Shown one piece after another: positions 1 through 34,141 of a stretch of 34,141 bases of DNA. Positions within the stretch are counted from its first letter, which is position 1. Every line of letters begins with the position of its first letter. Source of the stretch: a virus; UHGV virus genome UHGV-0461192; one strand, 5' to 3'. Both the position numbers and the translations under genes were made by a program. Below the pieces are notes generated by a model. It saw only the letters and a list, made by a program, of their open reading frames with translations, did not search any database and was not told where the DNA came from.

Positions 1-50
1 TCGTTTCGGCGCAATTTTCAGCAAACGATCAAAAGTGGTGAAAAATATCG

Positions 51-78
51 TTGACTCATCGCGCCAGGTAAGTAGAAT
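51..78 (+). promoter_or_regulatory. candidate sigma70 promoter of the tRNA operon
   Basis: TTGACT (51-56), 16-bp spacer, TAGAAT (73-78), preceded by an A/T-rich tract; lies ~75 nt upstream of the first tRNA. Confidence 0.4.
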
Positions 79-151
79 GCAACGCATCGAACGGCGGCAC
101 TGATTGCCAGACGATAATAAAATCAAGTGATTAACTGATTGCTTGATGAAT

Positions 152-227
<76 letters not shown>

Positions 228-280
228 GTTTAAAAGGCATCGGCGTCAGCGGATGTCTGGCTGAAAGGCCTGAAGAATTT

Positions 281-354
281 GGCGCGTTAACAAAGCGGTT
301 ATGTAGCGGATTGCAAATCCGTCTAGTCCGGTTCGACTCCGGAACGCGCCTCCA
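281..354 (+). tRNA. cysT: tRNA-Cys (anticodon GCA)
   Basis: 74-nt sequence GGCGCGTTAACAAAGCGGTTATGTAGCGGATTGCAAATCCG...CGCGCCTCCA; anticodon loop ATTGCAAAT; T-arm GGTTCGACTCC; encoded CCA. Confidence 0.93.
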
Positions 355-366
355 CTTTTTTCCCGA

Positions 367-453
367 GCCCGGATGGTGGAATCGGTAGACACAAGGGATT
401 TAAAATCCCTCGGCGTTCGCGCTGTGCGGGTTCAAGTCCCGCTCCGGGTACCA
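367..453 (+). tRNA. leuZ: tRNA-Leu (anticodon TAA), long variable arm
   Basis: 87-nt sequence GCCCGGATGGTGGAATCGGTAGACACAAGGGATTTAAAATCCC...GGGTACCA; class II tRNA with extra arm; anticodon loop GATTTAAAATC. Confidence 0.93.
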
Positions 454-496
454 TGGGAAAGATAAGAATAAAATCAAAGCAATAAGCAGTGTCGTG

Positions 497-522
497 AAAC
501 CACCTTCGGGTGGTTTTTTTGT
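497..522 (+). terminator. rho-independent terminator of the tRNA operon
   Basis: hairpin AAACCACC-TTCG-GGTGGTTT followed by a T-run (TTTTTTTGT). Confidence 0.7.
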
Positions 523-583
523 ATCTTCTTTCTCATTTCCGAAGATGCGTCCGAAGATGATTTTTCTCTGGACGCATCATCAT

Positions 584-1630
584 TCATTTTCTCTGGCCAC
601 CAACTACGGGCACTACTTTAACTTTCCGGTCATATGCTGCTGTCTGTCGCGGGTTCTTATGCCCGGAAATTGCTTGCTTCTCTTCCAGGCTGCCTTCCAG
701 ATCAGAGATACCTTTTGCTTTCAGATCATGAAATGTGAAGTCTATTTGCAGATGAGGATATTTTTCCTGTGCTGCCGCTTTGACATCACGCCAACGAGAG
801 TTAAAACCATCACGGGTATACTTGCCACCGGTAGTTTGATGAATCACAAACAGGCTACTGATTCCCGTTTTTAATGGCAGAGAACGAGCCAGAGCTATCG
901 CTTTCTGCAGACGAGGCGACCAGGCTTTGATTTGCTTAACGCCGGTTTTTCCCTGACGAATGTAGATCCCGGAATCGAACAGCTGGTCTTTCTGCAATGA
1001 AAGTACATCACTCTGTCTGGCCACGCATAAGTAGGCAATCTCCATTGCTACGCGAACAACATCAGGAGACACTTCATAAACGGCCTGATATTCTTCATCC
1101 GTAATATAACGTTCGCGAGCTTTCTCTTTAAACTGTTTAACTCCCTGACAAGGATTCCTCTGAACATAACCTCGTTCATAACCCCAACGGAATACCCGGG
1201 ACATAAAGCTTTTTTCCCTGTTTGCCTGAGTTCGGCTTGATAAACCGCGTTGATCCATATAGCGCCGAATATGTTCAGGTTTGATTTTATCCGGGTCGAT
1301 CTTCCCGAAGACAGGCAGAACTTTTCCGGAATATTTTGTGTAGTCTTTCCGGGTTTCGACTGCCAAATCCATAAAATCAGGGGAGGTCATGAATTGTTCC
1401 GTGAGCGCCTGAAAAGTATTTCTTTCTTTTTCGTCACCGACCGCTTTTTCATATGCCAGCCATACGGCTGATCGTGGTGCATCCAATGCGCACAGGCGTA
1501 TCGCTTTGTTATCTTTATTCCTGAATTCGTAGGCCGCTTTGCCCTGGTAAACACGAGGCGGCATCCAGTTATCTGCTGGGTTCTTTCTCTTTCCGGCCAT
1601 TAAATATTGCTCCAAAATCAGGTTCATCAT
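584..1630 (-). CDS. int: phage tyrosine integrase (site-specific recombinase)
   Basis: 348-aa ORF; C-terminal region carries tyrosine-recombinase-like motifs (HDLKAKG ... SGHKN ... AAYDRK with candidate catalytic Tyr); positioned next to a tRNA gene and overlapped by an Xis-like ORF, as in lambda int-xis. Confidence 0.85.
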   Translation of the reverse strand: MMNLILEQYLMAGKRKNPADNWMPPRVYQGKAAYEFRNKDNKAIRLCALDAPRSAVWLAYEKAVGDEKERNTFQALTEQFMTSPDFMDLAVETRKDYTKYSGKVLPVFGKIDPDKIKPEHIRRYMDQRGLSSRTQANREKSFMSRVFRWGYERGYVQRNPCQGVKQFKEKARERYITDEEYQAVYEVSPDVVRVAMEIAYLCVARQSDVLSLQKDQLFDSGIYIRQGKTGVKQIKAWSPRLQKAIALARSLPLKTGISSLFVIHQTTGGKYTRDGFNSRWRDVKAAAQEKYPHLQIDFTFHDLKAKGISDLEGSLEEKQAISGHKNPRQTAAYDRKVKVVPVVGGQRK

Positions 1631-1832
1631 CTTTTCGCGTCGTCACCTCCTGTAAATTGCGAAATTTTATTGGGTTCATGAAATGGCCCCAGGTTGTTTT
1701 TGGGTGTCCGTCAGCCCTTTCCATGAAGAAAATTCCAGCCCGGCGAAGAGCCTCACATTGCTTTGATTTAAGTGGGCTTCCCGTCAGCTCGACCATTTCT
1801 TCTCTGGTGATTATGTCGTGATCGCTTTTCAT
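1569..1832 (-). CDS. xis: putative excisionase / small DNA-binding protein
   Basis: 87-aa ORF immediately upstream of and overlapping int; sequence DIITREEMVELTGSPLKSKQCEALRRAGIFFMERADGHPKTTW resembles winged-helix Xis/AlpA-like proteins. Confidence 0.55.
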   Translation of the reverse strand: MKSDHDIITREEMVELTGSPLKSKQCEALRRAGIFFMERADGHPKTTWGHFMNPIKFRNLQEVTTRKDDEPDFGAIFNGRKEKEPSR

Positions 1833-2022
1833 GGTCTTTCCTCATTATGTAGCTTATTGCGTCATCTGCCTTCTGGCAGGCACGGGCAATATCAGACTCG
1901 GTCAAAGTCTGTTTCCTGACGCTGGCCGACAGTCGACCAATTTTGATATCAAATGCGGAGAGCAGAGTTGCTCCCGGTTGCCATCGCAGCATTGTGATCC
2001 TCCGGTGTCTGGTGAATCGCAA
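1768..2022 (-). CDS. hypothetical small protein (uncertain)
   Basis: 84-aa ORF co-oriented with the early-left operon; overlaps the xis ORF start; no recognisable motif. Confidence 0.3.
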   Translation of the reverse strand: MRFTRHRRITMLRWQPGATLLSAFDIKIGRLSASVRKQTLTESDIARACQKADDAISYIMRKDHEKRSRHNHQRRNGRADGKPT

Positions 2023-2041
2023 TGCTAGCGATGGTGAGTTT

Positions 2042-2224
2042 TTATTTCTGATTAGGCGTAATCAGTTCTTGTGGGGTGAATGCCGATTTCTCCCGAGTGA
2101 CCTTAATGTTTTCTGGCAGGTGTAGCCCAAGTTCGCAGCGGCTCCGTGCTTCAATAATGCCATTGGTACCATCGGCAAGTACCAGGTGAACCGCGTCACC
2201 ACGCTTTAATGTGAGTTTAAGCAT
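2042..2224 (-). CDS. small protein with CsrA/RsmA-like signature (hypothetical)
   Basis: 60-aa ORF; start ATG overlaps the stop of the upstream gene (TAATG), suggesting translational coupling; ungapped alignment to E. coli CsrA gives identities at M1 L2 L4 T5 G9 G33 P37 V42 R44 E45 (from memory of the CsrA sequence). Confidence 0.45.
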   Translation of the reverse strand: MLKLTLKRGDAVHLVLADGTNGIIEARSRCELGLHLPENIKVTREKSAFTPQELITPNQK

Positions 2225-2793
2225 TAGCGTATCCTCAGTGACCGTTCGCCGCGTTCCAGATGTGCGCCTGGTACCGGGTTTAATAACTCGGCTGGTGGTG
2301 TTTCTCCACGCGCCAGTATTTCGGCGGCAACCGCCTCCGCAGATTCAATCACTTCTTTAATGGCTCGCTTGTTTGGTGTAATAACCGTTTCTACATCAAC
2401 AAGTGACACGCCCTCATACTCATCCGGGATCTTATCTTTGCTATCGATAATTACCCGGATAGCCCCCTGTGCATCAGTAAATGTGTTTTTTGCGGTTTTC
2501 AGTTTATCCAGGCCAGCAGCTTGCAGGCAGGTGAGCATATGCTTTCGAATTGCTTTTTCCTTGCCTTCAAAGGACGTCTTACGGGTTGCCAGGCGAGACA
2601 TTTCTTCAGCGCAGGTATTGGCATTGCCCTGTAAATTACGGCAGATGACCATCATGGCGTCCAGTTTGTCTCCCAGTTCTCCTTCCATGCCTTCAAGCGT
2701 GTCGGCGATCATCTCTGGCGTCAGTTCATCGGCGGTTTCTAACAGGTCAATCAGACTGGCATATTCTTTTGCAATAGCGATAGCAGTGCTCAT
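2224..2793 (-). CDS. Gp157-like phage protein
   Basis: 189-aa acidic ORF (MSTAIAIAKEYASLIDLLETADELTPEMIADTLEGMEGEL...) resembling the Siphovirus Gp157 family, which typically sits next to phage recombination genes. Confidence 0.55.
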   Translation of the reverse strand: MSTAIAIAKEYASLIDLLETADELTPEMIADTLEGMEGELGDKLDAMMVICRNLQGNANTCAEEMSRLATRKTSFEGKEKAIRKHMLTCLQAAGLDKLKTAKNTFTDAQGAIRVIIDSKDKIPDEYEGVSLVDVETVITPNKRAIKEVIESAEAVAAEILARGETPPAELLNPVPGAHLERGERSLRIR

Positions 2794-5006
2794 GCTGTTT
2801 GCTCCTGTGCAGCGGTAAGGGCGGCGAGGCGTTCAGTTTTAATGTCGGTGATACGGCGCAGACGTGATCCCAGATACGATGAATATTCTTTATCGCCTTT
2901 GGTTTCCGCTGCTTTCCTGTGTACATCCACTTCGCGGGCGATGAGGCCAAATACCTTGTTTACTTCGTTGGCGGTTACCGCGGCGGCCAGCGTATTGGCA
3001 ACGTTGATAAGCTTCTCATCCAGTTCCTTACGCAGACGGGTAGCATCTTCCGCATTCTCGCTGGCATTCTTGATATCAAACTCAGCTTTATTCCTCTGGC
3101 GGTATTCCGGATTGTCGTACAGGCCCATGAAAATATCGGCGCTGAATCCGAGAGGGGATAGCGCTTTCTTAACAGCATCCGTCCAGGATTTCTTCGGTGC
3201 TTCGCCGTCGCTTGTTGGTCCGTATTTAGTGTCGTAGATATAAGGTGTGCATCCGTAAGCCTCGGACTCACCGCGTACCCCATTCAATATGTACCAGACT
3301 CTCACTTTCATGGTGTGGTGCATTTCACATAGGTACCCGCCAACACCGTCTTGAATCAGATCCCATTCTATTTTTTCACCAACCTGTTTTTTGCGAACTA
3401 TTGGTGCGCCTTTATCAAAGCGCTCCTCCAGCACCTCTACCCCCCAGCCAATACCAAATGGCCCAAATTCGCGAGTCGCTTTCATCGCTATATAAGTGCC
3501 GTTGATGGATGTGCCGCCGCCATTCTGAGAGAAAGCACTGGTGAAGCGCTCATCGGTTTTGAATACGTTCTTCCACAATGCCAGGTTATCCGTGTCATCT
3601 GAGTCCTTTAACTCCGTTTCGATAGCTGAGATTGCATTCTGCCGCTTGTGCTCTTCGGCATGGATCCGCTCAACCAGCGCGTCAACGTTCTGCACCAGAT
3701 CCTTTACCTGCTCGCTAAGTTGTTCTTGTGGAGGAGTCTCTTCTGCCAGGGTAATAGCTGCAGGTTCCCTCTGTGATACGGCGTTATTTTCAGGTACGTC
3801 ATACACATGGCGAGGCGTGACAAACTGCTCACGCAACTGCTGCAAACTACGTTCTCCAGCATTTGCAGCTTCGCTTTTTTCGCCCTGATTTGAGGGTGTT
3901 TCTGACATCATCCCATCAATTGAGAATCGTCCGCCGCCGTGGTTGGTGACTTTTACATCATCCTTGGGTGCTGCTTCCTTTGGCTTCTCTTCAACAGCAT
4001 TTGCATCACGCTGCCCGTTAGCTTGCAGCCAGTTGTCGATGTGACTGCGCAGGGATTGTGGGAAGTGGTACGTGTCTTTTGCGGGGGCGCTCTGAATAAC
4101 ACCGAATACTGATGCGCGGTCATAGGCAAGGATCTGATCCGTTGTGCGCAAGGCCATTGACCAGCGTTTAAAATCTTCCCTGTCCTGACTGATTATTTCG
4201 TCTGCCGCTTTCAGGATGCTGGGGGTGATTTTTTCCGGGGCAACAGGTAACAGGGCGCAGGCAATTTCACGATCCAGAGTGGCGTGAGTCTGTTTGTAAG
4301 GACGTGCGGATGCTGTTTCTGGTTTTACCTCCGGCAGCATTTCATCTCGTTTACCGGGATTCTCTACCCATTTTTTTATAAATTTGGAGATAGTCCAACT
4401 GGTCGGGTTTTGTTCCTGGGTATCGCAACTTGCCAAAATTGCATGTACCAGATTATTCAATCCAGCAATATGCATGTACTCGATGGGCTTACACGCCACC
4501 ATGGCATCAAGAACGATGCGGTTAAACGCGTCAACCTCATCCTCACTGTCAGTATCACTGTTATCGAGCATCTCCAGGTATTCACGCGTCTGCACAAGCA
4601 ATTCACTGTCGACTTCGTTGGCGTCGTGGCTGAACAGCAGAACGGCGGCGAATCGTTCACGAGCCGGCAGTTTCATCAGGTCGCTAACCTGTGAGATATC
4701 TGCTGAACTGCAATCTGAATCAACAGGAGTGTTAACTACCCATTTTTCGCCATCAAAACTGTGTTCTGTGGCAAACGTCTCATCAAACTCACCGACGCCT
4801 GGGCGCGGTTGGCCCGGGGCATCTTCCCAGATTTTAGGTTTGAAATAGTTGTCGCCGTGGTCAGGGTAGGCTTCCCACAATTTGCCGATGATGATGTTCT
4901 CGGCAACTTTTTTGTTAGGGGCGGCGATGGCGATGGCCAGCGCCGGGATCGCGCCGTTTTTGAGCGCGCCTTTTTTCGCTTCTAACAAGCCGTTAAAAAT
5001 GGTCAT
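2790..5006 (-). CDS. large recombination-associated protein with Rad52/Erf-type single-strand annealing signature in its C-terminal third
   Basis: 738-aa ORF; region FGPFGIGWGVEV...YGCTPYIYDTKYG...KKSWTDAVKKALSPLGFSADIFMGLYD resembles the conserved Rad52/Erf motif (K..TDA.K+AL..FG...); N-terminal ~500 aa of unknown function with long acidic stretches. Confidence 0.5.
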   Translation of the reverse strand: MTIFNGLLEAKKGALKNGAIPALAIAIAAPNKKVAENIIIGKLWEAYPDHGDNYFKPKIWEDAPGQPRPGVGEFDETFATEHSFDGEKWVVNTPVDSDCSSADISQVSDLMKLPARERFAAVLLFSHDANEVDSELLVQTREYLEMLDNSDTDSEDEVDAFNRIVLDAMVACKPIEYMHIAGLNNLVHAILASCDTQEQNPTSWTISKFIKKWVENPGKRDEMLPEVKPETASARPYKQTHATLDREIACALLPVAPEKITPSILKAADEIISQDREDFKRWSMALRTTDQILAYDRASVFGVIQSAPAKDTYHFPQSLRSHIDNWLQANGQRDANAVEEKPKEAAPKDDVKVTNHGGGRFSIDGMMSETPSNQGEKSEAANAGERSLQQLREQFVTPRHVYDVPENNAVSQREPAAITLAEETPPQEQLSEQVKDLVQNVDALVERIHAEEHKRQNAISAIETELKDSDDTDNLALWKNVFKTDERFTSAFSQNGGGTSINGTYIAMKATREFGPFGIGWGVEVLEERFDKGAPIVRKKQVGEKIEWDLIQDGVGGYLCEMHHTMKVRVWYILNGVRGESEAYGCTPYIYDTKYGPTSDGEAPKKSWTDAVKKALSPLGFSADIFMGLYDNPEYRQRNKAEFDIKNASENAEDATRLRKELDEKLINVANTLAAAVTANEVNKVFGLIAREVDVHRKAAETKGDKEYSSYLGSRLRRITDIKTERLAALTAAQEQTA

Positions 5007-5036
5007 TGGTCTTTCCTCATTACAGGTCAGTGGTTT

Positions 5037-5357
5037 TTAGTAGGGGAGCTCATCGGTATCTGGCGTGTATTCGATGCAAAGTAACTGCTGGATTTTGTCA
5101 TCGATAGCAGCAATACGCTGTTGGGCGTCGGCGACTGTTTTCTGTTTTTGTTCACGCAGTTGCTCGACCTGTAAACCGATGATGTCGATTGGCTCGGGCT
5201 GGTTAACGGTAATTTCAATTTCGCGGCTTTCCAGAAGGATGTACCTGTCTGGAAAATTTTTTGACATATCAACAGTCGCAACAAGCAGCTTTTCGTGGCT
5301 GAAAGTTGAAGTTGCATAATGAATAAAGAGTGTTACTGGGATGGTGCGCGCTTCCAT
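5037..5357 (-). CDS. hypothetical early protein
   Basis: 106-aa ORF with AGGAG RBS upstream of ATG; first gene of the leftward early operon after the long leader. Confidence 0.5.
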   Translation of the reverse strand: MEARTIPVTLFIHYATSTFSHEKLLVATVDMSKNFPDRYILLESREIEITVNQPEPIDIIGLQVEQLREQKQKTVADAQQRIAAIDDKIQQLLCIEYTPDTDELPY

Positions 5358-6223
5358 AGCGACTCCTTGGTAATGTATACTCAGAGCCGATCAGCGAATA
5401 TTGATCAGCTTCCATAGCGTCAGTGTCGTTGGTCTTTCCTCATCACAAGTTTGGTCACTTGTGATAAATCCGAATGGTTTGGTCGCCGTTCGGGGTAACT
5501 GGCCCGCCTTGTGCGGGTCTTTTGCTATCTAAAGGGTGCCGGTTACGTTTCCGGCGTCGTTATGTTTCCATTACGACCGTACAGGGCTGGTCAGGCCCGG
5601 GCTGGTCTTTCCTGTTTTGAGCTGGTCAGGCTCATGGTCAACGCTGGTCAGGCGTGGTACTTCCTCCGGTCTTTCCCTGGTGTCACGCTGCGGGTTTGGC
5701 CTCTCCTGTTGGGGACTCAGGCACAGCGATAAAACCTGGCTGTGTGAAAAAATGGCCCATCGTGCGGACTGGGCAAAGACTAAACACAGCAAATTGATGA
5801 TGGGCGCCCGGAATCGAACCGGGTAACGGGCAGGGAGTTCCCGTTAAACACCTGTTCACCACAACCGGGAGCGCACTCCGCCATTTCAAAATTTAACGAC
5901 AAAGCTCAAAGTTGAGTCGATGAAGTGCGCTCTCGTGTTGTAGCCAGGACTCTTCCCTGGTGGTCACACCGTATCGCCTTGATGGTGAATCAATCGCTCA
6001 TACCTGGCTGTGGCTTGCACATTCCGGCTACCTGCTATGGAGACAACGCGTTAAGGCTCCGCTTCCATCCAGACCGCTTCGACACATGTGCCATATGCCG
6101 GTGAAGTCTTTCCCTCTGTCACCGTGTTGGCGCCGACGCGCAAAATTTGGTGCCGTCTTTCCGGCTGTCAGAACGTGTTTCTGAACAACTGCCGCTGGGT
6201 AAGCGTTGTTGATGAAAGTGACT

Positions 6224-6246
6224 TTACAATTTGTATTTGTAATGGT
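6224..6246. promoter_or_regulatory. candidate left operator (oL-like) with TTTGTAAT half-site repeats
   Basis: TTTACAATTTGTATTTGTAATGG; shares the TTTGTAAT motif with the repressor-cro intergenic region. Confidence 0.4.
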
Positions 6247-6367
6247 CAATGTGTTTTTAAAAAATAATTTGTAGTGAGGGGCAAAAAAATATTCACTGTG
6301 TAAAGGTGTTTTTGTGTTAGGGGAAAGTTGCATGCCAGCAGCGGCTGGCCTGGAAATTTGAACTGAA

Positions 6368-6796
6368 CTATTTTGTCTGGTTTTTGGCTTCAAGTAGTTC
6401 TTTTAGCAGTAGATCGAAGTGCTCTCTTTTTTCTTTTAGCTCATTGATTAATTTATTTTTTTCGCTCTCAGGCAGTCCTCTGAATAGTTGCAGTAGAGCC
6501 TGTTCTTGCGGGGTTAGTTCTTGATTGTAATTACCCGGGTGTAGTGTGGATTCATCCAAATATTCCCCTTCATTCATGAAGAAAAAATGAACAGGGTATC
6601 CGGTCACTTTTGCTAGCTTGTCTAATTTATCTTTTCTTGGAGTTACCCCATTACACCATGCCTGAACTGATTGAGCCGTAACCCCAATATGGCGAGCTAA
6701 CTCAGATTGAGACCAGCCTAAGTCTTTTAGAATCCGTTGTAGTCGGCTAGCAAAAGCCATGTTTTTCGTTTTTGTGTTCATACCGTAAGGATACAA
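6368..6796 (-). CDS. prophage repressor, XRE-family HTH, no S24 peptidase domain
   Basis: 142-aa ORF with HTH segment LGWSQSELARHIGVTAQSVQAWCNG; divergent from a Cro-like gene; C-terminus lacks Ser-Lys autocleavage motifs. Confidence 0.8.
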   Translation of the reverse strand: MYPYGMNTKTKNMAFASRLQRILKDLGWSQSELARHIGVTAQSVQAWCNGVTPRKDKLDKLAKVTGYPVHFFFMNEGEYLDESTLHPGNYNQELTPQEQALLQLFRGLPESEKNKLINELKEKREHFDLLLKELLEAKNQTK

Positions 6797-6879
6797 GGTT
6801 TAATTGTAGGGAGCATTGCAAATATAATTTGTAATTACAGTTATTGTTTGTAATGATGACGCGGACACAAGGAGTCCAT
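6797..6879. promoter_or_regulatory. repressor-cro intergenic region: candidate oR operators and divergent promoters
   Basis: palindrome TGTAATTACA (6830-6839) and repeated TTTGTAAT (6828-6835, 6847-6854); possible pR -35 TTGTAA / -10 TAATGA; AAGGAG RBS before the cro-like ATG. Confidence 0.5.
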
Positions 6880-7110
6880 ATGGATAAACAACTGCAAGAC
6901 AAAATTCTTTCCGTAATGAGTCAATCCGAGTTAGGGCGGCGATTAGGGAAAAAACCACAAACGGTAAGCCTCTGGTTCAAAGGACGGGTTCCCGGTGAAG
7001 AGGTTTTGCGCACATCTGAAGCTCTTGAATGGCGCGTGACCCCTCATGATCTTAGACCGGATCTTTACCCAAACCCAGATGACAGCTTGCCTAAAACGGA
7101 AGCAGCTTAA
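6880..7110 (+). CDS. Cro-like regulator (YdaS-like HTH protein)
   Basis: start chosen at MDKQLQDKIL after the AAGGAG RBS; SQSELGRRLGKKPQTVSLWFKGRVPGEEVL...RPDLYP resembles Rac-prophage YdaS. Confidence 0.7.
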   Translation: MDKQLQDKILSVMSQSELGRRLGKKPQTVSLWFKGRVPGEEVLRTSEALEWRVTPHDLRPDLYPNPDDSLPKTEAA

Positions 7111-7168
7111 CTGTTGGTGAGCCCCAAATCTGATTAAGCGTAATCAATTTTTAGCGACAGGAGACGCT

Positions 7169-7645
7169 ATGGAAAACCAAGAGGAATTACAAAAAGAGAT
7201 TTTGACCTGGGCGGCAAGGGCAGGGCAGGAACTCGTCACGATTGAAATCTGCCGGGCCTGGTTCAGTCAGGGACGCAATGATGAGTTGAGACTACATGAA
7301 TTTGAGGACGCGGACGGCAACGTGGACTGGAGAGCCATCAACAACAATCGGCAGAAAATCTTTCGCTGGTTACGTGGCGAGACAACGGCGGCGCGCCGAA
7401 AAACTCAGGTGCTGGCCAGTGTGATGAAAGCCGTGCTACCCGCAGAACGGCGGGCACGTCTGGAGTCGCCGGGCGATCCCGTTTTGCTGGCAACGCTGGC
7501 GGCAAAAGAAGGGGTGGAAGCGATTAACGCTGTACATCTCCACTTCGCGCCAGAGTTAACTATTCAGGAAATTGACGAAGCAATAGCGGCGCTGGTAGCG
7601 ACGCGAGGAGCAGTGATACGCACTGCGCAAGACCACCATGCATGA
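7169..7645 (+). CDS. YdaT-like protein (CII-like regulator family)
   Basis: 158-aa ORF; AINNNRQKIFRWLRGETTAARRKTQVLASVMKAVLPAERRARL resembles the remembered Rac YdaT motif (W..QQNIYHRWLKGETKTQREKIQ...LPRELRHRL). Confidence 0.65.
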   Translation: MENQEELQKEILTWAARAGQELVTIEICRAWFSQGRNDELRLHEFEDADGNVDWRAINNNRQKIFRWLRGETTAARRKTQVLASVMKAVLPAERRARLESPGDPVLLATLAAKEGVEAINAVHLHFAPELTIQEIDEAIAALVATRGAVIRTAQDHHA

Positions 7646-7684
7646 GCGCCTGACCAGCGTTTAACTTATACCGAGGAAAGACCG

Positions 7685-7909
7685 ATGTTAAGACATATTG
7701 ACCGCATTACCTGGCGTAACGGCTGGCACCTGAATGGACGCCCGGCACATGTTGCAGAGATCCGCCCCATATTCGATGGCCGCGTCGCAGCTGCACGTTC
7801 TGTATGGGAAAAGTACGAAGAAGAAAAAGCGAAACTGCGTGAGCAAAATCTCTCTGGCGCTGCCTATGAGGCTGGCTGTCGCGTTCTCTCAGAGGCTTTG
7901 GGCATATGA
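7685..7909 (+). CDS. hypothetical small protein
   Basis: 74-aa ORF preceded by the conserved element GCCTGACCAGCGT...CCGAGGAAAGACCGATG. Confidence 0.5.
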   Translation: MLRHIDRITWRNGWHLNGRPAHVAEIRPIFDGRVAAARSVWEKYEEEKAKLREQNLSGAAYEAGCRVLSEALGI

Positions 7910-8661
7910 ACATCCTCCCGTTACTTGATAGACCCATAGCCTTCCAGAGAAGTTTTATCCGTCTTGAAATGGGCGTGACTGCCGCATTGTTTCTGTCGCA
8001 GTTGACGTACTGGACAAACAGAACAACTGACGACGGCTGGGTATATAAAACCCAGGATGAGTGGGAAGAGGAAACAGGGCTTTCACGATACGAGCAGGAG
8101 GGCGCGCGCAAAAAACTACGTGGTCTCGGCGTCTTGCTGGAACGTAAACAGGGCTTGCCTGCCAGGCTGTACTACAAAATCGATAATGATGTGTTGTGCC
8201 AGCTACTTACGTCCGCATACAAGGATGCGGAAAAACCACATACAGGTGAGGGGAAAACCACCAGGCCTGTACGTGGAAAACCAACAAACATTCTTACAGA
8301 GAATACTACAGAGATTATTACTGATGGTGAATCGGCTGACGCCGACACCCAACAACCTGCCGACCAGAGAATAAATTATCAGGTGATACTCGATACCTAT
8401 CACGAGATTTTGCCAGAGATGCCACCAGTGAAAATCCTCACTGACGGCAGAAAAAAACACCTTCGCACTTTCTGGAAAAAATTCAATTTCAATGAGTCCC
8501 GTTGGCGGGCCTATCTGGAATTTATCGGTGGCAATTGTCGCTGGATGCTGGAGGACAGGCCAAATGGCAGGGGAGGATTCTGGCGGCGTAAAAATCTTGA
8601 TTATCTGATTACCGAACGCTGCTATGTTTCGGTCAAGGAAGAACGCGCAAATGATAAATAA
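7906..8661 (+). CDS. phage replication initiation protein (O-like / replisome organiser)
   Basis: 251-aa ORF with N-terminal winged-helix-like region; positioned directly upstream of, and overlapping, the DnaB-like helicase gene as in P22 genes 18 and 12. Confidence 0.65.
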   Translation: MNILPLLDRPIAFQRSFIRLEMGVTAALFLSQLTYWTNRTTDDGWVYKTQDEWEEETGLSRYEQEGARKKLRGLGVLLERKQGLPARLYYKIDNDVLCQLLTSAYKDAEKPHTGEGKTTRPVRGKPTNILTENTTEIITDGESADADTQQPADQRINYQVILDTYHEILPEMPPVKILTDGRKKHLRTFWKKFNFNESRWRAYLEFIGGNCRWMLEDRPNGRGGFWRRKNLDYLITERCYVSVKEERANDK

Positions 8662-10066
8662 CGCGATTGCACTGTACAGCGTTGACGCAGAACAGGCTGT
8701 TCTGGGCTGTCTGATGCTGAATACCGACCACGACAGAACCAATGCGGTATTTGCGTTACTGAAACCGGAAACGTTTTATATCAATGCGCATCAGGTTATC
8801 TACCGGGAGATCAAAGGATTATTTCAAGCTGATAAACCAACTGACCTGATAACACTGACCGAACTGATGGAATCGAAGGGGCTGTATGAGCGCGTGGGGG
8901 GATTCGCATACCTGGCTGAAATGAGTAAGGCGGCGATTCCGGCCTCAATGGTCAACTACGCGAAAATTGTACGTGAAAAAGCCATTCTTCGTTATGCCGT
9001 GGAAAAGTTGAATTCTTGTCTGGAGATTATGATCCAGCCTGCAGATATGACTGCTACTGACAGGATCACCGCCGTTCAGCAAGTGATTGGGCAGGTGGCC
9101 GAACATTCCCGTACCGGGCATAAGGGCGGTTTGCGTCCGGCAAGTGAAGTCGTCGATGACTGGATAGATGACCTTGAGCGCCGTTTCAATGATCCAGCAC
9201 ATGCAGCCGGACTAACGCTCGGAATCGAAAGCCTTGATCGCTTAATGGCACCAAAGCAGGCGTTAAGAGGTTCATTGGTCGTTATTGGTGCCCGGCCAAA
9301 AATGGGCAAGACAGCCGCGTTTAATAAAATTGCGGTGCATTTTGCTCTGAATCATCGTTTGCCGACGCTGGTATTTAGCCTGGAAATGACTGACAGAAGT
9401 CTCATTGAACGCATGGTTGCGCAGGAAGCAAAGGTCAATTCGGAGATTTTTTATCTTGGCCCTAACGATGAATCTGAATTGAGTCTCGCAATAGCAAAGG
9501 CGGGGGAGATTGCCGAATCCAACATGATGATTGACAGCACGGCAGGTGTAACCCTTGCGCATATTGTCGCTGAATGTCGAAAAGTTAAACGGATGCGTGG
9601 CTCGGTTGGCCTGGTGGCAATTGACTATTTGACGCTGATGAAGACCGAATCGGCAGAGCGTAGGGATATTGCGTATGGCGATATCACAACCGGTTTGAAG
9701 AACCTGGCAAAAGAGCTGGATTGTGTTGTGGTCCTGCTGACGCAACTCAACCGAAAGCTTGAAGAACGTGCCGATAAGCGGCCTAACCCGAGCGACAGTA
9801 AAGATACCGGGCAGATCGAACAAGATTGCGATGTCTGGATTGGCCTCTATCGTGATGCTGTTTATAACGAAAATGCCGACCCAAATCTCATGGAAATGTT
9901 GCTACGTCTGAACCGCGAAGGACCATCGGGAACAGCCTATGCCCTGATGAAAAATGGCTCAGTTATTGATATCAGCGATGAGGAGGTTTATCGCCTTACC
10001 AACGACCGCTCAGAAAAAAATAAACGTTATTCCCGTAGCGATAATTCTCGCACAAATGAATTTTAA
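8651..10066 (+). CDS. replicative DNA helicase, DnaB family
   Basis: Walker A GARPKMGKT, DnaB-like motifs (VVIGARPKMGKTAAFN, LVAIDYLTLM, VVVLLTQLNRKLEERADKRP); start taken at ATG 8651 (RBS AGGAAG upstream), ORF opens at 8624. Confidence 0.88.
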   Translation: MINNAIALYSVDAEQAVLGCLMLNTDHDRTNAVFALLKPETFYINAHQVIYREIKGLFQADKPTDLITLTELMESKGLYERVGGFAYLAEMSKAAIPASMVNYAKIVREKAILRYAVEKLNSCLEIMIQPADMTATDRITAVQQVIGQVAEHSRTGHKGGLRPASEVVDDWIDDLERRFNDPAHAAGLTLGIESLDRLMAPKQALRGSLVVIGARPKMGKTAAFNKIAVHFALNHRLPTLVFSLEMTDRSLIERMVAQEAKVNSEIFYLGPNDESELSLAIAKAGEIAESNMMIDSTAGVTLAHIVAECRKVKRMRGSVGLVAIDYLTLMKTESAERRDIAYGDITTGLKNLAKELDCVVVLLTQLNRKLEERADKRPNPSDSKDTGQIEQDCDVWIGLYRDAVYNENADPNLMEMLLRLNREGPSGTAYALMKNGSVIDISDEEVYRLTNDRSEKNKRYSRSDNSRTNEF

Positions 10067-10104
10067 CCACGCCTGACCAGCGTGAAATAACCGAGGAAAG
10101 ACCA

Positions 10105-10515
10105 ATGACCACCACTCCAGGCAAATTAGAGTACCCGTCGGACAAAGGACACATAGACGACGGTAAAAACTATCTCGACGTCATTTTGTGGAATATGAAC
10201 GTCGGGCCACGTGCGCGCACTCGCGCGGTTTTTGTGCCAAGACCTAAAGCAGGCAATTTTTCAACCCCTGCTAAGCCTGCCCGTCAGGCATCCGTAGCCG
10301 CAGCGCCAGCAGTGAAACGTAAGGGCAAAACGCACACCGGGATCGCGATTCGCAGAAATGGTGAGCGGCAAGTGAAACTCCACGAAACAGCGACAACCTG
10401 GTGTGCCTCACCGCATGAAACTTACGACAAGATAACCGGGCAGCGCATTGGCGCGCCTGGTCGCTGCCGCCTGCTGCTGAGTTCCATCACTCCGATAGCA
10501 AAGAAAGGGGCGTGA
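10105..10515 (+). CDS. hypothetical protein
   Basis: 136-aa ORF preceded by the same conserved element GCCTGACCAGCGT...CCGAGGAAAGACCAATG. Confidence 0.5.
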   Translation: MTTTPGKLEYPSDKGHIDDGKNYLDVILWNMNVGPRARTRAVFVPRPKAGNFSTPAKPARQASVAAAPAVKRKGKTHTGIAIRRNGERQVKLHETATTWCASPHETYDKITGQRIGAPGRCRLLLSSITPIAKKGA

Positions 10516-10516
10516 T

Positions 10517-10753
10517 ATGGCCGGGCAATCAGATTACCTGCCGCCCGGCTTACCACACAACCGCGCCAAATGGCCCCAGGAATACCAGCTTAAAGAGCAC
10601 TACGACATGCGAGCGGCGGCGCTGATCCGCCAACTCTTTGAGAAACGTATTCCGAGGGGAAGCGTGATTGAGCAAATCGGAATGACGCCAGATACGTACC
10701 GGGAATTTTTCAGAGAGCGTCTGAACTACTGGAGAGGGGTGATGGAACAATGA
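10517..10753 (+). CDS. hypothetical small protein
   Basis: 78-aa ORF tightly packed in the rightward operon (start 2 nt after the previous stop). Confidence 0.5.
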   Translation: MAGQSDYLPPGLPHNRAKWPQEYQLKEHYDMRAAALIRQLFEKRIPRGSVIEQIGMTPDTYREFFRERLNYWRGVMEQ

Positions 10754-11061
10754 AATACAAACGGTGGGTGCGTGCGGAAGTCGTAATCATCAAACAATGT
10801 GCGGGCAGCATGACAGTTGAACGTATAGGGCAGCTTATTGGCAGAACCGGTGCAGCGGTACGCACAAAAGCGCGCGAGCTGAAAATCTGTATGTATCTGC
10901 GGGGTAATTATCACCAGTCAGTGAAATACCTCCAGGAAGATATCGAGCTGGCAAGGGAATTACATCAGTCGGGTATTAATCGCCAGGATATCGCAGAAAA
11001 ACTCGAAATGCCGATCGGAGCGGTGAATCAGTTTGTTTATTTTGAGCGGAGAATTTCATGA
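10750..11061 (+). CDS. hypothetical protein, possible DNA-binding protein
   Basis: 103-aa ORF overlapping neighbours by 4 nt; two HTH-like segments. Confidence 0.5.
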   Translation: MKYKRWVRAEVVIIKQCAGSMTVERIGQLIGRTGAAVRTKARELKICMYLRGNYHQSVKYLQEDIELARELHQSGINRQDIAEKLEMPIGAVNQFVYFERRIS

Positions 11062-11282
11062 AAGAACTTTTTCTTGCATTTGTGCCCCGGTTTATTAATG
11101 ACCAGATCGCACTGACTGATAATGGTGAACAATATGAAATTGCCTGCAGCATGGTGGATGTGAATCCTGGCGAACGGTATGACGCGATGTGTGACCTGAA
11201 AATATTTACCTGGCTGGGTTGGGCTATTCCGTGTGGAGAACCAACCAATATTCGTCCGTTTGAGAGCAGGGAGGCTGTATGA
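11058..11282 (+). CDS. hypothetical small protein
   Basis: 74-aa ORF with 4-nt overlap to the upstream gene. Confidence 0.45.
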   Translation: MKELFLAFVPRFINDQIALTDNGEQYEIACSMVDVNPGERYDAMCDLKIFTWLGWAIPCGEPTNIRPFESREAV

Positions 11283-11469
11283 GTGAATTGAAAATACGTC
11301 GCAAGGCAATAGCACGCGTTAAAAATCTATTACCAGTGCCTGTCAAATATCGTTTTTGTGGTGGGAATGTACGGATTGGTACGGATGTATGGTGATTGCG
11401 GAGTGACGTAAAACGAATCGTTGTGGGTGTAATATCGTCAATATCATTGGTTTCCCGGAGGGAAAGGAC

Positions 11470-11691
11470 ATGTTTGGCGATAAACTGGAGTTACCACGGA
11501 ACGGGCGGATAGTGCTCTATATTTCAGATTACAAAGTAACCCGGGCTGAGGTGTTGGAACCGGAAAAACATCTGGTCACGTTACCGGACATTATTGAGTT
11601 GTATAAGCGGGTCGGATATGTGGACTTGCATCGCGATGATGTTCCCGTTGAGTGTATGGAATGTGAACACCGGAGGTTTGAAGTTGATTGA
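11470..11691 (+). CDS. hypothetical small protein
   Basis: 73-aa ORF with GGAGGGAAAGG RBS-like sequence upstream. Confidence 0.45.
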   Translation: MFGDKLELPRNGRIVLYISDYKVTRAEVLEPEKHLVTLPDIIELYKRVGYVDLHRDDVPVECMECEHRRFEVD

Positions 11692-11933
11692 ATTGACTTA
11701 GAAAAAGTCCGGGGCTATAGTTTCCGCGCAGCCGCAAAATCGGTTGCCGGGATTGGCGTCCCGGATATCTAAGTGACGCATAGCCGCGTTAGCGGTTTTT
11801 TTATGTGTTAGGCACGGCCACATTCGCATTATGGTGGGCTGTGTGGGGGCTTCTGTGGAAGCGCCGGGTTCACTTAGCCGGTTACGCCAACCCTGCACAG
11901 CTCACCACCAGATGATTGGCGTCGCTGGTGGTG

Positions 11934-12752
11934 ATGAAAAAAACACTAAGTGAGGCCACTGCGATGACAGTCCAAATATCTGCGGAATCCCTTTCTCCGC
12001 TACATCATAACCAACTTCCCGTCATCACTACTGAATTGCTTGCCAGTTTGTATGGCACGGAAGTAAATGGTATCCAGCAAAACTTCAAGCGCAACATCGC
12101 CAGATTTGTCGTAGGAAAGCATTTTTTTAAGCTGGAAGGTAATGAATTACGCGACTTCAAAAACAGACTGACAGATAGTCAGTCAGTTGCTAAACATACC
12201 CGATCCCTCATTCTCTGGACAGAACGCGGCGCAGCTCGCCATGCCAAAATGCTGGAAACAGAACAGGCCTGGGAAGTTTTCGAAAAGCTGGAAGATTGTT
12301 ATTTTAGCCAGCGTCCAGAGAGGCGGAGTACAACTACCGATGACCGTACTCCCTTGCGTGATGCCGTTAATATACTGGTCGGCAAGAAAGGCATGATGTA
12401 TCCCGATGCCTACACCATGATTCATCAACGCTTCGCCGTCTCTCACATAGAACAACTGTCACAGACGCAAATGTTAGAGGCGATTGAATACATCCACTGC
12501 CTGCTACTCGATGAAAATCACCCAACCATTCCAGATTTTTCTTTTATCACCACTATCAAAAATGGAAAAGTGACCGGGATGCGCCATGTTGCCAAAGGCG
12601 AACATCTGATGACCTTTGACGCTTTCAAAGAGATCGCTGAGCGGGCAGGGTATCTGGTGATCCACAGCGACAATCTGCGAAGTATGACACTGGATAAATT
12701 GATGGTAATGGGGAAAAAGTCGGCTATATCCGTTGCTAATTCAGCATTTTGA
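11934..12752 (+). CDS. ORF6N-domain protein, putative antirepressor
   Basis: N-terminal LPVITTELLASLYGTEVNGIQQNFKRNIARFVVGKHFFKLEGNEL resembles the ORF6N antirepressor-type domain; ORF opens with TTG at 11916, ATG at 11934 or 11964 more likely. Confidence 0.55.
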   Translation: MKKTLSEATAMTVQISAESLSPLHHNQLPVITTELLASLYGTEVNGIQQNFKRNIARFVVGKHFFKLEGNELRDFKNRLTDSQSVAKHTRSLILWTERGAARHAKMLETEQAWEVFEKLEDCYFSQRPERRSTTTDDRTPLRDAVNILVGKKGMMYPDAYTMIHQRFAVSHIEQLSQTQMLEAIEYIHCLLLDENHPTIPDFSFITTIKNGKVTGMRHVAKGEHLMTFDAFKEIAERAGYLVIHSDNLRSMTLDKLMVMGKKSAISVANSAF

Positions 12753-12780
12753 CAGGTTGTTTGGGGCGGAAATACTCTAT

Positions 12781-12848
12781 TTGCGCTTAAAAAGGTATTT
12801 GACCACGACCAGCACGAGACCGAATACCTCTGTCAAAGTACCGCCCAT
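12781..12848. repeat. direct repeat copy A (remnant of the 3' end of a homologue of the 16200-16805 gene)
   Basis: 68 bp about 93 percent identical to 16204-16271; on the minus strand encodes MGGTLTEVFGLVLVVVKYLFKRK-stop with an in-frame stop 4 codons upstream. Confidence 0.75.
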
Positions 12849-12926
12849 ATAAAACAGTTACATATGCACTTGATGACTAAGCTGGCACCAGGTTAACACC
12901 TGGCGCCAGCTTGAAGGAGACTTCAG

Positions 12927-13850
12927 TTATTGGTTTCTGAGGAAAGCGATTCTTGAAAGGGTCATTTGCGTCTGGCAGTCGACCATTTTCTTGACTTCAG
13001 CATCTGTTCCCTGCATTGAAACTTTACCGCACATAGCATCCTTAGTTTTGATCCACTGACGCTGAGAAGGCAGCAAATCTTTTTTCTTCGCCGGGGTTAA
13101 CTTGCTCCAGACGGTACTCAAATCAGAGTCGGCATTCGCAAATGCCATTCGGGACTGATCAAGGTTGTCAGCTTTTTGCGGCTGAAGTTGTGCCTGTCTC
13201 TCTATTTGCTTCTCCGCCTCATACTTAGCCTGTTCTTGCGCCCTGAGTTGCACCTGTTGTTCCGCTTCAATTTGACTCTGTTGGGCATCCTTAGCCTGCT
13301 GGATTTTCTGCTGCTCAACGATCGGGGTGATAATGGAAAGCGATGTCAGTAAAGCGGCGCCCACTGATATCGGATTATCAGTAGAGGTTTTTACAAAAAC
13401 GTTTTTCTGATCGTCGGTCGCCTGCACGGTGTAGGTGATACGTTTTGAAAAGGCGTTTGCGTTGTTCTCCAAAAACAGGCTTTCCATTTGCTTATCGAGA
13501 TTACGATTAAAATTCTTTCTGTAAGCATCTGAAAGCTGGACGTACTCGTTCGCAGATAGAGTCATCGTCACGGTCCCTTCACAAGTTTTCATTGTGCTGC
13601 CCGTGTCACTTGATGTTGTGGAGATCTCAGAGATGGCTAGTTTGATCTTGTCCAGTGTGCTTCGTTTGGTCTGATTAGTGACATCAGGGTATTTATCGAC
13701 CTGTTCAGAGAGTCCTTCATAAGCAGATTTTTTTAATAAATCCATGAGAGCTGACTGGGTTATTTCCGAAGAACAACCGATCTCATCTTTTTTGTTATCA
13801 CAGCCTGTAAGGGCAATGGCGAGTAAGAGTACTGAGTATTTTAATCTCAT
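12927..13850 (-). CDS. lipoprotein with C-terminal DUF1311/LprI-like domain
   Basis: signal peptide plus lipobox (LLLAIALTGC); Q-rich coiled region; C-terminal QRQWIKTKDAMCG...DCQTQMTLSRIAFLRN fits the DUF1311 pattern. Confidence 0.6.
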   Translation of the reverse strand: MRLKYSVLLLAIALTGCDNKKDEIGCSSEITQSALMDLLKKSAYEGLSEQVDKYPDVTNQTKRSTLDKIKLAISEISTTSSDTGSTMKTCEGTVTMTLSANEYVQLSDAYRKNFNRNLDKQMESLFLENNANAFSKRITYTVQATDDQKNVFVKTSTDNPISVGAALLTSLSIITPIVEQQKIQQAKDAQQSQIEAEQQVQLRAQEQAKYEAEKQIERQAQLQPQKADNLDQSRMAFANADSDLSTVWSKLTPAKKKDLLPSQRQWIKTKDAMCGKVSMQGTDAEVKKMVDCQTQMTLSRIAFLRNQ

Positions 13851-15038
13851 GAATTCCCTTTAGAGTAAGGATTGGTTTTTAAGACGCGGTCTGTAATCAG
13901 TCCCGAGAGCTACAGTAAACAACGCTGAGCACTGAACGCATCACAGGTAAGGTAAAAGGTGATATCGGCAAAGGCTGTGAAACCTTTAATTCAACAGATG
14001 GGAACGGTATGCGCAGGATCCTGTAACGACGCTCCCAAAACCGGAAACCTGTAAGGCATGTTTTCGCTGCTGAACTTAATATACGAACCTGCACTATCAT
14101 GAACATATTTTATATCGTTATACCCCGAGTGATTGTGCCCGGCAATGGATAGTGTCCTGGAGGAACTATTTCTACTGTAAAAGGTAGATATTTAATTTCA
14201 GTTTTGAATTATTCCCTGCTGTTAATAACAATGGCTGTATATGGCACCGAGTAGGCATTTTTTCGCTTACTGAAGGGCAGCTGTGAGCGAGGAACAGACT
14301 TTCCCTACTTCGTTGAGAGTACACCTAGTACAATCAAGGCTAAATGATAAAAATATACAAAATATCATATTTATGATATATATAATGGCATTAATCTTAT
14401 TCTTGGATTACGTTGAAAGGGTAATATTATATTTGTGTAACATAGTTTAGATAACAATGCCGTTATGGGGGGGGGAAAGACATTTCAACATATTAGCTTT
14501 GTATCTAACGCTCATGTAGATCTCGATTTTGAACTTAAAGAACAATTATTTTTTAGAGAGCAAGGTATTTTTGGGGAACAAAAACATAAAGTAATGGAGA
14601 GAGGAGAATGTATCAAAAAATCATCGATTTAATTTAGATTGTCCGTATAGTTGGGGGTAAGTCGAATCGCTGGGCTACATGGAATATTGTGTCAAGTAAA
14701 AATATATTTCAATCTTGCAATAACCGATTGTTGAAAATAATGTCAAATCTTAATGGTGAATGGGGAGAATATAATAAACATGAGTCGATATTATGCAAAT
14801 GGATTTAAATATTTTATACCCGAAGACATAGGGTTTCGAGAGTTCGATGAGACTACTTTGAATGCTTTCGAATTTGCTGGCTAAAACATATAGGTTATAT
14901 CTTACATCTGTTTGTAATGGAGCGTAGATGCGACAAGCTACACCATAATAATCATATTATGATATATTGTTAAGTTGTTATGGCATTAAATAAAATTATG
15001 TCATTTTGTTAACCAAGCAAGAATCAAAGGACTTTTAG

Positions 15039-15737
15039 ATGGGTACGGCATTAATTTCAAGCTTTATTAGTGGTGCAATAGCTATAATCTCTATTGCTAT
15101 ATCTACTTATAATCAGAATAGAATAAACAAGCTCAATGAATCACTGGATGTAAGGAGAAAACATCAGTACTATATTGAACCGTTAATTCGCTCAGCTTCA
15201 GACTTACAAAGCCGTATTTATAATATATTAGAATTGGGGTTCATTGAAGAGTTTTATCATAATGGGAATAAGCGCCAACAAGATTATGTTATCAACAATA
15301 CTGTTTTTCTTTTTTCCCAGTTTTTTGCATGGACAGAAGCTGCCCGCATAGACATTCAATACCTTAGCCTAGAAAAAAATAAAAAAATGAGGGAGTTTAT
15401 TAGATTACAGAACAATATTAACTCATTAATCCAAACAGACGTCTTTGGTCAGTATTTTATGTTTTTCATAGGAGAGCAGAGAGCTATTGCAGAAAAGATG
15501 CTGATATCAACAGATACTGGATTTGATTGCATAGGTTACGGCAGTTTCACAAAGGAAAATTGCTTTATCAATGAGCCATTTTTTTTAGATTTAAACAATG
15601 AAGTGATAAATATGACAAGAGATATCGGAATTTATAAAGAAAGGCTAATCAGAATACAGCACGCGTTAATCGATTTAATTAATTTTCTTGATCCTGGCAT
15701 GATTCGATTTGACGGAAAAAAATATGGAAAAATATAA
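15039..15737 (+). CDS. hypothetical membrane-anchored protein (orphan, low GC)
   Basis: 232-aa ORF in a strongly AT-rich stretch; N-terminal hydrophobic helix (ALISSFISGAIAIISIAI) followed by a soluble domain; no recognisable family. Confidence 0.5.
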   Translation: MGTALISSFISGAIAIISIAISTYNQNRINKLNESLDVRRKHQYYIEPLIRSASDLQSRIYNILELGFIEEFYHNGNKRQQDYVINNTVFLFSQFFAWTEAARIDIQYLSLEKNKKMREFIRLQNNINSLIQTDVFGQYFMFFIGEQRAIAEKMLISTDTGFDCIGYGSFTKENCFINEPFFLDLNNEVINMTRDIGIYKERLIRIQHALIDLINFLDPGMIRFDGKKYGKI

Positions 15738-15921
15738 CCCAGATGATTCGTATCAAGGTAAGTTGCTATATGTATCAATTTAATTATGGTTGGGTGAAAT
15801 TTATGTTAATAGTAGCGGAGGGTTAGTTAAAATATGCTCTCAGTGATTTTTGGATAGTTCTTTTATTTATCATTGAAAGTAAATATGTATAGCTTCAAGA
15901 TTTACAAGTGAATCTGTTTAT

Positions 15922-15955
15922 TGACAGTCCGCTTATGGCACAGAGCGGACTGTCA
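15922..15955. terminator. strong hairpin between convergent genes (putative bidirectional terminator)
   Basis: perfect 11-bp stem TGACAGTCCGC / GCGGACTGTCA with 12-nt loop, A/T-rich flanks. Confidence 0.45.
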
Positions 15956-16199
15956 TATTAAATTTGGCTCCACGCCATAGATGTGTCAGCTCATATCTTA
16001 TCTAATACACACAATAACTTTCTCATTCTTGGAGAATTATTTTTTTAAGGGTAGGTGTTGACGTTAGAGCAAAAGAATGGTGATTTTTTTGATGTGTATT
16101 ACGTTGGAACTGATGGGAATAACTATCTGTTTTCAACGCACTGCTAATTTATCAAGGCCCTTTGATCAGGGCCTTCGAAAGACTGTTGGACCGAGAGAG

Positions 16200-16805
16200 T
16201 TACTTGCGTTTAAAAAGGTATTTTGTCACGACCAGCACGAGGCCGAATACCTCTGTCAAAGTACCGCCCATGTACAACTGTAGTGTTAAATCCTCAAATT
16301 CCAGCTTACCTGCGCCGTCGGCAATAAATACACCATTCATTATCAGAAGTTGGAAAGCAAGGATAATCAGGAACCATTTCCCGTATCGTTTTTTTAGAGC
16401 GATTTCTGCTTCAAAATCTTTGTTGTTGAGTTGTTTGCGCTCATGCTCGGTATCAAGTGAATTCACCTGTTTCACAGATGTGAACTCGGTCAAGATTTTA
16501 CTCTCAGTACGGGTGACTTGTTGAGAGGGTGTAGCAGTTGGAATTCTTTTGCTAGACGCAGCTACAGCCATTTTGCGAGCTTCGGCAGCTCTTTTTCTGG
16601 CTATTCCGCGAATACGGACAGCCGTTTTTTTGGGGGCGTGCGAAACCTTTGGCTGAGGTGAAGCTTCGTCAGGAGACTGAACCGGAGTTTCATCGTCCTC
16701 CGGCTCAACCTCTTCTGCTAACTGACGGTGTAGGTTGAGGGAATCCTTCAGTCTGCGTGCTACTTCCTGTTTGAAACGGCTGTTAAAATCGTCATCCGAT
16801 GGCAT
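16200..16805 (-). CDS. hypothetical protein with charged N-terminal region and C-terminal transmembrane helices
   Basis: 201-aa ORF directly downstream of (4 aa gap) the ImmA-like gene; C-terminal hydrophobic segments (WFLIILAFQLLIMNGVFIA, VFGLVLVVTKYLF). Confidence 0.55.
   Translation of the reverse strand: MPSDDDFNSRFKQEVARRLKDSLNLHRQLAEEVEPEDDETPVQSPDEASPQPKVSHAPKKTAVRIRGIARKRAAEARKMAVAASSKRIPTATPSQQVTRTESKILTEFTSVKQVNSLDTEHERKQLNNKDFEAEIALKKRYGKWFLIILAFQLLIMNGVFIADGAGKLEFEDLTLQLYMGGTLTEVFGLVLVVTKYLFKRK
16204..16271. repeat. direct repeat copy B (3' end of the 16200-16805 gene)
   Basis: matches 12781-12848 with 5 mismatches in 68 bp. Confidence 0.75.
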
Positions 16806-16814
16806 TTTAAAGCG

Positions 16815-17303
16815 TTACCCCAACCTCAAGTTCTTTAAACGATAAGTCATCGCATCGTCAGATACGCCAAAATAATGCGCCATTATATAACTTGGTTGAC
16901 CGTCAGCGTGCAGTTTTCTGACCTCATCTACCGGCATCAGAAGTTCTGCTGCGAACTTGTTTGCAAAAATTTCATCAGGATGCGTTCCGGCGCTTGCGGT
17001 TTCGCCACGTAAATCAACGTACTCATATTCATCGCTATGCGATGCTTGCCGGGCGATGTAATGCCCCAACTCATGCCCACATGAAAAACGTTGACGAACT
17101 TTGTTGTCATCACTGTTTAGAAAGATCGCTGGATCTTGATCTTTTTGTTTAATCAGTGCGCCAGAAACTTTCCCAGGAAGATCGGTAATAAAAACATCTA
17201 ATCCCATGTCGTGAGCAATTTTCGCTGGATCAACAGGGAAACCACGCCCGCACCAGAACGTGTCCAGCACTCGCCGGGCGTGCTCTCTTGGGTTGGTAGC
17301 CAT
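16815..17303 (-). CDS. ImmA/IrrE-family zinc metallopeptidase
   Basis: 162-aa ORF with HEXXH motif (GHELGHY) in a context typical of ImmA/IrrE (DUF955) peptidases; GGAGG RBS upstream. Confidence 0.7.
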   Translation of the reverse strand: MATNPREHARRVLDTFWCGRGFPVDPAKIAHDMGLDVFITDLPGKVSGALIKQKDQDPAIFLNSDDNKVRQRFSCGHELGHYIARQASHSDEYEYVDLRGETASAGTHPDEIFANKFAAELLMPVDEVRKLHADGQPSYIMAHYFGVSDDAMTYRLKNLRLG

Positions 17304-17679
17304 AGCTCCTCCAGTTACTGCATTACGATTATTGGTTGAAATATAGACAGCATGTTCCGTACCACATTCCTGTAAAAGTGCAAATTCTGCACTTCTGGTA
17401 CGATATTAACTGTTAGTAGTAAAGTCTTCCAGATAAATCACTTTAAAATCTTGTGAATTGCTTGCTTTTTACGCTGTATTGTGGATGGTTCAATGTTTCC
17501 AGTAAAAACATACATGATAATCATGAGTTTAGTGTTTTTTTAGGCGTCTATATGTTTCTGGAAAATACAGGTCTAACCTGATCTTATCGTTGAGATTTTT
17601 TGTACTCAGTATGCGTGAACGATTCGACCAGGTGACTGTGTACGTGAAGAAGACCGCCCTTAATATTTTAAATGTGCAA

Positions 17680-17695
17680 CCCCTCAGAAGAGGGG
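17680..17695 (-). terminator. hairpin immediately downstream of the 77-aa gene (putative terminator)
   Basis: CCCCTC-AGAA-GAGGGG stem-loop a few nt after the stop at 17702, followed on the minus strand by a U/A-rich tract. Confidence 0.4.
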
Positions 17696-17701
17696 CTACT
17701 C

Positions 17702-17935
17702 TCACTTCTGCAGTATCTCGCCAATACCTGCCAGATTCTCGTCCATCTTGTCACCGTTTTCGATAAGGATGGAGTTGAGCCGATTCAGTTGCATAGCAAT
17801 TTCAAGTTTGATTAAGGTATCCACCGATACACCAGTTTCTTTTGCTAACTTAGTAAGAGCCGCAGCTCGATTGGCTAAATTAAAATCATCGAACTCATAA
17901 CGACTTCTGCACGGCTGGTTGCCTAACGTACCCAT
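17702..17935 (-). CDS. hypothetical small protein, possible HTH
   Basis: 77-aa ORF; segment LAKETGVSVDTLIKLE is HTH-like; followed by a hairpin. Confidence 0.45.
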   Translation of the reverse strand: MGTLGNQPCRSRYEFDDFNLANRAAALTKLAKETGVSVDTLIKLEIAMQLNRLNSILIENGDKMDENLAGIGEILQK

Positions 17936-18179
17936 AGTGATTCCTCATGATATAAAGACCCAACAATATAAATTACCAGGCACATCATAAGATAGGGTTC
18001 CAGCCCATATTTTCAAATATTTGCAAGTATCACCGTTCAGTCTAAAAAGTTGGATGATGATTTAACGAGCCATAACAAAACCCTGCCTCGGAGGTTTTTT
18101 CTTTTTTATAGAACTCAGCGGCGTGAAAACGAATAATAAATTGTGCAAATAGTGCAGTTTTTATTATTCGAGGTAATTA

Positions 18180-18820
18180 TGAAAACCTTCTATGAGGACT
18201 GGCCTGAAACTTTCGTTAGCCGGTTAGATATGTTACGGGCGTTGGATGATCGCGGTTCGACCCGGAGGCTCTATCTTGAACGGACCGGGGCAATATTTGA
18301 CGCTCTGGCAGAAGAGATACGTACAGTCGTTGCCGGGCATCCTGAAATCGACGTGAGTGAACTTGATATCGGGCCGCTGTATCGCTATTACAAACGTGGA
18401 GAAAAGGGGAATCCGCTGGCTGACTTACTTATTGAGTTGGCTCCACCAACTTGTGAACGGGTTCGTATATCTCCTGAAGTGTACATAATCCCGTATCTGT
18501 TTTTTGCACTGTTGATAGCGCAAGGCGCTGACAACGATGCCCGCGATTTTTTCAATATGATGATGCGACCGTTAATCATCGCCTACCGTTTCAAACAACT
18601 GGCGCGATACCTGGGAACAAAGGGCGGAGGACGACCACAGCACAGATTAAAAAGCGAAGCCATTGAACTGGCTGATCGTTTTTTTACTGAAAACCCGACA
18701 GCGCCATTATCGCGTGGCGTGCAATACATATCCGGTATTTTTGTGGCGAAATACTCTGACCCACCTGCAGCGTCGACGATTAGAAAATGGTTAATTCCAA
18801 TTTACAGGAGTGATAAATAA
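18180..18820 (+). CDS. hypothetical protein
   Basis: 213 aa from ATG 18180 (GAGG RBS); ORF opens at 18143; no recognisable motif. Confidence 0.5.
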
Positions 18821-18933
18821 TGACCATAAACGGTTTAATCCCCTATAAAACCGTTTAATAAAATTCACGACGTGAATATAATTGTTCATTATTCCCTCAT
18901 TGTATTTGGCGTTATGACAAATGCCATAAAATA

Positions 18934-18949
18934 CTGTATAAATATACAG
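18934..18949. promoter_or_regulatory. LexA box (SOS operator)
   Basis: CTGTATAAATATACAG matches the CTGT-N8-ACAG consensus with AT-rich core; 22 nt upstream of a small ORF. Confidence 0.7.
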
Positions 18950-18971
18950 GTTGTGGCATTGGGGGGAAGAC

Positions 18972-19151
18972 ATGAATATTCAAGAATCTATAGGCGAACT
19001 ACCGGAAACATGCCGGGCTGTTATCAAGCGTAAGGACGGACACATCGTTGGTGTGCGTGTTCTGACCGATGATGAGCGGATTGCCAGCCTGATGGCGTTT
19101 CTCGAGTTGGCAGAAATAGCTGGATATACTATTACACCCCCTGACGCGTAA
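18972..19151 (+). CDS. small LexA-regulated protein, candidate antirepressor
   Basis: 59-aa ORF (MNIQESIGELPETCRAVIKRKDGHIVGV...) immediately downstream of the LexA box; function inferred from context. Confidence 0.45.
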   Translation: MNIQESIGELPETCRAVIKRKDGHIVGVRVLTDDERIASLMAFLELAEIAGYTITPPDA

Positions 19152-19228
19152 AACACGGTATAATATCGGTGCTGGATTGAACACCCGGCACCATTTTCTG
19201 AACACTGCCGCGCCACCTGGAGTTAACC

Positions 19229-19825
19229 ATGGCGCAGCATTCATTTATCAGGGTATCCGGCGGTTCGCTAATACCCGCGACACCAGACACGCAACGCTGG
19301 TTGACTGAACGAGTCAAACCAGGTGCTGTTGTGTATGCAGATTTCAAACAGGCGCGTAATCCCGCGTTTCATCGTAAATTTTTCTCACTTCTCAACCTGG
19401 GCTTTGATTACTGGCATCCGTCCGGAGGGGCTATTTCTCCTGCGGAGCGCGAACTGGTTCACGGCTACGTTAAGTTACTGGCGTATTACGGTGGACACGG
19501 TGATGTCATGGCAGAGCTGGCTGATCAGTATCTTCTCGATGAGTCGGAAAAGCGCGCGGGGAGTATCAGTGCGGTGAAGTCGTTCGAGGCGTTTCGCGCA
19601 TGGGCGATTATGGAAGCTGGGTTTTATGACGTTCATCAGATGCCAGACGGCAGTTTGATGCGCGTACCTCGTTCAATCTCGTTTGCAGCGATGGACGATC
19701 TTGAGTTCGGTCAACTGTATTCAGCCGTTTTAGATGTGCTGTGGAATTATATTTTGTTCCGCACATTTGCCTCTCAGGAGGCCGCTGAAAATGCCGCCGC
19801 GCAGCTGCTGGATTACACATCATGA
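19229..19825 (+). CDS. conserved lambdoid nin-region protein (possibly YbcN/DUF1367-like)
   Basis: 198-aa ORF, 4-nt overlap with the following YbcO-like gene; family name uncertain. Confidence 0.5.
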   Translation: MAQHSFIRVSGGSLIPATPDTQRWLTERVKPGAVVYADFKQARNPAFHRKFFSLLNLGFDYWHPSGGAISPAERELVHGYVKLLAYYGGHGDVMAELADQYLLDESEKRAGSISAVKSFEAFRAWAIMEAGFYDVHQMPDGSLMRVPRSISFAAMDDLEFGQLYSAVLDVLWNYILFRTFASQEAAENAAAQLLDYTS

Positions 19826-20115
19826 AAAAAATCGACCTGAGAAAAGCTGCACGCAGTCGCGCTTGTACTGTGCGTATCCCCGGTGTGTGCAATCACAATC
19901 CTGAAACCAGCGTACTGGCTCATTATCGTCTCGCCGGAACGTGCGGCACAGCCATCAAACCTCACGATATGCAGGGCGCTATCGCCTGCAGTGCGTGTCA
20001 CGATGCCATCGACGGACGTACAAAAACGGATTACGAGCACGACTCATTGTTGTTGATGCACGCTGAGGGAGTTTTCAGAACACTGGCTATCTGGCGCGAT
20101 GAGGAGTTTATCTGA
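19822..20115 (+). CDS. YbcO-like putative nuclease (DUF1364, Cys-rich)
   Basis: 97-aa ORF with KAARSRACTVRIPGVCNHNPETSVLAHYRL...IACSACHDAIDGRT, closely resembling the remembered DLP12 YbcO. Confidence 0.7.
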   Translation: MKKIDLRKAARSRACTVRIPGVCNHNPETSVLAHYRLAGTCGTAIKPHDMQGAIACSACHDAIDGRTKTDYEHDSLLLMHAEGVFRTLAIWRDEEFI

Positions 20116-20786
20116 TGAGTAACGAGTATTTATTGGAATATACCCGCATAAAACTGCGCGCTGCATTGCGGGATTTGTCTGGTGGTTCTAAGGGGCAACT
20201 GGAAGCATTGTGTGAGCACCCACCGGCAGACAAAAACGCATACCCACGCAAACATATTCACCGTGTGCAGCTGGAGGACCGGACCGTTGATGCTCTGGTT
20301 ACGCCAGTTTACGCTCTGGAAAGTTTCAGCAGACGTCGCCCCGCGCCGCCGATGAGTGATTTTGAATTTGCTGATTCATCCTGGCGGCGTTCTGTGAACT
20401 CGCTGGATGCAAGTCAGCAAGCGTGGTTGCGTTATTGCTACGGTGGTAACCTGGCATTCAAACACCAAACAGCTATTTGTGAGGCTGTCTGGAGTCGCTA
20501 TAAAGGAAACATCCCCGCGTCAACTCAGAGAAAAGTAGTTAAGCGCCTGCTTTCGTTGGTGTGGTTGTCCGTGCAGGCGGTCGCAGCAGCAAATAAACGC
20601 GAGGATTTTAAGGAGATGGCCGGATCTACCCTAGCAGGAATGCTGTCGGTTTCTCGTTCCACCTGGTGCGAAACATACTCCCTGCACTGGGTAGGAATGA
20701 AAGAGGCGGTGAGAGCACTTGATGAAGTGGCACTTCTTGCAACTTTGCATCATTATCAGAACCATTTAGACGACGTTTGCGTATAA
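20115..20786 (+). CDS. putative late-gene antiterminator (Q-like)
   Basis: 223-aa ORF directly upstream of a promoter/terminator region and the lysis cassette; call mainly positional. Confidence 0.5.
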   Translation: MSNEYLLEYTRIKLRAALRDLSGGSKGQLEALCEHPPADKNAYPRKHIHRVQLEDRTVDALVTPVYALESFSRRRPAPPMSDFEFADSSWRRSVNSLDASQQAWLRYCYGGNLAFKHQTAICEAVWSRYKGNIPASTQRKVVKRLLSLVWLSVQAVAAANKREDFKEMAGSTLAGMLSVSRSTWCETYSLHWVGMKEAVRALDEVALLATLHHYQNHLDDVCV

Positions 20787-20854
20787 TGCTTGCAAAAACG
20801 AACAAAATAGGCCATATTTGACGCTAATTTGGTATGTTGCCAGATTTCTAAGAA

Positions 20855-20882
20855 CCTCGCCACGGCGGGGTTTTGTCGTTTC
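20855..20882 (+). terminator. tR'-like intrinsic terminator in the late leader
   Basis: GC hairpin CCTCGCC-ACG-GCGGGG followed by TTTTGTCGTTTC, between the Q-like gene and the holin gene. Confidence 0.5.
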
Positions 20883-20898
20883 TGAATCAGGAAAAATC

Positions 20899-21282
20899 AT
20901 GTCTGAACCTCTAACCGCTGGCGTTGCTGCTGGCTCGGCGGGGGTGACGTTTGCTGCGTTATTTCCTGAGGCAACACCTGCAGTGATGATCTGTGCGCTG
21001 GCAGGCGCAGCTCTCTATGTGTTGTCGTCCGGGCAGCATCGATTCTGGAAGCAGGTTATTTTCGCACTCATTTCGTTTGTTGGCGGTGTGTATTGCGCTG
21101 AGACAGCGTCAGCCATCATTACCGGTATTCTGAACGCGGTGCTGAGTCACCTGAACCCTCCCGTAACAGTAAAAGTCTCTCCCGCCATTGGTGCACTGGT
21201 TGCATCAGTAATCAGCGTTACATCACTGTTGCGGATCATGTCACAAGCTCGTTTATGGAAATCAGATAAGGGGATGAAATAA
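20899..21282 (+). CDS. putative holin
   Basis: 127 aa from ATG 20899 (ORF opens at 20818); multiple hydrophobic helices and charged C-terminus; first gene of the lysis cassette. Confidence 0.55.
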   Translation: MSEPLTAGVAAGSAGVTFAALFPEATPAVMICALAGAALYVLSSGQHRFWKQVIFALISFVGGVYCAETASAIITGILNAVLSHLNPPVTVKVSPAIGALVASVISVTSLLRIMSQARLWKSDKGMK

Positions 21283-21554
21283 TGACCCTGCACTCTGTCC
21301 TCATCAATGCCAATGCAATTATTTGTCTGATGTTGGCACTACGGTTGATGTTTTTTCAAAAAACAGGCCGCTATCGTTTTTTCATCTCACTAACTGCTTA
21401 CCTCGCGATTCTGTCTGCTGCGTGGATAGCCCTACGAATTTTTTACGGGAAATATACGCAGGTTGATCCCGCAGAGTTCTTTCTCAACCTCACCATCTGT
21501 ATTGCTGTCTGGCGGGCACGAGGGAATATTTCAAAAATAACAGGAGACAGGTAA
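21282..21554 (+). CDS. small membrane protein (holin/antiholin-like)
   Basis: 90-aa ORF with two or three hydrophobic segments; start overlaps previous stop. Confidence 0.45.
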   Translation: MTLHSVLINANAIICLMLALRLMFFQKTGRYRFFISLTAYLAILSAAWIALRIFYGKYTQVDPAEFFLNLTICIAVWRARGNISKITGDR

Positions 21555-22033
21555 TGACGGATCCTAAATGGCTAATCGAGGCTCGAAAAAACCTCGGCAT
21601 TCGGGAAATGAAAGGGAAGCAACATGCTGCAGAAATTGTGCAGTACTGGAAAGATATCAAACGCGGCGGCATTAAGGATGACGAAACACCGTGGTGCGCT
21701 GCTTTCACCGGGGCAATGCTGGAACGTGCGGGTATTCGCTCAACGCGTTTTGAGTCTGCGAATTCTTATCTCGATTGGGGTAATGAACTGAAGGAACCCG
21801 CCTATGGATGCATTGCTATTCTGTCTCGGTCTGGCGGTGGTCACGTCGGCTTTGTTGTCGGGAAAAATGCCGCCGGGGATTTAATGATTTTGGGGGGCAA
21901 CCAGGCAGATGAAGTAAATATCAAAGCTTTTCCTCGTTCCCGCGTAACAGGCTACCGCTGGCCAGCAGGTCAAACGGATGTTCCACAATCACTTCCATTG
22001 GTGAATGCTGAGAAATCTATCTCAGAAGCGTAG
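21554..22033 (+). CDS. endolysin, CHAP/NlpC-P60-like peptidase type
   Basis: 159-aa ORF with candidate catalytic Cys (ETPWCAAF) and His (GGGHVGFVVG); sits in the lysis cassette. Confidence 0.6.
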   Translation: MTDPKWLIEARKNLGIREMKGKQHAAEIVQYWKDIKRGGIKDDETPWCAAFTGAMLERAGIRSTRFESANSYLDWGNELKEPAYGCIAILSRSGGGHVGFVVGKNAAGDLMILGGNQADEVNIKAFPRSRVTGYRWPAGQTDVPQSLPLVNAEKSISEA

Positions 22034-22040
22034 GTAAAAC

Positions 22041-22235
22041 GTGAAAAAACTTCTCTTAGCTGTCGCGTTCTTCACGCTGGCAGGCTGCACACATTCGACA
22101 TACACCGAAGCGACTCGCGCTGACGGCAGCAGTATTAAACACGTGATGATCGCGCCGGGTACGAAGATTACTACTGCGAACGGTGGTTGTATTGATTCAA
22201 CCGGGGCAGAGGCTTCATGCCTTGGTGGAAAATAG
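22041..22235 (+). CDS. small lipoprotein (possible spanin-like or accessory protein)
   Basis: 64-aa ORF, GTG start, signal peptide with lipobox LAGC. Confidence 0.45.
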   Translation: MKKLLLAVAFFTLAGCTHSTYTEATRADGSSIKHVMIAPGTKITTANGGCIDSTGAEASCLGGK

Positions 22236-22294
22236 GGTAATTTACTTTAACGAGAGGCCGCCTTTTTGTTTTAAGGCGGCACACATTCAACAGA

Positions 22295-22555
22295 TTAAGG
22301 TAACTGATTTGACCATTTTGTTGCGCGCCAGTTGTTCTGAACCATAATCTTCTGAAGTATCTCATCTGAAGGCTCTGCTTCGCCGCTTAGCCATTCTCTT
22401 AAAGTTGAACAATTTAGATAAGAGGAGTTCGCACGATAAAAAGATACGATGGCGTCCTCTGATAACTTCTCAGGAAACTTTTTTGGGTCAGCTTCTTTTA
22501 ATATTACGCTCATTAAGGCTTCAATTTTTTCTCTGTTCATTTTTTGCGTTCTCAT
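22295..22555 (-). CDS. hypothetical protein on the opposite strand (moron-like)
   Basis: 86-aa ORF in an AT-rich stretch between lysis genes and cos/terminase, convergent with the lysis genes. Confidence 0.4.
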   Translation of the reverse strand: MRTQKMNREKIEALMSVILKEADPKKFPEKLSEDAIVSFYRANSSYLNCSTLREWLSGEAEPSDEILQKIMVQNNWRATKWSNQLP

Positions 22556-22908
22556 GGTTGTTGTTTTTCTGTAATGATATCAATAAGTTCAAGATATATA
22601 CATATATGGAAAACTTGTTCGGTAGTCTATCGATACAGCACAAAAGGATGGCTCGCTGCCAAAGTGAAAGCTTACGCTGATAATCAGATACACAAAGCTG
22701 ATGTATGCAAACAAGTACGCCGCGAGGCTACAGTTGAGTTTGATGAACCTGATGCGAGCCCCTAATTCCTGTCCTGAAAGGGAGATAGCCCCCTGGTCGC
22801 GGGTCCTTTCCGAAATCCAAAACACCGAGGGTCGGTAGACGCGCAAAAACTCGCTCGTTTTTAGTATTTTTTCATTTTGGGTATTTCCGGTTCCGGTGAG
22901 GATTTTTA

Positions 22909-23475
22909 ATGGCAAGTCAGGCTGAGGTTGCAGCACATTTACTGCTATCTGATCGTCGTCTGCGCGATCTCGCAAAACTTCCGGGAGCACCAGTCCCACA
23001 AGGACGTGGTGATTGGGAGCTAGACGCATGGCGCCATTTTTATATTCGTTATCTCCGGAGCAATAGACGCGACACAACTAGTAATGACGAACCGGAAGCG
23101 GGGGACAATTCTCCCGAAAAAAATCGCGAGCAGTGGCTGAAAAATGAGGAACGACAGGAGCGAATCCTGATGGCACGAGTAAAACGCCGCATTCTCGCTA
23201 AACGCTACGCGCCAATTGAATTAATTAGCGTCGCTGTATCTCGCGTCGCCGTTGAATTACGTACCCGCGTCGAGTCGTGGCCACCACGCCTGAAAAAGGT
23301 CTGGCCGGAGATGCCGCAAGAGGCGAGCAGTGTATTACGAGAGGAGCTGGCGATAGCCTTAAATGAGTTGTCAGACATACGAATCGACTTCAGCGATTAC
23401 GATGTCAGCGATATCGAACGCGATCTCGACAGGGTTGAATCCCTTGCGCGTGACGATACCGATGACGGGTGTTGA
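22909..23475 (+). CDS. terminase small subunit (Nu1-like)
   Basis: 188-aa ORF; N-terminal pattern resembles lambda Nu1; overlaps the large-subunit start. Confidence 0.7.
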   Translation: MASQAEVAAHLLLSDRRLRDLAKLPGAPVPQGRGDWELDAWRHFYIRYLRSNRRDTTSNDEPEAGDNSPEKNREQWLKNEERQERILMARVKRRILAKRYAPIELISVAVSRVAVELRTRVESWPPRLKKVWPEMPQEASSVLREELAIALNELSDIRIDFSDYDVSDIERDLDRVESLARDDTDDGC

Positions 23476-25324
23476 GTGGGCTGATAAATATTTTTATCTC
23501 CCTGAGGGCTCCAGCCACATCGCTGGGCACTGGACGACTCAGCCGGTCCAGGTAGTGATGCTCAATATGATGACGAACGACGCGATAAAAATCGTGTCTG
23601 TTCGCAAATCAGCTCGTCTCGGTTATACAAAAATACTCGTCGCGGCGCTGCTCTATTTCGCTGAGCACAAAAAACGTAGTGCCGTGGTCTATCAGCCTAT
23701 CGATGACGAATCGGATGGATTTGTCGCCGACGAGGTTGACCCCGCTATCGCCGAAATGCCAGTGATTCAGAAAATTTTCCCCGACTGGGATAAAAGCAAC
23801 GAGCGTAACAATCTCCAGCGTAAAGAAATGAGCGGCGCGATTCTTGATTTTCGCGGCGCGAGTGCACCAGGAAATTTCCGGCGACTAACGAAACAGGTTG
23901 TCGAGGGTGACGAAGTTGACGGCTGGCCGCTGGAAGTTGCCAAAAAAGGCAAAGGCGAGGGCTCGCCCATCGAACTGGCGCTCGTTCGAATTAAAGGGGC
24001 AGCGTACCCGAAGGCGATTTTTGGTTCGACGCCGACCGTTACCGGCAAAAGTCATATCGAAATGCTCGAAGACGCTGCCGATCTGACGTTTCGTTTTTAC
24101 CTGACATGTCCGCATTGTGGCGAGGAGCAGGTCCTGGTATTTGGTTTCGACGGTATCGAATACGGCCTCAAATGGGATAACAGCCTGCAGACCAATGAGG
24201 CGAAATCGTCGTCCGCGTATTACCAGTGCTGCCACTGCCCGGAACATTTTTACTATCGCGATCTCGAAAAAATGGAGTTCGGGGGGCGCTGGATAGCCGA
24301 GGACTGCACCTGGACCCGAGACGGCATTCATTTTTTTGATCATGACGGTGGCGTCGTTCGCGCGCCGAAACACGCTGCGATCGTGATAAACGCCCTGTAT
24401 TCACTAAACCTCGATGGATGGGGCGAGATTGTCAGCGAGTGGCTGAAAGCGAAAGGCGACCCGCTCAAGGAAAAGACGTTTCATAACACGACGCTCGGCG
24501 AACTCTGGAGCGACGTGGCCAGCGAGCAGCTGGAGCACGATATTCTGGTTAATCGCCGGGAAAAATACGCCAGCCAGGTTCCTGACGGTGTTGTTTATAT
24601 AACCGGCGGCATCGACTCTCAGACGTCCGGGCGCTACGAGTGTTATGTGTGGGGCTGGGGAGCCGAGGAGGAGTGCTGGCTGATTGATAAAACAATCGTC
24701 CTCGGTCGCTACGACGAGGAGGACACGCTGCAGCGCGTCGACGGAGTGATTCGCAAACAATACCGGCGCAGCGACGGGACCACAATCGGCGTCAGTCGCT
24801 GGGCGTGGGATACCGGTGGTATAGATGCGCAGGTCGTTTATAACCGCTCGCTGAAACTCGGTCCGCTGTGGGTCATTCCAATCAAGGGCGCGAGCTCATA
24901 CGGCCAGCCGGTCGTAAATATGCCTCGTACCCGTAACGCGAATAAAGTGTATTTGTCGTTGATTGGGACAGATACAGCGAAAGACCTGCTCGCAATGCGC
25001 CTGCAGCTGGAACCCGACTCCAAATCGGCGACACCAGGTGCGATTCATTTTCCCAACGACGACGAAATATTCAGCACGACAGAGGCAAAACAGCTCGTCT
25101 CCGAGGTTCTGATCCCGAAACTCATTAACGGTCGCGTCGTTTATCGTTGGGACAACCAGGGCCGGCGAAATGAGGCGCTCGACTGCTGGGTGTACGGACT
25201 GGCAGCGCTGCGTATCAGTAAAATTCGTTTCCAGCTCAATCTCGAGACGCTCGCTGAGCAACGGAAAAAATCACAAAACAAACTGTCTCTCGAGGAGATG
25301 GCCAGAATGCTCGGAGGGAGCTAA
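23462..25324 (+). CDS. terminase large subunit (lambda gpA-like)
   Basis: VEWADKYFYLPEGSSHIAGHW...VSVRKSARLGYTKILV...FYLTCPHCGEEQ...DTGGIDAQVVYNRS...IPIKGASSYGQPV closely parallels lambda gpA; start taken at ATG 23462, ORF opens at 23363. Confidence 0.93.
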   Translation: MTGVEWADKYFYLPEGSSHIAGHWTTQPVQVVMLNMMTNDAIKIVSVRKSARLGYTKILVAALLYFAEHKKRSAVVYQPIDDESDGFVADEVDPAIAEMPVIQKIFPDWDKSNERNNLQRKEMSGAILDFRGASAPGNFRRLTKQVVEGDEVDGWPLEVAKKGKGEGSPIELALVRIKGAAYPKAIFGSTPTVTGKSHIEMLEDAADLTFRFYLTCPHCGEEQVLVFGFDGIEYGLKWDNSLQTNEAKSSSAYYQCCHCPEHFYYRDLEKMEFGGRWIAEDCTWTRDGIHFFDHDGGVVRAPKHAAIVINALYSLNLDGWGEIVSEWLKAKGDPLKEKTFHNTTLGELWSDVASEQLEHDILVNRREKYASQVPDGVVYITGGIDSQTSGRYECYVWGWGAEEECWLIDKTIVLGRYDEEDTLQRVDGVIRKQYRRSDGTTIGVSRWAWDTGGIDAQVVYNRSLKLGPLWVIPIKGASSYGQPVVNMPRTRNANKVYLSLIGTDTAKDLLAMRLQLEPDSKSATPGAIHFPNDDEIFSTTEAKQLVSEVLIPKLINGRVVYRWDNQGRRNEALDCWVYGLAALRISKIRFQLNLETLAEQRKKSQNKLSLEEMARMLGGS

Positions 25325-25557
25325 TGACGTCGCGCGAGGTTTTAACAGAACGACTGCTGGAAGCGGAAATCGCTCTGCACAAATTATTAACGGGTAAATC
25401 GACCGTGTCGCTGTCTCACGGCGATTCAGCAGGAAATAACCGGAGCTATCAATACTCGCAGGCGAGTATTGAGCAGCTCCGAACGTACATTATCGAGCTG
25501 AAATCACAGCTCGGTCTGAGTACGGGACGCCGTCGGCCCGTGGGAGTTCGATTATGA
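25324..25557 (+). CDS. head-tail joining protein (lambda gpW-like)
   Basis: 77-aa ORF; EIALHKLLTGKSTVSLSHGD...SIEQLRTYIIELKSQLG parallels lambda gpW. Confidence 0.8.
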   Translation: MTSREVLTERLLEAEIALHKLLTGKSTVSLSHGDSAGNNRSYQYSQASIEQLRTYIIELKSQLGLSTGRRRPVGVRL

Positions 25558-27128
25558 CTGCTCCGCAGCAGCTGCTCGGGCCTGACGGTAAAACGCCACT
25601 ACGCCGTTACGCGGGGTATAACGGCGGCGGTCCCGGTTTCGGTGGCCAGCTGATTGACTGGAACGCACCACAGCAGAGCGCCGACGCAGCACTGTTGCCG
25701 AATTTTTATCGCGGTAACGCGCGAGCAGACGATCTCGTTCGCAATAACGGCGTCGCGTCGAACGCCGTGCAGCTGCACCAGGATCATATCGTCGGCAATC
25801 TGTTTAAGTTGAGTTATCGCCCTAACTGGCGTTACCTCGGCATATCTCGCGAGGACGCCAGGGCGCTGGCGCGTGACGTCGAGGTAGCGTGGACTGAATA
25901 CGCCGAGGACCCTCACTGCACGATTGATATCGAGCGGAAACGGACGTTCACAATGATGATCCGCGAGGGCGTGGCTACTCACGCTTTCAACGGTGAAACC
26001 TGCGTACAACCAGTCTGGGAGAGTAGTGCCGGCAGCGTTTTTCGGACGCGATTCAAAATGGTCTCACCGAAACGGATTCGAAATCCGGGTTACGCAGCTG
26101 ACACTCAATTTCGCCGCGCCGGTGTTGATATCGATAAAAACGGGGCCGCGGTCGGGTACTGGATAGCCGAGGATACTTACCCTCTCGGCGGAGTCGGTAA
26201 ATGCCGGCGTATCCCAGCACAGCTCAGCAGCGGCAGACACGCATTCATCCACATATTCGAGCCGCTCGAGGACGGACAGACCCGCGGGGACAATATTTTT
26301 TACAGCGTCATGGAGCGCCTGAAAATGCTCGACACACTGCAGCAAACACAACTGCAGAGCGCCATTGTGAAGGCGATGTATGCCGCGACAATCGAATCAG
26401 AGCTCGACAGCCAGCAGGCGTTTGAATATATCGCCGGCGCGGGTACTGATATCGACTCGAACCCGCTGAATTCGTTTATTCAGAGTTACGTGACGTACTA
26501 CAACGGCGCAAATATCAAGCTCGGTGGTGTGAAAGTTCCCCACCTGCATCCCGGCGACAAACTCAGTTTACAGACCGCTCAGAATGCTGATGCTGGTTTT
26601 AGTTCACTGGAAAAATCACTCCTGCGTTACGTTGCAGCTGGCGTTGGCGCGTCATACGAAGAACTTAGCCGGGACTACAGCCAGGTCAGTTACTCCAGCG
26701 CCCGGGCCAGTGCTAACGTCAGCTGGCGATTTTTCATGGGGCGTCGACGTTTTATCGCCGCGCGACAGGCGTCGCTGATGTTCTGCTGCTGGTTTGAAGA
26801 GGCGCTGGCACGCGGAATTATCACCCTGCCACGCTCAGCTGTCCGGTCGTTTTATGAGGCGCGGAACTCCTGGACGAACGCGCTCTGGATCGGCGCTGGT
26901 CGCATGGCGATTGATGGGCTGAAAGAGGTTCAGGAGAGCGCCATGCGCATCACAACTGGCCTCAGCACGTATCAGAACGAACTGGCGCTGCAGGGACAGG
27001 ATTACGAGGAGGTTATGGAGCAGCAGGAATACGAAATTCAGCGCCGGCGTGAAATGGGGCTGAGCGAACCGTCATGGTCTGTATCTCACCCCTCAAATAC
27101 CAACGATAACGGCTGGGGAGGTAACTGA
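25554..27128 (+). CDS. portal protein (lambda gpB-like)
   Basis: 524-aa ORF with long collinear matches to lambda gpB (LLGPDG...LREYAGY.GGG.GFGGQL; LPNFYRGNARADDLVRNNG; RKRTFTMMIREGVA; GRMAIDGLKEVQE). Confidence 0.93.
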   Translation: MTAPQQLLGPDGKTPLRRYAGYNGGGPGFGGQLIDWNAPQQSADAALLPNFYRGNARADDLVRNNGVASNAVQLHQDHIVGNLFKLSYRPNWRYLGISREDARALARDVEVAWTEYAEDPHCTIDIERKRTFTMMIREGVATHAFNGETCVQPVWESSAGSVFRTRFKMVSPKRIRNPGYAADTQFRRAGVDIDKNGAAVGYWIAEDTYPLGGVGKCRRIPAQLSSGRHAFIHIFEPLEDGQTRGDNIFYSVMERLKMLDTLQQTQLQSAIVKAMYAATIESELDSQQAFEYIAGAGTDIDSNPLNSFIQSYVTYYNGANIKLGGVKVPHLHPGDKLSLQTAQNADAGFSSLEKSLLRYVAAGVGASYEELSRDYSQVSYSSARASANVSWRFFMGRRRFIAARQASLMFCCWFEEALARGIITLPRSAVRSFYEARNSWTNALWIGAGRMAIDGLKEVQESAMRITTGLSTYQNELALQGQDYEEVMEQQEYEIQRRREMGLSEPSWSVSHPSNTNDNGWGGN

Positions 27129-28435
27129 TGCCGTGGAACAATTTTCCGCACCTCGCCGCCAGGGCGTTCAATCAACCGCTTTTGCTGGAGCCCACCTACG
27201 CGCGGGTATTTTTTTCGGCGCTGAGCGACCGGTTCGGTACCGGGCGACTGATTGATACAGCGTCTGGAGAGGTAATGAACAGCGACGAAATGAACGCGCT
27301 CGCGATGGGGTGGGACAGCAGCGAGCGAACACGCCAGAAATCGTATCGCGTGGAGCGTGGTATAGCCGTTCTGCCGGTTACCGGGACGCTGGTTCATAAA
27401 TTGGGTTATATCAACCCAGTTAGCGGGATGAGCGGTTACAACGGAATCGCAAAACGCCTGCAGCAGGCGATTTCTGATCCCGATGTAAGAGGGGTCCTGC
27501 TTGATATTGACTCCCCTGGCGGTGAAGTCGCCGGCGCGTTTGATACTGCTGATTTAATCGCCCGGGCGCGAGAGCAAAAACCTGTGTGGGCGCTGGCCAG
27601 CGATACGGCCTGCAGCGCTGCCTATTTGCTGGCGTCAGCGTGTTCGCGCCGGCTGATAACGCAGACAGGCACAGTTGGTTCAATCGGTGTCCTGATGGCT
27701 CACCGCTGCGTCGAAAAAGCGCTGGAGATTGCTGGCGTCGACGTGACGCTGATTTACGCCGGCGCGCACAAAGTTGACGGGAACCCGTATTCCCAGCTGC
27801 CAGGCGACGTTCGCGACGAATTCCAGCTGAGTATTAACAGCACGCGCGAGCAGTTCGCGCAAAAAGTCTCGGATTATACCGGGCTGAAAAAATCCAGGGT
27901 GCTGGCCACGGAAGCTGCAGTATTTATCGGCGCGGACGCGATTAAATCTGGTCTCGCTGATCAACTCGTTAATTACGCGGACGCTATCGCAGTGATGGCC
28001 GACGCACTGAAACCAAAAATGGAGCGCTTTATGTCTGGTACAGAAACCACGGCGGAGACCACGACCACAGAACAAACCGCGACCACGACTACTGTCGCGC
28101 AGGTTGAGTTTAACACGGAGCAGATTCGCGCGGACGCCGCATCAAGCGAACTGGCGCGTGTGATGGCCATCATCAATTGTCCCGAAGCTGTTGGGCGCGA
28201 GGCGCAGGCAAAAGCGCTCGCTGGCGTCCCCGGGATGACGGTCGGGCAGGCGCAGGTAGTCCTCGCTGCAGCACCTAAAACGGCGCAGGCGCGGACAGAA
28301 ACGGCGCTCGATACACTAATGAGCACTGAATCACCAGCGACTATTCAGGATGCTGGCAGTACTACGGCAACAGGAACAACCGCAAACGTCTCGATGCTGG
28401 TTGCTGCAGGGCGTTCAATTTTAGGGGATGAATAA
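27128..28435 (+). CDS. head maturation protease / scaffold (lambda gpC-like, S49 ClpP-type)
   Basis: 435-aa ORF; GIAVLPVTGTLV...MSGYNGIAKRLQQA, KPVWALASDTACSAAYLLASA and TGSIGV... parallel lambda gpC. Confidence 0.9.
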   Translation: MPWNNFPHLAARAFNQPLLLEPTYARVFFSALSDRFGTGRLIDTASGEVMNSDEMNALAMGWDSSERTRQKSYRVERGIAVLPVTGTLVHKLGYINPVSGMSGYNGIAKRLQQAISDPDVRGVLLDIDSPGGEVAGAFDTADLIARAREQKPVWALASDTACSAAYLLASACSRRLITQTGTVGSIGVLMAHRCVEKALEIAGVDVTLIYAGAHKVDGNPYSQLPGDVRDEFQLSINSTREQFAQKVSDYTGLKKSRVLATEAAVFIGADAIKSGLADQLVNYADAIAVMADALKPKMERFMSGTETTAETTTTEQTATTTTVAQVEFNTEQIRADAASSELARVMAIINCPEAVGREAQAKALAGVPGMTVGQAQVVLAAAPKTAQARTETALDTLMSTESPATIQDAGSTTATGTTANVSMLVAAGRSILGDE

Positions 28436-28764
28436 TGACTACAGAAACGTATAGCCCGGACGATTTTATTCTTGGGCCTGACCTTGTTGTCACGACCGTC
28501 GGTCATTTTCAGGGCGGGATCAACGTACCCCGGCTGACACCGATTATGCTCGACGCTACTGTCGGGACGTTTAAGGTTTGGGACGGCTCAGTCGGTAAAG
28601 CTATTGGCCTCACTGCCACCGCAGTTAATACTGGCTCCAGTTCTGCAGACTGCTCGTACTATAAATCAGGCTCGTTCCGTTACACGGCGATTAACTGGGG
28701 TACGGTTACCGACGTAGCTAAACGCAAATCAGCATTTGCGGGTACGCCGATCAGCGTCGGCTGA
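28435..28764 (+). CDS. head decoration protein (lambda gpD-like)
   Basis: 109-aa ORF; YYKSGSFRYTAINW...KRKSAFAGTPISVG parallels lambda gpD (FYKSGTFRYEDVLW...KKRTAFAGTAISIV). Confidence 0.88.
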   Translation: MTTETYSPDDFILGPDLVVTTVGHFQGGINVPRLTPIMLDATVGTFKVWDGSVGKAIGLTATAVNTGSSSADCSYYKSGSFRYTAINWGTVTDVAKRKSAFAGTPISVG

Positions 28765-28783
28765 TAGCAAAAAACTCAAAACA

Positions 28784-28808
28784 AGCCGCCTCCGGGCGGT
28801 TTTTTTAT
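28784..28808 (+). terminator. intra-operon hairpin plus T-run between the D-like and E-like genes
   Basis: CCGCC-TCCG-GGCGG stem followed by TTTTTTTAT. Confidence 0.35.
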
Positions 28809-28822
28809 AACAGGATATATAA

Positions 28823-29857
28823 ATGAGCGATTCGTTTACTACGTCAGAACTGATTACCGCGACACAGCAGGTATTTAAGTTCAATCCGTTGTTTTTAAAG
28901 CTGTTTTTCCGTGAGACCTACACGTTTACGAGCGAAGAGGTTTTTCTGGATAAAATCCCGGGAAAAGTGAACATGGCCGTGTACTGCGCGCCGATGATCA
29001 CCGGCAAAGTTGACCGCACTCGCGGCTATTCAACGAACCATTTCAAACCGGGTTACACGAAACCCAAGCACACGATCAATCCGAATATGAGCATCAAGCG
29101 CGCAGCCGGTGAGCAGATTGGCCAGCCGGAAACGCCGGTCGAACGTCGTGCAAAAATCATCATGCAGAACCTGCTTGATGAGGAACTGAGCATCAGCCAG
29201 CTCGAAGAGTTCCAGGCGGTACAGGCTGTTCTGTACGGTAAATACACTGTTTCCGGCAGCAATATCGAGACCTATGAGATCGACATGAGCCGCAGCGCGA
29301 CGAATAACGTCACTCAGTCCGGTTCGACAGCCTGGTCGACTCAGGACGCGGAAACGTATGACCCGAGCGACGATATTGAATCCTACGCGGACCTCGCCTC
29401 CGGTGCGGTTAACGTGATCATCATGGATGGTAAAGCCTGGAAGCAGTTGAAGCGTTTTAAAAAATTCTGGACGGCACTGGATACGCGCCGTGGCTCAAAC
29501 AGCCAGCTCGAGGTCGCGCTGAAAAACCTGGGCGACGTTGTCAGCTTTAAAGGCTACTACGGCGACACTGCGCTGTTTGTCTACAAAGGGCAATACCTCG
29601 ACCCGGTAACAGACACTGAAACGCGTTATATGCCGGATAACACGATGATCCTTGGCAACACAAAAAACCGCGGGCTCCGCACTTATGGCGCAATTCAGGA
29701 CGAAGACGCGCTGAAAGAGGGTATTTCCGAAGCGACGCGCTATCCAAAAGTCTGGACCACTACCGGTGATCCGGCAGTGACGCAAACAATGACGCAATCC
29801 GCGCCAGCAATGGTCCTCACGGACGCCGACGCGTTCGTTGTCGTAAAAATCGCGTAA
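28823..29857 (+). CDS. major capsid protein (lambda gpE-like)
   Basis: 344-aa ORF collinear with lambda gpE (FKFNPLFLKLFFRE, IPGKVNMA, DTRRGSNSQLE, LPDNTMILGNTKNRGLRTYG, YPKVWTTTGDPA). Confidence 0.95.
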   Translation: MSDSFTTSELITATQQVFKFNPLFLKLFFRETYTFTSEEVFLDKIPGKVNMAVYCAPMITGKVDRTRGYSTNHFKPGYTKPKHTINPNMSIKRAAGEQIGQPETPVERRAKIIMQNLLDEELSISQLEEFQAVQAVLYGKYTVSGSNIETYEIDMSRSATNNVTQSGSTAWSTQDAETYDPSDDIESYADLASGAVNVIIMDGKAWKQLKRFKKFWTALDTRRGSNSQLEVALKNLGDVVSFKGYYGDTALFVYKGQYLDPVTDTETRYMPDNTMILGNTKNRGLRTYGAIQDEDALKEGISEATRYPKVWTTTGDPAVTQTMTQSAPAMVLTDADAFVVVKIA

Positions 29858-29880
29858 GAGTCGAAAGGCTCTTTTTTGTT
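29856..29880 (+). terminator. weak hairpin plus T-run after the major capsid gene
   Basis: AAGAG-TCGAAAGG-CTCTT followed by TTTTGTT. Confidence 0.3.
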
Positions 29881-29891
29881 AAGGAATCAAC

Positions 29892-30311
29892 ATGAGCACA
29901 AAAACAGAATTGCTGGCGCGTATTGACGATCTGAGCGCTCAGCTCGGTCGCGAATTACCGCGCAGCGGGACTATTGCGGAACTGGAATCAATCGTTGCCG
30001 GCGCTGAGTCAGAGCTCGATATTCTGAACGAGCAATCCGGTGACGCGGGAGGCATCGAGATTACAGTGAATACTGCGTCCGGGACCGATAATGAACTCGC
30101 TCAATCAATCGCGAGCGCTATCGTTTCACAGTCACAAGAGCAGGAGCTCGCACCGGCTACGCGCCGCGTCAAGTTGCGTAACACGCTGGACGTTTATCAC
30201 TACGTGAACGGGCGTCGCGTTCGCGAGATTGTTGCCGCAGGCCGTGAAATTGTTGTTGATTCACCGGAGGTCGCAGACCTTATCGCAGCTGATCACGTTT
30301 ACGCTCTATGA
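29892..30311 (+). CDS. DNA packaging protein FI-like
   Basis: 139-aa ORF; N-terminus TELLARIDDLSAQLGREL...ELESIVAGAESEL parallels lambda gpFI. Confidence 0.75.
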   Translation: MSTKTELLARIDDLSAQLGRELPRSGTIAELESIVAGAESELDILNEQSGDAGGIEITVNTASGTDNELAQSIASAIVSQSQEQELAPATRRVKLRNTLDVYHYVNGRRVREIVAAGREIVVDSPEVADLIAADHVYAL

Positions 30312-30688
30312 GCTACTACGATGACCTCCGGGCCGGCGACGAGGAGATGATCCGTGAGTGGGGACGGCCCGTTAAATTACGCGGTAAAACCGACCCCATT
30401 ATCGCTATTTTCAACGAGCCTTACGCGCGCGTTGACGTTCCTCACGCTGGTTTTATTACCGGTACAGTAACGAGCCTGACGGCGCTCTCGGACGACGTCG
30501 CTGGCGTTGTTGCGCGTGACGTCGTCCAGGTTCCAAAGCAGCGCAGCATCGAACCTGACGGCTCTGTTACCTGGTCTGGCTGGACCGATTACGTGGTTAA
30601 AGAGCCTCAACCTGATGGCACAGGGCTCACGAATATTTTTTTAGAGCCTCACACGTCCAGCGAAAACAGCGAGTATTCAAAATACTAA
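30308..30688 (+). CDS. head-tail connector FII-like
   Basis: 126-aa ORF at the position of lambda gpFII with weak N-terminal resemblance; 4-nt overlap with the FI-like gene. Confidence 0.55.
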   Translation: MSYYDDLRAGDEEMIREWGRPVKLRGKTDPIIAIFNEPYARVDVPHAGFITGTVTSLTALSDDVAGVVARDVVQVPKQRSIEPDGSVTWSGWTDYVVKEPQPDGTGLTNIFLEPHTSSENSEYSKY

Positions 30689-30719
30689 GTGGGACCTCGG
30701 TCCCACTTAAGGGGGAACC

Positions 30720-31400
30720 GTGGCCGATTTACGTAGTAACGCGCAGATGTTCGATATCGATGTTTCGGCGCTGGAGCAGCTCAGAGTCGAAATCAGCGCG
30801 ACGCAACATCAAATGTTAATGGTATACAACAGGGCGCTGAACCGAACTGCAAAACATATGCACCGAATTTCAGCAGGAATGATTTTGACTGCACTGGCAG
30901 CTAAAAATCATAAGGCCGTAGATAAACGAATCAAGCCGTTCATTAAGCGCCGTAATTTTACAAAAGAAGGGGCAGGAGACCTGAGCAGCGCCAAGCTCTG
31001 GTACGGTCTGAATGATTTCCGGGTATCTGAGCTAAAGGGGCGATTACAAAATCCACGGAGGCAAAAACAGCCTCGCGATCTTGAGACCGGCCTGTTTTTG
31101 AAAACCAAAAAAGGCGCTAGAGGGGCAACTTTTACACCCAAAAGTGCAGGGCTGGCGATGATGAGTTGGCCCGATTCATTCGTAGCGAAACGCTACGGTG
31201 CGAAAAGTGTCTGGATTCGACTGGATCGCGGAGGAATCGAAGAGGCTCGCGTACCTGTGCACGACGCGCTGGAGGATGCTATCGATGATTATATTTTTGA
31301 AAACATTGGCCCTGTTTTTATGGGCTTTTTTGAGAAAGATTTGCGCGGTCGCGTGAAAGGTAATGTCCACGTAGACCCAAAAACAGGTAAACGATTATGA
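30720..31400 (+). CDS. putative virion/tail assembly protein (minor tail protein Z-like?)
   Basis: 226-aa basic ORF, GTG start after an AAGGGGGAA RBS; sits after the head-completion genes. Confidence 0.45.
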   Translation: MADLRSNAQMFDIDVSALEQLRVEISATQHQMLMVYNRALNRTAKHMHRISAGMILTALAAKNHKAVDKRIKPFIKRRNFTKEGAGDLSSAKLWYGLNDFRVSELKGRLQNPRRQKQPRDLETGLFLKTKKGARGATFTPKSAGLAMMSWPDSFVAKRYGAKSVWIRLDRGGIEEARVPVHDALEDAIDDYIFENIGPVFMGFFEKDLRGRVKGNVHVDPKTGKRL

Positions 31401-31933
31401 GCGGACTGGATGCATTTGACGAATATCTTGATCGCGTTAAAGGCGCGGTTTTACAAATACCGTTCATCAAAACATTCGGAATTTATCCGGAAATTCCGGC
31501 TGGATTTGAAACGCCAGCTCTGTTCCTGGAAATCAGCAACTGGTCACAGAGTGACGAATCGGTTCCAGGCTCAATTCAGTCAGTCGAGCTGTCGTGTAAT
31601 TTGTATTTGCTGCGTGAATTTGCAGCTGATCAGTACGGACTGAAATCGCAGAATGCAGCGCTCTATATGACGAGCTGGATCAATGGGCGAATGTTCGGTC
31701 CCGGAACTAAACCGGCAAAATTCAGCGACGCGGAACCGTGCGACTGGATTAAAAACGGGCAGTCAGTCGGTTCGCATTCAGTTCAGTGCGTGTCGTTCAC
31801 GCAGGTTGTAGGCGTTGGTCCAGATATTTTCGATTATCCCTCACAGGGGACCCTGAAAAATATATACGTCGGAATAGCACCAGATATCGGCGCAGAACAT
31901 GAGGGCGACTATTATGGCCCAATCGGACGATGA
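31397..31933 (+). CDS. putative tail-completion/virion protein
   Basis: 178-aa ORF overlapping neighbours; no recognisable motif. Confidence 0.4.
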   Translation: MSGLDAFDEYLDRVKGAVLQIPFIKTFGIYPEIPAGFETPALFLEISNWSQSDESVPGSIQSVELSCNLYLLREFAADQYGLKSQNAALYMTSWINGRMFGPGTKPAKFSDAEPCDWIKNGQSVGSHSVQCVSFTQVVGVGPDIFDYPSQGTLKNIYVGIAPDIGAEHEGDYYGPIGR

Positions 31934-32420
31934 ATATGCTGCAGCGGAGAACGCGCGCAGGCTGCGTGACGCAGTTAAACGCGGCACGATAGCTGCAGTT
32001 AAAATGAATCCTCCACGCTGCCGAGTCTCATTTGGTGGCGAACACCAGTCAGGCTGGCTGCAGTGGTTTACTCACGCCACCTCAGAACGCGTCGACTGGA
32101 GCGCACCATCAGTGGGCGATCCCGTTACTGTTGTTTCTGAGGGTGGGGATACGCGGAACGGTGTAGTTATGCTCGGGCTGCACATTGACGACAAAGCTCC
32201 GCCAAGCAATGACCCCCATGATCATGTCACTGCATACTGTGACGGGGCTACGATGACGTATAACACAAAAAATCACACTCTGACTTGTCATGGCTACCCC
32301 ATTTGCACGCTGAGTTTGATTTCTGTGCAGTACGGAGCCTGCCCGACGCCAGCGATCACATCCTCTGTTGGCGATATCAGAATCACACGTTCAGTGCCGT
32401 CACGATGTATCGCGTCGTAA
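31914..32420 (+). CDS. baseplate hub/spike protein gpV-like, N-terminal portion only (interrupted at the inverted-repeat junction)
   Basis: PRCRVSFGGEHQSGWLQWFTHATSERVDWSAPSVGDPV...HVTAYCDGATMTYNTKNHTLT parallels the N-terminal half of P2 gpV; after 32284 the frame runs antisense through the 3' end of the J-like gene. Confidence 0.6.
   Translation: MAQSDDEYAAAENARRLRDAVKRGTIAAVKMNPPRCRVSFGGEHQSGWLQWFTHATSERVDWSAPSVGDPVTVVSEGGDTRNGVVMLGLHIDDKAPPSNDPHDHVTAYCDGATMTYNTKNHTLTCHGYPICTLSLISVQYGACPTPAITSSVGDIRITRSVPSRCIAS
32230..32284. repeat. inverted repeat, left copy (55 bp, perfect)
   Basis: CTGCATACTGTGACGGGGCTACGATGACGTATAACACAAAAAATCACACTCTGAC is the exact reverse complement of 34087-34141. 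Confidence 0.95.
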
Positions 32421-33214
32421 ATTCCTGACAGAGCTGCCGTCGCTCCGATTTTATGTTGCGTATCCACATATATCGCCAAATCGCTCTGAGCACCGTTAAG
32501 CAAAACGTTCTGGTCGGGTCCGAGCCCGGCTACGATAACGGCCTCAACCCGGTAATTCAGGTTCGACGCAGGTTTTACAGTCACGAAATCAGTCAGCGGT
32601 CGAGTATCGTCAGGAGACAGGGCCGCATTCACTGTATTCAGTAGTGATTGAGGCGGAGTGCCGTCGCCGGTTCGCGACAAGACATACATATCGACGTATC
32701 CAGGCTGGGTCACCGGCGGGCCGTACGCCTGAGCTGTCAGAACGTCGGGATCACTCGACAGCGCGAAATAGTTATAGGCGTTCGTACTGCCGGCAGTATT
32801 CCGCGCATACCATGATAGCTGTATTCGGTGTCGATACTCGTCGTCACTCTCGTAAACAGCCTCAGTCGGGGGAATTACATCGGGATTAGCTGGCGTTATC
32901 AACAGCCGCAGGCAGTCAAAATTAGCGCCAATCTGGTCGAGGTCACTCCCCTTTGCAAACGCGAGCAATACAGCGAGCATCCCCTGATTTACCCGAGCTG
33001 TAATAATGATTTCTCTGTATGCAACTATTTCCAGCAGTTTAACGGCCGGGTCTGACTCCAGGAGTGCGTTAAATTGTGGATATAATATCTGCAGCTCTGA
33101 CAGTAGATTAGATTTAACATCTGAAAATAACGGGGTTTTAACGAATGCTGGCGGCGGCAGCAGACTCATATCAATAGTTTTCACTATCGAATTCTGAACT
33201 GTTGATGTTATCAA
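32294..33214 (-). CDS. baseplate assembly protein J-like (P2 gpJ family)
   Basis: 306-aa ORF collinear with P2 gpJ (LLEIVAYREIIITARVNQG, GSDLDQIGANFDCLRLLITPA, PPTEAVYESDDEYRHRIQ, PYCTEIKLSV). Confidence 0.85.
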   Translation of the reverse strand: MITSTVQNSIVKTIDMSLLPPPAFVKTPLFSDVKSNLLSELQILYPQFNALLESDPAVKLLEIVAYREIIITARVNQGMLAVLLAFAKGSDLDQIGANFDCLRLLITPANPDVIPPTEAVYESDDEYRHRIQLSWYARNTAGSTNAYNYFALSSDPDVLTAQAYGPPVTQPGYVDMYVLSRTGDGTPPQSLLNTVNAALSPDDTRPLTDFVTVKPASNLNYRVEAVIVAGLGPDQNVLLNGAQSDLAIYVDTQHKIGATAALSGIYDAIHRDGTERVILISPTEDVIAGVGQAPYCTEIKLSVQMG

Positions 33215-33552
33215 AATATCAGCTCCATATTATTAAACTCTAATCGCTGTTGTGTTTCGATATCTGTTGCGATAATTAATATTGTTATTTTCCCGATATC
33301 CACTGCTAACACATTTATTCTGTCAATTCTGACGCGTGGTTCCCATCGTGCTATTGCGCCAGCGCTTTCCATGATTATTCGCATAGCAAGCGACGGATCT
33401 GTGGGATTATCAACAAGATCAAATAATTTGCTGCCATATTCCGGCAGCATTACACGCGTCCCCAGCGGGGTCGTTAAAATATCAACGATAGACTGACGAA
33501 TGTGATCAGTCCCCGATAAAAGTTTACCGGTGTTACGGTCCATTCCAAGCAT
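33211..33552 (-). CDS. baseplate wedge protein W-like (P2 gpW / GPW-gp25 family)
   Basis: MLGMDRNTGKLLSGTDHIRQSIVDILTTPLGTRVM...WEPRV parallels P2 gpW; internal Met chosen as start, ORF opens at 33600. Confidence 0.8.
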   Translation of the reverse strand: MLGMDRNTGKLLSGTDHIRQSIVDILTTPLGTRVMLPEYGSKLFDLVDNPTDPSLAMRIIMESAGAIARWEPRVRIDRINVLAVDIGKITILIIATDIETQQRLEFNNMELIF

Positions 33553-33554
33553 CT

Positions 33555-34141
33555 TTACGCCATTGGTTGGTTCGGTTGTTGAGTTTCCCCGTCCGGACAT
33601 ATATGAGTGTGTCCGTTATACGTTGTGCGGACTTCAGTTATTGTGCCTTGTCGGTCCTGCACCTCTTGCCCTGCTAACACACTACCGCGAGTTGTGATAT
33701 TACCTGTTCCACCGTTATCTCCAGTGACAGAAATATCGTTACGGAATGTCGCTAATTTATCTACTACTAATGTCTCGGTAATATGCGTTGGACCAGCTAG
33801 TGTTATACCACCCGGAGCCCACGCGCTGATTGTTTGAGCTGTCAGCGATATTCTGTTCGCAGCAGTAACACTAACAGAACTCGTTGCTATAACGTTCACT
33901 AAATCAGCATGTGCGTTAATTGTATCTGTCGCTGTGACATTAATAATATCAGCGTCTGCGTTAATTAATTTCCCACCATGGATATTAACTACATTTTCGC
34001 TATTAATAGTAACATCTGCGCGTCCAAATATTTCTATTTCAGACTCACCGAGTATTTTTACCACGCCGTCCGGTACGCCCTGCCATGTCAGAGTGTGATT
34101 TTTTGTGTTATACGTCATCGTAGCCCCGTCACAGTATGCAG
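33555..34141 (-). CDS. baseplate hub/spike protein gpV-like, C-terminal portion (frame open to the window edge)
   Basis: ORF begins MTYNTKNHTLTWQGVPDG..., continuing the sequence at which the plus-strand V fragment breaks; ends TYNGHTHICPDGETQQP, like the P2 gpV C-terminus. Confidence 0.65.
   Translation of the reverse strand, partial: AYCDGATMTYNTKNHTLTWQGVPDGVVKILGESEIEIFGRADVTINSENVVNIHGGKLINADADIINVTATDTINAHADLVNVIATSSVSVTAANRISLTAQTISAWAPGGITLAGPTHITETLVVDKLATFRNDISVTGDNGGTGNITTRGSVLAGQEVQDRQGTITEVRTTYNGHTHICPDGETQQPNQPMA
34087..34141. repeat. inverted repeat, right copy (55 bp, truncated by the window end)
   Basis: reverse complement of 32230-32284; identity runs to the last base of the window, so the true repeat may be longer. 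Confidence 0.95.

What the first reader, a model, noticed from the sequence alone, without database searches (positions are those of the whole stretch)
22909..34141. Lambda-type head module joined to P2-type baseplate genes
The terminase-to-FII genes are collinear with lambda (Nu1, A, W, B, C, D, E, FI, FII), but what follows is a P2/Mu-type baseplate (V, W, J), not lambda Z-U-V-G-T-H. Either this is a mosaic virion with a lambda-like capsid and a contractile-tail baseplate, or two different elements abut here, consistent with the inverted-repeat junction. The two ORFs between FII and V (30720-31933) are unassigned and could be the adaptor proteins that make such a hybrid work.
Basis: partly seen in the sequence, partly recalled or inferred. 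Interest (0 to 1): 0.5.

Follow-up and report, generated by a model that had tools for sequence, protein, structure and literature searches.

The report
Known lambda-head/P2-tail prophage, misassembled end
This is the virion-gene block of a common, already sequenced E. coli prophage that pairs lambda-type head genes with a P2-type contractile tail, and the back-to-front baseplate genes at its end are most likely an assembly artefact at the tip of a SPAdes contig, so the finding is ordinary.

Summary
The gene calls hold. Window 22909-30688 encodes lambda-family Nu1, A, W, B, C, D, E, FI and FII, followed by P2-family V, W and J.

Three corrections:
1. The ORF after FII (30720-31400) is a lambda gpZ homologue, a tail completion protein. 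The next ORF (31397-31933) is a tail terminator of the R-pyocin collar (PA0615) family. Neither is a novel adaptor.
2. No second element abuts here. Window 1-32284 is collinear with a ~43-kb prophage at tRNA-Leu/yecA, found in hundreds of complete E. coli genomes. In those copies V-W-J-I-H, sheath, tube, tape measure, U, X and D follow on one strand.
3. Window 32281-34141 is that prophage's own DNA, 100% identical, in reverse orientation. It is joined by a 4-nt microhomology that cuts V at codon 123.

The window's last 55 nt are the exact reverse complement of the 55 nt before the junction. The window end is also the end of a SPAdes-style contig (ENA ERZ807452 NODE_9), the only contig on record with this junction. 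This pattern fits a k=55 assembly-graph artefact.

Lambda/P2 chimeric phages are already described (Wolbachia WO, Xylella XfP1/2). Low interest.

The parts
22909..23475 (+). Small terminase subunit (Nu1 homologue), 188 aa
   Evidence: phrog_57, E=3e-39 over the full length. Lambda Nu1 hits the same PHROG. No Pfam hit. RefSeq calls only 23170-23475.
23462..25324 (+). Large terminase subunit (gpA)
   Evidence: Pfam GpA_ATPase 2.8e-46 and GpA_nuclease 5.9e-64. 43% identical to lambda A.
25324..25557 (+). gpW head-tail adaptor
   Evidence: Pfam gpW 6e-16. 35% identical to lambda W.
25554..27128 (+). Portal protein, lambda family (gpB)
   Evidence: Pfam Phage_portal_2 7.7e-91. 64% identical to lambda B.
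27128..28435 (+). Prohead protease/scaffold (gpC type, S49)
   Evidence: Pfam Peptidase_S49 2.1e-37. 56% identical to lambda C.
28435..28764 (+). Head decoration protein (gpD)
   Evidence: Pfam HDPD 3.8e-07. 40% identical to lambda D.
28823..29857 (+). Major capsid protein (gpE)
   Evidence: Pfam Phage_cap_E 1.5e-59. 56% identical to lambda E.
29892..30311 (+). DNA-packaging protein FI
   Evidence: Pfam Packaging_FI 1.1e-08. phrog_92 4e-31.
30308..30688 (+). Head closure / head-tail joining protein FII
   Evidence: Pfam Phage_attach 2.8e-11. phrog_82 1e-25, the family lambda FII hits.
30720..31400 (+). Tail completion protein, lambda gpZ family (226 aa)
31397..31933 (+). Tail terminator / collar protein, R-pyocin PA0615 family (178 aa)
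31914..32284 (+). Baseplate spike/hub V, N-terminal fragment (codons 1-123 of 300), reading on into 44 nonsense codons to 32420
   Evidence: Pfam Phage_base_V 1.4e-12. The last base collinear with the intact prophage is 32284. Intact V is 300 aa in L001/L002.
32281..32284 (.). Fold-back junction; 4-nt microhomology TGAC shared by both sides
   Evidence: Base-by-base comparison with L002. The junction 32-mer is absent from three public collections.
32281..32291 (-). First 11 nt of baseplate gene I (start of the inverted block, = L002 34090-34080)
   Evidence: Coordinate mapping.
32294..33214 (-). Baseplate protein J (306 aa), inverted relative to the operon
   Evidence: Pfam Baseplate_J 2.4e-20. 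41% identical to P2 J. 100% identical to L002 33157-34077 in reverse.
33211..33552 (-). Baseplate wedge protein W (gp25 family), inverted
   Evidence: Pfam GPW_gp25 2.4e-16. 37% identical to P2 W.
33555..34141 (-). Second, inverted partial copy of V (codons ~106-300), running off the window and contig end
   Evidence: Identical to L002 32230-32816 in reverse. It crosses the breakpoint intact.
34087..34141 (.). Terminal 55 nt, the exact reverse complement of window 32230-32284 (the 55 nt just before the junction)
   Evidence: Longest exact inverted match is k=55. The window end is the end of ENA ERZ807452 NODE_9_length_35430.

Best explanation
The region is the late (virion) operon of a known ~43-kb temperate E. 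coli prophage integrated at tRNA-Leu next to yecA. As a stable lineage trait, this phage combines a lambda-family packaging, head and neck set (Nu1, A, W, B, C, D, E, FI, FII, Z) with a P2/R-pyocin-family contractile tail. The tail genes are a collar-type terminator, V, W, J, I, fibre, sheath, tube, E, T, U, X and D.

Inferred mechanism (not shown): heads and tails assemble separately. The tail is capped by the PA0615-like terminator hexamer (ORF 31397-31933), with the gpZ-like completion protein (ORF 30720-31400) at the tube top. The gpW/gpFII-finished lambda-type head docks on that terminator.

The reversed V'-W-J block at 32281-34141 is not biology of the phage. It is the phage's own next 1.8 kb, traversed backwards by the assembler after a chimeric junction, and the contig stops when it re-enters its own k=55 node.
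For: Head and neck families:
- Searches place the head and neck ORFs in the lambda families. Lambda Nu1, FII and Z hit the same PHROGs as the window ORFs.

Intact collinear copies:
- ON470624.1 and E. coli SK1144 carry sheath, tube, tape measure, U, X and D downstream on one strand.
- Window 1-32298 is 99.985% identical to SK1144.
- 410 complete genomes carry the left 17 kb, and 583 carry the V-W-J DNA.
- 21 IMG/VR loci plus phages yong2 and Chris1 all have FII-Z-collar-V on one strand. In the relatives at 60-70% identity, head and tail genes have diverged together.

ORF assignments:
- Searches support the gpZ family for ORF 30720-31400.
- Searches support a terminator/collar for ORF 31397-31933.

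Artefact:
- The inverted block is 100% identical to the prophage's own 34090-32230.
- There is a 4-nt microhomology and an exact 55-nt terminal reverse-complement overlap ending at the last collinear base.
- The window end is the end of a contig with a SPAdes-style name, the only contig on record that encodes the chimeric V ORF.
- The junction is absent from IMG/VR, GTDB representative genomes and JGI metagenomes.
- None of the 583 genomes that carry this DNA matches across the junction.

Literature:
- Lambda/P2 chimeras are already described (PMC3235987).
- P2 gpR is homologous to the tailocin cap PA0615 (bioRxiv 10.64898/2026.09.14.750843).
Against: - No read-level data were available, so a real rearrangement in that sample cannot be excluded.
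- 55 nt could in principle be a coincidence.
- No particle of this specific prophage has been shown. The GenBank 'vB_EcoM' records are PHASTER predictions from SPAdes assemblies.
- The AF2 model of the 178-aa ORF is poor (pLDDT 57.6), so its fold matches rest on a weak model, although they agree with the sequence profile.
- Direct hhalign of the ORF families against single lambda Z, lambda U, P2 R and P2 S sequences found nothing.
Confidence: 0.85

Rival explanations
1. The fold-back is a genuine in vivo rearrangement in the sequenced strain or population. A template-switch or snap-back inverted duplication at a 4-nt microhomology truncates V and disables the tail module.
For: The junction is real in the contig, and it has the short microhomology typical of template switching. 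A de Bruijn graph would look the same for a true inverted duplication.
Against: The junction is unique to one contig among all the collections searched. The contig ends exactly one k-mer (55 nt) past the return to the branch node, and the wild-type V adjacency across 32284/32285 is present in the same contig on the other strand.
Confidence: 0.12
2. Two different mobile elements abut at ~32290: a lambda-like prophage and an unrelated, oppositely oriented P2-like remnant.
For: The strand switch and the inverted repeat at the junction, as read from sequence alone.
Against: The minus-strand block is 100% identical to the DNA that directly follows V(N) in intact copies of the same prophage. It also contains the continuation of the very same V gene. 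All 23 related loci have the genes collinear.
Confidence: 0.01
3. V(C)-W-J is a programmed invertible segment, a Gin/Cin/Pin-type switch like the Mu G or P1 C segments.
For: Invertible segments do occur in the tail regions of Mu, P1 and e14 (established knowledge).
Against: No invertase gene is annotated in the intact prophage. The wild type has no inverted repeats at the two ends, only 4 nt of shared sequence. The structure is a fold-back with a duplication, not a clean inversion, because the window runs 55 nt past the would-be second junction. The breakpoint destroys an essential gene, and no other genome shows the flipped state.
Confidence: 0.01
4. The head-tail combination is a recent one-off recombinant between a lambdoid phage and a P2-like phage, not an established lineage.
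For: General mosaicism of temperate phages. L022 shows that head modules can be swapped against this tail.
Against: Relatives at 60-70% protein identity keep the same combination, with head and tail genes diverged in parallel (L020-L027). Identity to lambda and to P2 themselves is only 26-64%. Isolated phages yong2 and Chris1, and the WO phages, share the Z-terminator-V arrangement.
Confidence: 0.03

Closest known systems
The same prophage in complete E. coli genomes (e.g. SK1144, NZ_AP018784.2 2040324-2083100; many ST131/O25b strains) and GenBank ON470624.1 'Escherichia phage vB_EcoM-705R4'
   Same: Identity is 99.96-100% over window 1-32284, and 100% over the inverted block when it is flipped. 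Gene content and the att site at tRNA-Leu/yecA are the same.
   Different: In those records V is intact (300 aa) and V-W-J-I run in the operon's direction. The window's junction is absent from them.
Hafnia phage yong2, Citrobacter phage Chris1, Vibrio phage Valp1
   Same: They have a gpA-type terminase, gpW, a lambda-family portal, FII, a Z-like protein (31%), a collar-like protein (28-33%) and V in the same order, plus P2-type tail genes, with the sheath 41-46% identical.
   Different: The head uses a Clp-protease/capsid fusion instead of C-D-E. The tail gene order is V, then sheath through D, then W-J-I-H.
Wolbachia phage WO and Xylella XfP1/XfP2 lambda/P2 chimeras
   Same: They are described in the literature as having lambda-like packaging and head genes with P2-like baseplate and tail genes. 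WORiC has lambda-family portal, C, minor tail protein Z, a hypothetical protein, then V (PMC3235987). The WO sheath is ~39% identical over two thirds of the protein.
   Different: The hosts are distant, the sequences are far diverged, and WO carries eukaryote-association genes.
Phage lambda
   Same: Ten collinear homologous genes, Nu1 to Z, plus a Q antiterminator upstream.
   Different: The U slot holds a PA0615-type collar (phrog_1072) rather than gpU (phrog_37). There is no V-G-T-H-M-L-K-I-J siphovirus tail.
Phage P2 and the R2 pyocin
   Same: V, W, J, I, H (N-terminus), FI, FII, U, X and D homologues at 26-41% identity. The terminator belongs to the pyocin collar family.
   Different: There are no P2 head or packaging genes (Q, P, O, N, M, L), and no gpR (phrog_65) or gpS (phrog_26) homologue detectable by sequence. 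Unlike a pyocin, it has a full head module.

Membership tests
Lambda-type packaging/head/neck module | Collinear Nu1, A, W, B, C, D, E, FI, FII homologues | tested here: met
   Pfam and PHROG hits for all nine; BLASTP finds seven of them in lambda.
Lambda-type packaging/head/neck module | gpZ tail completion protein directly after FII | tested here: met
   phrog_27 hit at 4e-43, the same PHROG as lambda Z. A family member hits Pfam Minor_tail_Z.
Lambda-type packaging/head/neck module | gpU-family tail terminator after Z | tested here: not met
Lambdavirus / lambdoid siphovirus | Non-contractile tail genes V-G-T-H-M-L-K-I-J | tested here: not met
   Intact copies carry sheath, tube and a P2-type baseplate instead.
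Peduoviridae (P2-like phages) | Six shared orthologues: large and small terminase, portal gpQ, scaffold, capsid gpN, completion protein gpL (definition quoted in bioRxiv 10.64898/2026.09.14.750843) | tested here: not met
   No BLASTP hit at E<=0.01 to P2 Q, P, O, N, M or L. The portal and capsid are Pfam lambda families.
Peduoviridae (P2-like phages) | P2-type contractile tail genes V, W, J, I, FI, FII, U, X, D | tested here: met
   26-41% identity to each in the intact copy. Pfam hits for V, W and J in the window.
R-type pyocin / tailocin | Tail cluster without head and packaging genes | tested here: not met
   A full head module is present. Only the collar homology is shared.
Programmed invertible tail segment (Mu G / P1 C / e14 P) | Serine invertase gene next to the segment, and inverted repeats at both ends | tested here: not met
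   No invertase is annotated in the intact prophage. Only a 4-nt microhomology is present, and the structure is a fold-back rather than a reciprocal inversion.
De Bruijn-graph contig-end fold-back artefact | The structure lies at a contig terminus, and the terminal reverse-complement overlap equals an assembler k value | tested here: met
   The window end is the end of NODE_9_length_35430. The exact overlap is 55 nt and ends at the last collinear base.
De Bruijn-graph contig-end fold-back artefact | The junction is supported only by rare chimeric reads, while the wild-type adjacency has full depth | not testable with these tools

The most novel reading that the evidence does not exclude
The neck cassette travels with the P2-type tail and acts as a portable docking unit. 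It comprises the C-terminal part of FII, the gpZ-like completion protein and the PA0615-like collar. This cassette would let different lambda-type head modules be swapped onto the same contractile tail, with the recombination joint lying inside FII.

The one supporting case is IMG/VR contig L022. It has a yong2-type terminase, portal and capsid, an FII whose last ~78 residues match this phage, and then this phage's Z, collar and V (63-91% identical).
Probability: 0.35. Interest if true: 0.3.

Novelty: already known. Interest (0 to 1): 0.1.

Why it matters
The value is mainly quality control and annotation.
- The apparent junction of two elements is a contig-end fold-back and should not be counted as a structural variant or a module boundary.
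- Two proteins that RefSeq calls 'hypothetical' in a prophage carried by roughly 8-11% of complete E. coli genomes (410-583 of 5,426) can now be named. One is a gpZ-family tail completion protein. The other is a PA0615-type tail terminator, whose family phrog_1072 currently has 'unknown function'.
- The head-tail mosaic itself is a textbook example of modular phage evolution, already described for WO and Xylella phages.

Tried and rejected
- hhalign of the ORF226 family against lambda Z, and of the ORF178 family against lambda U, P2 R and P2 S, each as a single sequence, gave no signal. The links came from PHROG/Pfam profiles, a wider HMM profile and fold search instead.
- phmmer of ORF226 and of FII against PDB sequences gave nothing useful.
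- No Pfam family covers the ORF178 family.
- The junction 32-mer had 0 hits in IMG/VR, GTDB representative genomes and JGI metagenomes.
- The first look-up of the chimeric ORF, using the 31899 start, found nothing. The 31914 start found the source contig.
- The search for related loci with the 70-sequence alignment failed because it had no conserved stretch.
- A full-text search for 'lambda-like head' plus 'P2-like tail' gave 0 papers, and nothing specific turned up on an ST131 leuZ/yecA prophage.
- I considered whether the site at V codon ~106 is a special DNA end, because four other short contigs start at that same codon. I rejected this because a control start 10 codons away also gives four contigs.
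- I considered a simple inversion of V(C)-W-J and rejected it. The window continues 55 nt past the would-be second junction into V(N) in reverse.
Full report
**What is in the window**

The + strand of 22909-30688 carries nine tightly packed ORFs. Pfam and PHROG assign them to the following families:
- small terminase (phrog_57)
- gpA terminase, ATPase and nuclease domains
- gpW
- lambda-family portal
- S49 protease
- decoration protein D
- major capsid protein E
- FI
- FII (Phage_attach, phrog_82)

Lambda's own Nu1, FII and Z hit the same PHROGs. BLASTP identity to lambda is A 43%, W 35%, B 64%, C 56%, D 40%, E 56% and FI 32%. The 'lambda-type head module' is therefore real.

V, W and J are also real. 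Pfam gives Phage_base_V, GPW_gp25 and Baseplate_J, and identity to P2 V, W and J is 35-41%.

**The two unassigned ORFs**

ORF 30720-31400 (226 aa) is a gpZ-family tail completion protein.
- It matches phrog_27 ('tail completion or Neck1') over its full length at 4e-43. Lambda gpZ matches the same PHROG at 3e-69.
- Its relative P0038 (38% identical, E=8e-29) passes Pfam's threshold for Minor_tail_Z over the full length (47.7 bits).

Collinearity with lambda therefore extends to Z.

ORF 31397-31933 (178 aa) is a tail terminator of the R2-pyocin collar family.
- It has no Pfam family and falls in phrog_1072, 'unknown function'.
- Its only PDB sequence match is the R2-pyocin collar PA0615. The E-value is 0.019 with the single sequence and 9.6e-4 with a 10-sequence profile.
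- A 70-sequence profile gives 8e-33, full length. That profile was built from an exhaustive search of 1.8 billion representatives.
- A recent P2 structure preprint states that P2's terminator gpR is homologous to this tailocin cap and is the ring that joins the adaptor to the sheath (bioRxiv 10.64898/2026.09.14.750843).

The two ORFs are thus the ordinary tail-end parts, a completion protein and a terminator. By family they are lambda-Z-type and pyocin-collar-type, not P2 gpS (phrog_26) or gpR (phrog_65).

**What the element is**

- Window 16815-32298 is 99.96% identical to GenBank ON470624.1.
- Window 1-32298 is 99.985% identical to a prophage in E. coli SK1144.
- There the prophage spans about 43 kb, from tRNA-Leu to yecA, with a 125-bp att repeat (window 398-522 = L002 43009-43133).
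- After ORF178 it encodes, all on one strand: V (300 aa), W, J, I, a fibre protein, a 129-aa protein, sheath, tube, E, tape measure, U, X and D.
- 410 complete E. coli genomes carry the left 17 kb at high coverage, and 583 carry the V-W-J DNA.
- All 21 IMG/VR relatives keep the order FII-Z-collar-V-W-J-I-H-sheath-tube-T-U-X-D on one strand. This includes relatives at only 60-70% protein identity, in which head and tail genes have diverged in parallel.
- The isolated phages Hafnia yong2 and Citrobacter Chris1 share the terminase-W-portal...FII-Z-collar-V arrangement with P2-type tails.
- The literature already describes lambda/P2 chimeras in Wolbachia WO, where WORiC has the order portal, C, Z, hypothetical, V, and in Xylella XfP1/2 (PMC3235987).

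The mosaic is an established and known lineage. It is neither a Lambdavirus, because it has a contractile tail, nor a member of Peduoviridae. It lacks all six head and packaging orthologues that define Peduoviridae.

**The inverted-repeat junction**

- The last base collinear with the intact prophage is 32284, which is codon 123 of V.
- From 32281 onward the window is the exact reverse complement of the prophage's own positions 34090 down to 32230. This match is 1861 nt at 100%.
- That block contains the first 11 nt of gene I, all of J, all of W, and V back to codon ~106.
- The two sides share only TGAC.
- The window runs 55 nt past the point where a simple inversion would rejoin gene I. The structure is therefore a fold-back with a duplication, not an inversion.
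- The duplicated arm is exactly 55 nt (32230-32284 = reverse complement of 34087-34141). It ends at the last collinear base and at the last base of the window.
- A look-up of the chimeric V ORF found exactly one contig in the gene-position index: ENA ERZ807452 NODE_9_length_35430_cov_15.457922. Its last 12,228 nt are identical to the last 12,228 nt of the window. The window is thus contig positions 1290-35430, and its right end is the contig end.
- From general knowledge, that name format is SPAdes's and 55 is a standard SPAdes k value. A contig that crosses a chimeric edge, runs backwards along the next edge and stops on re-entering its own branch node would end in exactly this way.
- The junction 32-mer is absent from IMG/VR, GTDB representative genomes and JGI metagenomes. 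None of the 583 complete genomes that carry this DNA matches across it.
- Four other short contigs start at the same V codon, but a control start 10 codons away gives the same number. That coincidence is chance.

I rate an assembly or chimeric-read artefact at about 0.85. A genuine template-switch rearrangement in that sample is about 0.12. Only the reads can separate the two.

**Mechanism (inferred)**

- A lambda-type prohead is built from portal B, protease/scaffold C and capsid protein E. It is filled by the Nu1/A terminase with FI, stabilised by D, and closed by W and FII.
- The contractile tail is built on a P2-type baseplate (V spike, D hub, W-J-I wedges, fibre) around the tape measure. 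It is capped by the gpZ-like protein and the PA0615-like collar.
- FII then docks on the collar.
- One IMG/VR relative, L022, carries a yong2-type head module. Its FII matches this phage only in its last ~78 residues, and this phage's Z, collar and V follow (63-91% identical). This hints that the neck cassette travels with the tail.
- No virion of this exact prophage has been demonstrated. The GenBank 'vB_EcoM' entries are PHASTER predictions from SPAdes assemblies.

**Verdict**

- The gene identifications are right.
- The 'mosaic virion' reading is right but already known.
- The 'two elements abut' reading is wrong.
- The strand flip is best explained as a contig-end artefact.
- Interest is low. 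The only additions are names for two hypothetical proteins and a flag on a misassembly.

Noticed in passing
window 12778-12855 and 16201-16278, enclosing 12856-16200: A 78-nt direct repeat (89.7% identical) flanks a low-GC island (GC 0.33-0.35 at 14001-16000). The island holds an LprI-domain protein (12927-13850, minus strand; Pfam 4e-07). It also holds a 232-aa ORF (15039-15737) with only a weak PADLOC hit to a DRT-associated TM protein (1.8e-05). It looks like a cargo or moron insertion in the early region.
   Followed up: partly
window 16815-17303 (minus strand) and 16200-16805 (minus strand): The ImmA/IrrE-type metallopeptidase (Pfam Peptidase_M78 8e-18) matches the PADLOC CapP model at 2.4e-25. 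The adjacent 201-aa ORF has no hit in Pfam or PADLOC. This may be a protease/repressor pair controlling induction or the neighbouring cargo island.
   Followed up: partly
window 22909-23475: RefSeq annotates only 23170-23475 as 'hypothetical protein'. The full 188-aa ORF matches the small-terminase family phrog_57 end to end, as lambda Nu1 does. The small terminase therefore appears to be under-called and unnamed in RefSeq.
   Followed up: partly
window 398-522 (and L002 43009-43133): A 125-bp exact direct repeat marks the prophage ends. It overlaps the 3' part of tRNA-Leu (367-453), with yecA beyond the right end. This is the att site.
   Followed up: partly
L022 (IMGVR_UViG_2529293142_000021) 2700-10537: A hybrid relative. 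Its terminase (76%), portal (58%) and Clp-capsid fusion (59%) resemble Hafnia phage yong2. The last ~78 residues of its FII, and its Z (63-68%), collar (63%) and V (91%), resemble this prophage. The Z gene is split into 132-aa and 80-aa ORFs.
   Followed up: partly
L005 (Hafnia phage yong2) and L006 (Citrobacter phage Chris1): Tail gene order differs from this prophage. In these phages V is followed directly by sheath, tube, T, U, X and D, and W-J-I-H come last. V therefore stays with the neck block while the rest of the baseplate has moved.
   Followed up: no
L038-L047 (NCBI E. coli assemblies, e.g. GCA_053291625.1): In several chromosome-scale assemblies the related prophage has V split into 122/127-aa and 169-aa ORFs, and its Z-like gene, J and I are fragmented. 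These are either decaying copies or frameshift errors of long-read assemblies.
   Followed up: no

What the first reader, a model, noticed from the sequence alone, without database searches (positions are those of the whole stretch)
32230..34141. Baseplate gene V is split by a perfect 55-bp inverted repeat, with V C-terminus, W and J on the opposite strand
The plus-strand ORF 31914-32284 encodes the N-terminal half of a P2-type gpV and then runs into junk. The minus-strand ORF 34141-33555 encodes the rest of gpV, starting at exactly the residues where the plus copy breaks (TMTYNTKNHTLT), followed by W and J. The breakpoint coincides with a perfect 55-bp inverted repeat (32230-32284 and 34087-34141) whose right copy touches the window edge. 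Inverting 32285-34086 in silico restores an intact collinear V-W-J block behind the head genes. This is either an invertible DNA segment, a homologous-recombination junction between two elements (prophage or tailocin-like cluster) in opposite orientation, or an assembly artefact. The segment carries baseplate genes rather than tail-fibre tips, so it does not fit the classical Gin/Cin/Pin host-range switches.
Basis: seen in the sequence. Interest (0 to 1): 0.78.

Follow-up and report, generated by a model that had tools for sequence, protein, structure and literature searches.

The report
Fold-back assembly artefact in prophage contig
The "split" baseplate gene V and its 55-bp inverted repeat come from a metagenome assembler doubling back through a normal E. 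coli prophage at the end of a contig, so this is an artefact and not a biological inversion switch.

Summary
The sequence observation is real. A perfect 55-bp inverted repeat lies at 32230-32284 and 34087-34141. V codons 1-128 are on the plus strand, and the rest of V, plus W and J, are on the minus strand.

The window is the 3' end of an ENA contig with SPAdes-style naming (ERZ807452 NODE_9_length_35430), and 34141 is the true contig end. Finished E. coli ST131 genomes carry the same prophage at about 99.9% identity, fully collinear (V-W-J-I-fibre-sheath-tube-D) with an intact 305-aa V. Both arms of the repeat map to one single-copy 55-mer inside that V.

The contig reads through V to codon 128. 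It then jumps 1.8 kb at a 4-bp microhomology (TGAC) onto the antisense strand at base 11 of gene I. From there it runs back through J, W and V-C, re-enters the same 55-mer in reverse, and stops.

The contig has exactly one repeated canonical 55-mer and no repeated 56-mer, and 55 is the default metaSPAdes graph overlap. The junction occurs in no other searched assembly. No invertase is present.

Verdict: a chimeric link plus a de Bruijn-graph fold-back, not a real feature. A rare real rearranged molecule in the sample cannot be fully excluded without the reads.

The parts
31899..32284 (+). Baseplate gene V, codons 1-128 of 305 (alternative ATG at 31914). Identical to V of E. coli ZH063 up to 32284.
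   Evidence: Pfam PF04717 Phage_base_V on the called gene.
32230..32284 (.). Left copy of the 55-mer 'X'. In graph terms this is the branching k-mer vertex, the last 55 nt shared by the true path (X then V-C) and the chimeric path (X then antisense gene I).
   Evidence: It is single-copy in finished genomes.
32275..32291 (.). Chimeric junction. There is a 4-bp exact microhomology TGAC at 32281-32284, or 8 of 10 matches over 32275-32284. It is followed by the antisense of the first 7 nt of gene I (ATGACAA, 32285-32291).
   Evidence: Base-by-base comparison with ZH063. The junction is absent from every other collection searched.
32294..33214 (-). Baseplate gene J, complete, 306 aa.
   Evidence: Pfam Baseplate_J. 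The exact protein is on 667 contigs elsewhere.
33211..33552 (-). Baseplate gene W (GPW/gp25 family). Coordinates follow the RefSeq annotation of ZH063; the longest ORF runs to 33600.
33555..34141 (-). 3' part of gene V (about codon 111 to the stop). It reads uninterrupted across the position where the plus-strand copy breaks.
34087..34141 (.). Right copy of the 55-mer (reverse complement of X). It forms the last 55 nt of the source contig, which is the re-entered graph vertex.

Best explanation
The arrangement is a fold-back produced during metagenome assembly. It is not a structure of the prophage.

Shown:
- The window is the 3' end of a contig with SPAdes-style naming from ENA assembly ERZ807452.
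- The underlying element is a common E. coli ST131 prophage at the tRNA-Leu gene of the Gly-Cys-Leu tRNA cluster. Its morphogenesis genes are collinear and its V gene is intact.
- The contig follows that prophage through V to codon 128. It then joins, across a 4-bp microhomology (TGAC), to the antisense strand at base 11 of gene I, 1.8 kb downstream.
- It reads back through J, W and the 3' part of V. It stops exactly 55 nt after it re-enters sequence it has already used.

Inferred:
- The assembly used a final k of 55, the metaSPAdes default.
- A small number of chimeric reads or fragments created a spurious graph edge out of the 55-mer vertex X. These would be inverted chimeras with an intervening deletion, typical of strand-displacement or template-switch events in library preparation. 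Alternatively, the assembler's own gap-closing step made the edge.
- The path-finder took that edge, traversed the unique I-J-W-V edge backwards, returned to vertex X in reverse orientation and had to end there.

On this reading, the 55-bp perfect inverted repeat is one genomic 55-mer written twice, and its length is set by the software.
For: 1. Source and contig end. The fusion ORF is found on a single contig, ena:ERZ807452:NODE_9_length_35430_cov_15.457922. The window equals record positions 1290-35430, so 34141 is the contig end.

2. Native structure. ZH063 (NZ_CP014522.1) has the same prophage collinear, from terminase through an intact 305-aa V, W, J, I, fibre, sheath and tube to D. Window 23230-32284 matches it on one strand and 32275-34141 on the other, at 99.9%.

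3. Single copy. X occurs once in that locus, and at 442 places in 440 finished genomes.

4. k-mer signature. The contig has exactly one repeated canonical 55-mer and no repeated 56-mer. The repeat's inner boundary is the exact base where the two paths diverge. Default metaSPAdes graphs have 55-bp overlaps (PMC12133742).

5. Uniqueness. The junction is in 0 of 5,426 finished E. coli genomes, 0 JGI metagenome contigs and 0 IMG/VR contigs. The fusion protein is on 1 contig, against at least 1000 contigs for intact V.

6. Intact V in the same contig. The window's minus strand reads across the intact X to V-C adjacency at 34086/34087. Intact V sequence was therefore among the reads that built this contig.

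7. Junction type. An inverted join spanning a deletion, with short complementarity, matches the dominant class of amplification chimeras. More than 85% of those are inverted with intervening deletions, with 2-21 nt of complementarity at the junction (PMC1855051).
Against: - I could not see the reads, the assembly graph or the assembly parameters. The final k of 55 and the chimeric-read origin are inferred.
- It is not known whether the library was amplified.
- Why the path-finder preferred the chimeric edge to the true continuation (X to V-C to W to J to I) is not explained.
- A real low-frequency rearranged molecule in the sample would give the same contig.
Confidence: 0.9

Rival explanations
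1. A real rearrangement in part of the sampled E. coli population. This would be either a microhomology-mediated inversion of the V-C/W/J segment or a fold-back (inverted-duplication) molecule, for example from a replication template switch. It would coexist with cells carrying the intact prophage, and the assembler would have threaded the minority junction.
For: - The junction has a 4-bp exact, 8-of-10 imperfect microhomology, as real template-switch events also do.
- Some k-mers must have supported the link for it to enter the graph.
- A metagenome can hold mixed populations.
Against: - The contig itself contains the intact X to V-C adjacency, so the rearranged form cannot be the only one.
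- Neither the junction nor its reciprocal partner occurs in any of 5,426 finished E. coli genomes or in the JGI contigs.
- A true fold-back extending into the chromosome would be a giant palindrome and is hardly viable.
- The repeat length and the contig end are explained by k=55 without any biology.
- Even if real, it would be a one-off dead prophage variant.
Confidence: 0.07
2. A programmed invertible DNA segment, flanked by 55-bp inverted repeats and flipped by a site-specific recombinase, that switches baseplate genes on and off.
For: Only the appearance of an inverted repeat flanking a gene block, and the fact that in-silico inversion restores V.
Against: - The native prophage has only one copy of the 55-mer, so there is nothing to recombine.
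- The outer flank of the left arm and the arm itself are ordinary V coding sequence. The inner flank of the left arm is a non-homologous join.
- After inversion, J runs into antisense V, not into gene I.
- No serine or extra tyrosine recombinase was found in the 30 window ORFs scanned. The only recombinase is the prophage integrase at 584-1630, and one sub-threshold HTH_7 match has no catalytic domain.
- None is annotated in the remainder of the prophage.
- None of 583 finished genomes with this prophage region shows the flipped state.
Confidence: 0.01
3. A homologous-recombination junction between two related prophages or tailocin clusters that lie in opposite orientation in the same genome.
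For: E. coli genomes often carry several P2-like tail modules. A few finished genomes have up to 3 places matching the 55-mer.
Against: - Recombination within a shared V segment would join V-N to a V-C in the same reading direction and give a hybrid but intact V. It would never join V-N to antisense gene I/J.
- The actual join has only 4 bp of identity.
- The V-C, W and J in the window are 99.9% identical to those of the very same prophage, not to a second diverged element.
Confidence: 0.01

Closest known systems
De Bruijn-graph contig ends with k-length overlaps (SPAdes/metaSPAdes), including fold-back or hairpin paths through a chimeric edge
   Same: - The repeat is exactly 55 nt, the default metaSPAdes graph overlap (PMC12133742).
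- One copy is the last 55 nt of a NODE_ contig.
- There is one repeated 55-mer and no repeated 56-mer.
- Both copies map to one genomic locus.
   Different: The familiar case is a direct k-length overlap at the two ends of a circular contig. Here the overlap is inverted and lies between an internal site and one end, because the path re-enters the vertex on the other strand.
Inverted chimeras from strand displacement or template switching during DNA amplification or library preparation (Lasken and Stockwell 2007, PMC1855051)
   Same: - Inverted orientation.
- An intramolecular join across a short (1.8 kb) intervening stretch.
- Short complementarity at the junction: 4 bp exact, within the reported 2-21 nt range.
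   Different: It is not known whether this library was amplified by MDA. The chimera is inferred from a contig and not seen in reads. An assembler-made join is an alternative source.
Din-family invertible host-range segments (Mu G/Gin, P1 C/Cin, e14 P/Pin)
   Same: A superficial resemblance only: a gene block in a phage tail region bounded by an inverted repeat.
   Different: - Those have two genuine repeat copies in the genome.
- They have an adjacent serine invertase.
- They carry alternative tail-fibre C-termini.
Here the repeat is single-copy in nature, there is no invertase, and the block holds V-C, W and J.
P2-type baseplate module V-W-J-I in an E. coli ST131 prophage at the tRNA-Leu gene of the Gly-Cys-Leu cluster
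   Same: The underlying genes are ordinary members. V, W and J are 99.9% identical to those of ZH063 and hundreds of other finished genomes.
   Different: Nothing biological differs. Only the order and strand in this one contig are changed.

Membership tests
k-mer-overlap fold-back assembly artefact | Repeat length equals the assembler's final k. | tested here: met
   Exactly one repeated canonical 55-mer and zero repeated 56-mers. The metaSPAdes default overlap is 55 bp (PMC12133742). SPAdes-style contig name. The k actually used for ERZ807452 was not seen.
k-mer-overlap fold-back assembly artefact | One copy of the repeat sits at the very end of the contig. | tested here: met
   The window's tail equals record 23203-35430 of a 35,430-nt contig, so 34141 is the contig end.
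k-mer-overlap fold-back assembly artefact | Both copies correspond to a single-copy locus in independently finished genomes. | tested here: met
   X occurs once in ZH063's prophage, and at 442 places in 440 genomes.
k-mer-overlap fold-back assembly artefact | The novel junction is unique to this assembly. | tested here: met
   The fusion ORF is on 1 contig only. The junction is absent from 5,426 finished E. coli genomes, the JGI metagenome contigs and IMG/VR.
k-mer-overlap fold-back assembly artefact | The junction is supported by few or aberrant reads, while the true adjacencies have full depth. | not testable with these tools
Din-family (Gin/Cin/Pin/Hin) invertible segment | Two inverted recombination sites are present in the native genome. 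| tested here: not met
   There is only one copy of the 55-mer in the finished prophage.
Din-family (Gin/Cin/Pin/Hin) invertible segment | An adjacent serine invertase gene. | tested here: not met
   Pfam scans of 30 window ORFs found no Resolvase domain, only a tyrosine integrase at 584-1630 and a sub-threshold HTH_7 match. None is annotated from gene I to attR in ZH063.
Din-family (Gin/Cin/Pin/Hin) invertible segment | The segment carries alternative tail-fibre C-terminal and assembly genes. | tested here: not met
   The segment holds the V 3' part, W and J.
Din-family (Gin/Cin/Pin/Hin) invertible segment | Both orientations are found in populations or related genomes. | tested here: not met
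   0 of 583 finished genomes with this prophage region show the window's orientation. Population reads were not testable.
P2-type baseplate module (V, W, J, I) | Pfam Phage_base_V, GPW_gp25 and Baseplate_J genes in the order V-W-J-I. | tested here: met
   Domains. The order holds in the finished genome. In the window it holds only after undoing the fold-back.

The most novel reading that the evidence does not exclude
The junction reflects real DNA molecules in the sampled gut community. This would be a microhomology-mediated inversion or fold-back within the ST131 prophage, present in a sub-population alongside the intact form, that inactivates V and uncouples the tail genes.
Probability: 0.07. 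Interest if true: 0.15.

Novelty: not a real feature. Interest (0 to 1): 0.03.

Why it matters
It matters mainly as a warning. A perfect inverted repeat whose length equals an assembler's k (55, and by the same logic 77, 99 or 127), with one arm on a contig end, should be treated as a graph artefact until reads say otherwise. Otherwise it produces false invertible segments, false split genes and false fusion proteins. The 168-aa V-plus-junk fusion ORF from this contig is already in a public protein collection as a singleton. Nothing about phage baseplate biology is learned from it.

Tried and rejected
- **Invertible segment.** I scanned 30 window ORFs against Pfam and read the annotation of the rest of the prophage. 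There is no invertase. The repeat is single-copy in nature. Rejected.

- **Recombination between two inverted elements.** The join has only 4 bp of identity. The inverted genes are 99.9% identical to the same prophage. Rejected.

- **Complete reciprocal inversion.** I built the predicted second junction and searched for it. It is in 0 of 5,426 finished E. coli genomes and 0 JGI contigs. This does not test the source sample itself.

- **Finding the source study.** A full-text search for ERZ807452 returned nothing, so the library method (amplified or not) stays unknown.

- **Fusion ORF from the first ATG.** An exact look-up of the 173-aa ORF starting at 31899 found nothing. The gene caller had used the ATG at 31914, and that version found the source contig.

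- **Assembler gap-closing (a lead from memory, not tested).** I recall that SPAdes' gap-closing step accepts tip overlaps of at least 10 nt with up to 2 mismatches. The junction overlap is 10 nt with exactly 2 mismatches. The join could therefore be assembler-made and not read-derived.

Full report
**1. The observation**

The window has a perfect 55-nt inverted repeat, 32230-32284 and 34087-34141. It extends to 65 nt at 95% complementarity if taken inward. It is the only strong inverted repeat in the 34 kb and the only canonical 55-mer that occurs twice.

On the plus strand, an ORF from ATG 31899 (or 31914) encodes V codons 1-128. It then reads on as junk to 32420. On the minus strand lie three genes:
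- the 3' part of V (34141-33555);
- W (33552-33211, or to 33600 as the longest ORF);
- a full-length 306-aa J (33214-32294).

Pfam matches are Phage_base_V, GPW_gp25 and Baseplate_J.

**2. Where the window comes from**

The window opens with tRNA-Gly, tRNA-Cys and tRNA-Leu genes, followed by a tyrosine integrase at 584-1630. After that come:
- a lambdoid early region with a CI-like repressor, a DnaB-type helicase, antiterminator Q, holins and a CHAP-domain endolysin candidate;
- lambda-like head genes.

It is a prophage at a tRNA-Leu site.

An exact look-up of the V-plus-junk fusion ORF (168 aa, from ATG 31914) finds it on exactly one contig in a 15-billion-protein collection. That contig is ena:ERZ807452:NODE_9_length_35430_cov_15.457922. 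The window's last 12,228 nt are identical to record positions 23203-35430. Position 34141 is therefore the real end of a contig with SPAdes-style naming from a metagenome assembly. By contrast, the intact 305-aa V is on at least 1000 contigs.

**3. The native structure**

Megablast against 5,426 finished E. coli genomes finds this region in 583 of them, mostly O25b:H4/ST131 strains, at 99.8-99.9% identity. The query always splits into two pieces at about window position 32275, and no genome has the window's arrangement.

In ZH063 (NZ_CP014522.1) the prophage is completely collinear on one strand. The order is terminase, gpW, portal, S49 protease, decoration protein, capsid, FI, head-tail joining protein, two hypotheticals, an intact V (918 nt), W, J, I, tail fibre, a hypothetical protein, sheath, tube, assembly protein, a 1641-nt unannotated gene, tail protein, X, D, one more ORF. 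Then comes an 88-bp copy of window 398-485, which is attR.

Window 23230-32284 aligns to this locus on one strand. Window 32275-34141 aligns on the other strand. The 55-mer occurs once in the locus (L001 10813-10867), and both arms of the window's repeat map to that one place. Across finished genomes it is single-copy, with 442 places in 440 genomes.

**4. Anatomy of the junction**

Up to 32284 the window is identical to V. From 32285 it is identical to the antisense of gene I bases 1-7, the J stop codon and J. The two partners share TGAC exactly (32281-32284), and 8 of 10 bases over 32275-32284. This is a non-homologous, inverted join that spans 1.8 kb.

At the other end, the minus-strand V sequence runs straight through the break position (34086/34087) into the 55-mer. 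The contig then stops, and the reference simply continues with the rest of V. So the same contig holds both the intact adjacency X to V-C and the novel adjacency X to antisense-I.

Undoing the inversion in silico gives a V gene identical at 918 of 918 nt to ZH063's. But 11 nt into gene I the restored sequence runs into antisense V instead of gene I. The inversion therefore does not recreate the natural locus. The structure is a fold-back, not an inverted segment between two sites.

**5. Why the repeat is 55 nt long**

In a de Bruijn graph of order k, neighbouring segments overlap by k. A path that re-enters a branching vertex repeats exactly that k-mer. Three observations fit k=55:
- The contig has one repeated canonical 55-mer and no repeated 56-mer.
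- The inner boundary of the repeat is the exact base at which the true and chimeric paths diverge.
- The other copy is the last 55 nt of the contig.

Default metaSPAdes graphs have a 55-bp overlap (PMC12133742). It is my own knowledge, not tested here, that the default metaSPAdes k series ends at 55 and that ENA ERZ metagenome assemblies are commonly made with it. The repeat's length and position are thus predicted by the software, with no biological input.

**6. Where the false link came from (inferred)**

More than 85% of chimeras made by strand-displacement amplification are inverted joins with an intervening deletion. They are mostly intramolecular, with 2-21 nt of complementarity at the junction (Lasken and Stockwell 2007, PMC1855051). 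The present junction has that form. I do not know whether this library was amplified; a search for the accession in the literature found nothing.

An alternative is that the assembler made the join itself. From memory, SPAdes' gap closer accepts overlaps of at least 10 nt with up to 2 mismatches, and the overlap here is 10 nt with 2 mismatches. This is a lead, not a test.

**7. Rivals**

- **Programmed inversion** is excluded in practice. The native element has one copy of the repeat, not two. No invertase is in the window or in the rest of the prophage. No finished genome shows the flipped state.
- **Homologous recombination between two inverted elements** cannot give V-N joined to antisense I/J. 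The join has only 4 bp of identity.
- **A real, complete inversion** predicts a reciprocal junction. That sequence is absent from all finished E. coli genomes and from JGI contigs, as is the observed junction. These searches do not cover the source sample's reads.
- **A real minority molecule in that sample** remains possible at a few per cent. It would be a one-off defective variant.

**8. Verdict**

There is no new biology. The genes underneath are an ordinary, widespread ST131 prophage baseplate module. Novelty: not a real feature. Interest: 0.03.

Noticed in passing
window 398-485, and L001 1-88: An 88-bp stretch covering the 3' part of tRNA-Leu(taa) and its downstream flank is repeated exactly at the far end of the prophage in ZH063, just past the late gene D region. 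It is the attL/attR core of this prophage. The full element is therefore about 9 kb longer than the window shows.
   Followed up: partly
window 23363-34141, and L001: The morphogenesis region is a hybrid. It has lambda-type head genes (GpA terminase, gpW, Phage_portal_2, S49 protease, HDPD decoration protein, Phage_cap_E, FI). These run directly into a P2-type contractile tail and baseplate (V, W, J, I, sheath, tube, X, D).
   Followed up: no
window 12778-12858 and 16201-16281: An 81-nt direct repeat at 89% identity. The second copy is the 3' end of the 201-aa minus-strand ORF at 16200-16805, encoding a hydrophobic C-terminus ...YMGGTLTEVFGLVLVVTKYLFKRK. The first copy lies in an intergenic gap with no ORF of at least 30 aa on the minus strand, so it looks like a remnant of a paralogous gene end.
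   Followed up: partly
window 2790-5006 (-): A 738-aa ORF in the early-left region next to a Sipho_Gp157 homologue. It has no Pfam match at E<=0.001.
   Followed up: no
window 31914-32420 (+): The artefactual V-plus-antisense-J fusion ORF (168 aa) has been deposited in a public protein collection as a singleton sequence. It sits in a cluster of V fragments. This is an example of assembly artefacts seeding protein databases.
   Followed up: yes
window 12927-13850 (-): A 307-aa ORF with a lipoprotein-like N-terminus (LLAIALTGC) and a C-terminal LprI (lysozyme inhibitor) domain sits inside the prophage. It may be a moron or accessory gene.
   Followed up: no
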